This document shows positions 1 to 64,000 of a stretch of DNA of 64,000 bases, one piece after another. Both the position numbers and the translations under genes were made by a program. The number at the start of each line of letters is the position of its first letter. Positions within the stretch are counted from its first letter, which is position 1. A model generated the notes under the pieces. That model was not told the DNA's origin. It ran no database searches and saw only the letters and a program-made list of their open reading frames with translations. Origin of the DNA: an uncultured Nitrososphaeraceae archaeon (GTDB taxonomy: Archaea; Thermoproteota; Nitrososphaeria; Nitrososphaerales; Nitrososphaeraceae); NCBI GenBank assembly GCA_963825865.1, contig CAWGVG010000048.1:24947-88946 (forward strand), written 5' to 3'.

Positions 1-444
1 CCAAAGTATGGCTATTATTTCTCCACGATGATGTAATTCTTCAGTTAGAACATGTATTAATACATCTTTTACTTTTGTAGTTCTTCTTATACCATCAATG
101 TTTGTTCTTGAAGCAGCTTTATGGAGATCCTGTAATTTTATGGCAGATAGGTAATAGTTAACTTTTGAGATAACTTCAAAGTTATAGCCAGTGATTGCAT
201 CCCATGAGTTGTATTTAGAGTATGGAAATGGTCTATTAGGATCTTCTAATCCTTGAATGGAATAGTTAATCCATAAGTCTTCAACCCAAATTACGTGGAG
301 TATAGTATCTTTTAACGACAACCATGCAGTTTCGTGGTTATTTATCATATCTTGCCATGAGAATTTTTTTTGAAATGTGTCAATATAATTTTGCCTTACT
401 TTATGGTTGTAGTTATATAATTGTTGGAGGTCAGAAGGATCCAT
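1..444 (-). CDS. DinB/YfiT-family protein (3' end beyond the window edge)
   Basis: Manual translation from ATG at 444: MDPSDLQQLYNYN...SLKDTILHVIWVEDLW...LIHVLTEELHHRGEIIAILW. Has the H-x3-E and HHRGE metal-binding motifs of DinB proteins. Not in the ORF track. Confidence 0.8.
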   Translation of the reverse strand, partial: MDPSDLQQLYNYNHKVRQNYIDTFQKKFSWQDMINNHETAWLSLKDTILHVIWVEDLWINYSIQGLEDPNRPFPYSKYNSWDAITGYNFEVISKVNYYLSAIKLQDLHKAASRTNIDGIRRTTKVKDVLIHVLTEELHHRGEIIAILW

Positions 445-469
445 TGCACTATTTAGAATTACTTTATGA

Positions 470-986
470 TTAAGATAGTGGAACTTTTAGCCGTGAAGTC
501 ATGTATATGATGAAACTTAGTATAGCTAAAAGTTGATCTGATAAATGTGCTATAGCATCGTCTTTTGCCTTATCCCGTTCTCTTAATGAACTATTTACGT
601 CTTCTAACTCTTCTACCTTGCTTTGTATATCTGCTCCCTGTCTTTCTAATTTATGAACATTTAGAAATGTTAAATATGGTTCCATCTTACGGAATAACTC
701 TGCCTGTTATAACACGATATTTTATAGTAATCGGAGTAATATTGTCATAGGGATCTTCACGTCCTTCCTTAATTGCTTCAAGAAAAGCATCTATACTTAA
801 TCCGTCATGTTCATTTAGTATAAAATTCTTGAAAGTATTCAATCTTCTGAGATATGCATATGCTGTTTGTCTGTTCATGGTTCTAACGTTTCTAATGTAT
901 TTGGAAATTGTCTTATCTTCATTATAAGTTGAGCTTTCATTATCATTTTGAGATGATGCGTTAATGGAATTAGAAGGATGATCCAA
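470..986 (-). pseudogene. Tyrosine integrase remnant, catalytic core deleted
   Basis: An N-terminal SAM-like part (TAYAYLRRLNTFKNF...DPYD...ITIKYRVIT) is joined out of frame to a C-terminal coiled tail (AELFRKMEPYLTFL...KDDAIAHLSDQL) that resembles Nitrososphaera-type integrases. No catalytic motifs remain. Confidence 0.55.
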
Positions 987-1041
987 CTGATATTATTTAG
1001 AAAGATGACTCTGATATTTCTTTTGTATTCATAGGTAAATT

Positions 1042-1419
1042 TTACATATGGATTAATGCATCCATAGGCGAAATTGCTATTATTCCTACACCTCCTGATC
1101 CTGCTGATTTCTTAATAGTGTTAATTATTTCTTCTAACTTGTCTGAATCTACTATAGTAACTATGGTCTGTCTAGTAGAATATGATAACTCAGCTTCACT
1201 CATACCTCTTCCAACTCTTACTTTTTCTTTTTCTTTTCCAAAACCCTTGGAATCATAAAGTGTTGCTTCTAAATTCATATTTCTTATTGCGGATAATACT
1301 GCATCAGCTTTACCAGATCCTAAAAATACTTCAATTCTTTTTAGCCCTGCTTGTACTTTCCCTTCCTTACTTTCATCTTTGATAACCTCAAAAGGAAGTG
1401 TAGTCTTATCTTTAGCCAT
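1042..1419 (-). CDS. P-II family nitrogen regulator (divergent, no C-loop)
   Basis: KRIEVFL...SKGFGK T-loop...IVTIVD...GIIAISP fit the P-II fold. Has an N-terminal extension. Confidence 0.85.
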   Translation of the reverse strand: MAKDKTTLPFEVIKDESKEGKVQAGLKRIEVFLGSGKADAVLSAIRNMNLEATLYDSKGFGKEKEKVRVGRGMSEAELSYSTRQTIVTIVDSDKLEEIINTIKKSAGSGGVGIIAISPMDALIHM

Positions 1420-1745
1420 CTCTTTTCTCCCCTTCTCTATCTCCCTCAGTATTATTTACCTTCAACATAAATAACATCATTAATCGGTAATAATAAGCGT
1501 AACACACACGTAAATATTAATCGGTAATAATATGAAATCGATAGGGCAAGGTCTTTAGTGGAGGCCATTACGGTTAATGATATGTAAAGCAGCAAGGCTG
1601 AGATATGCCTATTATTGTAATCGGCTTCAATGTGTTCAGAGGCCAAAAACCCTCAGATAGCTTTCTGATATATCAATAATACAATTTCTGCGTGACTAAC
1701 AAAAATAAGAATCAAAAATGTTAATGAAGTGCAAATAACGTAAGA

Positions 1746-2763
1746 TCATCTATACTCATCACCACAATCTCCAATTATCTCAAACAAGTTATTTGACTTT
1801 GTACATACAGCTTCTATAGCATCACAATCTAGCTTGTCCAAACTAAGGTTGGATACCTGCGCGTTATTGTCTCTGTGATCAACTATTCCAAGCCTAGCAC
1901 CGATAATAACGCTTGCTACTGCAGAGTTGGCGAGAATATAGCGGGTTGCTACATTTGCAATGCTTACATTGTGCTTTTGTGCGATTCTCTTCAAAGTCGA
2001 TAAAAGTTCTTGGAACAAATTCCATCCGCCCCATGCATCTATCATCTGCTTGTATTTTCATAAGCTTAACGTATTTAACTCAGCAGTAGATGGCTCTATT
2101 CTTCCTAGATAGCGCTCCGACATCAGTCCCCCACAGATGCTCCCATAGGTAAGGAGACTGATGTTATGCTCCAGGCAAAAATGGTATCATCTTCACTTCT
2201 GGCCTACGATCTATAATCGAATATTGAACCTGGTTCGATACAAGTTGTAGATCTGAATCTATCATGATCTGCATACGTTCAGTATCAAAATTTGTAAGAC
2301 CTATATGCTTTATTATTCCTTCATCTCGCAGGTCGGATAGGTATTTGAGAGCATCCATGTAATACGGGTTGTTATAATCCCACCAGTGGAATTGAAGAAG
2401 ATCCAGCGAGCTAACGCTCATTCTGCGAAGCGATCTTTCTATATTTTCATTAACGATAGAACGTGTAATTCTTCCTGGCTGTGGCACCCATTTTGTTAAT
2501 GCCTGAATTCTATCGAGTTCTTCTTTTCCTTTTATTGCCAATAATCTACGCCTGAACTGTCCAATAAAATCTTCTGCTGGGCCATAAATATCTGCTAGAT
2601 CCCAAGTCGTAAAGCCAGCATCATGATATCTCATCATGTCTGCGATTGCCAATTCGTGATCGATATATCCATGTCCGCCTGCAACCTGCCACATGCCGTT
2701 GACTAGTCTGGTTATTGTCAAATCAGGAGCCAGTTGGTAGCATTTCTTACTCATGTCATTCAT
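1746..2763 (-). pseudogene. Aldo/keto reductase, disrupted
   Basis: DLADIYG, LDLLQFHW, IGLTNF and NQVQYS motifs. Frameshift in a T-run near 2180 plus an in-frame TGA near 2060. Confidence 0.85.
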
Positions 2764-2858
2764 TCTTGATTTTCACTAGATTTGTCACAAATATTAAGCA
2801 CTACAATCTGTGATCATATTCCAAATAAACCAAAGTCTCCCCACGTTTTACAATTCCC

Positions 2859-3300
2859 TTACCAAAAAACAATTCCTTTGTCAATCAACATATATTCAGG
2901 TAAAAAGTCAGAATCAGATGTGATGGCCGAATGGCGTATACAAAATGGATTCCATTTCTTTGTCTTTATTAAAAACTCTAATGTCTGGTGTTCGTTTTCA
3001 TCAACTACCGAGCCATTTTCCAACAAACGAACTATTCTTTTTCTAAGCTGTTTCATTACAGTACATAAAGCATAAGCCTTTTACGGGACCTCCTGTTAAA
3101 AGATTACATATTAACCTGGCATTAAGCTCATTTTTAAATGGATGTTCATTTAGCTGATCACGTACGTATGGGAACGAACAGGTAAGTATACAGGACCAGT
3201 ACCAGTTTGGATTCCTGTGGAATTTCGCCTTCACCATATCGTTATTTTAATCTTATATGCTTGATTTTAAGCAAAGTAAACTCATGATTGCGAGCATCAA
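2859..3300 (-). pseudogene. Tyrosine integrase central catalytic fragment
   Basis: Across frameshifts reads DARNHE (catalytic Arg box)...GEGEIP..SK...SFPYVRD.LNEHPFKN...KKWNPFCIRHSAITSDSDFLPEY (box II-like CIRH), then breaks off. Confidence 0.7.
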
Positions 3301-3305
3301 TACTA

Positions 3306-3791
3306 TTATACTAAATAATTCATTCGAATCAGAAAATTGGTATTCTGAATTTCACTGTTAATAGAGTAGCCATAACCGCAATATGGACAATAGTCTAAAG
3401 TAGTTCGAATAGGATAATCTGCATCGCCTTTTTGAATTCCATTTAGCTCATTTAATGAATTGAGATTGAAAATATAATAATCTTGATAATTACTATTTAT
3501 CCCATAACTTTTTCCAGATTTCTCTTTTTGTCCAAAAGACAAGACCATTTTCTTATTAAGCAGGCCATCTCGTAAGGTAGTACAATGATTAACATCCCTT
3601 GAATTGATTATCGGATGCATTCTTGTATCAATACCGCAATGTATGCAATACCGGTAATCTCTCAAGTCAGATGGAATATTTGTTTTAACATGAACATTTT
3701 GAAGGTATACTACAGCTTGGCCTTTGGTATCACAATCAATGTAATTCATTTTACTTAATCTGCGAATGGAATCACAGCAGTAGTAGATCAT
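3306..3791 (-). CDS. Hypothetical Cys-rich protein with two CxxC (zinc-ribbon-like) motifs
   Basis: YCIHCG and YCPYCG motifs in a 161-aa ORF. Confidence 0.5.
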   Translation of the reverse strand: MIYYCCDSIRRLSKMNYIDCDTKGQAVVYLQNVHVKTNIPSDLRDYRYCIHCGIDTRMHPIINSRDVNHCTTLRDGLLNKKMVLSFGQKEKSGKSYGINSNYQDYYIFNLNSLNELNGIQKGDADYPIRTTLDYCPYCGYGYSINSEIQNTNFLIRMNYLV

Positions 3792-3943
3792 GTATCTTTG
3801 TTACGAATATGTTCACGTAAATATTTATATTTTTGCATGTAATGAAATATTTTTCAAAATTATTCACCTTATTTACGATTAACTATAGATTATATTGGAG
3901 CCATTCGAAGTAATGCATTATTACTAAATTTGGCATAACCACT

Positions 3944-5455
3944 TTAATTGTTCTTATGGTGATAGTGGTTGTTATTTTTATCATTCCCAACCCTTATGCC
4001 TGATGGTATTATTGAGATGAGCATGAGAATAGCTGAAAGAAGGAAGATGTAGTGTAATGAGCTTAGAAAATTAGTGGTAGTAATAACAGATTTTGTGTTA
4101 TTATTGTTATTGCTGTTGTTGTTGTTGCTGCTGCTTTTAATATTGCCTTTGTTTGTTGTCTCCATTGTTCCTAAAAAAATAGATTCAATATAATTTAATG
4201 GCATAGTATGGGACATTATCAAAAATGCCAAGCCTAAGCTTAAGGTACTTCCACTAAGTACAAACATAGTGCTAGTGCCTGCCGCTATCCCCCTTTGATA
4301 TCGTGGAACTGAATTCATTATTGATGCTCTGTTTGGTGAAGCAAAAATACCCATTCCTGCGCCAATCATTGTTAAAGGCAATAAAGTTTCGATGAAAGTA
4401 GATTTTATACCTAAACTTGTAAGCATAAAGAATCCAATTGCCGAAATAAAAAGGCCAATAGATGATACTCTAGATCCATATCTGTCGGATATCCATCCAC
4501 TAAACGGTCCGAAAATCGATAATGCTATAGAAACTGGAAGAAGATAAACTCCTGCATCAAGTGGATTAAGTCTCATTGTAGGTCCTTGAAGATAAAATGT
4601 CATGATTAAGGTAAATGCGCCCCTTGCTATTGCATTAAAAAATATTGCAATATTCCCTCCTAGGAATGACCTTATTTTAAATAATGATAGATCGATCATT
4701 GGTTTAATTACATTTGTTTCTACAAATACAAACAATCCTATTAGAGATAATCCTACTATAATAAACAAATACATTCCAAACGGTATGCTATTAAGAATTT
4801 GCAATGAACCGAATGTTATTCCTACTAAAATAAGGAACAATCCTATAGCTAAAGTAGCATTGCCTATCCAATCTATTTGTTCTTTTTTAATTGTTCCTAA
4901 TTCACGCAACTTTGTATGGGACCAAATCGTTGCGAAAACTCCAATAGGTATATTTATCCAGAATATTGATCTCCATCCAAGATACGAAGTAAGGAATCCT
5001 CCAAATACGAGTCCCATTACAGATCCGGCCACAATTGATATTTGATTAAGCCCAAGTGCTTCTCCTCTTTCATTTTCTGGAAATGCATCGGTAATAATTG
5101 CAGCACTATTTGAGAAAAGAAAAGCTGCCCCTAATGATTGGACTATCCTAAATAACAGCAACTGTTCTCCTGATTGAGAGAGACTGCATAATGCTGATCC
5201 TATTGTAAAGATAATGAATCCAATATTATATAATTTGACTCTTCCAAACATATCTGAAAGCCTACCAAGGTTAAGAAGAATAGATGCAGTCACAAGCGAG
5301 TATCCAAGAACTATCCATACTAGTGTTAGAAGTGATACGTGGATATCAGATACAATAGTTGGTAAGGCGATAATAATTATATTTGTATCAAGTGAAGCCA
5401 TCAAAGTTCCAATCGTTGTATTACTTAATGCAGTCCATTTGTAATTTATGGTCAA
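3944..5455 (-). CDS. MFS drug:H+ antiporter (DHA2, EmrB/QacA-like)
   Basis: LD.NII..ALP.I, GRLSDMFGR (motif A), WRSIFWINIPIG; about 14 transmembrane segments. Confidence 0.92.
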   Translation of the reverse strand: MTINYKWTALSNTTIGTLMASLDTNIIIIALPTIVSDIHVSLLTLVWIVLGYSLVTASILLNLGRLSDMFGRVKLYNIGFIIFTIGSALCSLSQSGEQLLLFRIVQSLGAAFLFSNSAAIITDAFPENERGEALGLNQISIVAGSVMGLVFGGFLTSYLGWRSIFWINIPIGVFATIWSHTKLRELGTIKKEQIDWIGNATLAIGLFLILVGITFGSLQILNSIPFGMYLFIIVGLSLIGLFVFVETNVIKPMIDLSLFKIRSFLGGNIAIFFNAIARGAFTLIMTFYLQGPTMRLNPLDAGVYLLPVSIALSIFGPFSGWISDRYGSRVSSIGLFISAIGFFMLTSLGIKSTFIETLLPLTMIGAGMGIFASPNRASIMNSVPRYQRGIAAGTSTMFVLSGSTLSLGLAFLIMSHTMPLNYIESIFLGTMETTNKGNIKSSSNNNNSNNNNNTKSVITTTNFLSSLHYIFLLSAILMLISIIPSGIRVGNDKNNNHYHHKNN

Positions 5456-5585
5456 ATTAATTTATTGTTTTATACCTATTTGCATATAATTGATAATTGT
5501 TTCTATGCCAAAATATCATTTGTGGTGGTACCAAGATGAATTTATCGATCATTAGCATTGTCTTACTTGTCCTTTGAATAAAGGT

Positions 5586-5830
5586 TTAATTTGTTATGTC
5601 TGAGTTTGATAATGGAGCAAGAGCTAACAGAGGATTTTGCTGTATCATCGACATGATTCGTTCGTACTTTTGTTCAATATCCAGAATCTTCTTCCTCTCT
5701 GCTTCTTTTATTTCATCAAAAGATGAGGGTATTAATGGATAACTACACTTGGAACAGTATTAATTGCCCTTCTTATTTTATATATCCTGAAGCCTGTCTT
5801 GAATTCATGGACCAGCGCACCTACTTCTTA
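5586..5830 (-). pseudogene. Tyrosine integrase C-terminal fragment, interrupted by IS5 (continues at 6781-6797)
   Basis: With the IS removed the minus strand reads PDYAIKK*VRWSMNSRQASGYIK (likely catalytic Tyr region), then KYCSKCSYPL...MIQQNPLLA (zinc-ribbon tail). Confidence 0.65.
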
Positions 5831-6780
5831 GAGCCTATCCCAAAAATATAGACATGATGTTTTTATTTAACAGATAAGGACATAGCTCGATGTTCTTTTA
5901 TTTTATCTATGATTGGTCTTTATAGAAAGAAGAAACAACAACACCTTCCAACGATAAGACATATTCCAGATGATCTATGGAATGAGGTAAAGAACATACT
6001 CCCTGCTGAAAAGCCAATTGAAACAATAGGACGTCCAATAATTGTACCGTTTAGAAAAGTACTTGACGGAATACTGTATGTGCTGAGAACTGGATGCCAG
6101 TGGAAGATGCTTCCTAAAGAATATGGTTCTGCTTCCACATGTCATAGAAGGTTTCAGGAGTGGGTTGGTAAAATAACAGTATTTGAGAAATTATGGATTA
6201 GATTATTGGAAATATATGACGATATTCGCGGCATAGAATGGGAATGGCAGCAGTCACTAGACAGTGTTTCTGTTAAAGCTCCTTTAGGGGGGGGATCTGA
6301 CAGGTCCCAATCCTACTGATAGAGGTAAACTTGGAACAAAGCGTCATGTGTTGGCAGACAAGAAAGGTGTTCCATTATCCATTGTCATCACAGCTGCGAA
6401 TACTCATGATATGAAGGCTACAGCAGAGACGCTTGACTGCTGTATTGTAACAAAAAGAAGGCCTCCTCCTCCAAAGAAAAAGAAACAACAACAGAATCTA
6501 TGTCTTGATAAAGGATACAACTATCCAGAGATAGAACAGGAAGTAGTCAAGAGAGGATATGTACCGCATATCCGTCAGAGAGGTGAAGGGAAAAAATCAG
6601 TTAAGAAGAAAAGAAGACATCATCCATCAAGAAGATGGGTTATAGAAAGAACAAATTCATGGCACAACAGATTCAGAAAACTACTGATTAGATATGAAAA
6701 GAAAGCAGAGAATTATCTTGGACTAGTACATCTGGCCTGCTGCATAATTGTATACCGTAGGATAATTTTGGGATAGGCTC
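5831..6780 (+). mobile_element. IS5-family insertion sequence (IS427/IS1031-like), 950 bp
   Basis: 15-bp TIRs GAGCCTATCCCAAAA / TTTTGGGATAGGCTC; TTA target-site duplication at 5828-5830 and 6781-6783. Confidence 0.95.
5909..6776 (+). CDS. IS5 transposase, two ORFs joined by a -1 frameshift at G8 (6287-6294)
   Basis: GILYVLRTGCQW..LP; LDS.SVKAP; after the shift GPNPTDRGKLGTKRH; DKGY; RW.IERT.SW.NRFRKL. Confidence 0.9.
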
Positions 6781-7405
6781 TTAATAGCATAATCAGGCTT
6801 GTTCGTTCTGTCTTCATTTTTCTGATTTGAATAAACGAAGGTGTTTGCCAATCATAGAAAGAGGAAGGATAATAATAATGAGTATTGTTAACGTCAGTGT
6901 TAGAAAAACTTTCAGAATTTTTCTTATGGCATGCATTATACAACGATCTAAAAAAATATTTTATATGGCATAAGTAGTGATTCCAAGTAGTATTCTATCT
7001 TGCATCAGGATCCTCTATGGTTTTAATTTTCGTATCTAGAAATTTGATAATTTGTTCTGTTCTTTTAACATCAAAAAAAGTAGTATTAGAGTCAATATAA
7101 TACATACAAAGGTTATTGTAGCAATTGTATTCTTAAAGTTCCCCTTAGCAATACTGTCGACCAATCTATTATCTAATCAGAATTAGACTTTTATCTACTT
7201 AATCTTATTCAACAATAATTAAAAGGTTGTGATATCTCCTGTTAGTTACCATGCTTTAGAATCTCCCAAGTCACCAGAACTATTTTTACATATATGTATA
7301 CCGGAGGAGCAAAACTTAACAGGTTTATTGAAATCGATAAAACAGGTACTGGTAACAATATGGGTTTTCTTCATCCTCATCGATGTTATCACCCTGTGAC
7401 TCCAT

Positions 7406-7849
7406 TCATTTCAAATATCTAATAATTTTTTGGAGAAAAGCATTTTGATAAGCCTGAAATGCATCTTCACTCTGTAAGCATGATTGACAAATATAGGAGT
7501 TAGACTCTTCTCTTCCTCTATAATCGTCGTAGTAATCATAATCAGAAATATTTTCATCATCTCTGTTTTTTTTCTTTCCACAAATAAAACATTTGGCTAC
7601 TGTGGTTTGCAAAAATCTATTTTGTTTACGAATTACCGATTGTTTTTCTTGTTTATGGGTTACAGATTCTTCCTCATCCTTATTAGAAGTTACTTGGTCG
7701 GCGCTGCTAATAGAACAATCTAAATGTTTTATAGCTTTTGTGGATTTGGACCAAAGTGCTTGTTCTCCTGATCTTATCTCTCTTTTACATTCAATACATT
7801 TGCCTTTGAACTTGATAGTAATTGTCAACCAATCTGTAATATTACTCAT
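7406..7849 (-). CDS. Hypothetical zinc-finger protein
   Basis: CIEC...H..C, CFIC and CQSC motifs in a 147-aa ORF. Confidence 0.65.
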   Translation of the reverse strand: MSNITDWLTITIKFKGKCIECKREIRSGEQALWSKSTKAIKHLDCSISSADQVTSNKDEEESVTHKQEKQSVIRKQNRFLQTTVAKCFICGKKKNRDDENISDYDYYDDYRGREESNSYICQSCLQSEDAFQAYQNAFLQKIIRYLK

Positions 7850-8119
7850 GTTAGATCAATGGTACTTCTCTTATCTTAAAAAGTATAAAATCCGGGTATG
7901 ATGCACTCATTTATTAGCATGCAAGTCTAAGACACGTGGTTTGAGATAAAGAACTAAGCTTAGAATGAAGTAAATAACTTTTTTGTAACGTGAATAGATA
8001 GTCTCATGACTTTTCTTATGGACTTGATAGTTGCATACGATCCTTTGCAATTGTTGGTAAAATACGTCTATATACTTCTGTAAGAGTATATCATATTATA
8101 TGGAGGATGTTATTTGATT

Positions 8120-8386
8120 ATGAACAGCAAGAAAAACTGCGAACATTTCATTGGCATAGATGATAACAGTATTTCTCCTAAAACATCTGGCTGCGAAGAA
8201 TGTGAAAAAGAAGGAACTGATTGGGTTGCATTACGCATGTGTCTGATTTGTGGTCATGTAGGATGCTGCGATTCTTCTATAGGCCTTCATGCTACAAAAC
8301 ATTTCCAAAAAACCGACCATAAAGTTATGGTTGCACTACCAAACAAGCCATGGAAATGGTGTTACATACATAAACAATATTCGTAG
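8120..8386 (+). CDS. Stand-alone UBP-type zinc finger protein
   Basis: C.H...GCEEC...WVALRMCLICGHVGCCDSS...HATKHF...H...W.WCY is the zf-UBP signature. Confidence 0.92.
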   Translation: MNSKKNCEHFIGIDDNSISPKTSGCEECEKEGTDWVALRMCLICGHVGCCDSSIGLHATKHFQKTDHKVMVALPNKPWKWCYIHKQYS

Positions 8387-8766
8387 CCCTTTTCTTTCGT
8401 AAGATCATCAAGTTATGTCCTTTTCCAAGACTCACCAAACTAAAAGAACTTTGGAAAGTCTGCTGTAAATGCAGAGTACGTCTACATAATTGCGGACCAA
8501 TATGTTTGGTTTATAGATTATCCCATAGGAATTGCAGTGTTATATATAATAATAGTTAGATTAAATGGAGATGTTTTTGTGTGTTGCATGTAAGACCATC
8601 TTCATAATGCCTAACCAGAAATTGCGAAATCCATAAACCACAATGATTGTCATGCTCAAGTTGTCTTAGTCTCAATCATAATTGTGATTTTTCATAAAGC
8701 ATGCTGATTATTATAGAAATTATCTCGTCAATGCTTTTATCTTGATGTTTTTAATTTAACGAAATA

Positions 8767-8988
8767 GTGGAAAACAAAGCGCGATATGTTATTCTAGCTC
8801 TTTTGATTTTGATACCTTCCATAGTTAATCTTTCGGTTTCTCTTTACAATAGAAACATGCCAGAACTTTTTGGAATACCCTTCTTCTACTGGTTTCAAAC
8901 ATTATGGCTTGTATGTTGCTCTGGGTTTTACATGGGGTTTGCATATTTAATGGGCAGAGAGGATGGAGAAGGAAAGAGGAGATTCTAA
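8767..8988 (+). CDS. DUF3311-like small membrane protein (SSS accessory)
   Basis: YNR..PELFGIPFFYWFQ..W motif; lies directly upstream of the SSS gene. Confidence 0.85.
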   Translation: MENKARYVILALLILIPSIVNLSVSLYNRNMPELFGIPFFYWFQTLWLVCCSGFYMGFAYLMGREDGEGKRRF

Positions 8989-8991
8989 AAA

Positions 8992-10512
8992 ATGATTGGA
9001 CTTGATGGCACAATTCCCTTTGTTGGCCTTTTTGTATTGTTTATAGTTCTTGGATTTTACGGAAAATATTGGCGTAGAGGTGACTTAAATCATGTACATG
9101 AATGGTCTTTGGCAGGAAGAAGGCTTGGTACGGCACTTGTCTTTTTTTTAATTAGTGCAGACATTTATACTGCGTATACCTTTGTTGCAATTCCATCAGG
9201 AGTATTTGCCAAAGGCTCACTTTACTTTTTTGCAATCCCTTATGTTGCGTTGACATTTGGCATTGCTCTTGTCACCATGCCAAGGCTCTGGTCTTTATCA
9301 AGAGAAAAAGGATACATTACTGCTTCTGATTTTGCAAAAGACAGGTTTAGCAGCAAAACTCTTTCTATTCTAATTGCAATAACAGGAATCATATCGTTAC
9401 TGCCATACATTGCGTTACAGATAGTAGGGATGCAATCAGTTCTTACTGTAATGCTTTCAGGTACAGCGAATTCTCATACAGTCGAGGAAATATCGCTTTT
9501 GATTGCATTTGTAATATTGGCTGCCTTTACATATACTAGCGGACTACGTGGAGCAACGCTTACTGCAGTCTTTAAAGATATACTGATCTGGATAACTGTC
9601 ATTGCTCTCATAGTTGTAGTTCCTCTAAGCATTGGTGGAGGTGGTGGTTTTGGTACTGCCTTCAAGGATGCAAAAAAACAGACCTATGTTACATTGTCTG
9701 AATCGCTTGTTCCCGGATACGCAACACTGGTTTTGGGCAGCGCTCTTGCACTCTATCTTTATCCTCATGCGATAAACGGTGTACTAAGCTCAGAGAGTGC
9801 ACAAAAGCTTAGAACCAGTACGGCATTGCTACCGCTTTATGGCGTTGGGCTTGCTATTATGGCACTTATGGGAATTCTTGTATACGCTGTACCATCTGCA
9901 ATGAATTTCCTTTCGCATTTTTCCGAAAGCTCGCGTGGTATACTTGTTGTTCCATCTTTGATTTTATATACAATGCCAGGATGGTTTTCAGGAATAGCTC
10001 TTCTTGGTATATTCGTAGGTGGTCTGGTACCTGCAGCAATTATGGCAATGTCGCAGGCAAGCCTGCTTACAAGAAATATCATAAAAGAGATCAAACCAAA
10101 CATGTCTGCAAGTTCTGAAATTAGAATAACGAAAATTTCGTCTACTGTCTTCAAGTTTGTTGCACTTGGTTTTGTCTTTATGGTTCCAGCTACTTACGCA
10201 ATATCTTTACAACTTTTGGGAGGAATACTAATTGTACAAATTCTACCTGCAGTGTTTTTTGGTCTATATGTCAAATCATCATTAAGAAAAGAACCGCTTA
10301 TTGCAGGTTTACTTGTTGGAATATTTTTGGGAATTTACATGGTCGAGTATACAAACAACTTTGGTGCACTCACATCATCGCTATTCCAAACAACTTTTGG
10401 TTCATTGTATGTTGCAGTGATTGCCCTTATGTTTAACCTGATAATATCGTTTGGCGGAAGTGGAATCATGAACAAAAAAAGACTACCGTTCTCCCAACAA
10501 AACGAAAGATAA
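8992..10512 (+). CDS. Sodium:solute symporter (MctP-like monocarboxylate permease)
   Basis: EWSLAGRRLG, D.YTAYTF, PYIALQ..G, YTSGLRG, VPAAIM; paired with the DUF3311-like gene. Confidence 0.9.
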   Translation: MIGLDGTIPFVGLFVLFIVLGFYGKYWRRGDLNHVHEWSLAGRRLGTALVFFLISADIYTAYTFVAIPSGVFAKGSLYFFAIPYVALTFGIALVTMPRLWSLSREKGYITASDFAKDRFSSKTLSILIAITGIISLLPYIALQIVGMQSVLTVMLSGTANSHTVEEISLLIAFVILAAFTYTSGLRGATLTAVFKDILIWITVIALIVVVPLSIGGGGGFGTAFKDAKKQTYVTLSESLVPGYATLVLGSALALYLYPHAINGVLSSESAQKLRTSTALLPLYGVGLAIMALMGILVYAVPSAMNFLSHFSESSRGILVVPSLILYTMPGWFSGIALLGIFVGGLVPAAIMAMSQASLLTRNIIKEIKPNMSASSEIRITKISSTVFKFVALGFVFMVPATYAISLQLLGGILIVQILPAVFFGLYVKSSLRKEPLIAGLLVGIFLGIYMVEYTNNFGALTSSLFQTTFGSLYVAVIALMFNLIISFGGSGIMNKKRLPFSQQNER

Positions 10513-10906
10513 TAATAATAAAACACATCTTTCTATATTTTATGTCACTGCGGAGTGAGATTTGAGGCAGAAGAATACATCTAAACATCTGAATCTTGAC
10601 CATCTGCCACCTAGAACAACACAAAGTAATTATTCACAACAGAAAGTCATTGTAAGTATAAAGTTGAATTATAAGGACATTTTCGGGAAAAGACATCCTT
10701 ATAAGACAGATCTTGATGCAAGCGCTGAAGCAGCAGAAATTTAGGAATATCTATTCTCTACAAGACTTCTCTCCAATCTTCAAACATATCTATTAGTGCT
10801 CTCCAGGAATATCTAACACCAATCGCCTAAGTTATCATTCTTCTGGTAACTTACAATGTAGCGACTTATCAATTTATATACTTACTTTTTTATAGTTAAT
10901 ATATAC

Positions 10907-11755
10907 ATGCAAGAACGAAAAAATGTTGCACTTGTTACTGGTAGCTCAAGAGGCATAGGATTTGAAACATCCCTCTTGCTAGCAAGGGCTGGATTTCATA
11001 CGTATGCTTCTATGCGTAACCTTGAAAAATCCAAAAACATAACAGAAATAGCCAGTACTGAAAAATTACCATTGCAAGTTGTTCAGCTCGATGTCAATGA
11101 TGACAGGTCTGTCAAAGATGCAATCGACAAAATAGTAGGAGCAGAAAACAAAAGAATCGATGTATTAGTAAACAACGCAGGATATGGACTTTTTGGATCT
11201 CTTGAAGATATATCAATAGAAGAGATAAAAGCACAATTTGAGACTAATTTTTTTGGAGTAATACGTGTAACACAGCAAGTTCTTCCTGTCATGAGGAAAC
11301 AAAACAGCGGCACAATAATAAATGTAAGTTCGGTTGGAGGGCGTATAGGTGTTCCTGTTTTGTCTGCCTATCAAAGTACAAAGTTTGCATTAGAAGGTTT
11401 AAGCGAATCAATGTCATATGAACTGGAGCCATTTGGAATTAGAGTAGTTATAATTGAACCCGGTTTTATCAGAACTAACATTATAAACTCAAGCACTTCG
11501 GCAAAAAAGGCTCTAGGCCCCAAATCACCATATTTTTCACTGATGCAAAAAGTAGAGAACCACTTCAAATCAATGATGGAAAATGCATCGTCTCCGCCAG
11601 AAGAAGTAGCAAGGGTTATACTACAAGCCCTAACATCTGAAAATCCACAACTAAGATACACTGTAGGTAATGACGCCGCTACTATAATACAAGCAAGGAT
11701 GAATATGCCTGACAAGGATTTTCGAAAAATGGTAATTCAAAACTTTTCATTATAG
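10907..11755 (+). CDS. Short-chain dehydrogenase/reductase
   Basis: TGSSRGIG, NNAG and YQSTK catalytic motifs. Confidence 0.95.
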   Translation: MQERKNVALVTGSSRGIGFETSLLLARAGFHTYASMRNLEKSKNITEIASTEKLPLQVVQLDVNDDRSVKDAIDKIVGAENKRIDVLVNNAGYGLFGSLEDISIEEIKAQFETNFFGVIRVTQQVLPVMRKQNSGTIINVSSVGGRIGVPVLSAYQSTKFALEGLSESMSYELEPFGIRVVIIEPGFIRTNIINSSTSAKKALGPKSPYFSLMQKVENHFKSMMENASSPPEEVARVILQALTSENPQLRYTVGNDAATIIQARMNMPDKDFRKMVIQNFSL

Positions 11756-11803
11756 TACTGCGAGTTAAAAAGTCCTTTTATATAATCATAAAGCCCAATC
11801 AGT

Positions 11804-12461
11804 ATGAATAAAAAGATACTAACTGTCATTATTATAGTAGTAGCTGCAGTAGCAATACCTTTTTGGTATATACACTATTTCTCCGTTGTTTACTAGCAAC
11901 ACAGTAAATGAGCTCTTACCAACAACTGCTGCTATTGTAAACAATTAGGCGGCAGTACAAGAGTATCAAAAATTCATTTCCATGAATGAACAAGATAGAA
12001 TGAATGCTGCTAAACATATGAATCAAACGGAGAAAAATATGGTTATGATAGGAGCTGATCAGATAAATAATACTATTAATGAAAATGCCATGATCCTGGG
12101 AACAATCAAACAACAACAAGTCAATGCAACCATTACCTCCAAAATAAGGACTGGTACTTTCATTGGAGCTGGTGACGGATTTCACAATACAGAAGGATTA
12201 GCAAAAGTAATTCCCTTAGGACAAGGAAGTATCGTCATCAGATTGGAAAACTTCAATTCTAATAATGGACCTAATGTTCATCTTTATATGTCTACTGATA
12301 AAGCTGCCTCAAATTTCATAGATCTTGGAAGGTTGAAAGCAAATAACGGAAATCAAAATTACAATATACCTAATGGAACAGACCTAGTGAAATATAATAT
12401 GGTTTTGATATGGTGTAAGAACTTCTCTGTACTGTTTGGAAGCGCAGAACTAAAGACATAA
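11804..12461 (+). pseudogene. DM13-domain secreted protein with a disrupted 5' end
   Basis: Signal peptide MNKKILTVIII at 11804, then a frameshift and an in-frame TAG near 11947. DM13 motifs GPNVHLYMS, DLGRLK..GNQNY and VLIWC..FSVLFG are intact. Confidence 0.8.
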
Positions 12462-12618
12462 CTTGAGAAGAAACCATTCCTCAAAGTGGATATAACCACG
12501 CCAACAGGTGTTCCAGAGAATATGGATCTCCTTCCTTTGATAATTTTTAAGTTCCATATAAAAAAGATTCTAGTAAAGCTAACAATTCTTTACGACAAAT
12601 ACAAAAAGAATATACTGA

Positions 12619-12774
12619 TTATTTCTCTTCCTTTTCTGTGAGAATTTGGTAGTTCCCCTTTTGCATGTGTTCTAGTAATACATGCCGTTGCATATCGCCC
12701 AAGCTATCAAATTTTGTATTACATAACTTGCATGTAATGCTGTGCTGCTCTAGTAATGCATCTTCTTTGGACAT
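12619..12774 (-). CDS. Small C2H2 zinc-finger protein (51 aa)
   Basis: Manual translation MSKEDALLEQHSITCKLCNTKFDSLGDMQRHVLLEHMQKG...; below the ORF-track length cut-off. Confidence 0.75.
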   Translation of the reverse strand: MSKEDALLEQHSITCKLCNTKFDSLGDMQRHVLLEHMQKGNYQILTEKEEK

Positions 12775-13288
12775 ATTGCCTGCTGCCTAGTATATTGGTA
12801 ACACCGGTAATAAATGTTATAAAAATTCATCGTAGATATTGAACCCTAAAGTATGTCGAAAAATGATAATTCTTTATGGTTTTTTTTATGGTTATCTTCT
12901 TCCTCAGATTCATGAAGATCTTTTGTAAACGGCGCAAACACATTCCTACAAACAACAAATAAGCATTTGTTTCAAGGTCTAAATCCAGGAGGGATTTATC
13001 AAGCGATATGGTATTGATAACGATGGTTTGTTAGAACAAAGCCATAATGTTTTGACTCTATCTAAGATAGATAGATCTAGGAATTTAATGAATTCATTTC
13101 TTTTCTCTAGTATATGTCTTATTGTTCTTGGCACTATCTGTGGCCCAGTTATCACAGCTTAGATTTTTGTTGAACCAATTAGGAATAGTCATAAGTACAT
13201 CAAGAGAAACTATTTTTCCTAGGTCTTATTTTGTGGTGTATCTGAAATGCCAGTTTCAGTTTATACACGTTAATAAAACACATAGATA

Positions 13289-14428
13289 TTGAACATCCAG
13301 GCAAACTATACTATCCAACCCATCCTTATGGTGTTTTTGCACCACAAGGACAAACGGCACAATTCAGATTGCAAAGAAAATATAGAAAAGGTCATTAAGA
13401 TCAGAAACGTAAAGTCAAAAATATCTATGGACAAAATCCAAAAGGCTATTCTTATTTCTATAATATCAATAGCAGCAGTATCTTGGGTATTATCTAAAGA
13501 TCAATTTGATATGATGAAGGCTATGATGACTAATGATCCTATTGCACTTTCATTATTTACTGCTAGTTGGACAGTCGGAATGGCTGCAATGATGTTTCTA
13601 GCGATAACGCCAATGGTTTTGCTTTACAATAGATTGATAAATCGCGACAACGATGCTGGCGATGGAAGAGGTGATATTAAATCATCATCACAGTCTTCGA
13701 TAGTTATCGAAGGTAATGATAAGAGCATAAGAGATAGGAATAGATCATTTTTTGCTAATGCTGCAAATATGGTATTATTTGTCGGATCTTATCTTGTAGT
13801 CTGGGCTATAACAGGAATTGCACTTTTATTTGCATGGTCAATTCCAATGAACTATTTTTTTATACATTTGCAAAGCTATCATAATCAACAATTACAAATC
13901 GTGTATGGAATCATATTGATCATTTCTGGAGTATATCAATTTAGTTCGCTGAAAAGAAAGTGTCTTGGATACTGTGAATCTCCACTGAGTTTCTTTATGA
14001 GAAGGTGGAGAAGCGGAGCTTTTGGCGCAGTAAAGATGGGAACGTACCATGGTCTTTACTGCCTTGGATGCTGTTGGCCTTATTTTCTTCTTATGGTGGC
14101 TTTAGGTTGGATGAATCTATTATGGATGGGATTGTTTGCAGGTATTATTTTTGGAGAAAAGATATGGCGTGAAGGCATATGGATTGCGAGATCTGCAGGA
14201 ATTGGGTTTGCAATTGTTGGGATTATGATAATTAGCGGGATGATAACAATTCCTACTACGCACATGGCTGGTATGAATATAGATATGAAATCTAATAATC
14301 TAGGGGATAATTTGAAGAAAGACAGCACGATTGGAATGAATCATAATATGATCGATAATATGGTGGCTTCTAAAACGAATATAAACAAGAACAAAACCAC
14401 AACTATGCAAAATATGAAAGGTATGTAA
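13289..14428 (+). CDS. DUF2182 predicted metal-binding integral membrane protein (likely start MDKIQK near 13427)
   Basis: W..GMAAMM, YQFSSLKRKCL..C..P, GLYCLGCCW..., GWMNLLWM, EK motifs; Met-rich tail. Confidence 0.88.
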   Translation: MNIQANYTIQPILMVFLHHKDKRHNSDCKENIEKVIKIRNVKSKISMDKIQKAILISIISIAAVSWVLSKDQFDMMKAMMTNDPIALSLFTASWTVGMAAMMFLAITPMVLLYNRLINRDNDAGDGRGDIKSSSQSSIVIEGNDKSIRDRNRSFFANAANMVLFVGSYLVVWAITGIALLFAWSIPMNYFFIHLQSYHNQQLQIVYGIILIISGVYQFSSLKRKCLGYCESPLSFFMRRWRSGAFGAVKMGTYHGLYCLGCCWPYFLLMVALGWMNLLWMGLFAGIIFGEKIWREGIWIARSAGIGFAIVGIMIISGMITIPTTHMAGMNIDMKSNNLGDNLKKDSTIGMNHNMIDNMVASKTNINKNKTTTMQNMKGM

Positions 14429-14817
14429 CATATGAACCATACATTGGAAGAATAGCTTAAGATGTTGCCAAATCAGTCAACTTATCACCTGCTACATACA
14501 AACGTGAAAAACAGTCTATCGTTTTGGATATTCTGATACTTGGGGTTGTAATAACTGCAAACAAAAATGTGACAAGTGGTTTATGCATAAGCATTTTTGT
14601 AAAGGTCTATTAAAGTGATCTCTGACCACTAGGTCAAAGTCAAAATGTACTCCAGTCTACAAGATGCGTAGAAATCAGTCTTCAGTCTTTCAGAAATATC
14701 CCTGATTCTGTTTTGCTTTTCAAAAGGTAATCGAAAGTGTAACCTATCACTCTAAGTACAACAGGTAGTTAACGATAGCACACCAATTTTAATAAGGATT
14801 ATCAATACTTTATCTCA

Positions 14818-15462
14818 TTATGGTTTGTATCCTATTAGAAGTGCCATCTCGAGCCATTTCCAATAACAATCTACATCTACAAATCCTATCTCTTTAAGCC
14901 AGTTTAGCTGCGTTTCCATAGGTAATAACTTGTCGGACTTTCCTTCTATTTGCGGAGTATAGCCAATAGCTTTTAGAAAACGCATATGAAGTGCTATAGA
15001 GGGCGATGGTACGTGTTCAAGATTGCAAAATACACCTGTTTGATTCAGTATATCATAAATCTCTTCATATAGCGAGCGTTTGCGTTCATGCTTTAAGTGA
15101 TGAATAGCAAAGCTTGAGACAACTGCATCAAAATAACCCAGATCTGATGGCAAAGGATACTTAAAGTCATGTTCAAGCACTTTAACATTAGGATCGTTTG
15201 CAAAATGATCTCGTGGAGCTTTGAGCATAGTTGGAGAAACGTCTAATGCTACAGCCTCTAAATTTGGTCTATTTATCTTTAACAATCTTATTAACCGTCC
15301 ATCTCCTGTACCAAGATCAAGAATTCGTTTTGCTTCATTAGGAATATGCTCTAGAAGTACGGCCTCACCTTCTGTGCGATGTGGAAGATGGTCTTCTACA
15401 TTCAGATATGCTAGAGCATGTTGAACAGAGGACCAGTCCTTTCCAGACTGACTTTCATTCAA
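14818..15462 (-). CDS. Class I SAM-dependent methyltransferase
   Basis: ILDLGTGDG, FDAVVSSFAIHHL and VDCYWK motifs. Confidence 0.92.
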   Translation of the reverse strand: MNESQSGKDWSSVQHALAYLNVEDHLPHRTEGEAVLLEHIPNEAKRILDLGTGDGRLIRLLKINRPNLEAVALDVSPTMLKAPRDHFANDPNVKVLEHDFKYPLPSDLGYFDAVVSSFAIHHLKHERKRSLYEEIYDILNQTGVFCNLEHVPSPSIALHMRFLKAIGYTPQIEGKSDKLLPMETQLNWLKEIGFVDVDCYWKWLEMALLIGYKP

Positions 15463-15741
15463 AGTAGATTATTGTTCTTTACAAAGATCTATATAAATAA
15501 ATCATTCAATTTCCATCAAATGCTAACTAATTCTGTTCAATAAGATATGGAACTGAACGACAAGCTGGGCTGTTGAAATCGATTAAACCCGGTAATAATG
15601 GCAGTAACAATACGGGTTGATGCTAGCCTTGCTATTGCATATTCACATAGATTATACGATCAATATTTGGATCTCGTAAAAACATTATTCTATAGTGAAT
15701 AGGTTTTTGTTTCATTGTTGATATTTTTATTTATTAATAAT

Positions 15742-15972
15742 ATGGGCCATGGTATTGATGTGTTAGAAATCGCGACTGGTCTCAAAGACGCATTAATAAA
15801 TAGTGGACTTACTATTGAATCCATACTTAATTTTGGACCCGTAGAAATTGCCTCTATACTTGGAATAGACGTCTATGTAGCAAAAATTATCTTTGACGCA
15901 ACCAAAAATGCTGTTAATAATAATGGTTTTAAAACACAACAAAATAATGTGATCGAATTAGAGCATATATAA
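15742..15972 (+). CDS. Hypothetical small protein
   Basis: Protein-like ORF (GLKDALINSGLTIESIL...EIASILGID.YVAKII) with a helix-hairpin-like pattern. Confidence 0.55.
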   Translation: MGHGIDVLEIATGLKDALINSGLTIESILNFGPVEIASILGIDVYVAKIIFDATKNAVNNNGFKTQQNNVIELEHI

Positions 15973-16097
15973 GTTCATTTGCAAATTTTTCATCTTGTTA
16001 CTATCGATATTATATGAGTTGTCCTTGAAAAGGTATATTTTCAAGCATATTGTATTTATAATTTTGACTGTAATCACAAAGGAGAGATAATAGGGAA

Positions 16098-16842
16098 ATG
16101 CAACTAGTTCAGATATCAGATATCCATATTGGAAGTTTTTTCAAACAAGAAGTCTTTGATAGCGTAGTCGATGAGGTTAACAAACTAAAGCCAGATGCAA
16201 TAATCATCACAGGTGATCTTACCGATGAAGGTCTGCTATTTCAATTTGAACACGCTAGTGAAGAAATAAAAAAATTCAATTGTCAGAACCTAATAGTTTT
16301 GGCAGGAAATCATGATTACCGCCATACAGGATACTTAGTTTTCAAGAAGTTTTTTTCTACTTCAAAACAAATTTATGAATTCGATGATGCAATAGTCCTA
16401 ACTCTAGGAACTGCTCGGCCTGATAGAGATGAAGGTGAAGTAGGATATAGACAGAATCTATGGATGGAAAAGACTCTGAGCAAATATAACAATAATAAAA
16501 CAAAGATTATTGCAATGCATCACCATTTAATTGGAATTCCTGATACGGGTACTGATAAAATCATTATCCTTGATGCAGGCGATACCCTGAGAGCGTGCCT
16601 TCAATCTAAAGTTAGTTTAGTTCTATGTGGTCATAAACATAGACCATGGGTCTGGAAGTTAGGATCTTTGGAAATTGCATATGCTGGTACATGTAGCATC
16701 AACACGCTTTAGAGGTTTTTTCGAAAATTCATACAACATTATAGAGATTAAAGATGGAAAAACAAATGTTGACATAAAAATAGTAGGTGGCAAAAGATTT
16801 CCTCTTTTAGATCTAGTTGAAAAATACAAACCATATTTGTAA
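16098..16842 (+). CDS. Metallophosphoesterase (Icc/CpdA-like), frameshift near the 3' end
   Basis: SDIH, TGDLT, GNHD, HHH and GHKH motifs. The frame continues STRFRGFFENSYN after a shift near 16695. Confidence 0.88.
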
Positions 16843-17383
16843 AGCTGATCGTGTTGTTTTTAATATAAACAAAATTTGATAGCTTTATAGCGTATCTAAC
16901 CACACCGAAAGAGGAAATCTATTTGGTTCTGTTTGACCAGCCAAAAAAAGATTTGTATGAGTTTGTCAATTTTTTATATTTTTATATGTTTGGTTATCTT
17001 GCATTTGCACTTACTATATTACTTGTGTTAATGTCAATACCACGTTGACTGCATGAGTAGGTTGTATCACCACCAAAGATACATGCTCGCTCTTCGGGTA
17101 TTGCCTTGTAAATTTGTGAGCTTGCGGTAGCCCCTACGTTTGTAGATACAGTATTGCCACAGGTGTTATCTAGCTGTGCTGCCTCATCATATGAATCTCC
17201 CGTAGATGCACTTGCACATGGTTGGTGCCGTACCTAGAGCCTACCATATACTTTTTCCAGTGATGCCATATATTGAAGGCCAGAGCTTTGCCGAGATTTC
17301 AATCCGTGAGACTCGATGAGCCCACAAGTCATTCTCAAGCTTGCACTGGAGCTCAAGATGGCTATATCTGCCGTTTCAATTCT

Positions 17384-18430
17384 AGATCTCTTGCGTAATT
17401 AGGAGCTATAGTCTAACACCCTACTTGTTTTAGCCGTCTTCTTAGATTGAAATGCTGTCAGACTGTATAACTCTGAAGTTCAGGAGACCGGATATTATAT
17501 CAGATACGTTATTGTACTTCCTTAATCTGTTTCTAAATTTAGTACCCATTATTCCAAACTTTTTGATCCTACATATGGTATGTTCTACTATGATCCTTAG
17601 CCTAGAATGATTCTTGTTGTAAGTTCTTTCATCACATGAAAGCAATGTACCCTTTTTCTTTTTGATACGAAGTACAGACTTTACAGTGGGAAAGTCCTTT
17701 TCAATGCCAAGATAACCAAGATCAACTATGTTTTCAACTTGTGATGGAGTTATAGAATGATTGTGTTTGTAAATGTCATAATCATGTTTTCTTCCACTTC
17801 TGTGACCTGTCTTATGCAGTATCAATCCTTCACTGTTTACCATCAATTGTGTCTTGACAGTATGTTTCTTCTTTCTACCTGAATAGTAACTCTTCCTTCT
17901 TCTTTTGTTCTTAGGTCTTGGAATTTCTTGTTCTGTAGAGTCTATGAAAGCCTTGAATCCAGGAAAGTAACTCTTCTACTTCATCTATAGTTCTTAATCT
18001 CCTAGTACGTTTGTATATCTTCTTTGGCAATGGAATACACTCCTTGATAAGTGGTTCCATCATTGATATATCTCTACAAACATTGCTTTGATCAAGGTCA
18101 AACAGAAATCCTGATAATGTATATGTAATGTATAATCTGTAGTATACTAGAAGCATAACGAATCTTTCTTTAACTTTAAGCTTAAATGGTCTACCAGCAC
18201 CTATATCCCGTATTCTCGTCCTTGATAGAAGACGTCTTCTTTCGTGCTCTTCGTAGTTATGTTCAATTTCGTTACAAATGGATTCAAATTCAGATACAGT
18301 TACTCCGGTAAATGACCTGAATATCAAAGGTTTCTTACATAATTTGCTATAGGACATCAAAGAGCTTGTCAGATAGATATCCTATGTGAAGAGGAATATA
18401 GCTCTAAGCTTCTAATTACACAAGAGATCT
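17384..18430 (-). mobile_element. IS5-family (ISL2-like, DDE_Tnp_4-type) insertion sequence
   Basis: 24-bp imperfect TIRs AGATCTCTTGCGTAATTAGGAGCT / AGCTTCTAATTACACAAGAGATCT. No perfect target-site duplication. Confidence 0.88.
17442..18360 (-). pseudogene. Transposase (HTH + DDE), frameshift near 17970
   Basis: FRSFTG, GAGRPFKL, LVYYR; after the shift IDSTEQ.IPRP, YSG.KK.HT.K, DLGY.G, R..VEH.I. Confidence 0.88.
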
Positions 18431-18610
18431 TAATGTTATTTCATCTCCCCAAAGCATTTGTGGTTATGGGAAAATAGTTATATAATTTCTGTTAAAGAAT
18501 CATTTAATGACAAGAGATCTCAAATACGAATGATATTATTAAACGATACATACGTATAATAAATGATACGTTATGCATCGTTGCTAGATACTATAAATAT
18601 AATGCATCGA

Positions 18611-18758
18611 GATAGAATCCTATAGTATTACGATTTAAACCTCGCTGTTCGCCACATCAATCGGCCAGTGGGTACATTGCTATCCTATAGTATTACGATT
18701 TAAACTCCCACATGTCAAGGAACTGGTTGGTAATTATATCAAATTGCTATCCTATAGT
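18611..18758 (-). CRISPR. Orphan CRISPR mini-array: 30-bp repeat, 2 spacers
   Basis: Repeat ATTGCTATCCTATAGTATTACGATTTAAAC is complete at 18676-18705, degenerate at 18611-18640 and truncated (16 bp) at 18743-18758. Unique spacers of 35 and 37 bp. The reverse complement GTTTAAATC...GATAGCAAT resembles archaeal type I-B-associated repeats. Confidence 0.8.
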
Positions 18759-18938
18759 GCAGGATAGCCTGTAATGAGCGGTATTAAATATTCTGCATGA
18801 TAAAAAAGCATGAATAAGTTGTCAGGATCTATAAAACCTTGAAGATCTGATATGCTGATACTACCTTTTGTTAAAAGTGGAACTGCCTTGGAAGCTATTT
18901 CAAAGTCGGTTGGAGCCTTTTTAAGGTTACCAAAATAA

Positions 18939-19345
18939 CATACATATCCATGGTATGGCCTGAAGAGAAATTAATGACGTATAATTTCTATGATAAAATG
19001 GATTCTACGAATACTATCGACCATCTAGAGAATCTCAAGACAAACATTATGAAAAATGATTGGTGGAAAAGACTTGTACTGATATGGGATAACGCTTCAT
19101 ACCATGTAAGCCTAATGGTACGGAATTATATCAATACACAGAAAAACTGGATGACCATAATCCACCTACCAAAAAAGGCACCATACCTTAATCCAAATGA
19201 AAGAAAAGTAAACCAGCAGATAAAGTCAGATGTATGTGCGAATAGATTCTATGAACATATAGAAGAACAAAAAATTGCAGTATTAGAATATTTAGACAAA
19301 CGATTTGGTAGATGGGATGACGACATTGTTTATGACACTTGACTT
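18939..19345 (+). mobile_element. IS630 3' fragment
   Basis: Highly similar to 57247-57660; WDNASYH and P..AP.LNPNE motifs; same ...ATGACACTTGACTT end. Confidence 0.85.
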
Positions 19346-19485
19346 CATTATCGTGGTGTACCCAAACAATACTTTCATCTCTATATAAAGGAAATAGAAT
19401 TTAGATTCAACCACAGGGATGAAGATCTCTTCCAGATACTTGCAAATATAGTGGCAAAAGCTGTTCCAAATTCTTAGGTATTACC
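19345..19485 (+). mobile_element. IS1595-family transposase C-terminal remnant
   Basis: Reads HYRGVPKQYFHLYIKEIEFRFNHR...*, typical of the IS1595/ISXO2 C-terminus. Confidence 0.7.
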
Positions 19486-20140
19486 TTATATTAAAGCAAA
19501 AAAGACCATTGTATTATACTCATCTGTAATTATATGGGCCTCAGAATCATGTCAATTTTGGTTTACACTGCCTTGGGCAAGTCAATCCTAACATTCAGGC
19601 CTTATTCTGGTAGAGATTATCGAGCAGTCATTAAAAACAGAAAACTTTAAAGCTAGCTGCTCTATCTAGTAGATTAGAATCCTTTTTTAGTAGCGATTTC
19701 ATTGCGGAAACCTTCGAGCCCGCTACGATATTAGTGCTTTTTAGCTCCGATACTTTGAATACTGAATGTTTGTAAACCAAAAATTCACTTATGATAATAG
19801 CTGTAAAGCTCATTTTGAAAAATATAGAGATATGTTTATCAAATATAACTCGCGTCTTGAATAGGACTCTAATTTCTGTTCATTTTACGAGTAAAGACAG
19901 AACCAAAATAGTAGGTATAGTGTTGATAGCAATTTCATTTATTACACTTGTTCTCTGGATTATTTGGTATTATAGGTTTGAAAAAAATGCAACCGGGCCC
20001 AAATATGCTACTCATCTTCAATCTTAACAACAGTTAAAAAAAGAAACGATTCACGGCGCAAATAAACTATTTACAGCATATCAATTGAACGTGAGTTGTC
20101 TAAATTAAAATAGAAGCTTTACTACACCAAACACTGTGCA

Positions 20141-20470
20141 ATGGCTGATAATGAAAAATCAGAACAAAAAGAAAAAGAGCCGCAAGATGTGGAATTAGCT
20201 ACTTGGCGTAAGAAGATAGAAATAATAGGCATCGATATAAAAAGCCTGGATAAAGAGAACGAAACAGGACGACTCAAATTAAGAACAATACTCATGAACC
20301 AGCATTTTACAAACGAATTAGATAAAATGGGCCTGCAGCTCATAAAGATAACTGCAGGAAGAATCTTTACTCATGGACTTGTAGGACTCTTAGAGCCAAA
20401 AGTACAACCTACTAGAATGTTAAAATCAGGTTTAGCAGAAGAACGACATCAATATGAGCAGAAGATATAA
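20141..20470 (+). CDS. Hypothetical protein
   Basis: ATG-initiated 109-aa ORF with protein-like composition; no family recognised. Confidence 0.55.
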   Translation: MADNEKSEQKEKEPQDVELATWRKKIEIIGIDIKSLDKENETGRLKLRTILMNQHFTNELDKMGLQLIKITAGRIFTHGLVGLLEPKVQPTRMLKSGLAEERHQYEQKI

Positions 20471-20869
20471 ATAAAAAATAAAAAAGCGGGCTACTATCTC
20501 ATTTTCATTCCCAGATTTTTTGATGATGCATTACCTTGCTCGTCTGAATTGTGTTCAAATAGCCTTATAATTAAAGGTTAAATTATGAAGAATATACATA
20601 TGATAAATCATATTCATATAGTATTTCTAAGCTGCAATTATGACAAATCATATAATGTGCTGACCTAAGTAAAAGAATAACTTCTGGTAACTTTGACATA
20701 TGTGGAAAGAAAAAATTAGATCAAACATCTATATAATAGGTATGGTCGTGGGATTAGCTCTGGTTAGCAGTCTATTTGTGATTCCGCTGCATGAACACTG
20801 GTAGATTCGTCCAGACACTAATTTTTTCACAAAAATAAAGATTACATTAATAATGTGGATATCTGGTAC

Positions 20870-20980
20870 GGTTCATTTGAAAACGAACCTACTAATGCTG
20901 CCTGGGGAGAAAGGCATTTTCACATAAGAGAACAAGATGGATATCAGCTTTCATTTGTAAAACCTATTGAAAATTGTCGT
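20870..20980 (+). pseudogene. VOC/glyoxalase C-terminal fragment
   Basis: EPTNAAWGERHFHIREQDGYQLSF matches the VOC P....WG.R.F...DPDG pattern. Confidence 0.65.
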
Positions 20981-21252
20981 CGTTTTACAAATAAGGTAAC
21001 CTATATTTCCCTAGGAGGTTATGCTAACGATGCAAGAGTTGTAGCAGTCAACCAAAATACGAACATAGTATACGTAGGTGCATTAGTCAATGGTTATACA
21101 AGTATCGTTGCTATCGCCAGAGTTTATTGGCAATTATTTTACCTTTTGGTATTATCTACGTATATATAAATTGTTTTTCATTTTTATTACAAATAAACCA
21201 CAATAATTTCGGAAAAATGTTTTTTAATATAAAAGATTAAAAGATATTCTAC

Positions 21253-21581
21253 TTGTCTAAATAGCTGTAATAATTCCTCAAAATGACGTCAAACGCATTA
21301 GTGATGCTTTGAAAAAGATTAACGTTGGCGGCATTACTATTTAAAAGTCAAAGGCAGAGGTAAGACTATTGCAGAGAAACTCCACGCCTCTAAAGGAACA
21401 GAAATGTACACGCCCGAATTTGGTGACAAATACAAACTTGAAGTGGTGGTACCTGACGATAAAGAAAAGGATACAATCAATATCATAAGAGCAAATTCTA
21501 AAAATGGGAAAGATCTTTATCTGGCCAATTGCACGTGCAATTGACATCGAATCAGGTGCAGAAAATGAAGAGGCGATTTAG
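21253..21581 (+). pseudogene. P-II family regulator with three 1-bp frameshifts
   Basis: Reconstructed IAVIIPQNDVKRISDALKKINVGGIT-LKVKGRGK...SKGTEMYTPEFGDKYKLEVVV...GKIFIWPIARAIDIESGAENEEAI*. The shifts fall in A/T runs. Missed by the ORF track. Confidence 0.85.
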
Positions 21582-21969
21582 ATAGAAAGAACAAGAATCT
21601 GTGCAGGCTGCATTACAGCTCTTTTCAATTTGTTAATTTCGTCTGCATTCTATGTCATTAAGCTATGAACCTTTACAGAAATGTTTTACCATATAAAATT
21701 CAATGAAGAGGCTATGCAAAAATTACCTCCGAGCATTGCGGTACAAATAGCTTAATCAGTATGGAAAAATGGGAGTAAAGATGTAAAGGAATTGTATAAA
21801 AATATCAAAGCTAGCAACTGCAAAAGATACAGAAGAAGATATAAACAGATTGATAATTATTCATCAGTTCTAAGACTGGCAGAGAATTTAATTGATAAAT
21901 ATCGTATGACAAGAATTAGAGCTTGCTGGTACAACTACATTTAAGGTATAGCTTATTAAATATGAGTTT

Positions 21970-22308
21970 ATGCGAACTGGTGGTTTGAATGACATTTTGA
22001 AAGCTTTGTTAGATAATGATAACAAGGGTATTTCAAATCAAGAATTAATACGGTTACTCCAGAAGATTGAAAACGATGCAACAGAAATATATCATGCTAA
22101 ATATGCTTTAGAAGAAAAGATTAAGTTTAATATTGATTATGGCAACAATTCAAATACTAATCTTGTTGGTCTACAAGACGTAAAGTCACTTGAGTGTATT
22201 AGAAAATCTATCAAGAAAAATTTAGATTTAATGCATGAAAATATAAATACAATTTTTCTATCGTATTTAACGCAATGTGGAGAAGGAGACACCAGCAATG
22301 ATATCTGA
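21970..22308 (+). CDS. Hypothetical helical protein
   Basis: 112-aa ATG ORF; no family recognised. Confidence 0.45.
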   Translation: MRTGGLNDILKALLDNDNKGISNQELIRLLQKIENDATEIYHAKYALEEKIKFNIDYGNNSNTNLVGLQDVKSLECIRKSIKKNLDLMHENINTIFLSYLTQCGEGDTSNDI

Positions 22309-22362
22309 TACAGCTTTTTGTTTCTTTAGATCCTTGGCCTCGTCAGGTAAAGCATCCAGAAA

Positions 22363-22489
22363 AACAGCAGCAATAGCAGTCAGGATTATACCGCTTCCTA
22401 TACGTATGGACTAGAACAACAACAGTACCTCATCACCGGATTATAATACCGAGGCTAACATAGCTGCCATAGTAGGTGAAGCTGAAAGA
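22363..22489 (+). pseudogene. C-terminal remnant of the HTH/coiled-coil family (paralogue of 32959-34011)
   Basis: QDYTASYTYG...QQQ...SSPDYNTEANIAAIVGEAE matches QDYTVSCMYGQQQQQSSSPDYNTEDNVSIIVEEAE. Confidence 0.75.
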
Positions 22490-22993
22490 TACATGTACAT
22501 ACTTCATAAGCTCGTTTTATCGAACCTGTAGGATTTTGAATAATTTCTATGCTAGTCGGTTCAACGCCTTCTTCAATATCTCCTATTCTACCTTTAGCAT
22601 CGATTCCATTTTTTCATAATTCTTCAAATATATAACTTACTAGCAGAAGTGTTACCTATGTTTGTAAGTTAGTTTTTAAGTAAGAAACGTAATGCACAAG
22701 TAATGAAGCTGCATGCACACAGTGTTGTAACTATAAAATATTAACGGAAATGTCCTGTAAATTAATAGTTAGTGCTTGCGCTTATCCTATTATACTGGAT
22801 TTTAATGTTTTAGAGGTATTTCTAAGATGAACGTATCAAGGTTCGTTCTATTTACTTTTGCTGGTTCTATTATTTGGAGTCTTGCTCTAACACTTATAGG
22901 CATAATGACTATTAGTACACACGGTATTGCTTTTGCATGCTGATGTATAAATTGAAAGACCCGTTTAACTGATATATAGATAAAATCCAGAAA

Positions 22994-23293
22994 ATGAAAT
23001 ATAGATCAAGAAGTGAAATAATTGCATCAATTCTTGAAGTCACATGTAGCAGCAGTTATGGAGTCACTAAAACAGAAATTATGTATCATGCGTTTATACC
23101 TTATGCCTTGATGCAAGAATATCTTACATTCATGTTTGAAAAAGGTTTAATAGAAATTAAGGAAACAAAAGAAGCAAAAAAAAGGCAAAAAAGATTTTTT
23201 GTATCTACAGACAAAGGAAGACGCTTATTATACTTATACGAACAAATTAATGAAATGACTTCTATTACTGCTAAGAAGAATAATGCTGTATAA
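22994..23293 (+). CDS. Winged-helix DNA-binding protein (HTH_45/DUF4364-like)
   Basis: MKYRSRSEIIASILE...KTEIMY.AF..Y...YL...GLI...T.KG pattern. Confidence 0.85.
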   Translation: MKYRSRSEIIASILEVTCSSSYGVTKTEIMYHAFIPYALMQEYLTFMFEKGLIEIKETKEAKKRQKRFFVSTDKGRRLLYLYEQINEMTSITAKKNNAV

Positions 23294-23759
23294 TAGAGAG
23301 GTTAACATAAAAGCATCAAGTATTTATTTTGTTACACGTTTCTCTACTTAGAAAATATCTTCGTATATATATCTTTTGTTATATACAACTAACTAGATTT
23401 ACACTTAAACCTAATTCAAGCAACTGTTTGAAGACTTACTAGGAATTTAAATTTTAAAGTTATAAGAATCGTTAATCTCTATCTTAAACATTCATGAAAA
23501 TTGGAACACGTGATCCAAGTAAAGGTGAAGTTGTACAATGGGTTAACAACCACTGGTGAAGAGGGTAAAGCTGCAAAAAGTCAACAACTGATCTTAATGA
23601 CAGCGATAAATCTGTCCGTAATAATAAAAAATATACTCAGCATCAGTGTTCGGAGCATATACAACTACTACTGCGAATAATGTGTGTACTATCACTTACG
23701 GTAAGTTGTTTGACTAATAGGTTCTAATTGCACCTAGTGTAATCAATACTGAACACCTT

Positions 23760-23993
23760 TTGAAATATAACAATAATAAATGTAGTGAATGCGGTCTAAC
23801 AATTCATCCAAACTTTATAGGATATCATAAATGTGGTTATGCGAACTGTCCTATTTGTAAAAATGCCATTGTAAATTCAGGATATTGGTACCATAGAAGG
23901 TCTCATCCTGGACATGAGAACGATTCTCCTCCGCCACCAAGAAAAGCCTTTGAAAATAGAGAATATAGAAATACTCGACGCACGAGTCGTTAA
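23760..23993 (+). CDS. Small zinc-finger protein
   Basis: CSEC...H.C and CPIC...H...H motifs. Confidence 0.55.
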   Translation: MKYNNNKCSECGLTIHPNFIGYHKCGYANCPICKNAIVNSGYWYHRRSHPGHENDSPPPPRKAFENREYRNTRRTSR

Positions 23994-24454
23994 CAATACC
24001 TATTTCGACGTACGTTTCTTACATTTCTGTATTAGTATACAAGATAGAGCTAGCTAAATACGAAGTGGTCAAATAAGTATCACTTACAACATAATGAATC
24101 ATGCAACAAAGCACCTATTTCTATAAATATCATTTTGTAGTAGCATATGAAATGATATCGGATTCACTTATAATTACGTAAAGACTCAGAGAAAGAACAA
24201 CATTGGACACTCCAATTTTCATAGGAGTGTTTCAATGTATCATAATTGCAGTATATAGAGTAGCTTTCCTGATAATCTCAAATGAGTACTACTATTGACC
24301 ACGTTAAAATACTCAAAGAGCTAAGCTATTTTTTTCGTTATATTATACTATATTGGCATATCTTTTTTAGCATTACTAGTTTGATTGTAATTTGTAGCCG
24401 TTTTCTCTCTATTGTAGCCTTATGTTGTTAAATTGTTGATTTGATAATAATTAA

Positions 24455-24742
24455 TCAAGAGTTAACTAGAACTACTGACGTTCCATTAGTCAAGGTATCA
24501 AATGCAGGCAAAAACCTCTTTCCAATTTCACGCAGCTCATTTATTTGTTCTTTTGAAGCAGTATTGCTTTTGATATTCATATTTACTCTAAATTGCTGAG
24601 CACCAGGTCATCATTGGATATGCCAGTAAAACCACGCAAGTGTTGCTTTTGTCATTTCCGGCTGATTTCGCATGGAATCATATACTGTATTTAGTATTTG
24701 TATATTTACTCCATTGAATCCATCGTTTTTCTTACCATTCAT
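24455..24742 (-). pseudogene. OsmC-like protein with an internal deletion
   Basis: NGVNIQIL...MRNQPEMTKAT is joined directly to LRGFTGIS...PGAQQFRVNMNIKS...PAFDTLTNGTSV; the middle is missing. Confidence 0.65.
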
Positions 24743-24930
24743 TTAATGAAAGTATTGGAAGAGGTCTGCAAATAATAATTTTTGTTGTAAGAAAGAGAAA
24801 AAACAGCATGAATGAATAAGGTATTATTTCATTACGTTGCTCAACGCATTAACAAACACCTAATATTTGCTCTATTTTAGTATTGGATCCATTATTCTTA
24901 GAAACTGTTTAGATTGTACTCTCTTTCTCT

Positions 24931-25941
24931 CTAATAGTGACAAACTATTTCCTTTCTGAAAATCTCAATCTGCTCTTCAAAATCGCTTATGGGCCAGAAA
25001 TGTATACGCTTTACTCCAGCTTCACGAAGGGCATTTATCTTTTGAATACACTCTTCAACACATCCAAAGAGAAGTAGATTTTCTAACTGCTCTACAGGTC
25101 TCCCTAATGCGGGAGATAATCTATCTTTTACCATCCTGTGAACTTTGTCCTTATCGTTATCAATATACCCAAACATTGACATAACAGAGTTTTCGAACGA
25201 TTCGCTGTCTCTGCCTAATCTTTTTCTGTATGACATAAGTATATTCCATTTTTCTCTGAACTTGTCTGGCGTAATATTATAAGCGGACGCCATCCAACCA
25301 TCACCATATTTTGCAGCCCTTCTTAGGCCTGCTTCTGATGATCCCCAAGTCCCTATGAAGATATGGGGATGAGGTTTTTGTAATGGTTTGGGTGCAATAG
25401 ATATTTTCTCTAATTGATAATATTTGCCATTATAGTCTACGTATAATGTTGAAGTACCAGACTTCAAATCGTCGTCATCATCTTCTTCTCTCTTACTATT
25501 ATTCCAAAGTATATGCAAAATCTCTAATGCTTCATTAAACCTACTCCATCTTTGTTCAAAAGGAATTCCACAGACATCATAATCTCATTTATGTGAACCA
25601 GGCCCAACTCCTGCTGCAAATAGCCTTCCAGAAGATAAAATATCTATAGCTGATAAAGCCTTGGCACATATGACAGGATTTCTTACAACTATATTTAGTA
25701 TAGACGTACCAAGTTTTATCCTATTGGTTACTGCAGCAACTGCTGACAATGTACTTAGCGAGTCCAACCAACTGGTTCTAAAAACAATATGATCATTTAC
25801 ACTCAATGAATCATATCCAAGAGACTCGGCCTTTCTTGCAATCGAAAGCATTTGTTCTCTTGTATGAGGCTTTTCATTTTCTCCATTCCATCCCTTAAAC
25901 CCCATAACGGGTAAATGAACTCCAAATACAAGCTGTTTCAT
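24931..25941 (-). pseudogene. LLM-class flavin/F420-dependent oxidoreductase with one in-frame TGA
   Basis: AESLGYDSL.V.DH, T.RIKLGTS, S.GRL, PKPLQKPHP and RAAKYGDGW motifs. The two ORFs are in the same frame across the stop at 25585-25587. Confidence 0.88.
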
Positions 25942-26015
25942 TGTATCAGGGACAAATAAACCAATGTATCATAAAAAGTAGTATATCATATAGGCAATGT
26001 TGTTTAGGTTGCATA

Positions 26016-27129
26016 GGGGTTGTTGCCTAATTCGTTTTAATTGACTGTAAATATGATTTCACGGTTTTCGATTTAGCTTAGAAAGGGTATGCACCCTCTT
26101 ATTGACTTGCAAGCACAAGAGGAAAGATGGTTACTGGTTGTGTTACCATCTAGCACATACCCTAGAACGAGATATGCTTATCGAAAATATAGTTTCTCTG
26201 GTCAAAGAAAATCCTCCTCCTACTTCAAAGAAGAACAGTAATAGAGGAAGGAAACCAATTCATTCTTGGGAAAAACTTGTCTGTATTTGTATATTGATGG
26301 TTGTTTTCGGTTCAACGTACAGAGATATACAGAATATAGTACCCTCTCTTAATTTGCCATGGAATAACGAGCCATATCCAGATCATACGTGGATATCACG
26401 TACATTCAAGAAGATACCGCTGATATATCTTGAACGTGTACTAATATGGTCAGCTTATCTATGTTTGAAAGAATCAGGCTGGAAGAAGGGTATTCTCGCA
26501 TCAGATAGCACCGGTGTAGAGACAAACAGGTACGGATACGAAGTAACGATTTATCAAAAATAGTAGTAAGAAATTCGAAAAGATAAGGGTAAAACAGTAT
26601 CTGAAATGGCATATCACAGGGATACTTGATCATCTCATAATACTTAATACACGACTTACCAGTAAGAAAACACACGATTCTCCAGTACTCCGAACAATGC
26701 TAAACAGATTGAAGAAATATAGATTAGACTTTGCAGGTTCAACATTCAATGGTGACAGAGCTTATGATGGCAACAAGAACTTCCAGTCAGTGTTTAACAT
26801 GAACATGCTTCCAAATATCAAGCAGAGAAAAAACTCCAAGAACAAGAATAGCAGTAGTAAGAAGAACAAATACAGAAAGAAGGCTGAAAGATATTCAATG
26901 CATCAATATATCGTTATAGAGGATTGATAGAAGGAATATTTGGAGCTGAAGAAACTAAACATCATCATCATCAGCTATACTGCACATTCAGATTAAAGAA
27001 CAATCAGAAAAGATTTGGATTAATTAAATCAATAGGCTGGAACCTAGAAGTCCTTAACAGACTACAATGTGCAAACAAACTGGGAATAAAGGTGACACCA
27101 TATGCGATATCAAATTAGGCAACAACCCC
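26016..27129 (+). mobile_element. IS5-family DDE insertion sequence with a fragmented transposase (26102-27118)
   Basis: 17-bp TIRs GGGGTTGTTGCCTAATT / AATTAGGCAACAACCCC flanked by TA. Motifs PDHTWISR, DSTG, DRAYD and IEGIFG. Confidence 0.9.
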
Positions 27130-27394
27130 TATATCAGTGAAACCAATGTCTTCTTGTAGTCCTACTATTAAGAAATTGATAATATCCTATATATAATTCT
27201 GAAAATGGACTAGGAGCGAAATGAATTTTTAATAATCATTAAAATATAGAATTGATTAACTAAATATATTGTTGCTATCGGCTGTATTTACTGTTTTCTT
27301 TCAAACTTGCGCCTTAAAGCTATTGCAATAAGACCAAAGGTCAGAGAACCACCAGCTATCTTGATGACGTGGTCTAATAATCCTATCTCCACCT

Positions 27395-27454
27395 TGCTTC
27401 CATTAGGCTTGCATGAGATTTTTTATCTTTTACATGCTTCCATTAGGCTTGCAT
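27395..27454. repeat. Perfect 20-bp direct repeat pair upstream of the terminase gene
   Basis: TGCTTCCATTAGGCTTGCAT at 27395-27414 and 27435-27454, separated by a 20-bp AT-rich spacer. Confidence 0.9.
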
Positions 27455-27552
27455 AAAATAAAAGTTGATCAATTTTTACCTTGCTAGTTGTTTAATAAAG
27501 ACTTAACACCAAAAGACAAGCTTTTAGCTTTGAAAAATAGAAATAGTGTAAG

Positions 27553-29052
27553 TTGACATGGAAGGATCTTAAGCGATTCGTTATCGATAACAACTACAAT
27601 AATGAACAGAAAGAACAAGAAGTAAAATTACAATCGGCAGAACGTTTTGCAATATTCAAGAATTTACCATTCTGGATATCCGATGTTGAAGAGCATAAGA
27701 AAGCCGATATTGCAAATAACGGAAAATGTTGTTTTAATTATATCATCGGTTTGCCTAAGAAGGATGGAATAGACAAACCTATTTTCGACTACGAAATGCA
27801 GTTAGTAAATGCATTAGCTAAGCCCACTCTTAACAAATCTATATTTGTCAAGAAAGCAAGAGGGTTAGGAATCACTGAAATACTTTTAAGATATATGTCA
27901 TGGCTAGCAGTGTTTGACAGCACATATCATAATTGCAGATTTCATATTGTGACTGGCCCGAGGATTAATCTGGCAGAGGAACTAACAGATAGAATCAGGT
28001 TATTATTTCAAAATTGCAAAGCTGGAGCTATTGAAGTAAAACAGGTAGGCCCTATAGTTTATGTAAATAATGTAACAATACAGGCCTTCCCATCTCACAC
28101 AGTTTCAACTATGAGAGGCTATACTGATGTCAAGTTTATTTTCATAGATGAAGGAGCCTTCTTTGCTCCAGGGCAGCAGGAAGAAGTCAGGGCTGTATGT
28201 GAGGGTTATCGTGCAAAGACAAACCCGCATATTGTTCTTGTATCAACACCATACAAGCCAGGTGATCTATTCGAACATATAGACAGAGATCCAAATTCTA
28301 TATTCAAAAAATTATCATATCATTATTCCGTTGGACTTGGCAAGATATACAATGAACAAGAGATAGAGAAAGAAAAAAGTCAACCGTATTTTAGAAGAGA
28401 ATTTGAGTTAGCATATTCTGTTGGCACAGGCAATGTGTTTACTGAGCAATCAATTCAAGCTGCTGAAGAGTTAGGAAGAAAATACAAAGGTAGGACCAGT
28501 TTTGAAGGCACGCAAAAAAGTCTAGGAATAGATCCAGGATTCGGATCTAGCAAGACTGCATTCACAGTAATAGAATGCGTTGATAATCTGGCACATGTTA
28601 TCTATTCAAAGCAGTTTGAGAATTCAAGCACAGAGCATATGGTAAGCCTGGCATACAATCTAATAAGACAGTATAATCTGAACAATGGAATTAACAAGGT
28701 ATTCGTAGATGGCAGCCAGCCTGGATTTATTCGGAGCTTAAAAATAGCAATAGGCGAATACGCACAATACGAGCATTTTGTAGAAAGAGGAAAGCAGGAT
28801 AACAACAGGCCATTGCATCTATATATGAATGTAGTTCCTGTCAACTTCTCTACGAAACATAGAGCTATGTTAGGTAATGTGCGCAAATGGATTGACAAAG
28901 GTCATGTTGCCATAGATCCTGATTTATTTCCTGAATTGCTAACAGAATTACGAATTGCAACAAGTGATGAAGAGATGTCACTTGATAAAACTGAGTATTC
29001 GATGGACTTGCTTGATAGCCTTAGGCTTTCGATGGAATACATCGTTTATTGA
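27553..29052 (+). CDS. Terminase large subunit-like ATPase/nuclease
   Basis: Walker A-like KKARGLGITE, Walker B FIFIDEG, motif III VSTP, RREF, RNase H-type nuclease GIDPG...TAF, VFVD and DLLDSL; intact 499 aa. Confidence 0.85.
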   Translation: MTWKDLKRFVIDNNYNNEQKEQEVKLQSAERFAIFKNLPFWISDVEEHKKADIANNGKCCFNYIIGLPKKDGIDKPIFDYEMQLVNALAKPTLNKSIFVKKARGLGITEILLRYMSWLAVFDSTYHNCRFHIVTGPRINLAEELTDRIRLLFQNCKAGAIEVKQVGPIVYVNNVTIQAFPSHTVSTMRGYTDVKFIFIDEGAFFAPGQQEEVRAVCEGYRAKTNPHIVLVSTPYKPGDLFEHIDRDPNSIFKKLSYHYSVGLGKIYNEQEIEKEKSQPYFRREFELAYSVGTGNVFTEQSIQAAEELGRKYKGRTSFEGTQKSLGIDPGFGSSKTAFTVIECVDNLAHVIYSKQFENSSTEHMVSLAYNLIRQYNLNNGINKVFVDGSQPGFIRSLKIAIGEYAQYEHFVERGKQDNNRPLHLYMNVVPVNFSTKHRAMLGNVRKWIDKGHVAIDPDLFPELLTELRIATSDEEMSLDKTEYSMDLLDSLRLSMEYIVY

Positions 29053-29088
29053 TATTGATATTTAGAAGATTAGCATTATTAGATTGGA

Positions 29089-29247
29089 TTGAATTGGAAG
29101 AAACCTCCAAACAAACAAGATCAAGGACTTTCTAGAATTATATCTGTTAAATATCGAAAACCTATCCGCAAATTGAGGAAGAAGAGAAGATACAACGCAC
29201 TAATAGTAAACATAGCCTCAATCTTGGGACGTAGAATAAGTGAGTGA
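29089..29247 (+). CDS. Small highly basic hypothetical protein (52 aa)
   Basis: TTG start 37 bp after the terminase stop: MNWKKPPNKQDQGLSRIISVKYRKPIRKLRKKRRYNALIV... Confidence 0.35.
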   Translation: MNWKKPPNKQDQGLSRIISVKYRKPIRKLRKKRRYNALIVNIASILGRRISE

Positions 29248-29377
29248 CTAAGTAAACAAATTGTCGAAGAAATTCATGTACCCTATTAACATACAAACTC
29301 CTCGTAGCAACTCAATCTAAAAACATAAACACAGCGGTGCCGTTATCATATCCTTAGAGAGAGAAAGATAGACCGAG

Positions 29378-29650
29378 ATGTCCAAATTAACTCAAATACA
29401 AAAAGAACAGTTAAAACGCATAATCTTAGATTCTACACTTCAACGTCTAACAACTGCTAAGACTCAGGCGCATGTAAAGGATAAACTCGGAGTTGAAATC
29501 ACTATAGATTACCTAAATCATGTAAAGATGGAGCTAAGGCAAGACTCACAAAAGGAGTTAGACCATTTGAGAAAAAACCGTTTCTCATACATGAACCATT
29601 TGTTTTTTGAGCGCGTATACGAAGTAAAGAAAATGCAGAGAAAGCTCAGT
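29378..29650 (+). pseudogene. Helical/HTH-like protein, truncated; possible terminase small subunit
   Basis: KLTQIQKEQLKRIILDS...T...QAHVKDKLGVEITIDYLNHVK followed by a coiled region. The reading becomes non-protein-like after about 29645, shortly before the antisense HsdR remnant. Confidence 0.45.
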
Positions 29651-29724
29651 TTTGACACGTCTGCTTTTAATGATATAATATGGAATAATTATTGTCCCAT
29701 ATTGTATTTTCCCTTTCTTTTGAA

Positions 29725-30035
29725 TCATGGAAGGTTTCGCTTGGCCAAGTCTATAATTTCCGGAGTTATCTTGTCAACTTTATCTTCAAGATACTTATTT
29801 TCTGTCAGGATATCATAAATAGCAATACTTAATTTCTTTTCAGAGCTTGTCTTTGTCTTCCAGCCTACTATTTTTGCTTCTTCTTTTACCTTGATAAATA
29901 TTGACTCTGTAGTGCTTTTTGAAGTGTTTTTGTCATCTCTTATTGATTGCAATTCCTCATAGACTGCAAATTCAAATGGCGTAGAGAACCCAAGCTTTTT
30001 TCGTTGTTTCTCTGTATCTAATGCTTCAGTGTTAC
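29725..30035 (-). pseudogene. Type I restriction subunit HsdR C-terminal (DUF3387-like) remnant
   Basis: RKKLGFSTPFEFAVYEEL...VGWKTK...IYDIL...IIDLAK pattern. Confidence 0.55.
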
Positions 30036-30076
30036 CAAAATAAATATCAGATCATAACTTTGGATTATGTTTTTGA

Positions 30077-30553
30077 TTGCATGTACAAGAAGGCATCTTG
30101 AAAAGATACGATGAGGCCATTAAATGTTATGATAAAATAGTAGACGTATATAGGAAAACGCCTTATACTTCAAGGATATTGTGTAATGAAGCCATTGAAT
30201 CTTATGATACGGCTATCCAGAAAAATCTAAATAATAATAATATAGAGCTATTGTATAACAAAGGCTTATTCCTTCTCCATACCTATGCATCCAGAGATGA
30301 ATGTATTAATCATGCAATTGAGCCGATGAAGTGCTACGATAAGATAATAGAGATAAATCCAAATCATGCAAAGGCATGGATTAAGAAAGGTTTGATTCAT
30401 GAAGGATGGGGATGCTGGGATGAAGCCATCAAGTGCTACGACAAGGCCATTGAAATCAATTCAAATTATAAAAATAACTCAGCAGATGTATGGCTTCTCC
30501 TTTGTTATACTCTTGCGTATAAATCAGATAGGAGATGTGGTATGGATGGATGA
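30077..30553 (+). pseudogene. TPR-repeat protein fragment
   Basis: Repeated EAIKCYDK.IEINP...AW..KG units, degenerate. Confidence 0.8.
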
Positions 30554-30958
30554 ACCAATGGTCTCTTGATTAGTCTAACTTCTATGAGACAAGACATGCT
30601 GATCTAACCAATTTAGGAAGAAAGGGTCCTACAGCGGTGTGATAAGAAGGTTGAATGAGTTTTACAATAAACACCATGATAGCTGCAACAAACCATACCG
30701 GGGAATACAACGTCAATAACAACAGTCCCAGGTAATCAGAATGGTTTTAGATTGAATGAATGATACTAGTCATGCACACCACAATGTTGTACTACTAGCA
30801 TCACCAACAAAAACAGATCCTCCCTAGGTTTTTCATTGGAGGATGCGATACTACATTGAAATATAAAAATGATTGTTATTGCAGGCAGCAATGGCAACTA
30901 AGATATTTTTTAGCGCTTACTAATAATTGTTTTTGAGGAAGAGGAGGAAGAAAAATGG

Positions 30959-31255
30959 CTAGTAATATGAGTAGGCAGCAGTAGTGGTAGTAAGCAACAA
31001 TTCATCAAGCTGATTATGTAAATGTAAAAACATCAATCCCTTGTCAGTTATCCTGTAAGTTCTTCTTCGATTTTCTTCTTGATACGTTGTTCTTATCAGG
31101 CCAGCATCAATTAAGATTGAAACATATTGCTTCATCTGTGCATATGATAAAAATGACCTGTACATTATTTGTGATGCATTTAAACTTCTTCCATTGATAA
31201 CTTCTAGAACAGATGTAACTAATTCAGTTCTGTCTCTATATGCATATACCAACAT
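30959..31255 (-). CDS. Winged-helix DNA-binding protein (HTH_45-like)
   Basis: YRDRTEL...VL...QIMY..FLSY.Q..QY...L...GLI...YRITDKG; paralogue of 22994. Confidence 0.85.
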   Translation of the reverse strand: MLVYAYRDRTELVTSVLEVINGRSLNASQIMYRSFLSYAQMKQYVSILIDAGLIRTTYQEENRRRTYRITDKGLMFLHLHNQLDELLLTTTTAAYSYY

Positions 31256-31720
31256 CTAAACATCCACTTACAGATTGAGATTATGTAGTCCTTAACTGTT
31301 AGTTAACTTGGTTAACGAAGTAGGGTCTCACATCTAAAACTTGAACTGTATTTTTAGGCATGTGTTCATGTAAAATTTTTTTGGATTTCCAATAAAAGCT
31401 CTGTTCTATCACCCTGCCTTCTCTTAGCCAATATCTCAAGACTATTTTTTATAACATCCCCAATTCGATTCTTTATAAAACTACAAGCGAATCCTCAATA
31501 TGCGTTCTGCCTTATGAGATTTTAAAGCCAGTAATGTATGATAGAAGGAGTGGAGATAGCATTCACAAGGATTTTCATATAACACGTCATCCGTATCATT
31601 TGACTAGAAATAAATTGTCATTGTCAGAATACGTTGACAATCTTGCTTTGCTTTTCGAAGAAAAAAGCTTTATGACTCTTTAGATAAAGAAGTACAAAGA
31701 ACTACAGACCCAGGTACTTT

Positions 31721-32248
31721 TTGATTCAAGTTAATAAGATAGGAAGTGAAAATCTGCTAAAAAATGGAGTCTATAAACATGAAAATTGGATGGATACTCC
31801 CCGTGATAGTGCACATGGAAACGTTAGAATCGGAGACATACTCGTAATCTATTTTGGAACTAATTCAATAGGATTTCAAAAACAGGTTAAAAAGATTTAC
31901 AGAGTTAATTCAGTGTCAAACAACAACACAACGTTTAATATTTCAGAAATTAAAGAACTAAATGGAATAAGCCTAGAACGAATTAAAGCCTCAATACAGC
32001 ACGTAGAGGTACAAAAAGAAGTTTTCAATAGGATAGGCCAGCAAGGATTCAATATTGTTAAAATGGAAAAGGCTGACTATGACCAATTACTATCGCTAGA
32101 TAATACGCTATCATCCGCAATGGCTCCGTTGACTTTTAGAGATCTACAAATATTCCTCTTGAAAGAAATGCAGATGCAAGCAAATTATCAACCAGTTATG
32201 ATAAAGACACTTCTCCTTGCAGGAGGAGCCCCACTATTGCATAGATAG
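31721..32248 (+). pseudogene. EVE/PUA-like domain plus truncated ...MQANYQPVMIKTLL domain (possible modification-dependent nuclease remnant)
   Basis: N-terminal V..GD.LVIY pattern. The NYQPVMIKTLL motif usually begins a domain that precedes HNH nucleases; here the ORF ends just after it. Confidence 0.45.
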
Positions 32249-32351
32249 ACAAATATGTTTTTGATAATGTAAAGGAATTAGTAATTGAAAAACTGGATAT
32301 AGTTTTGCTGTTTGGATTATTACTTTATGTCTATTCCTCTTCCTATCATAT

Positions 32352-32669
32352 TCAAATCATCATCAAATCATCAACAGATGAAACTACTACTATCCCTGCG
32401 CTAGTCGTTCCTGTCTTTGCTGCTTCTTTGATAACAGAAACTGCTTCTTTGACCTTATTCTCATCAGCAATTGATACTACTTGACTCCTAGTAGAATATG
32501 CCATCTTTTGGGTTCCTGATCCTTTACCATAGCTTACTGTATATTTTTCCCCCTTTCCCATTCCTTTAGATTCATAGAATGTAGCCTGTAAGCCTAAGTC
32601 TTCTAAAGCAGATAACACATAAGGAGTCCTCTCAGAGGCAATAAATGCTTCAATTCTCTTCATTACCAT
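32352..32669 (-). CDS. P-II family nitrogen regulator (divergent, no C-loop)
   Basis: MKRIEAFI...SKGMGK...YSTR...AAKTG...GIVVVSSVDD; paralogue of 1042. Confidence 0.88.
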   Translation of the reverse strand: MVMKRIEAFIASERTPYVLSALEDLGLQATFYESKGMGKGEKYTVSYGKGSGTQKMAYSTRSQVVSIADENKVKEAVSVIKEAAKTGTTSAGIVVVSSVDDLMMI

Positions 32670-32958
32670 AACTATAATGATGATACATTCGGATAATAAA
32701 CTTGTATTGACTATGTATTTAGATCAAACTATTGTTTCTACTAAATGGGTTTCAAGCCATATGCCTTTATCAGGATACTTTTTTTATGACCTTGTTTGCA
32801 ATTCTCTACTTATGTTCAGACGTGTGTTCTTCTATTGTTGTGCATGTTCCTCCCAATCCATAGATATATTATTAAAGTCTGGATATACTGTAGGGCTAGT
32901 ATCATTTCAGACGAAGAACAGAATTTAGAAAACAAAAGATACTATGCTAACGTAGTGG

Positions 32959-34011
32959 TTATTCCTCTTTATCAGTTAAAGGTAATGACGATGATGATTT
33001 GCTAAACGTGCAATCAGTAATTATAACTTTGTTTGTACAATCTTTTACTAGGTTGTTATAAAGTTTTTCAGCTTCTTCTACTATTATAGATACATTATCT
33101 TCAGTATTATAATCCGGTGATGAGCTTTGTTGTTGTTGCTGTCCGTACATACAAGAAACAGTATAATCCTGGCCGTTGCTGTTATAGTCTATCATCGAAG
33201 ATATGTTATTAAAAATTGACCTAAATTTCTCTGGGTCGTTTCTTATTGATTCAGTAATAGACAAAAGCGCATATCTTAGCAACACTTTTACGTTTGGAAT
33301 AACATTAAGCACTTTTTCTCCAACAAAATTTATGATTTTGATAAATTCCTCATTATTGTTTTGAAAGGCATTTACAAGTTTCTGTAATGCTGTGTATTCT
33401 TTGTTTTGATTCTTAATCTCCAATCCTCGTTTTTTACAATCCGACTCGTATTGTTCCAATGTATTCTGTGTAGTTGAGATCAGATGGCTTAACTCCTCAA
33501 GAATTCTGGCTGAATTCTGATTACCGGCTTGTAAGGATGCTTCTTCTCTTTTGAGCTTTTCACATCTATATTCCACGGATGGTAAATCATTATTAGCAAT
33601 TGTAAGAAGTTTGACCACATCTTGTGTACTCATACGTGCCACCTTAGACAAAATGTACAAATTCACAAAATGGTGAATGTCATCTTTAATTTTATCATAA
33701 ATCCTACAAAGGCTGTCAAGTTGAGTTAGCTTACAATACTCTATAAAGAATTTGGTTACTTCAGGCTCCCTCAGGTTCAATGCAATAGCTACTTGTGCCA
33801 GAGTTCTACGTTCGGAAAATAGTTTGTAAGCTTGGGATGATACAGACATAGAATCCTTTAATTCCATCGCTTTAACTGTCTTCTCTAGGATGGCTTTAAT
33901 ATCACGAGGGCAAATTCTTGCCTCCTTAGCTATTTGGTGATAACTCTTGTTCTGATTATAATATAGATCTAAAACAAGCTTTTCTTTTTCCTGTCTAGTT
34001 AGTGTCATCAT
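32959..34011 (-). CDS. HTH/coiled-coil hypothetical protein (multicopy family)
   Basis: Two HTH-like segments (KSYHQIAKEARICPRDI; RTLAQVAIALNL), a long coiled coil and a low-complexity tail. Three further remnants occur in the window. Confidence 0.75.
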   Translation of the reverse strand: MMTLTRQEKEKLVLDLYYNQNKSYHQIAKEARICPRDIKAILEKTVKAMELKDSMSVSSQAYKLFSERRTLAQVAIALNLREPEVTKFFIEYCKLTQLDSLCRIYDKIKDDIHHFVNLYILSKVARMSTQDVVKLLTIANNDLPSVEYRCEKLKREEASLQAGNQNSARILEELSHLISTTQNTLEQYESDCKKRGLEIKNQNKEYTALQKLVNAFQNNNEEFIKIINFVGEKVLNVIPNVKVLLRYALLSITESIRNDPEKFRSIFNNISSMIDYNSNGQDYTVSCMYGQQQQQSSSPDYNTEDNVSIIVEEAEKLYNNLVKDCTNKVIITDCTFSKSSSSLPLTDKEE

Positions 34012-34058
34012 AATGCTCTTTATTTTATATGAATACAGAATAAAAAGAAACTAAAGCT

Positions 34059-34135
34059 TGCTATCATCTGTTATCAATCTGTTATCATTGCTATCGTTTT
34101 GTTATCTCTGATATCATCTGTTAGCATCTGTTATC
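34059..34135. repeat. Helically phased TGNTATC repeat array (8 copies)
   Basis: Units start at 34059, 34069, 34080, 34089, 34100, 34109, 34119 (TGTTAGC variant) and 34129; spacing 9-11 bp; about 50 bp upstream of the HTH gene. Confidence 0.85.
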
Positions 34136-34230
34136 ATGAAATTTTAATTTGAACTCAATATGCTAGTTATGTGTGCTGATCAGGATGGATTAACTTCCAT
34201 TGATTATATTTTATAGTGTGCATCAAGGGA

Positions 34231-34270
34231 GTAAATTGTTTACAGCATGTGACCGTGTGACGAAGTCACA
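34231..34270. repeat. Dispersed motif, copy 1 (GTAAATTGTTTACAGCATGTGAC...GTCACA)
   Basis: Matches copies at 35767 and 55761; contains TGTGAC/GTCACA inverted half-sites. Confidence 0.75.
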
Positions 34271-34444
34271 TTTGCTAAGAATGGAGATTCAGTTATTTTA
34301 GAAGTATCTCCTAGTTATTATTCAACTTGGGATTATAGCAAAAGGAAATAGCAGGAAGATAATAAACATACTTGCTAGGTACAGTAATATGCATACTATG
34401 GTCTACTCCTCGTATAGGGGGCTATTGCAACTTGATCGCATGAT

Positions 34445-34693
34445 ATGGCATTAGCTGCAGAGAAGGGGTTCAAAAGTATCTCTATTCCAGCGATAAGTTC
34501 TGGCATTTTTGGATTTCCTAAGGATAAATGTGCAAAGATACTTGTAGAAGAGTCAGAAAGGTTTCTTGAACAATACAATAATAATAATAAGAAATGTTCA
34601 ATAGACATCATAGAATTTTGTATATTTGATAATGAGACTTTAGATTGCTTTAAAACTGAATTTGCTAATATCAAGGATATAAAAATAACATGA
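34445..34693 (+). pseudogene. Macro domain protein C-terminal fragment
   Basis: SISIPAISSGIFGFP motif; the N-terminal NAAN region is absent. Confidence 0.85.
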
Positions 34694-34779
34694 AACTTGG
34701 ATATGATGACCTTCTATTATACTGAATTAACACTTTTTTTGATTGATATTTAAATCAAAGCCATTGCCTAAACTTCTTT

Positions 34780-35709
34780 ATGTCTGCAGTAATGATGAAA
34801 TACATACTACTAGATTTGAATAGTGACAAAGATATTGCTATTATAAAAATCAACAGACCTGAAGTACTGAATGCTCTGAATAAAGAAGTTATGTCAGAAT
34901 TATCTACCGCAATTGACATCGTTGGTGCAGATGAAAAAATAAAGGTCCTAATTATAACTGGTACAGGAGAAAGATCCTTTTGTGCAGGAGCAGACATCAG
35001 GTACGTAGTAAATATTGATCCTATTGAAGCAGAAAGATATGCAACTTTTATTCATACCCTACTTAACAAGATAGAGAATTTAGAAAAACCCGTTATTGCT
35101 GCAATTAATGGGTACGCTTTGGGAGGAGGTTGTGAGCTGGCATTGGCATGTGATATTAGGATAGCGTCAAGCAATGCTAAGATAGGCCAGACAGAGGCTA
35201 CAATCGGTATTCCACCAGGATGGGGAGGGACTCAAAGACTGTTGAGGATTGTTGGTCCTGCAAAAACAAAAGAACTTATCTATACCGGTAAAATGATTAC
35301 AGCAGAAGAGGCAGAAAGAATTGGTCTTGTTAATAAATTAGTTAGTTTGACGCCAGAAGATGAATTAAGTGCAGCTAAGCGGACAACAGCAGCAGCCACT
35401 ACTGCCATAGCAACAACCACTACAGGTTCTTCTAAAGAAGAGCAGCAACGAGAAGAAAAACAAATAGCAGAAGGTAAACTAGCTAAAATTCTAAACAAAA
35501 AGTTGATGGATGAATGCCTTGCCTTTGCAAAAGATATTACAAAGAATAGTTTCATTGCTGTTAAAACTAGCAAAATGTTAATCAACAAAGGAATGGATGC
35601 AGATATTGATACGGGATTAAGGTTAGAGATTTATGGTTGGGCATTATGCTTTGCACATGAAGACAGACAAAAAATGATGTCTTCTTTTTTGAATAAAGGA
35701 AAGAAATAA
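34780..35709 (+). CDS. Enoyl-CoA hydratase/crotonase (related to the thaumarchaeal 3HP-CoA dehydratase/crotonyl-CoA hydratase)
   Basis: INRP..LNAL, FCAGADI, NGYALGGGCEL, GQTE..IGIPPGWGGTQRL; carries an approximately 40-aa low-complexity insertion. Confidence 0.92.
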   Translation: MSAVMMKYILLDLNSDKDIAIIKINRPEVLNALNKEVMSELSTAIDIVGADEKIKVLIITGTGERSFCAGADIRYVVNIDPIEAERYATFIHTLLNKIENLEKPVIAAINGYALGGGCELALACDIRIASSNAKIGQTEATIGIPPGWGGTQRLLRIVGPAKTKELIYTGKMITAEEAERIGLVNKLVSLTPEDELSAAKRTTAAATTAIATTTTGSSKEEQQREEKQIAEGKLAKILNKKLMDECLAFAKDITKNSFIAVKTSKMLINKGMDADIDTGLRLEIYGWALCFAHEDRQKMMSSFLNKGKK

Positions 35710-35766
35710 AGAGAGAAAGGTCTTCCTTTAGAGTAATTATTTTACCTTTCTCTGTCTAAGTTGTAT

Positions 35767-35788
35767 AATTTGTTTACAGCGTGTGACC
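35767..35788. repeat. Dispersed motif, copy 2
   Basis: AATTTGTTTACAGCGTGTGAC is identical over 21 bp to 55764-55784 and coincides with the break point of the sugar dehydrogenase fragment. Confidence 0.8.
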
Positions 35789-36445
35789 AGCTATGTTGTA
35801 TACCTTTTCTGTGTCGTTGGCTATGGGCCTACTTCCTCTCTCATCTGCTCCATTGGCCGTTACCAAAAGTTTCGTATTATTATTGCCAATAGGGGAAAAA
35901 GCCATTCCATACGCACTTCTAAAGCCCCAACCCACCATCCTAATATCTGTGCCATCCAAATTAGCACTCAAAATACATCCATTACATTTTACTTGGCCCT
36001 TGATTACTTGACCTTCATTTGCTGTGCTATTAAATGGAACAAATGCTCCTGTTGTTGCATTATCATTAGGCTCTGCTGTAAGTGGATTTTTGGTTACAAA
36101 GTTCTGTCCTGTTAATGTTATATTTTTACCTGGTATATCGGTGGCATTTGGAGTATTAGCAAGTCAGCCATAGTTATCCATTCCTAGCACTCCGCTATTG
36201 GTCCTAGTTCCTGTTCCAAAAAAGAGTCTCTTTCCATCCGGACTAAATGCTATCTGATTGTTAAAATGATCACCATTTTCTGGTAGTCCAAAGATAATAT
36301 CTTTTACCGTACCAATTGTGATATCAGCTGTCGATATTTTGCCCATATGAGATACGTATAGCAGGCCATTATGAAATGTAATATCCACTATAGGAGAGTT
36401 TAGTTTAGTATCAACAAATACGGAGACATTTCCGCTAGGATCTAG
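35774..36445 (-). pseudogene. PQQ/glucose-sorbosone dehydrogenase-like beta-propeller, internal fragment
   Basis: GLP..GDHFNNQIAFSPDG.RLFFG.GT.TNSGV.G and WGFRSAYGMAF...NGADERGSRP motifs; truncated at both ends, with an internal stop and a frameshift. Confidence 0.8.
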
Positions 36446-36482
36446 TCTATTTGATTATTAGATTCTAATTGGCAATTGTACC
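36446..36482. repeat. 37-bp direct repeat, left copy
   Basis: TCTATTTGATTATTAGATTCTAATTGGCAATTGTACC; 33/37 identical to 38253-38289. Confidence 0.85.
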
Positions 36483-36633
36483 TACCTTCCTTTTAAATTA
36501 AATAATGTCATTCATCATCAGCATAAGTCTTTGCACCTTTTCTACCAAGAATGCAATATTCTTTCTTTCATAATATAAAAAATAAAGAAGTTTTTTGTTT
36601 AATTATTATTATCTTCTCCTTGCTGTTGTTTTT

Positions 36634-38072
36634 TCAATCAACACCCTTCTTGAAGAGTATGTCAAAGTTTCCCGGTGTGTCGTCTTGCCATACTACATAG
36701 ATGTTGCCGCCACTTGAGATAATCTGCGGAACAGATGAATCTCCATCGTTGTTGCTTAGGTTTTTAGTACTACCAAATGTAGCTCCTTCATTGCCACTTG
36801 CTTTGAAGAATATGTCAGAGTCTCCTAGTGTATCGTCTTGCCATACAATACGTACTGCATCTGAAACTGAAGATATTTGCGCATTGGTTGAATTTCCTGC
36901 ATTGTTGCTTAGGTTTTTAGTACTTGCAAATGTAGAGCCGTTATTGGTACTCACCCTGAAGAGTATGTCAAAGTTTCCCGGTTTGTTGTCTTGCCATACA
37001 ATGTACACATTGCTTCCATGCAGATCCATCTGTGGAATAATTGAATTTCCATTGTCATTATTATTATTGTTGCTTAGGTTACTTATACTTCCAAAATGAG
37101 CTCCATTATCAGGTACTTTTTACAAATAGTATGTCATTGCAACGTGAGTTAATATCGCATGCTGTTTCAATAGGACGATCGCTCCATACCAAGTATACAT
37201 TGCTGCCTGTTGCCTCTAAATCCAAACCTCCTGGGGTGCATATGTCGTCTTCTATTATTCTATTTACACTTCCAAAGCTACTACCGCTATTTGTACTTCT
37301 TACAAACTCTAAATCATCAGTCTCTGGACATTGACCATGGTCTTCTCCTCCACCAATCCAGGCTACATATACGTTATTTCCCGTAGCAGCTATATGGAAA
37401 TCTCTAAACCCTACTAGAAATTCCTCTACTATATCTGAAAGAATCTTTACACTTCCAAAACTTGCTCCTTCATTTGTACTTCTCTTGAATAATATCAGAT
37501 GGTCATCATCAGAGTCATGGTTAAGCCAGGCTATATACACGTTATTTCCAACTGCAGCTATTTGTGGATTGGTCGAATTATCTTCATCATTGCTCAGATT
37601 TATAGTACTTCCAAAATGAGCTCCATTATCAGTACTTTCTTTTAAAGAACACATCGCCATTTTCACTCCATACAACGTATACATTACTTCCTATCTTGGC
37701 AATCTTTTGATCAGGTACTAAGCCTTTTGCTTCTCCAGCTGCGTTATTGCTTAAATCTACAATGCTATGAAAGTTATTTCCAGCATCACTGCTTCTTCTA
37801 AAGAATGTATCACCGTCTCCTTTAGTCTTATCTTCCCATACTGTATATACATTACTAGAAGATACCTGCACCTGGGGGTTAGTTGAATCTCCATCATTGT
37901 TGCTCAGATTCTTTGTATTTCCAAATGTTATTGCATATGCTGGTCGTGCTGCTGTAGTTACTACAAGTGTTCCTCCTACTACTAATGTTGCTGCCAAAAA
38001 GATAGCAACAATTGCTGTTAGAGTAATTCTTTTTGTTGTAATTGTGTTGTTCGTACACATTTTCGTTACCAA
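36634..38072 (-). CDS. Secreted BNR/Asp-box repeat (sialidase-like beta-propeller) protein, split by two frameshifts
   Basis: Signal peptide plus about seven repeats of NLSNN.GDS..PQI...G.NVYVVW.D......DI.F..S.DNG..FG. Confidence 0.85.
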
Positions 38073-38252
38073 GTATTAATTACAATGTTATGTGTATATT
38101 TGACTTGAGTAACTTAATGCTGACTTATTTCGTATAACTAATCAGAATATCAAATCAAGTATAATTAGTCATATAACTATTACTAGTCTGTTATAGTAAT
38201 CTCTTACCACTATAGAATATACTGAAAAGAATATGATTTGAGAAAGTATTAT

Positions 38253-38289
38253 TCTATTTGATTAAGTGATTCTTATTGGCAATTGTACC
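38253..38289. repeat. 37-bp direct repeat, right copy
   Basis: TCTATTTGATTAAGTGATTCTTATTGGCAATTGTACC. Confidence 0.85.
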
Positions 38290-39094
38290 CTTGATTTGAT
38301 AGACGTACTGTTCTAACACAAACAGAGGAAAGTTAACGCTATTCCATAGTGAATCTGTATATGTTAGAAGATGATGATGATGATGATTAGAACTTTCTAT
38401 TTGGGTCTGTACCTAGATCATAGCCAGTAGAAGAGATACTATTGTTTGCATCCATTTTATTACTTGTAAACACGTCACCACTATCTAAATGTGGCTTATA
38501 GTTACTAACAGCAGGCACTAAATCTTACAAATTTGCTAACGATCTTGTACATGCTATTATTCTCTTCGCAAAAGACAGCTTTATGCATTTTGAAAAATTG
38601 ACATCAGTCATTATGTATAGTCTATTTTTTGAATTTTCTATAAAATAATCACCTTGGCCATATTTGTACCATTTGGATCTGGATATACATATAGCTGTAA
38701 AAATTCTTCCTGATTGCCGATCGAGGAGATAATAAATAATGGCACCAAGTTTGAAATCCTGTTCAGCATGTCTGATATATTGTACTGACATAATAAGTTT
38801 TAACAATAGCGTATGGATTGGTAACATTACGTATGACATATCGCCATGACAATCATTTCCATTCCAAATGTCAGTAATCAAGAGTCATGAAGGAATGAAA
38901 GACCCTAATCAAATAAGTACAATAAGGTACTGCTTAGGATTTTAAACCAAAATGTTTATGCTCAATCTGCCTTGTGATTAGTAATAGTTCTTTAATAATA
39001 TATAGTATATTCATGGCATGCCAACAAGAGATAGGATCTGAATCTATGATGACTCTAAAACATGAATTTTAATAGATCTTCTTTTTTAACTAAG

Positions 39095-39407
39095 AATATG
39101 CTCTTCGATTTGTGTAGAGACTTCATTAAGGGATGGATTTAACATCGGATACGATGTGATGCTGATATCTGATGCCACAGCATCAGGTCATAGGAGACAT
39201 TATGAAACAACCTTAGAAAGGGTGAAAGATTACTATGGATTAGTAATGGATAGTGAACGGTTTAAAAAATCGATTTCTATCCTAGATAAGGTAAGAAAGG
39301 GTCAGGTAGATTTACGTAATATGTCAGAAGAATCTATCAATGCTTTTCTAGATGAATTTAATTTACTAGATCCTAGGACCTTTGCTCTCGAAACAACTAC
39401 AGCTTAA
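39095..39407 (+). pseudogene. Isochorismatase/cysteine hydrolase C-terminal fragment
   Basis: ICVETSLRDGFNIGYDVMLISDATAS motif; N-terminus missing. Confidence 0.8.
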
Positions 39408-39459
39408 AAAAAGAACATTTGGTAATAGTGGTATGGCTTCTAGAAGATCAGTTAAGCCA

Positions 39460-39540
39460 GTCAGAGGGCAGAAAGCCTATTGAAGTATCATTGAAGTTGC
39501 CATTAAATTAGATCTTGGAGCCGATGTTGTAGATAGGTTA
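39460..39540 (+). pseudogene. Short remnant of the HTH/coiled-coil family
   Basis: SEGRKPIEV..IEVAIKLDL resembles FSERRTLAQVAIALNL in 32959-34011. Confidence 0.45.
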
Positions 39541-39745
39541 TTAAATATGGCCTATAAGGAGATACCTTGTTATCTATCTCTCTTATTTTTTCATATAGTT
39601 CAAAGCCATTCATCTGTTACATATTAATGTCCACCGCTCTTTATTAGAATAAAACGCACTTTTCTCCAACCAGTTATGGTGGATTTAGGAATAAACGAAT
39701 ACGCTCTTCTAAAGCAAATATACCAATTAGCTTATTCATAACGTA

Positions 39746-39845
39746 GTGAAATCTTCTACCATCAATCTTCCTTTACATGGAGGACATGCTCCCTCATACT
39801 TAATCAGGCGAATGATCAAACTCTCCTATGCAATCTCAAAAGTAA
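39746..39845 (+). pseudogene. DUF763-like protein N-terminal fragment
   Basis: INLPLHGGHAPSYLIRRMIKLS motif, truncated after about 33 codons. Confidence 0.7.
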
Positions 39846-39869
39846 CCACCTTCAGGAAGGGATTATGGT

Positions 39870-40139
39870 TTAGAAGCCAGATAATGCAATCTTTCCAATC
39901 ATTCTACCAGATCCCAGCTTCTTGTATGCCTTACGCAGATTTTCTGCATTTATTGGAGACAACTGGTCTGTTAAAGTAGTTTTTATTTTCTTACTATCAA
40001 TAAGAGCGACGGCTACTGCGTTGAGCAAGTGATGTTGTGCTATCATATCGTGGGTTTGGAATAGAGGCCTTGTGAACATGAGCTCCCAAACAAACGTAGC
40101 ACTTTTCTGCCATAGTATACCACCTAGGTCAGCTGACAT
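39870..40139 (-). pseudogene. Zinc-binding alcohol dehydrogenase-like (quinone oxidoreductase) C-terminal fragment
   Basis: KSATFVWELMFTRPLFQT.DMIAQH.LLN...INAENLRKA...SGRMIGKI. Confidence 0.8.
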
Positions 40140-40160
40140 TTGTCCAACCAGATCGTTTTA

Positions 40161-40805
40161 TTAGCTGCTTGTATTAATTATCATTTCTTTACAATGATGA
40201 TGTAGTAAACTTTGCTTTTGTTCCTTTGTAAGATAATCGCTAAAATCTGATTCATGATAGCAACAAAATGCTTTTAGTTTTAAATCAAACTTTGGAGGTA
40301 AAGTAGTTTCATGTTCGATAAGCTCTTGTATTTTATTAAAATAAAAAAATGCACCCATATCAGCTATTACACAAACACCAGTCTTTCCAGAATGTTTTGC
40401 ATGCTCTAATAACATTCCTACAAATACCTTGATCTCTACTACTGTATTGGAACCAAAATATGCTTTCTTGGAATCTACAATTACAAGAGAGCCTTCTTTT
40501 TCATGCTTCCTTATATCTAAGCTACTGACACGATCATCACAACTAAGATCATCGCTCGTTGACAGAATTTTTCTAACAGATTCAGTAGTTTCATAAAATG
40601 GAAGAAGCAAGACGATATCATTTTTATTTTCAAGTTGCATTTTTGAATAAACACTATAAATTTTCCTAAAAGTAAGTAAATCAGGATATACAATAATGTA
40701 GTGGGAACCATAGTCTGCTTGCAGTATAGTTTCCAAGATGTGATTAATGTTGTCATAATGATCAATATTTCTGACATCAATAATGTTTTTTTTATCATGA
40801 GTCAA
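40161..40805 (-). CDS. MEDS sensory domain protein
   Basis: H...VYPDL..FR..Y, G..GV.VIADMG.FF, EHE and FCCYH motifs. Confidence 0.75.
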   Translation of the reverse strand: MTHDKKNIIDVRNIDHYDNINHILETILQADYGSHYIIVYPDLLTFRKIYSVYSKMQLENKNDIVLLLPFYETTESVRKILSTSDDLSCDDRVSSLDIRKHEKEGSLVIVDSKKAYFGSNTVVEIKVFVGMLLEHAKHSGKTGVCVIADMGAFFYFNKIQELIEHETTLPPKFDLKLKAFCCYHESDFSDYLTKEQKQSLLHHHCKEMIINTSS

Positions 40806-40915
40806 ATGCTAAGCATCATATCCTATCTCCTTCTTACTACTCAATCAAATGATATAAAAGGTCATTATAAGTTTTTTCAGTAATTTCTCTCTTGTATTTA
40901 GCAGCTTTTCTATCG

Positions 40916-41326
40916 TTATATACTTGTATTGTAATAATTTCCAACAATATGCCTTTGAATAATATTAGTTAACTGCCTAGGAGATACTGGTTTCTGTACG
41001 AAATCATCTATCATAATTGATCCTAGAGATGTTGATAATTCGTTATTATCAATCTCAAATGCAGACATAAGCAAAACTTTGGTTATTGGATTTATCTGCT
41101 TAATCCTTTTTATGAATTCAAATCCGGTCATTCCTGGCATCCTTATGTCAGAAAGAACAATTGCACAGTTGTTATAATTTAACTTGAAATATTCTAATGC
41201 CAATAATGGCCTAGTAAAACCATAAACATGACTAAAACCTCCGTCTACTTCTAGTGATCGTTTAATTACATGAAGTATGTCTAATTCATCATCAACAACT
41301 AACACAGATTTTTGATCTAATGTCAT
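40916..41326 (-). CDS. Single-domain response regulator receiver
   Basis: VLVVDDE, SDIRMPGMTG, MSAF and KP motifs. Confidence 0.92.
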   Translation of the reverse strand: MTLDQKSVLVVDDELDILHVIKRSLEVDGGFSHVYGFTRPLLALEYFKLNYNNCAIVLSDIRMPGMTGFEFIKRIKQINPITKVLLMSAFEIDNNELSTSLGSIMIDDFVQKPVSPRQLTNIIQRHIVGNYYNTSI

Positions 41327-41391
41327 ACCTCAGATGGCTATAAGTTACTATATTATAGTCCTATTTAAGTAAACTTTTCTAAGTACGATAA

Positions 41392-41529
41392 TTGCAATTC
41401 CGAGCCGCTCCTCCTAATATCAACTGTAAAGAATGTGGAATGCAATTCGAAAGTAAAGATAATTTACAAAATCATATTAAGAAAGCTCATTCGGACAGAG
41501 GAGAAAGAAAAAGACCTGAGCACCAATAA
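41392..41529 (+). CDS. Small C2H2 zinc-finger protein (45 aa, possibly a fragment)
   Basis: NCKECGMQFESKDNLQNHIKKAH; TTG start uncertain. Confidence 0.55.
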   Translation: MQFRAAPPNINCKECGMQFESKDNLQNHIKKAHSDRGERKRPEHQ

Positions 41530-41535
41530 TTGTTG

Positions 41536-42613
41536 TCATCGAATCAAAATTTTTGTCTTTAAGATATCCATTGAACAATAATAAGCAGGAGATAAAAAAT
41601 CTGTTTGGCCATGGATAGTTAAATCAAGAGCACCAAATAAAGAATCACCAACATCTGCTATGACAATTACATTATCAGTTATAGAAAAGTTAAGACGTTC
41701 AAACAACCGTTTTACAGTTATCTTTTGGTTTCTTGCACGTGAGAAATGCTTGTTGTTGTTCTTAGCGTGATAATGATTGTTGTCGTTGTTCTTTATATTA
41801 TTACCTTGTTTTCCAACTGACACAAAATCTTTTCTTGTCAAAGATGCTTCTATCAAACTAGTAAGAAAATCTTGTAAAAGTACATTTTCAAAGTTATGAT
41901 GTTTAATTGATATTTTTTCACTGCTGACATAGATACTTTTAGATTGTTCTATGGGTGTAGTGGAAATACTAAAGTTAATGTCTGTCATAAGGGCGCCCAG
42001 TAAAATCAAACAGTCGCTGGATTCAACATATTCTCTGACTGGTTGGTGTCCCATTGCACCCTCATATACTCCAATGTAAGATGGATGATCCTCACTTATT
42101 ACTGACTTACTTAAGACAGTCGCTACTATAGGAATGTTTGTCTTATCCGTTAATTGGAGTACTTTATCTTGTAATCCAAAACGGTGTATTTCTACTCCTG
42201 CAATAATGACTGGTTGTTTTGAAGAATTTATCATTGCAGTTGCTTCCGCTAAAGCTTCTTGCATGGATTCCATGTCTGTTTCATATCCTTCTTCTTCTAC
42301 TTTGGCAGTTTTGGAGTATGTAGCAGAAGTGCCTACACATTGCTCTTGGTAAATGGGTATTGGTGTTGATACCTTGTCCCGTGGTAACTCGATATATACT
42401 GGTCTTTTATACCTGGTGGCTGATGACAGCACTCAATCAATATCTTTGGCAGCTGCTTCTTGGATTATCTATCAGAACAGAATCAATAGTCATGTGTTCA
42501 AAGATCTTTTGCTGTGTATCAAAATCTCGAACCTTATGATGAAGAAGTGGATTCTTTCTACGTTCTTTTATTCCTGGCGCACCAGATATCACTACGAGCG
42601 GAGATTTTTCAGC
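41536..42613 (-). pseudogene. TPP-dependent alpha-keto acid decarboxylase, truncated at both ends
   Basis: [14 protein letters not shown]...LLHH, RPVYIELPRD, SKSVISEDHP.YIGVY.G, ADVGDSLFG, PAYYCSM; ends before the GDG TPP motif. Confidence 0.88.
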
Positions 42614-42820
42614 ATCTCGCTGAATATTGTTTGCTTTGACTGATGTGTCACCAGTGGTAAAAATGATATCTCCTACCTTACCTTTACTATTGCTTTTATC
42701 TAATACAAACCAAATTGGAACAACATGAGAACTTCCATCTTTTTTAACTGTGGCAAGCTTTCCAGTGAAGGTACCTTGCATAAGAAATCTTCCAATTTGT
42801 GCTTTGGACATTTCTGTCAT
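42613..42820 (-). pseudogene. PPOX-class F420-dependent oxidoreductase N-terminal half, fused in frame to the decarboxylase fragment
   Basis: [20 protein letters not shown]...FTT...S.KANNIQRD is followed directly by decarboxylase AEKSP. Confidence 0.8.
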
Positions 42821-43182
42821 TATTATTATTATTATTATTATTTATCCTGCTTGTTGAATATAATATGTGCAGCAAGGATCGTCTTTTCTTTAGTCTGGGC
42901 TCGTTTCACATCACTGACACGGTGCTCGGTAACCAGAGCAGAAGTAATCCACCCATCTAACTCTTACAAACTTAAAACATACCAACAGTTGCATGTAAGC
43001 AAGTCTAGCTTCATAGAATAGCATTCTGACACTATAGTTATTCTCTGGTTAACACATCTCAGATCACCTTTAAAGGAATATGACCTTTATTCACTCCAAA
43101 AAAGATTGTATAAAAAAGAGCAAAAAATCTATACCCTCTTCTTTAGATTCCCATTATTCTCAATTCACTCACTATTATTTCA

Positions 43183-44588
43183 TTAACTAGTTGCAGTGGC
43201 AGCCGCAATACAAAATTCTGTTAAAGCAGAACTTACTTCTTTTATGACATTTTGCATTTCAGAAAACGGAGGTATAAATCCAGTCTCTTCTTTACCAAAC
43301 TCAATAGTAAAGCCATATGTCTTTTGGTTGGTTTTATTTACTATATGACGGCTAAATGCATAGTCGTCAGAGGTAGCAGATGTAGGATAAAGTCCGACTG
43401 CTTGCTCGACTCTATATTTTCTTCCACGCACTCTCTCCAATGCATAGTTCATTCTGTTAGCAAGATTTTTCAACATTTTTTCATCCTGACTGTCAATATA
43501 CTCCTTAAATTCTAAATCTCTTGGTATACCTCGCACTCTATCATATTTGGGATTTTGAAAATTCATATCATGGTCTAGGTTTTGATTATCGTCATCTCCC
43601 CAGCTATACAGAATCATTTCTCCAAAGCTATGCACATCTGCATAATAATTTATACTAGTGTATGTATCAAACAAATACTTTACATTTTTTGTTTCAGGTT
43701 CAGAAAATGCAGCTTTTCCTCTAAAAGTCTCACCCATGTTAGTACCGTCAGAATTTACAGTTCCAATGCCGCTACTCCAAAGAAAATCAAAGTTACGATT
43801 GATATCAACCCCTATACCATGATATTTTGGATAATCTATGTTTGGTACAGCTGCAGGATTTCGATTCTTACGCCACCAAATTCCTTCATCATCTGGTGGA
43901 AGATTTGGATCATCATTTGTCTGTGAATATATCTTTCCATCAGGATTTACATCTGGAAATACAAACAAGTCTATGCTCTCAAGCATCTTCTTTATCTGTG
44001 CTGGAGGAAATGTCGTTTCTCCATACATAATTGTAGTGTTGTTTACATATGCATCTATTAGATTTGTGAGAAAGCTTATGCAAATATCAGAACCACCCCA
44101 TTCCCTTGCATGCATACCTCCTGTGATTAACACTCCAGCTGCCCACCATTGTTACCCGCATGTACACGTACAGCTCTGCATAGACGATCTTTCCATGTTC
44201 TATTTGGAAGTTCTATTAACGTGATAAATTCAGGATGAGCATTGCTAAGATTCAGTAAAGCGGTTTCTACTTCATCTGCATTCATATATCCGCCAGTTTC
44301 TGCGCTTTCACGCAATTCTGATGTTTTTTTTGTCTTAATGAAACGATTTACTTTTGATACCTCTTGCGTTCGCTCTTTGCTCATTTGAGATAGATCTGAT
44401 AGAACTTCAACTGTATAACCAGCAGACTTTACCTGCTGTATTTGTTCGTCGCTAAGAATACCTGTTACAATGAATCTATCTGTGCCTTCCTGCCTTGCAG
44501 TACCGCTTCTTAAATCTAAATGATATTTATCTAGACCTCTTAGTTGTTCATATGACCTAGCAGTGATTCTTACAATAAACTTTGCCAT
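43183..44588 (-). CDS. M14 zinc carboxypeptidase with prodomain, one frameshift near 44135
   Basis: HAREW, NPDG, WRKNR, GVDINRNF, SEPET, DVHS and FTIEFG motifs. Confidence 0.9.
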
Positions 44589-44904
44589 CTTTATTAGCTC
44601 CTATTCTGCCTCCTTCCAAATTTTGATCATTAAGTTCTCATGTGAACTGATTACGGTAGGTGTTTTCTTATTCATAAGAATTTATTTTTGTGATGATTAA
44701 TAATGTTATATCATATCTATTTATGAAAACTAATTTTCTAATGAAGAAATCTTTATAATATACGTAGGTTTTGGGAACTAATGCTTACATTTTAGCAGTC
44801 CCTATTGACTTAATTTGCCATAACTTACAGTGGACAATTTATTTTTGGATATATTATAAAATCTCTATATTTAACAGATCGCATTCTCAATAGCAGGTTA
44901 CATT

Positions 44905-44990
44905 ATTCGGTTAGCAAAGAAATATGGTAAAACGCCTGCTCAAGTTCTAATACGCTGGAGCTTACAGCATAACACGGTACTGATTCCAAT
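44905..44990 (+). pseudogene. Aldo/keto reductase micro-fragment
   Basis: LAKKYGKTPAQVLIRWSLQHNTVLIP. Confidence 0.7.
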
Positions 44991-45132
44991 CGATATCGCC
45001 GTTAGGCATTTTAGCCGCTAGAGTTGAAGCCCTTCGTCCCTGCAGCTCTCTTTCTTTCTCTATGTTTAGGAATAGAGCTGCATTTAATTTATACTTTGAA
45101 TTTTATATCATAGTCGATGCAATAGGAAAATT

Positions 45133-45528
45133 ATGTTAGATAATAATTATAAGCAAGAAGAAGATGAAATGATTGCATTTTTTAGCATAGCTTCTAGAGA
45201 CTTTGATAAAGATCTGATTATATTAAAAGAAGTTTTACATCGGTTTGAGCAAAGAACGCACTCGGAAAATGCTTACAAATTCAGTCAAAGGGCAACATTA
45301 GCTGCTGGCTGGTGGTTTTATGATGTGTTCTTTAAACGCGATTTTATACAAAAGATTTTTCAGCTATTATTGTCCCATAACTTTTCACATGATAACAAAA
45401 AGGCTACCACAACAAAAATAGTTGACACATTTCAAGACCAAATAAAGAAAAATGGTTCAAATGCTAGAATAAAGATGTTCGGCGATATTCCTTTTGCTAC
45501 TCCCTGGTGGTCTTGGCTATTTAGATAA
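45133..45528 (+). CDS. Hypothetical protein (decayed paralogue at 54159)
   Basis: 131-aa ORF; the second copy conserves FFSIASR.FD.DL and FSQRATLAAGWWFYDVFFK. Confidence 0.75.
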   Translation: MLDNNYKQEEDEMIAFFSIASRDFDKDLIILKEVLHRFEQRTHSENAYKFSQRATLAAGWWFYDVFFKRDFIQKIFQLLLSHNFSHDNKKATTTKIVDTFQDQIKKNGSNARIKMFGDIPFATPWWSWLFR

Positions 45529-45971
45529 AAAGTGATCTATACCCTGTAGTTGTGTATGAAGAAAAACAAATATGAAAAATAGAAGCAGACTAGAAAAAAT
45601 TGCAGTCTAAGGCCTGAAAGAATCAATAGCATTATGATAAAACGCAAATGTGTTATCATATTTTTCCCTGATCGGTTCTGAAAGCAGGTACGGAATATTA
45701 TCAATTGAAAGGTATATGTAAGCGACAATAAGCTTGTCATAATATCCCACAGAAATCTCTACAGGATGAAGAAATGAATTGTGTCTTTCTTTTTCTTAAT
45801 CACCGAGCATCAAAAGAAGCTATTAAGAGCATTGCCTTTGTTAGTTAGTGTATCAGTATCATTTGGTTTTATAGCTAAAGATTTATCATAGTATTGTATA
45901 GCTCCAGTATTGTTACATAATAAGGATGACAAAAGTCTTCATTAACTAGCTATGTATTAAATAAAGCTGAA

Positions 45972-46700
45972 TTGGAGCAGAAGGGAATGTCAGAAAAAGG
46001 AAGGGCACTCATAATAGCAGTGAGTGAATACAATCATCCCCTCCAAACTTTACCTTTTTGCAAAAATGATGGAGAAGAAATTTTTCAAATTCTAAAAAAA
46101 CTTGACTATCTAATTCCTGATAATAATAAACTAGTAGGTAATGTTAAAGAAAATCAAATTAGAAATGCAATCTTCGATTTCTTTACGGATGAAACCATCA
46201 ACAGCCAAGATACGTTACTTTTCTATTACTCCGGGCATGGCATACCTGACACTGATGGTGATGTGTACCTGGCATCATCTGAAATGAATCCTAAACAACC
46301 TTTTAGAAATGGCTTCTCATTCAGCTTACTTACTAATATGATGAATAGAAGTATGTCAAGAAGAGTAGTTGCAATTTTAGACTGTTGTTACAGCGGAGCA
46401 GCAAAGGTAAGTAAAACAGATGAAAATGCTGCCTGCAACAACAGGAACAAATGTCATTGAAAGTAAATCACAATTGCTTAACCAAGGCGAAGGAAAATGC
46501 ATTTTAGCTGCAAGTCGATCTACTCAGGAAGCCTTCGGAAAGAACGAAGGAAATCATAGTGTTTTTACTTATTATTTATTACTGGGTTTAAAGCCTAATG
46601 AAAGGTCAGTTGATCTAAATGGTAACGTTACAGTAGATACATTGGGAACATACATTTATGATACTATCGTGAATTTGCCTGTAGATAAGACTCAAAAGAA
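45972..46700 (+). pseudogene. Caspase-family (peptidase C14) protein, frameshifted and truncated
   Basis: ALIIAVSEY, FYYSGHG (His), ILDCCYSG (Cys), ILAAS...Q.A and SVFTYYLL.GL; cut where the integrase remnant begins. Confidence 0.88.
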
Positions 46701-46719
46701 TACCGTGTTACATATTTGT

Positions 46720-47303
46720 CTGGAATCACCTGGCGTGTTTCCTCGTCCTCTTGGGACCATAAATCAGATGGCTTGTAACAGCTAACCTCTCTTCTCTTTA
46801 TCTTGGGGATATCCATAATACACTCAGGCTTTCTTTCCTTTACAGATAATTCACTTCTTTTCTTGGGATTAGCAATATTTGGATAAAATAACCATTTGAA
46901 GAACCGTATCAACACAATGCGCTTTGTATTGTAACTTCCTATCCACTTGTGCAATGGATCGTCGTTCTCTGGCTTGCGACCGCTGTCTAAATATAGCAAG
47001 ACATCGTCTTTTGATTCTGTCATATTGGTAAAGTTCTTTGCAATTCCAACACGCTTTGAAAGTTCTGATAGAATCTGTATGGTATACCTTATGTAGTTAG
47101 GTCTAGGGTTAACCTCCCGCTTCATTGCTATGATATAATTACAAACGGTTAGGGCATTTTCTGCAGATAGTCTATTTCTATCTCTTAGGATCAATTCTGA
47201 GGCCTTGGTTGTGGTAAAGCCTTGAACTGCCAAAGCGATCTTCATATCTAATTCTACTTCTTCCACTCCTCTCACTTGTACAGCGGACACATCTTTTAGA
47301 CAT
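46720..47303 (-). pseudogene. Tyrosine integrase N-terminal fragment
   Basis: ENALTVCNYIIAMKREVN, RKPENDDPLHKWIGSYN, RFFKWL and YKPSDLW; ends before the catalytic domain. Confidence 0.8.
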
Positions 47304-47436
47304 AGAATTTACTTAATAATCCTTTATATGAAACATGTTTATTCAGTGATATACTGATTCAATAAGATATTAATGGGAACGAATTCTAAAAATGCATTGG
47401 TACAATGACACTTGATAATATTTCAAATGGATATTG

Positions 47437-47937
47437 TTAAGGAAGAAGAAATGTAAATATTACTGAATTCTTACTTAGATGAGTCTTTGGGAGAATTCCC
47501 AACACATTCTTAAATAAGCCAATAGAAATAGACTCTTTTAACCAGTAAGACCACTTCTCGCCAAATTTATGATGAATCGTGACTGTATAGTTTCTCTCCT
47601 GTTCTATTTGAACTTCATATTTAAACATTCCAGCATATCTAGATAAAAACGACAGGTGTAAAAGACACGCCTCAACATCTAATTTCCTATAGTGAAACAT
47701 GATATAATCCTTGGGAACTGATGTCGCAAATTCTTCAGCAGCCGTTCTTAATTTATCTTGTTCAGTAGCTTCAATAATAGCTTTTAGAGCCTCACTTGGC
47801 AATGAAACACGACCAAACTTTTCAGCATATCTATCCCACTCAATATATTTTGCAAGTATTGAAGAAATGAGTGCATTTTCACTAACACCATGTTCCTCAG
47901 CATCTTTATCTAAAGCGTCATCTAAATCCTTATCCAT
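47437..47937 (-). CDS. Hypothetical protein with N-terminal RHH-like segment (start probably near 47985)
   Basis: KTIRMDKDLD..L...A...GVS.NALI..IL..Y.EWD followed by an alpha/beta domain (H..GEKWS). Confidence 0.65.
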   Translation of the reverse strand: MDKDLDDALDKDAEEHGVSENALISSILAKYIEWDRYAEKFGRVSLPSEALKAIIEATEQDKLRTAAEEFATSVPKDYIMFHYRKLDVEACLLHLSFLSRYAGMFKYEVQIEQERNYTVTIHHKFGEKWSYWLKESISIGLFKNVLGILPKTHLSKNSVIFTFLLP

Positions 47938-48404
47938 GCGAATCGTTTTTAGTACCCGTCTTTTTCTTACTCTTTCCTTCTACAGTCAATAGTTAACAAC
48001 CTTCAACCTAAAATATAACGTTTAAACTTAGTCCAGTCAGGTGTATATTCCGTACGTAGAATTTGCATAGGAATGCCGTTGGTGGTGGTAAGCTGTTAGG
48101 AGTAGGTGTAGATGACCGTGTTGTGGGAGTTGACGATGTCTTATTAATACCACCATGATCAGTTATTGCAATATCCTTTACTATTTTGAAGCTCTTTCCT
48201 TTATGGTGCACTGCATTATTCCCTCTTAAAAGCTCTGTCGATAATGGTGATAACTGAACAGGAAATTAGAAGTTTAGTGGTAGGAGCAGAAGCAGCTGCA
48301 TTGTAATTGTACTAGAGTATTAGGTGGAGTTATAACCTAAAAAAACATAGTTTTATAGCAGTTGGACTAATTGTACAATAGGTGTCATTATAAAAGTGAA
48401 CATA

Positions 48405-50321
48405 TCAATGCGTTGGTGGCTCTACTAATGGTAGACTAAAGTAAAAAGTAGCTCCCTTTTCGTTAGTATTATTCTCAGCCCATATTTTGCCTCCATGAGC
48501 TTCGATAATATTCTTTGAAATAAACAATCCTAAACCAGTACCTCCTACTTCAGACTTTGTAGCAAATTTTGTAAACAGCTTTGGCAATATGCTAGGATCT
48601 ATACCTTGACCATTATCCTTTACACCCACAACAGCCTGCCTCCTATCGTTGCCTTCTGCTAATAAAGATACAGTTCCTTCCTTTGTAAATTTAAGGGCAT
48701 TACTAAGTAGGTTGTCGATTACTTGCATTATTCTTACTTTATCTGCTTCTATAAGGATAGTCGGAGTATTATATTGAATTAGCAGCTGCTTGTTTAGTAG
48801 TTGTTCCTGTTGTTGTTGTTGACCTCTTCCTTCTCCTTGCTTTGTCTCTTCTTCTTTGTCAAATCCATACACTAGTCTTATATTCTTGTTAGAGTTTTTA
48901 ATCTGATTTCTGTAGTCATCAACAGTATTAAATATTACTTGTTTTAGATTGAAACGTTCCTTATTGAGCTTTAATAAGCCACTTTCTATTTTTGTAATAT
49001 CTAATATAACTTGGGATAGTCTCTGCAGTCTTTTTGCGTTTCTGATTATAACATCCAAGATATCCTCCTGCTGTAACTGTCCTTTCAGCTTTTTGGAACG
49101 AAGAACCTCAGACAAGCCGATGATTGGTTGTATTGGAGTACGTAGTTCATGTGCTGCTATATTGATAAATTCTTGTTGAGCTTTATCACGTATCTTTAGC
49201 TGCTCATTTGACAATGACAATTGTTTATTTGCAGTTTCAAGCTCTTTGTTTGCTTCTTCTAATTCCTTTCCTCTTCTCTTTACTTCCTCACTTAAACTAC
49301 TCCATTTGATAAGAAACACAATTAGAACTACAATTGCAACAGTAGCACCTGCAAGCAATGAAAATGTCTCTATTCTTTGTGAAAAAAGAACTTTGTCAAC
49401 TTGGGAATATATTGTATCAGTAGGTGTTATTACAAAAACAAAATAGGTTGGCTTTCCAGACAGAAATATAGGATAACCTGTATTCAATCTTTCACCGCTT
49501 CCAAAGTCATAGACGGCATATCCTGGCTTACCTGAGAAAACTTGTTGGTATAGATTATTCTGTATCTGGTTATGATGGAACAATTCTTGAACATCATTTG
49601 CAAAAAAGTTCTTTCCTAACAATTGTGTCCTTGGAGTAGCTATGTAGTTTTTACTTTTATCATAAGCTACCAGGAACTGTGACTCTATATTGTAAATATT
49701 TTCATAATTGGATAAAAATTGTACAACGGGAACAACTGCTCCTACCAATCCTAAATATTTCCCTGTCTGTGTATTTATTACAGGATAGGTTATTCCAATT
49801 CTGGTTTTACCATCTAATCCTACATAACCATTAGAAAATACTGGCTCTTGGGTTTTTTGTGCTTGCACTACATATTGTCTTTGTGAGACATCGGTGCCCA
49901 CAAATGTTTTTGCACCTTTTGCAGCAAAGTCCATCGTCATTATATTGTTTTTATTTACAACAAAAAGATGATCTACTATACTATCTATGTTTAAAAAGTT
50001 GGCTTGAACTAACGTTTTCGTTTTATTGCTAGTTAAATCCCCTTGCTGGAAATATATTGAATTTGATAAACCCTCAAGTCTGGCTTCTACTATACCTAGA
50101 TCTGACGCAATATGCTGAGAAAGGATTCTTGTTGCCATAATCTGACGATCTCTTTGTTGAGAAAATAAATTATTTTTGACATTACTTTCTGTAATACCTT
50201 GGAAGTAAAAAAATAAACCATAAGAAATTGATATGATCAATACAATACTAATAATGGCAATTACTTTAGCTCTTCCATAGAATATACTTTTAATTTTAAA
50301 ACTACTATATTTTTCAGGCAT
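48405..50321 (-). CDS. Membrane sensor histidine kinase with extracellular Cache-like domain
   Basis: Two transmembrane segments; H-box AAHELRTP, N-box NLLSNALKF, DNGQG and GTGLGL. Confidence 0.95.
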   Translation of the reverse strand: MPEKYSSFKIKSIFYGRAKVIAIISIVLIISISYGLFFYFQGITESNVKNNLFSQQRDRQIMATRILSQHIASDLGIVEARLEGLSNSIYFQQGDLTSNKTKTLVQANFLNIDSIVDHLFVVNKNNIMTMDFAAKGAKTFVGTDVSQRQYVVQAQKTQEPVFSNGYVGLDGKTRIGITYPVINTQTGKYLGLVGAVVPVVQFLSNYENIYNIESQFLVAYDKSKNYIATPRTQLLGKNFFANDVQELFHHNQIQNNLYQQVFSGKPGYAVYDFGSGERLNTGYPIFLSGKPTYFVFVITPTDTIYSQVDKVLFSQRIETFSLLAGATVAIVVLIVFLIKWSSLSEEVKRRGKELEEANKELETANKQLSLSNEQLKIRDKAQQEFINIAAHELRTPIQPIIGLSEVLRSKKLKGQLQQEDILDVIIRNAKRLQRLSQVILDITKIESGLLKLNKERFNLKQVIFNTVDDYRNQIKNSNKNIRLVYGFDKEEETKQGEGRGQQQQQEQLLNKQLLIQYNTPTILIEADKVRIMQVIDNLLSNALKFTKEGTVSLLAEGNDRRQAVVGVKDNGQGIDPSILPKLFTKFATKSEVGGTGLGLFISKNIIEAHGGKIWAENNTNEKGATFYFSLPLVEPPTH

Positions 50322-50460
50322 TGGATAACACGGTTAATTGAGATCGTTGAGCTATGTATTCGTAGTTAGTTTTATCTGTGATACTAAACTGAACAAAATC
50401 TGCATGATCTATTTTTTGAATTGTATCAGTAGTGAGTCGATAATAACAAAATGACATGAC

Positions 50461-50673
50461 TTAATACACCACTTCCCAATTCTTAACTTCAATTCTGTCG
50501 CCTTCTTTTTCATATGCATAAGTTTTATTATCTTCTTCATCTGCTGTTTTCTTATGTGAGTCATCACAAAATGGTTGGTTACTGCTTAAACCACACATAC
50601 AAATCCATATGCTTTTTGTCCCAACCTTAATCTCCAATGGACCTTTGTATTCCTTTTTGACCAGTCTCGCCAT
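50461..50673 (-). CDS. CDGSH iron-sulfur protein
   Basis: ICMCGLSSNQPFCDDSH. Confidence 0.9.
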   Translation of the reverse strand: MARLVKKEYKGPLEIKVGTKSIWICMCGLSSNQPFCDDSHKKTADEEDNKTYAYEKEGDRIEVKNWEVVY

Positions 50674-50814
50674 ATGCTATGTATATGTAGTATAACGCTA
50701 TATTCTGGATGTCCACCAACAACATACGATGTAATACATCGTACTACATATGATAATTTTTGATCTTTCATGTGCACGTCTAGAATAAATGTTATCCTTT
50801 GGAGTTATAGTGCG

Positions 50815-51312
50815 ATGAATACAAAAACATCAGTCGAATACAACAACAAAACAATGATAGTGTTTGCAGTTATTGCAGCATGTATGTTAGCAGCAATGGT
50901 ATTTGGTTCACTGTATATTAGTAGCTACGCAAATCGATACCATGTACAAACTGCATCTGCTGTAAAAGACAAAAATGCAACTACTTCCACTACTAACACT
51001 ATTCAATTATCAACAAAAGAACTAAAACCAGGGATATATAATTGGATAGATACTAGTAAAGGAGCATCTAATCCCACATTAAAGGTCTTTGCAAACGCCA
51101 GTAATATCATAAAAATCCAAAATCCTACAGATACAAAACATGAATTGATTATAGATACAGGAGCAGATGTATTACCATCAAGTGATGATATGAATCCAAA
51201 TAGTTCAGGCCAATTATCTTTCAAACCAACTATGACTGGTACATTTACATACCATTGTGCATACCATCCATTCACAATGAAAGGAACGATACAAGTGGTA
51301 TCTGGTCCATAA
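50815..51312 (+). CDS. Secreted cupredoxin (blue copper protein)
   Basis: Signal/transmembrane segment, His in KHEL, and type-1 Cu ligands YHCAYHPFTM. Confidence 0.85.
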   Translation: MNTKTSVEYNNKTMIVFAVIAACMLAAMVFGSLYISSYANRYHVQTASAVKDKNATTSTTNTIQLSTKELKPGIYNWIDTSKGASNPTLKVFANASNIIKIQNPTDTKHELIIDTGADVLPSSDDMNPNSSGQLSFKPTMTGTFTYHCAYHPFTMKGTIQVVSGP

Positions 51313-51489
51313 AAAAAGTGTGGTAAATAACAACATCAAGAACCAAAACAACAAGTAAAGAATATCGAGCCTGAGAAAGTTAGAATAGACTTTTCATTTA
51401 AAAGCGAGGCATTTTTCATTATTGCCTATACATACCTGTTTTTCATGCAGGCTTGGCCAAGACATGGAATCTATCATAACAGCGGAATC

Positions 51490-51560
51490 ATTTGTTCTGC
51501 AGATTATCTCAAGTTGCAGCAACATCTATGTAGTATGGCAAGACGATACGCCGGAAAACC
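51490..51560 (+). pseudogene. BNR-repeat protein micro-fragment
   Basis: QIISSCSNIYVVWQDDTP matches QIISSGGNIYVVWQDDTPGN at 36670-36730. Confidence 0.7.
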
Positions 51561-51849
51561 TTGGTGACAATAGACTTTCAGATGGTACTACTCTATCAGA
51601 TCAATTAGCAAATAACATTTTTTGCTTTTTCTTGACTGATGTAGCGGGTGCTTTTAATATTTGAATATAGTGGCATATGCGAGATTGTCTCCCATAACCA
51701 TATAGAGTATATTTTGGCTTGGCATATTCATGCTTACAGACTTCCTGCTGTTTCCGTTTCTTACGTATTGCTCAAATTCTCCAAATGCAGCTGATCTTTG
51801 AGGTAGCTCAGTCATTATCATTTTCAGATCATGGAATAAAAGGGGATAC

Positions 51850-52218
51850 AATCGAGCAAATGCATTATCTGCCTCATTATGGATGACAATCGCTCCACTA
51901 GCAATACATAGTGAACAACATCCATTAGTCGCAACTATATTATACTATGGAACTCCTTTAGTCATAGGTAAACAAGAACTCTCAAAGATAAAATGGCCTG
52001 TGCTTGGAATATTTGGAGATAAAGACCAAGCTATTCCATTGTCAAACATACAGCAATTCAAAACAGCACTAGACAGTACTGGTATATCAAATGAAATTCA
52101 CATTTACAAAGGATTAGGACATGCATTTGCAAATCCTTCTGGAGCTAATTATGCTCCAAATGAAACTGTAGATGCTTGGCAAAAGACTTTGGCATTCTTA
52201 AAGAAAAACACAGGGTAA
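51850..52218 (+). pseudogene. Dienelactone hydrolase C-terminal fragment
   Basis: YYG, PVLGIFGDKD..IP, GHAFANP and DAW..TL.FL; the nucleophile region is missing. Confidence 0.82.
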
Positions 52219-52794
52219 GCCAATTTTTCTTCATTTGAGTTCACTCTCTTTTCTCTTTTCTCTTCAATGAATACTAAAAGAGCTGTTTGCTCATAAATCA
52301 ATGTAGCGTAGTAGAGATTTCAGATACACGTCTTTCTCAAATTTCTTAATCATTCAATCATATTATTTTTATATACATTGATCGTTATTCTTTTAGAAAC
52401 TATACACAAAACGAAAAGATTAAAATATTTCACGGTATTGAAAATGTAATAAATACAGAATTACAATTTTTCGCTAATGTAAATAGTAGAATTGCAAGAA
52501 TATATTATGAATCTTGATTTTGATAATGTTTGGGATTTTATGAATAAATATGTCTTATCAGAAGATAAACAAGAGTCATGCTAATTCCAGAAATAGAAGA
52601 ATGACATGAAATAAAAAATCTATTGATAAATAAGAAAAAGGTTTCAAGGAGTGATTACAGGAAATTCTCCAGCATAACAGCATATTTGCCACCGTCAATC
52701 AAGGTAGATGAGCGGCCTAAATCTGCGCGTTTCGCCGCCTATGATCGCGACCATCAAAGACAATCCAAGCAGACCAGCACGGACGAATGAGCCA

Positions 52795-52940
52795 AACAGT
52801 TTCATGATATACTCAAACACAGCAAACTTGAAATGGTAAAAAATACAGGTCATGCACCGTTTTCTGAGAAACCATCTATAGTATTTGATATAATGAGCAG
52901 ATTTTTAACTAATAAAAATAATGATGATAAAATAACATAA
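52795..52940 (+). pseudogene. Alpha/beta hydrolase C-terminal remnant
   Basis: SKLEMVKNTGHAPFSEKP...FL. Confidence 0.6.
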
Positions 52941-53165
52941 ATATATCAGAGTGATCAAATACAATTTCTCTATAGGATTTTCTTTCAAGTGTTCAACCGT
53001 AACGTCATAATCGAGGTAGGAGCAATATTTGTAAAACTCGCTGTTTTGAAGTTATCAGTAATTGGTAACATAATACTACTACATTCCAATACTTACTCTG
53101 TTGGGAGGGTATCGGTGAAAAATTGCTATCAAATATAGTTGGCATAACAAAGATGTGCTATGTTA

Positions 53166-53600
53166 TTATCTTGAATCTTCTAGTAGCTGTTCATTTATCC
53201 TCTTAGCTAATTCATCTATTGAAATTGGCTTTCTTGTGAAACAGCTTTCACTTTGGTTAGGAAATGCTGTTTTAAATTCATCAGCATATGATTCAAATGC
53301 TGACATAAAACAGACTTTTATTTTATTGTCTATCTTACTCATGTGTCGATATAGTTCAAATCCATTTATCTTTGGCATTTTAACATCGAGAAGCAACAGG
53401 TCATAAATACCAGTTTTAAAATTTGATAATGCTTCTGCGGGATCAGTGAAAGCGTCAACTTCAAACCCATTACTTTGAAGTCCTCTTTTTGTAACTGAAG
53501 TAATATCCGGTTCGTCGTCTACAAGCAAAATCCTGATCGGACTTTTATCACTTATGTTTTTACTGATTTCGTAATCATCGTTATTGTTAACACTGCGCAA
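53166..53600 (-). CDS. Single-domain response regulator receiver
   Basis: ILLVDDEPD, LLDVKMP..NG, MSAF and KP motifs. Confidence 0.92.
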   Translation of the reverse strand: MRSVNNNDDYEISKNISDKSPIRILLVDDEPDITSVTKRGLQSNGFEVDAFTDPAEALSNFKTGIYDLLLLDVKMPKINGFELYRHMSKIDNKIKVCFMSAFESYADEFKTAFPNQSESCFTRKPISIDELAKRINEQLLEDSR

Positions 53601-54158
53601 GTTTAAACAGAACTATAAGTTTGCATCAACACTTTAACTGTTTCATCCCTTTTTATTATTATTCTCATATTTTTATAAATTCACCATCTGAGGATTAGTT
53701 TGATTTCAGACACTTTTTATTTATATACTTAGGGGCATTCTTTGCCATATTTTTCATTACAATATCTACTGCAATATTGATATAACAAAACACACCGCGA
53801 TGACAATAGTATATCCTATCAAAATTTTTTGGCAAAAATAAGAAAGGATCAGGTCCGTTTGCGGTTAATTAGTGGGCCCGTGTTAACAGTTATATAATGT
53901 GTCATCTGGTTAGTATTGTAAAGCAATACTGATTGTTCTGACAAATTAGTTTTATAACAATAGCTTTAGCTTGGTATAGAAAAATTTGAATATCTGTTCT
54001 ATTGGTGTCACTATAGCTTTCCCAATTAGGACAATAACAGGAGCAGACAATATCATACCTCCAATTGCTAATTTATAGCATTCTATCAATTATTTTTAAA
54101 ATAAATTCTTTCACATTTTTCTTTTCTTGTTTAAATATAGTTTGATGCAGTAAAGATT

Positions 54159-54460
54159 ATGGTAGACAATAATAATAATAATAATGGTAAACAGGAGGGA
54201 ATGATTCCATTTTTAGCATAGCTTCCAGAAACTTTGATCAAGATTTGACTATATTAATAAAAGTTTTACATCAGTTTGAACAAAGAACACATTCTAAAAT
54301 TGCATACGAGTTCAGTCAAAGAGCAACATTGGCTGCAGGATGGTGGTTTTATGATGTCTTCTTTAAGCCTGACTTTTTTGGCTAGTACTGCTACCTGGCT
54401 TTCCTCCTAGTGACAAAAAAACTGCTGCAATTAAGCGAGTTGATATATTTCAAAGCCGTA
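54159..54460 (+). pseudogene. Decayed paralogue of 45133-45528
   Basis: Direct nucleotide similarity with frameshifts and truncation. Confidence 0.8.
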
Positions 54461-54534
54461 TACATGTTTACATTCTGTATTACTTTTACTCCGTATGTAA
54501 ACTAAAGTAATACTAGCAGTAAACATTTTATTTT

Positions 54535-54722
54535 TTCCAACTGGAATAATTATTTTTCCAACAAAAAGCCTTGGAAAAGCTTGGAAAACTGTTTGGAAAG
54601 CATTTGGAAAAGAGTAAATAGGTACATGAGGTAATCATTAAATCATTCCGATATTTTTTTCCATTCCAAATCGATTCCAAGTTGGAATAAGTCCATTCCA
54701 ACCATCTAAAGCAGTTTTCCAG
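54535..54722. repeat. TTGGAA/TTCCAA-rich repeat array
   Basis: About 12 copies of TTGGAA/TTCCAA or close variants in 190 bp, including four direct copies at 54571, 54581, 54593 and 54604. Confidence 0.7.
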
Positions 54723-55015
54723 AACATTTTTCGGTAGATTTTTATATATAATATATGTCAAATTATCATAGTGTCAAATATATAGAAAGGGGTTGTCATA
54801 TCAAAAAAATAACAATTATTTGTTTAACATACTGCTCGCTTTATTGTGAAAAGTGTGGCAAGTTAGTAAGGCAATAATCACGGTAATGTTGTATGCGTAA
54901 GAACAATTTCAGTCATTGTTTTACATTCTATCTTACCATGTCCTCACTCTACTTATTTGTGTAGTTTGTGAAACTTGTGGCTTATGAATCACACATCTAT
55001 GCTCAAGTCCAGGTC

Positions 55016-55726
55016 CTATCTACTAAACCATCGTATCCAAAATAATTCATTATTATTATCAGGAGCAGAATCGACAAGGTAATCCGGTGGCTTGTCAAGG
55101 AATGTATTATTAACCCTCACCATAACACTAACAATATAATTTAAAGATGGTGGATTTCCTATAAAATCAGGGTCAATGAATACTTGAACTTTATTCTTAG
55201 GCATATCTGAAATTTTCGATAGAGGAAGAGTATAAGAATTATTAGTATTGTTAAAAACTGCCAAATACCAACCACTCTTATTTTTAAAATTAGAATTGAC
55301 TGCAAAATTAGGTATAATAACTGTATAGGTTTTTTGAGCTATGCCATTCAAACTATCGGTATAATTTATCAACCATAGATATACTGTTTCATACTTTTCA
55401 TTTTTATTCGCATCTCCAGCTAAATCTGTAGTTAATAATAACAGGCTCTTACCATCATCATTGATCTTATTTACCTCAGCAGAAAGAATATCATGATAAT
55501 CTCTTACCTTTGTATATATGTCTGTTTTATAAAGGGGAATAAGTTTTGCATCTCCTCTACTGTCTTGAATTTTGCTAGGTTCTTGAAATACTGTTGTAGT
55601 AGCGGTCGTCTTAGCATTTGGAGGTAATAATAAGGTATGAGTAGTTGTTACTAGGAACGAAACTAATACTGCTGATATAAGAGCAGCTACTGTAATTGCA
55701 ATAACAAGAATTTGTTGCGTATTCAT
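55016..55726 (-). CDS. Hypothetical membrane-anchored/secreted protein (likely start MNTQQIL)
   Basis: N-terminal transmembrane segment followed by a beta-rich domain. The ORF-track extension to 55831 overlaps the dispersed motif and is probably non-coding. Confidence 0.65.
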   Translation of the reverse strand: MNTQQILVIAITVAALISAVLVSFLVTTTHTLLLPPNAKTTATTTVFQEPSKIQDSRGDAKLIPLYKTDIYTKVRDYHDILSAEVNKINDDGKSLLLLTTDLAGDANKNEKYETVYLWLINYTDSLNGIAQKTYTVIIPNFAVNSNFKNKSGWYLAVFNNTNNSYTLPLSKISDMPKNKVQVFIDPDFIGNPPSLNYIVSVMVRVNNTFLDKPPDYLVDSAPDNNNELFWIRWFSR

Positions 55727-55760
55727 CACAAGAACAATACTTCTAGTATGTGCCTCTGGG

Positions 55761-55802
55761 GTAAATTTGTTTACAGCGTGTGACTCGGTCACATGGTCAC
55801 AT
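55761..55802. repeat. Dispersed motif, copy 3
   Basis: GTAAATTTGTTTACAGCGTGTGACTCGGTCACATGGTCACAT. Confidence 0.8.
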
Positions 55803-56655
55803 GCCGAAAGTATTTTGACCTTCAGATACACGATGAGATATTATATTAGCGTGATCCCTATCTTCACATCAAATAGTAGTCGATTCCATTCCAAATAGGA
55901 ATTGGTCAGCAAAGAAGAAAAAGAAGACGATTTATCAGATGAATCTATGTGAGGCTTCAGGTTTTGCAGATTAACCATTATTGTATTTACTGCATTCTGT
56001 AATTCTGTTTTCTGCAAGTTCAGAGTTGCAACGCTATTCCTGTTGGTTCTGCGCTTAAGATATACGTTGTGTATACCAACTGCACTACTGAGATTTGTCA
56101 TGCATAGTCTCTTTGTTACAATCCTTTGCAATGCATTTACTTGGTTTCATTTTTCTTATTTCTCTATAGGAATTAGGAATATAATATATGAACAAGGCAC
56201 TGGCAATTGGGACACTATCAGCCTTTATGACGAAAATGGTTCGTTTAGGGGTGAAGCAAGCTTTGAAACAAAAAAAGAAGCTGAAGCCTATTTGAAGTTG
56301 TACAAAGACAAAATCAACAAACGAAAAAATAAGATCTCATATTAAGAGCTCTTAGCTGAGCGGTCGCTTCATTTTGCTTTCATTTTTTCTAGTTTCACAA
56401 AATTTAAATTATTTTTTGTAAATAAAAAATAGTGTAATAGAGAAAAGATACAAGCATCATCACTAGCAAAAAACTGTTATTCAACACCATCACCATCTAT
56501 CCCCTCCTCTTGTGATAGCAATTTCTAACGCTCATATCAATATCAGAATTATAAAATGGACAGTAAATTATCCTGGCCCTATCCTCATGACACAAGATCA
56601 TCATTATAGCTCAACATTCTGATTGAATGTTCTTCTTTCCTGTACGTATAGGCTC

Positions 56656-56975
56656 CTAATCTTTGTGTATCTCCGTTTTGTACAGGAGATAGTCCTTTCT
56701 TGGCAATAATGACAACGATGATGATTCGCTATCACTTGCTACATTAGTAATGGTCTTATTTTTAAGATCTTGAACCGTTTTGTTTATATAATCTTTTATT
56801 AGTTTATTGAAAAGTTTTTCAGCTTCGTTTACTATTGCAGGCTGCATTAACTTCAGTGTTGCAATCCTGTGATCGTTGTTGTTGTGGTTGTGGGCCATAC
56901 ATATATGAAGCAGTATAATATTGCTCGCCCGCTACTACTGCTATTGCTGTAATAATCCATTATCGAAGGCATTAC
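56656..56975 (-). pseudogene. C-terminal remnant of the HTH/coiled-coil family
   Basis: MPSIMDYYS...YTASYMYG.Q.QQQ...IVNEAEKLFNKLIKD...SSSLSLLP matches the tail of 32959-34011. Confidence 0.72.
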
Positions 56976-57242
56976 ATCCATGCGAACAAATTATAATTGT
57001 TGAATGTCATTATATTATTGGTATACGTAGAATGCTGGATAGATTACTCACATTATGTACTACAACACTGTATTGATTCTAAGAATGATAGAATATACAA
57101 TCAAGGTATATCGATCGTGTAGTCGGTGTTTTTTAACAACGGAAGAAACCACATCCTTGTGGGCTAAAAACCCTTTGAGGATTGATCCTGGTCTTGATCA
57201 AATCAATACGATTTACGCTAATAGAATAGAATATATTGCTCC

Positions 57243-58340
57243 TAAGTCAAGTGTCATAACTAATGTCGTCATACCATCTTCCAAATCGTTTGTCCAAATA
57301 TTCTGATACTGCAGCTTTCTGGTCTTCCATATGTTCATAGAATCTATTCGCACATACATCTGACTTTATTTGCTGGTTTACTTTCCTTTCATTCGGATTT
57401 AGGTATGGTGCTTTCTTTGGAATGTGGATTATGGTCAGCCCAGTCTTCTTTCTCTGTGCATTGATATAATTCCGTACCATTAGGCTTACATGATATGAAG
57501 CGTTATCCCATATGAGTACCAGTCTTTTCCACCAATCATTTTTCATAATGTTTGTCTTGAGATTCTCTAGATGGTCGATAGTATTCGTAGAATCCATTTT
57601 ATCATAGAAATCATACGTCATTAATTTCTCTTCAGGCCATACCATGGATATGTATGCAGAGAACTTCTTTCTACTACCAGTATGTTCTATCCTTTGTTGC
57701 TCACCTTCAAAACTCATGGATTTTCGAATACAAGGTTTCTGTGTTATAATAGTCTCATCTTCAAATGCTACTATAACTCCCTTTTTTTCAGAGCTGAAGC
57801 TATCTGTTTGTAGTTTTGCACTTTCTCTTTTCCCTCTTCATAATCCTTTCCTCCATGTAGCAGTTCCAGTTTTGGCCTTTTGCACCTAACTCCTAAATCT
57901 TTTGTTATTCGCTCCATGTGCTTGAAACTGATTGGGATTCCTAGCTCATTTGTCAGACAGTTTGCAAGTGATCTCAGACTCCATGTATTTCTAAGATAAC
58001 CAAAGATGTGCGGGTCGTTAAATAATGCTGATAGAATAATCTCTCTGTTTTCATCTGTTATGCCAGATTTTGTTCCGCCAGGTTTCTTCATCTTTATTCT
58101 ATCTATCCCACTTTGGATATAGGCACAACCCATCTCTGTACAGACCTGCTGCTGACTCCGTGTTCATTTGCTATGTCTTCGTAAGTTCTACCTTCAGCTT
58201 TTTGGAGTATAGCCAGTAGCCTGCGGTATTCTTTTTTGTTACCCGTATTCTTCATAAATGACTTTAATTTGTTCCTCTGTCCTATGGTAAGTTTGAGTTT
58301 GAAAGGATGATTCACAGAATGAAAATATCTCATTTACTAA
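57243..58340 (-). mobile_element. IS630-family element; transposase in three ORFs (58103-58333, 57771-58133, 57247-57717)
   Basis: HTH (TYEDIA...VS.RSVQRW), WSLRSLA, A7G3 slippery site near 57780, FEDET, WDNASYH and LNPNE. Left end not resolved. Confidence 0.88.
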
Positions 58341-58349
58341 GCTTTAACT

Positions 58350-58718
58350 ATTTCCAAATCTAGGTTATGTAATGAACAAATAACGACATAAATTCAGACA
58401 CTTCACTTAACATAAAGGATAAACCAATTCCAAATTCATATCCACAGTTACAAGGAAAGATAGAAGCATATAACAAGATTGTAAAGAATGAGTTCTTGAC
58501 AGTTGAAGAAATAACAAGTATTGATGATGGAAAACTAAGGTATGATATGTTTGTCAAAGCATATAATGAAACTAGGGAACATGGTGGAATAAATGGTCTT
58601 ACTCCTTCTGAAAGGTTTGTACAAAGGTTAATTAAATCTAAGACATATACAAAAAGGAAGCAAGAAAGTGTAACCTATGTAGGTAATCAAAATTGTTACC
58701 CATCTGTGTAAGTCAACA
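58350..58718 (+). mobile_element. IS481-family 3' remnant
   Basis: YPQLQGKIEAYNK..KNEF and YN..REHGG..G.TP; terminal TGTAACC/TGTTACC repeats ending ...TCAACA. Confidence 0.72.
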
Positions 58719-58903
58719 GCTAATGAAAAGAAAGATGATAGAGGAAGAGATGTAGGTTTATTTACTTTGACATCTAAAACAATCAAAGCCTTCCTGTGAC
58801 CGATGAGTTCATAATTAGCAGGTATATACCAAATTAACACTTGTTATTTGTATAATTATTGCATTATAAACATTAAAGAATAAGGTAGAATGAATCCTTT
58901 ACA

Positions 58904-60341
58904 ATGTCTGAAGATAAAGTTCCTAAAGTACAAAGAGCATTGGTTCTTCAAGGTGGAGGTGCACTTGGAGCGTATGATGCAGGAGTGTTCCAGGCAATAT
59001 ATGAAAAAATCAACACTGGTAGCAACGACGGTAGAGCGTTATTTGATGTCGTTGCCGGTACCTCTAGTGGCGCGATGAATGCAGCGATATTAATTAGCAA
59101 TGCCGTCGAAAAAGGGTGGGACCATGCAGCAAACAAGTTAAATGAGTTTTGGGATCATGTCTCTACCACTCCATACATTCAGAATATTCCAGGTTTTGGT
59201 ATGTGGTGGAAGAACTTGCACAGTGCAGACCCTGATGCTGCTTCAGAAGAGGCTGCCAGAAGATATTATTCTACAAAGCAATTCTTGTTTACAGGAGTTC
59301 AAAATGTATTTTTTCCTCTGCTTCCAAAACCAGATACCAAATACTTTGATCCTCAAAATATATGGCCAATATATAGCAATCAGCCATTAAAAGATAGTTT
59401 GGAGAGATATGCAAAGTTCCCAATAGCAACAAGCTCTGATCAAAATCAACCTAGACTACTGTTAGTTAGTGTAGACGTCTTAGAAGGAGCTGTAGTAACC
59501 TTTGATAGCTATCCGAAACTTGATGGTATAAGAAAGTCTGAATATGGCGATTATATCAAATTAAAAGAAAATGGAATAAGGATGGTAAGTACAAGTGGCA
59601 GTACCAATTTGAAATACCACTATGAAGACGGTATTGTATCAGACCATGCTATAGCAAGTGGTTCAGTTCCAATAAACTATGATTATTCAAAGTTAATGGC
59701 AAATAAACTAACAATAGATAATCAAGGAAATAAGAAAATAGAAAATGTTGAGCGGTATTTCTGGGATGGCGGTATAGCAAGTAATACTCCATTAAGAGAA
59801 CTAATACAAGCACATAAGGATTATTGGTAAGATGTAAAAGGAAAGGGAAAAGATGATGCAATGATTCCAGATTTGGATGTATATATCGTTGATGTATGGC
59901 CTACAAAGCAAAATAATATACCAGTCGATCATGATGGTGTTGTTGACAGAAACTTTGAATTGCTTCTTAGCGACAAGACAGCGTATGATGAGAAAGTAGC
60001 AGACATTGTATCAGATTATATTAAACTTGTTTCTAGAATGAGAGAATTGCAATTGAAGCCATTGCAGGAATTGGAGATAAAATAAACAGAAGATTCAGAC
60101 ATAGACTTGAAAGTACTATCAAAAACAACAACAGAAAAGCAAGCATCGTAGTGGAGATCCTAGAGAATACCGAGATCTAATAAAAGGAAGATTTGAAATA
60201 AATGTAATTAGAATAGAAAGAACAAGTAATATCGATAATGATATTTCAAGTAAGTTGTTTGACTATTCTGCAGATACAATAAAGCAGTTAACTAGAGATG
60301 GATTTGAAGATGCGCAAAGGTACTTTAATGAAATAAGATAA
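58904..60341 (+). pseudogene. Patatin-like phospholipase with frameshifted C-terminus
   Basis: LQGGGALGAY, GTSSG and WDGG..SNTPL; the tail (DKT.YDE...KLFDYS..TIKQL...G) continues across several shifts. Confidence 0.88.
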
Positions 60342-60873
60342 TTATCTTCTTTTATCCTTTAAACGTATGGCTAGGAAGGTACTTTGGGATCTGTTATAGT
60401 ATGTTAGTAAAAATCCCTCTTTCTGCCCTTTAAGAATATACCATAGAAACATAGATATGATTAAGGGTAGTTTGGATCCTGCATGTAAAGGGTTCAATAG
60501 GACTATGTGAAGTATGAGGGGGATATTTTATCTGTAGAAGACTATTTCTGCAAGAACGGTTAATGAAATATGGTAAGGAACTGCCGACACCCTGATCAAT
60601 TCCAAATATTAGTTGAGGAAATAAACAGCCCTGAGTGTAAAAGAAATGGTCTTAGAACTGCTCTATCTGCTCTGCACAATCAAATATTTGCAGCAAGGGA
60701 TTCGCTGAAATTTTGTCAATCAGCTGTAGATGATAAAATACAAGATATAGCTGAGGCGTATAAAGAATTATCCCAGTTAGAATGTAGACTGAAATTCTAA
60801 CCCACTTTACAAATTTCATATAGTAATAGCGGATGATGTTAATTTAGATGAGCCCAATGATCTCCTTAGAAAA

Positions 60874-61257
60874 TTGGGATGTCCACCAAGATCGAGAGAA
60901 TTCGATACACATAAAGAACCAGGTCCGCGATCACGGCTTCCAACTCGCGCTGAAGTAGATGAACCCATTGCGACCAAAAAGGATTATGGAGATTTTAGTG
61001 ACGGATTAGAAGATATTCATAATCAGATCCACGGATGGGTAGGTGGACGTTGCGGAGACATGAATCATATTGCTTTTGAGCTTATGATCCTATCTTTTTG
61101 GTCACATCATGCCATGATAGATAGAATATGGCAAATGAGCCCGGGTCACTCCTTACCCTTGTACCTCTATGACGAAGTATTAGAATCCTTCAACCTAACT
61201 GTAAGGAAAGTGCTCAATATATATGAATTAGGTTATGATTATGCTGGCCAACAGTAA
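60874..61257 (+). pseudogene. Tyrosinase C-terminal (CuB) fragment
   Basis: E.IHNQIHGWVGG...M......YDPIFWSHHAMIDRIW (with a local frameshift); the CuA half is absent. Confidence 0.8.
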
Positions 61258-61333
61258 TGACTGGGATGTGATGACTAACAATGGCTAGGAAGAAATCTAA
61301 AGTAGATAAAAAAATAATGCTGGGACCAAAAAT

Positions 61334-62090
61334 TTATGTTTCCAAAGAAACTCGAAAATGAATTTTATAGACGTATTGTCCAGCAAGATCAATACGTAAG
61401 CTCATCACTTGTTGCAGGAGAAAAGAGTAGATAAAAAAGCCAACAGCTAATAATAATGGAAATACTGCTATAGTTTCGCTGAACACCAAAGGGATTTTTC
61501 CTAGCGGTGATTCAAACTGATCAAACCTGTTAGCAAGTTTCTGAATACCGCCGTTTATCTCATTGCCTATTCCTTCAATGTTACCTAGAAGCACTTGCAG
61601 ACTATTTTTTAATTGTTTAAGACGCAGAAGATCAGGACCAGGAGCAGCATAGACGATAGATTGCTTACTAATTGGTTGTATATTACTATTAACGTTGTTG
61701 AATATCGAACGTGTACTGTTTGAAATATTATGATAATTCCCAACTATCGTATTATAACTTGATATATCAACTGGTCTTTTCTACCTGTCCGTCGATGTTT
61801 TTCATTAACGTTTGATTAATTGTATTATCAATTTTGTTTTTGGATACATTTATCAATTTGTATTGGCTATTGAAAACGTCATCTAGTGGCGTCCTTGTAA
61901 TGTTTGTGATAGCATGTTCAACTGAGAGCAGTGTTTGGATATCTGTCTGAGACAATAGTTTTTCCAATTTCTGTATTATTAGTGTAGTGATAAGAATCTT
62001 TTTGCTCGCTTGGAATGTTCTCCAGAAACAACCCCTTAGCACAACAAGGCTTCAAATGTCACATTTTCTATGACTATTATTATTGTCGTT
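61334..62090 (-). pseudogene. Fragmented hypothetical membrane/coiled protein
   Basis: Several same-strand ORF pieces ending in ESPLGKIPL.F...AVFPLLLAVGF (transmembrane). Confidence 0.4.
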
Positions 62091-62150
62091 GAATATATAT
62101 AACTATTATTATTATTATATTCTGTAATAGAATAACTGGTTATTTTTGGG

Positions 62151-62495
62151 ATGAAAAGATTAGATATAATAATTCCTCACGAACGCGTCGGAGAGCTAAA
62201 TGAAGTTCTCCATAAGCACAATGTCGGTGGTATGACATTTTATGATATCAAAGGTAGAGGTCGTTCAAAAAATGAACCAATATACGTAGGCACAGGTGTA
62301 ATGAAATATGTCCCAGAGTTTGGGCTTGGAACAAAGGTTGAAGTCCTGGTTTCAGATTCACAAGCAAAGCAGATTATAGACGATATTCTAAATATTATAG
62401 GTACAGGCTCAGCTTATGATGGCAAAATATTTGTCTACGATGTTACAGAAGCTTACGACATAGGCACGAAGAAAAGTGGCGATAGTGCAATATAG
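62151..62495 (+). CDS. P-II nitrogen regulator (GlnK/GlnB-like) adjacent to amt
   Basis: MKRLDIII, VGGMT...KGRG, KVEVLV and GT....DGKIFV motifs. Confidence 0.92.
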   Translation: MKRLDIIIPHERVGELNEVLHKHNVGGMTFYDIKGRGRSKNEPIYVGTGVMKYVPEFGLGTKVEVLVSDSQAKQIIDDILNIIGTGSAYDGKIFVYDVTEAYDIGTKKSGDSAI

Positions 62496-62654
62496 GGTTC
62501 AATTAAGAGGATTGGAAAGAAATTATTTATTATTTGTAATGTAAATATTCGTTGGTTGAAAAATAGGTAGGTAGTCATGGTTCGAATTTGATGACAATGT
62601 TATTAAGATCTATAAAGTATGGTCTCCTGGACTTTTTTATTCTTTCTTTTGAAT

Positions 62655-63903
62655 CTAGATCTTGTCAAAATCGCCTTCATCACTATATGCACGTTCAGCA
62701 TGCTCTTCAATGTCAAGACCCCTTTCCTCTGTCTCACGAGAAACTCTAACTCCTATCAGAACGTCTAAGACTTTCATTATTATGAAAGTTCCTCCGAAAC
62801 CCAATGTTCCCGCGACACCAACTCCTATTGCTTGAATGAGAAGTTGATGAGCATTACCGAATAATAAACCATTTGGACCTGCGGGATTTATTAATGTGCT
62901 TGCAAATATCCCAATTGCAAGAGATCCGATAATTCCCGCAATGCCATGTACTGAACTTACATCAAGTGCATCATCTATCTTTAGCCTATCTTTCAAGAAG
63001 ATCACTCCCATATATGACGCAATACCGACCGCAAATCCAATCACAAAGGCATGCTCAACGCTTACGAATCCTGATACAGGAGTTATTCCTGCAAGGCCTG
63101 CTATGGCACCATTTATAGCAGCAATCACGCTTGGCTTATGAGTTCTCATCCAAGAAAGACCAACCCATACAAGAGCTGAGACCGCCGAAGCCATATGAGT
63201 GACAATCATAGTATTTCCGGCTACAGCACCAGAAGCTAATGCACTCCCAGCGTTAAAGCCAAACCAACCCAACCATAAAAGCGAAGCTCCCAGAACGGCA
63301 ATGGGTATGCTATGTGGAACCATTATCGATGGACCATAATTTAATCTTCTTCCCAAAACTAGGACTGCACCAAGCGCTCCCATTCCTGCACTTGTATGAA
63401 TTGTAATTCCACCTGCAAAGTCCTTAACTCCTAGTTTACCAAGCCAGCCTCCACCCCAAATCCAGTGAACTAGCGGATAGTATATCAGAAAGCTCCATGC
63501 AGCAATAAAAAGAACAAATGCACTAAATTTCATTCGTTCAGCTATCGCGCCGGTCAATAACAATGGGGTAATGACTGCAAACATCATTTCGAATTTTGCA
63601 TATAGAACTCCCGGGATGGTTGGTGCATAATTAAGTGAACTATCAAAAGGCACGCCTTTAAGAAATGTCCAGTCTAGATTGCCAACAAGGCCAGCGGTAT
63701 CAGGCCCAAATGTTAGACTGAAACCGAAGACAAACCACATCACACTCAAGAGTGCTACTCCGAGAAAGATCTGCATAAAAATGGAAACTGTATTCTTTTT
63801 TCGCAGTAACCCTGCTTCAAATAATCCTAAGGCCGGAATCATTAATAACACAAGGCTGGAAGCTACAAGCATCCAAGCAGTGTCTCCAGAGTTTATTGGC
63901 GCG
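62655..63903 (-). CDS. amt: Ammonium transporter (Amt family)
   Basis: SGDTAWML, FAVITP.L..GAIAER, DFAGG..IH, LW.GWFGFNAGS, GAIAGLAGITP, DDALDV..VHG; twin-His retained. Confidence 0.96.
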
Positions 63904-64000
63904 AGTTTTAAATATTTGTATTATAAATATAATTGTTCTTATAATAAATGCTAATATTGCTAAGGAAATTCGAGATGTTTTTAACGTAAGATAACATGTC

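Follow-up and report, generated by a model that had tools for sequence, protein, structure and literature searches.

A structurally complete large terminase as the probable relic of a small integrative element in a Nitrososphaeraceae genome

Here, we propose that an intact large terminase (TerL) gene in the genome of an uncultured Nitrososphaeraceae archaeon is probably the structurally complete but orphaned relic of a small integrative mobile element that is common in this family. The gene lies in a stretch of 64,000 nucleotides, all of which we call the window. It would have come with an element made up of a tyrosine integrase, a replication protein, an HTH protein of 175 aa that resembles small terminases (TerS), TerL itself and a few small ORFs, with neither capsid nor portal, and the rest of that element would have been lost or scattered among the IS elements and pseudogenes that fill this genome. 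The first-pass annotation of the window had proposed a capsid-less packaging module at this very place. We separate two levels of that proposal: for the family, the small elements of relatives lend real support to packaging modules that lack capsid genes, whereas the window locus does not, its supposed accessory parts being unrelated debris. The interest lies in what the family shows, elements that bear a terminase and no capsid genes.

The large terminase and its edges

The features on which the argument turns are as follows.

27553..29052, plus strand: TerL gene, an intact ORF of 499 aa with a TTG start, encoding an N-terminal ASCE ATPase domain and a C-terminal RNase H-like nuclease domain
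27488..27552, plus strand: conserved A/T-rich 65-bp TerL leader, where homology with other copies begins against unrelated flanks (blastn, alignments)
29053..29071, plus strand: 3' edge of the conserved TerL block, the homology of six other copies ending at most about 20 bp past the stop codon
27294..27456, minus strand: C-terminal fragment of a membrane protein from an unrelated family of about 156-180 aa (blastx to ORFs of contigs C12 and C62, minus-strand translations)
26013..27132, plus strand: IS element bounded by perfect 20-bp terminal inverted repeats, its DDE transposase broken (weak DDE_Tnp matches)
29089..29247, plus strand: Lys/Arg-rich ORF of 52 aa, probably not a gene
29378..29818, plus strand: truncated HTH-like ORF, residues 1 to about 95 of a multi-copy family of about 180 aa followed by out-of-family read-through

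By its sequence and its predicted fold, ORF 27553..29052 is a genuine large terminase, as the first-pass annotation had read from its motifs. It has zero internal stops, carries the ATPase motifs and the acidic nuclease set, and matches the curated TerL profile of PHROG 2 (phrog_2) at E 2.2e-19. A profile search against PDB sequences was marginal (SPP1 nuclease, E 0.063), and it was the fold search that decided the identity. The AlphaFold (AF2) model, with a pLDDT of 89.9, is TerL-like in both domains, and its best Foldseek matches, each extending over both, are T4 gp17 (3ezk, E 1e-17) followed by D6E, Sf6 gp2 and HK97 TerL (range E 1e-17 to 3e-13). In the same Foldseek comparison, the ATPase domain aligns to the T4 gp17 and P74-26 ATPase structures and the nuclease domain matches those of G20c, SPP1 and P74-26 with a TM to target of 0.59-0.65. 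The family-invariant residues, read from an alignment of 45 TerL sequences, are the Walker A-like K101, G104, G106 and E109, the Walker B E200 (with D199 nearly so), S231 and T232 of motif III, and the nuclease aspartates D327, D386, D485 and D488; the window TerL has every one of them.

Compared with the solved TerLs of tailed viruses (Caudoviricetes: T4 gp17, D6E, Sf6 gp2, HK97), the window protein shares the two-domain fold, the Walker B DE, the S/T of motif III and the acidic nuclease set, but differs in its identity of only 9-17%, in a deviant Walker A (as we read it, a lysine upstream and GIT at the GK[ST] position) and in having no Pfam match of its own. PF03237 and PF17289 are reached, just above the cut-off, by the TerL proteins of relatives. 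The nearest full-length homologues noted (P0002, P0003) share 88% identity with it. NCBIfam gave no match for TerL or for the 146-aa ORF downstream of it, and PADLOC none for TerL or the HTH partner. Portal and capsid genes do not stand beside it in the same genome, which bears on its context and not on its family membership. The TTG start might be taken as a sign of decay, a reading that we reject because all copies of the subfamily share it.

The conserved block has sharp ends. The match to the window copy starts at 27487/27488 in contig C13 and in the metagenome locus L058, and at 27449 in contig C7; matches from L044, L046, L047, L048, L052 and L058 end between 29053 and 29071 and that of C5 at 29056, with C42 alone continuing, to 29130. 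The leader is promoter-like and may serve as the promoter of TerL. Contigs from 4 soil runs cover 27542-29146 with many short pieces that are 85-99% alike and 29147-29467 with almost none, and no piece spans the stretch, a hint that the TerL block is widespread and its flanks private.

Around the block the first-pass annotation had rightly seen pseudogenes: the IS transposase is broken, an aldo-keto reductase is in two pieces, and so is a luciferase-like monooxygenase (24934-25518 and 25588-25941). The 499 unbroken codons amid mostly broken neighbours, at 35% GC, could mean that there is selection at the locus and not just recent arrival. The further suggestion that TerL might explain the shuffled gene fragments nearby found no support; the visible agents are high-copy IS elements, whose copies in the genome are 98-100% identical, and the IS at 26013..27132 alone has about 13 more genomic copies at 98-99.6% identity (blastn). 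Among the 66 window ORFs scanned with Pfam (of 83 ORFs of at least 90 aa) there is no capsid, portal, protease or tail gene, just as had been claimed, and the window holds no tRNA.

Copies in the genome and elements in relatives

The genome, at 35% GC, is IS-ridden and pseudogene-rich, and its assembly is 81.8% complete. Within it, 65 tblastn matches merge into 52 TerL loci and 51 TerS-like (175-aa HTH) loci, nearly all of them fragments. A TerS-like piece lies within 1.5 kb of 6 of the 52 TerL loci; the window copy, without a partner gene, is not among them. A TerL profile search matches 46 ORFs, four of which cover at least 300 positions and two of which are full length, one on C48 (the window copy) and one on C4, and the near-full-length TerS-like ORFs number about 6.

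How old are these copies? Between in-genome TerL fragments and intact copies, dS is 0.15-1.8 and dN/dS 0.02-0.27 in 27 of the 28 pairs with computable dS (most in-genome values being 0.03-0.15), the lone outlier, at 0.8, being a 114-codon piece at the end of contig C21. For C4 against C59 the ratio is 0.059 with dS of about 1, and for the window TerL against four metagenome fragments it is 0.016-0.11; near-identical TerL pairs are absent from the genome. Because the copies are this far apart at synonymous sites with such low dN/dS, they point to many independent old arrivals rather than to duplication. By these ratios the TerL copies were under strong purifying selection until recently, which selection at the level of the mobile element explains equally well as a role for the host.

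Across the family, 18 of 24 Nitrososphaeraceae genomes have a TerL match; of 16 genomes from the order's other families, 1 does. The TerL of relatives lies in elements of roughly 10 kb that also encode an integrase, a replication protein and the HTH partner but have no ORF of portal size. The 14 loci that were fetched for context have the HTH partner in 7 cases, an integrase in 6, an AAA-lid/wHTH protein of about 750 aa in 5 and a D5-type primase in 2, and in the three whose elements are best delimited (L028, at 6688-16423, L033 and L036) no ORF between the integrase and the replication gene exceeds 303 aa except TerL. No att sites or tRNA targets were found round the relatives' elements, so their borders are undefined, and the capsid-less claim therefore rests on ORF sizes and HMM searches.

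The model of the HTH partner (pLDDT 82.6) consists of an HTH, then a long helical hairpin, then a disordered tail. Its seven best Foldseek matches are the G20c and P74-26 small terminases, weak at E of about 0.1. VIA, a second structural comparison, places small terminases at Z 7.5-7.9 (7.9 over 113 residues) and many unrelated helical hairpins higher, at Z 8-9, so that fold alone cannot prove the partner to be TerS. The assignment of the partner as TerS is weak.

Proposed terminase elements without capsid genes

In light of this pattern, what might the terminase do in its native element? TerL and its HTH partner may recognise and cut the element's replicated DNA and then pump it into procapsids that a tailed helper virus provides. 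The window TerL would no longer be able to do this in cis; at most it might do so in trans, with one of the TerS-like ORFs of near-full length. If these elements are satellites, as such a scheme would have it, their helper virus is putative.

The closest published parallel is NitKor-E1 of Nitrosopumilus koreensis AR1 (Krupovic et al. 2019, PMC6563490), a cryptic integrated element in which TerS and TerL are the only caudoviral genes. The passages of that work that deal with it present a single case, call it enigmatic and read it as a relic, and the sections of this 2019 thaumarchaeal mobile-element survey on non-viral elements give it as the one exception to the absence of a terminase complex (PMC6563490). 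Going by that description, L028, L033 and L036 are alike in holding a TerS-like gene and TerL in an integrase-bearing element without recognisable capsid, portal or tail genes. The present family differs in occurring in those 18 Nitrososphaeraceae genomes and in many copies, where the same passages give NitKor-E1 as a single case, and the window copy differs again in having lost TerS and integrase: its locus has no TerS-like gene directly upstream and no integrase with defined borders.

Until now a terminase complex has been taken as the hallmark that marks out a complete tailed virus. We argue that the NitKor-E1-like exception is the rule in soil ammonia-oxidising archaea, because a TerL family with its HTH partner recurs, in small elements that bear an integrase, in 18 of 24 sampled genomes, evolves under strong purifying selection and has invaded one genome dozens of times.

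A bolder reading can be put forward tentatively, and we think it less likely to be right than wrong: the integrase/replication/HTH-TerS/TerL elements of soil Nitrososphaeraceae may be widespread archaeal satellites that carry their own complete terminase, lack capsid genes and take the procapsids of tailed thaumarchaeal viruses. They might also protect their host, through interference with the helper or through defence genes, and the window gene and the roughly 100 TerL and TerS fragments would be the fossil record of many independent invasions. Bacterial phage satellites redirect packaging, those of the PICI/SaPI type with a TerS of their own and the capsid-forming PICIs with a TerL as well. 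The likeness lies in small elements that combine an integrase and a replication gene with packaging genes and a defence cargo, the cargo here being that of L031, where a GmrSD-like HEC-05 protein and HerA/NurA-like genes adjoin TerL. To our knowledge, no described satellite class has both TerS and TerL while lacking all capsid genes, and the descriptions of archaeal satellites on which we drew report no terminases. Terminase-carrying satellites, if real, would be a new way of parasitising viruses and would bring a further party into virus-host dynamics among organisms important for the soil nitrogen cycle. For annotation the lesson is that a lone TerL in these archaea is not evidence of a provirus.

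Other accounts of the locus

A first alternative to an orphaned relic of a small element is that the window TerL is the one gene left of a complete head-tailed provirus that has lost its capsid, portal and tail genes by deletion; NitKor-E1 is explained likewise in the passages devoted to it (PMC6563490). We regard this as unlikely. In its favour, a quick TerL tree groups the window copy with L028, the cellular sequence nearest to it, and makes the pair sister to two viral contigs, 45 and 64 kb long (SH-aLRT 99, with the long-branch joins unsure); one of the related viral contigs, L062, encodes a protein resembling portals (PF04860, E 3.4e-8, short of the curated cut-off); and the genome heavily loses and fragments genes. 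The decay of whole proviruses would be random, and structural debris would therefore be expected too, yet the 52 TerL and 51 TerS-like loci are accompanied by zero matches to the candidate structural proteins of 11 viral contigs or of two relatives' loci. When the 214 proteins of those 11 related viral contigs were compared with the genome, TerL alone recurred (26-45 matches); 25 ORFs of at least 120 aa from two proviral/MGE loci of relatives gave no structural-gene match; and the HK97 capsid and portal families, PF05065 and PF04860, have 0 matches in the whole assembly. Capsid and portal proteins are hard to detect in archaea, and of 5 related viral contigs that were examined, HMM searches could name neither in 4. 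The HTH partner also speaks against a viral source, with 2259 homologues in a metagenome protein set against none in the IMG/VR scan and one weak match (E 3e-5) among 80 viral loci with a related TerL, as does the recurrence of the same small integrase/replication/TerS/TerL layout in relatives.

Slightly less probable again is the reading nearest to the first-pass annotation, in which the window locus is a working capsid-less packaging or satellite module, the repeat upstream of TerL its recognition site, the small neighbours its partners, and helper capsids are filled. The ORF is intact with all its catalytic residues, the 65-bp leader is conserved, and the TerS-like ORFs of near-full length elsewhere in the genome could act in trans. 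The proposed parts, on the other hand, belong elsewhere. The perfect 20-bp direct repeat does exist (27395-27414 and 27435-27454), but as part of a 40-bp tandem duplication (units 27384-27419 and 27424-27459, 81% identical) in the coding sequence of the unrelated minus-strand membrane-protein fragment, each copy encoding CKPNGS; the 20-mer has no further site in the 4.98-Mb genome with up to 3 mismatches allowed, and it is missing from the other copies of the window TerL subfamily, in which the match to the window begins at 27449 or 27488. The 52-aa ORF, put forward as a basic peptide of the module, has no Pfam or PHROG match and no other tblastn match in the genome, and C42, its only genomic relative, diverges after 29130; coverage by soil-metagenome contigs falls to about 0 across 29147-29360. 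The supposed TerS-like neighbour at 29378..29818 proved to be a truncated piece of a different HTH family, with tblastn matches in C25, C28, C15, C6 and C62, no Pfam or PHROG family and no detectable relation to the TerS-like partner family (hhalign probability 0.2%). No integrase, replication gene or TerS lies within 27 kb: when the TerS, integrase, replication, primase and downstream proteins were searched against the window by tblastn, only two weak TerS-like traces came up (14-24 aa, 14 and 27 kb from TerL, E 0.004-0.03), and tblastn of all the relatives' ORFs gave a 64-aa fragment at 515-706 as the only integrase trace. A helper capsid or portal was not detected in the assembly either, although a helper provirus could lie in the missing part, given the incompleteness of the assembly.

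Domestication, the other option that the first-pass annotation had raised, would make TerL a host DNA-cutting or -translocating ATPase-nuclease with a cellular role. The strong purifying selection on the family and an ORF intact among pseudogenes would suit it, but selection on the element accounts for the former equally well, most copies in the window genome are dead, 6 of 24 same-family genomes have no copy, and the gene is multi-copy, lacks synteny and goes with integrases and replication genes; we consider it very improbable.

Least credible of all, and close to refuted by the divergence of its copies (dS 0.15-1.8 against 98-100% identity among true IS copies), is that the 1.58-kb TerL block (27488-29065) is a self-mobile cassette using its own nuclease and ATPase. 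It would explain the sharp ends, with a 5' edge at 27487/27488 abutting three unrelated flanks, a 3' edge within about 20 bp in at least 6 contexts and subfamily B copies that begin at most about 50 bp upstream of the start codon in at least 5 contexts, and also an internally deleted derivative, seen in six metagenome contigs (one locus, 99.4% identical mutually) that join 27488-27737 directly to 28838-29065. Yet the block has neither the near-identical copies of an insertion sequence or DNA transposon nor, by eye, terminal inverted repeats or target duplications at 27488 and 29065, and edges at gene borders are to be expected where functional elements exchange modules.

The terminase gene and the absence of structural genes

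Here, we propose that the TerL (large terminase) gene of the window is an orphan amid debris, and that it is probably the remnant of an integrative element that carried a TerS-TerL (small and large terminase) pair. The first-pass annotation had observed an intact TerL lacking any neighbouring capsid gene, which is borne out, and had proposed a capsid-less packaging module around it, which is absent. The features of the locus are as follows:

26013-27132: IS with perfect 20-bp inverted repeats, directly upstream of the TerL flank
27294-27456, minus strand: C-terminal piece of a membrane protein from an unrelated ~156-180-aa family
27395-27414 and 27435-27454: perfect 20-bp direct repeat, part of a 40-bp tandem duplication
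27553-29052, plus strand: TerL ORF, 499 uninterrupted codons, TTG start
29378-29818: truncated ORF, matching only the N-terminal ~95 residues of a multi-copy family of ~180 aa (homologous stretch 29378-29660)

The 499-codon product has no match in Pfam or NCBIfam and is matched by PHROG family 2 (terminase large subunit) over residues 73-435 (E 2.2e-19). Its AlphaFold2 model, built from a 45-sequence alignment (mean pLDDT 89.9), finds as best PDB matches in Foldseek the full-length large terminases T4 gp17 (E 1e-17), D6E, Sf6 gp2, and HK97, and also matches stand-alone ATPase-domain and nuclease-domain structures. Residues invariant in the alignment include K101, G104, G106, E109, E200, S231, T232, D327, D386, D485, and D488, with D199 nearly so, and the window protein keeps all of these. 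Together, the PHROG match, the TerL-like predicted fold, and the retained residues show that this is a real TerL that looks catalytically complete. The TTG start is not a lesion, since the other copies of the subfamily begin with TTG too.

The reported lack of capsid, portal, protease, and tail genes in the 64 kb also stands: Pfam found none among 66 of the 83 ORFs of at least 90 aa (leaving out TerL, a 146-aa ORF, and any ORF lying within a longer one). Those scanned are transposases and ordinary genes of the chromosome, several of the latter cut into two pieces. A capsid and portal search of the whole assembly (4.98 Mb, 62 contigs, 81.8% complete) was likewise negative, with zero matches to PF05065 and PF04860, which do match control genomes, although HMM libraries detect archaeal capsid and portal genes poorly. 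No structural-gene match in the genome came from 25 ORFs of at least 120 aa at two relatives' loci (L039 and L040), one of which is a provirus with a portal-like gene; the non-TerL matches were from five L039 ORFs and one L040 helicase. Among the 214 proteins that 11 related viral contigs encode, TerL alone recurs in the genome (26-45 matches each); a few others match, and those that could be identified, a multicopper oxidase and an Ig-domain protein, are not structural.

The supposed accessory parts

The 20-bp repeat is real and perfect, but as part of a module it fails: it has no further occurrence in the genome (up to 3 mismatches allowed) and is coding sequence of the unrelated minus-strand membrane-protein fragment. 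It also lies upstream of the point (27449 or 27488) where homology to every other copy in the subfamily starts. The 52-aa Lys/Arg-rich ORF is discarded as a component as well, having no family match and no second copy in the genome, while its sole related flank there (contig C42) diverges past 29130. What had been taken for a TerS-like neighbour is a truncated member of another, ~180-aa family, whose profile scores a probability of 0.2% against the family of TerL's true partner. Members of this ~180-aa family lie elsewhere in the genome on C25 (17811-18356), C28 (8276-8836), C15 (55357-55905), C62 (188338-188865), and C6, with intact ones on the first four. Proteins of this family start with an HTH-like region, are helical in the middle, and have no Pfam, PHROG, or PADLOC match. 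The C62 member sits near MCM-like helicase fragments, so the family may be part of a different kind of mobile element.

TerS-TerL elements in relatives

The TerL family is present in 18 of 24 sampled Nitrososphaeraceae genomes (five intact copies in one relative) and in 1 of 16 drawn from the order's other families. Comparison of 14 fetched loci found an HTH protein of 158-179 aa upstream of TerL in 7, a tyrosine integrase nearby in 6, a protein of ~750 aa bearing AAA-lid and winged-helix signatures in 5, and a D5-type primase in 2. Relatives hold small, capsid-less-looking elements, a layout that the window copy lacks. At three loci (L028, L033, and L036) the stretch from integrase to replication gene contains no ORF above 303 aa besides TerL (element borders being undefined), leaving no room for a portal. 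At another, L031 (G013:C146), the TerS-like gene has upstream of it a serine protease of 412 aa (ClpP-like, SDH-type; PF01972; 6037-7272) with weak matches to head-maturation proteases. This element carries defence cargo adjoining TerL: a GmrSD/HEPN protein (PADLOC HEC-05) and NurA/HerA-like genes follow on its downstream side (10647-17037).

This HTH partner of TerL (175 aa) is modelled as an HTH followed by a long helical hairpin and a disordered acidic tail (pLDDT 82.6). In Foldseek its seven top matches are all small terminases, from G20c and P74-26, at E ~0.1 only, and VIA gives Z 7.9 amid many unrelated hairpins, which makes the TerS-like label plausible, not proven. The partner family has 2259 homologues in a metagenome protein collection, zero matches in an IMG/VR scan, and a single weak match among 80 viral loci bearing related TerL. 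Viral contigs with related TerL are 35-100 kb long with genes on one strand, one having tail-fibre matches and one a sub-threshold portal match, and carry upstream of TerL a different, ~360-aa gene. A quick tree joins two of these contigs, as sister group, to the window copy and L028.

The interest of the case lies in whether the TerS-TerL elements are terminase-bearing satellites, an interpretation that we consider possible but less likely than not. A 2019 survey of thaumarchaeal integrated elements (PMC6563490) reports TerL in only five genomes, describes NitKor-E1 as having TerS and TerL and no other caudoviral gene, states that no non-viral element had previously shown a terminase, and suggests that NitKor-E1 is a relic. 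Among titles and abstracts, we found no later description of terminase-bearing capsid-less elements in Nitrososphaeraceae. The available parts of two recent preprints on archaeal satellites report no terminases, and a 2026 provirus survey keeps only elements bearing hallmark genes.

TerL copies and the mosaic genome

With the window TerL as query, 65 matches in its own genome merge into 52 loci; the partner has 51 loci, and a partner fragment lies within 1.5 kb of only 6 of the 52. By profile search, four TerL ORFs span at least 300 profile positions, two of them full length (the window copy and one on C4), and ~6 partner ORFs come close to full length. Fragments compared with intact copies have dS 0.15-1.8, which rules out recent duplication. 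Of the 28 such comparisons with a computable dS, 27 give dN/dS 0.02-0.27, the outlier (0.8) being a short piece at a contig end. Similarly, dN/dS is 0.059 between the C4 and C59 copies (dS ~1) and 0.016-0.11 between the window copy and four metagenome fragments. In contrast, copies within each of two IS families share 98-100% identity. The simplest reading is many independent arrivals of diverse TerL alleles, each having evolved in a functional element under strong purifying selection and then been rapidly broken up in this genome.

Both IS families are massively expanded genome-wide: the ~1.12-kb IS adjoining TerL has ~13 further copies at 98-99.6% identity, and a ~1.05-kb IS has ~45 at 98-100%, plus an older set at ~76% identity. 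Pieces of IS4/5, DDE_Tnp_4, and DDE_3 transposases also lie in the window, and many of its chromosomal genes are split or truncated (aldo-keto reductase, luciferase-like monooxygenase, TPP enzyme, tyrosinase; examples at 1749-2763 and 24934-25941). The window DNA is a patchwork of 100-1600-bp blocks whose relatives, at 70-95% identity, lie dispersed on other contigs; six metagenome contigs (L053-L058), from a related organism, show the same pattern. These six, 99.4% alike, share one internally deleted TerL layout in which the equivalent of window 27488-27737 is fused directly to that of 28838-29065. A 506-aa ORF (8992-10509) has no Pfam family at E <=0.001 and no relation to TerL. An ammonium transporter (62658-63872) with an adjacent P-II gene (62151-62492), together with two further P-II-like ORFs (32355-32669 and 1045-1419), fits an ammonia-oxidising archaeon.
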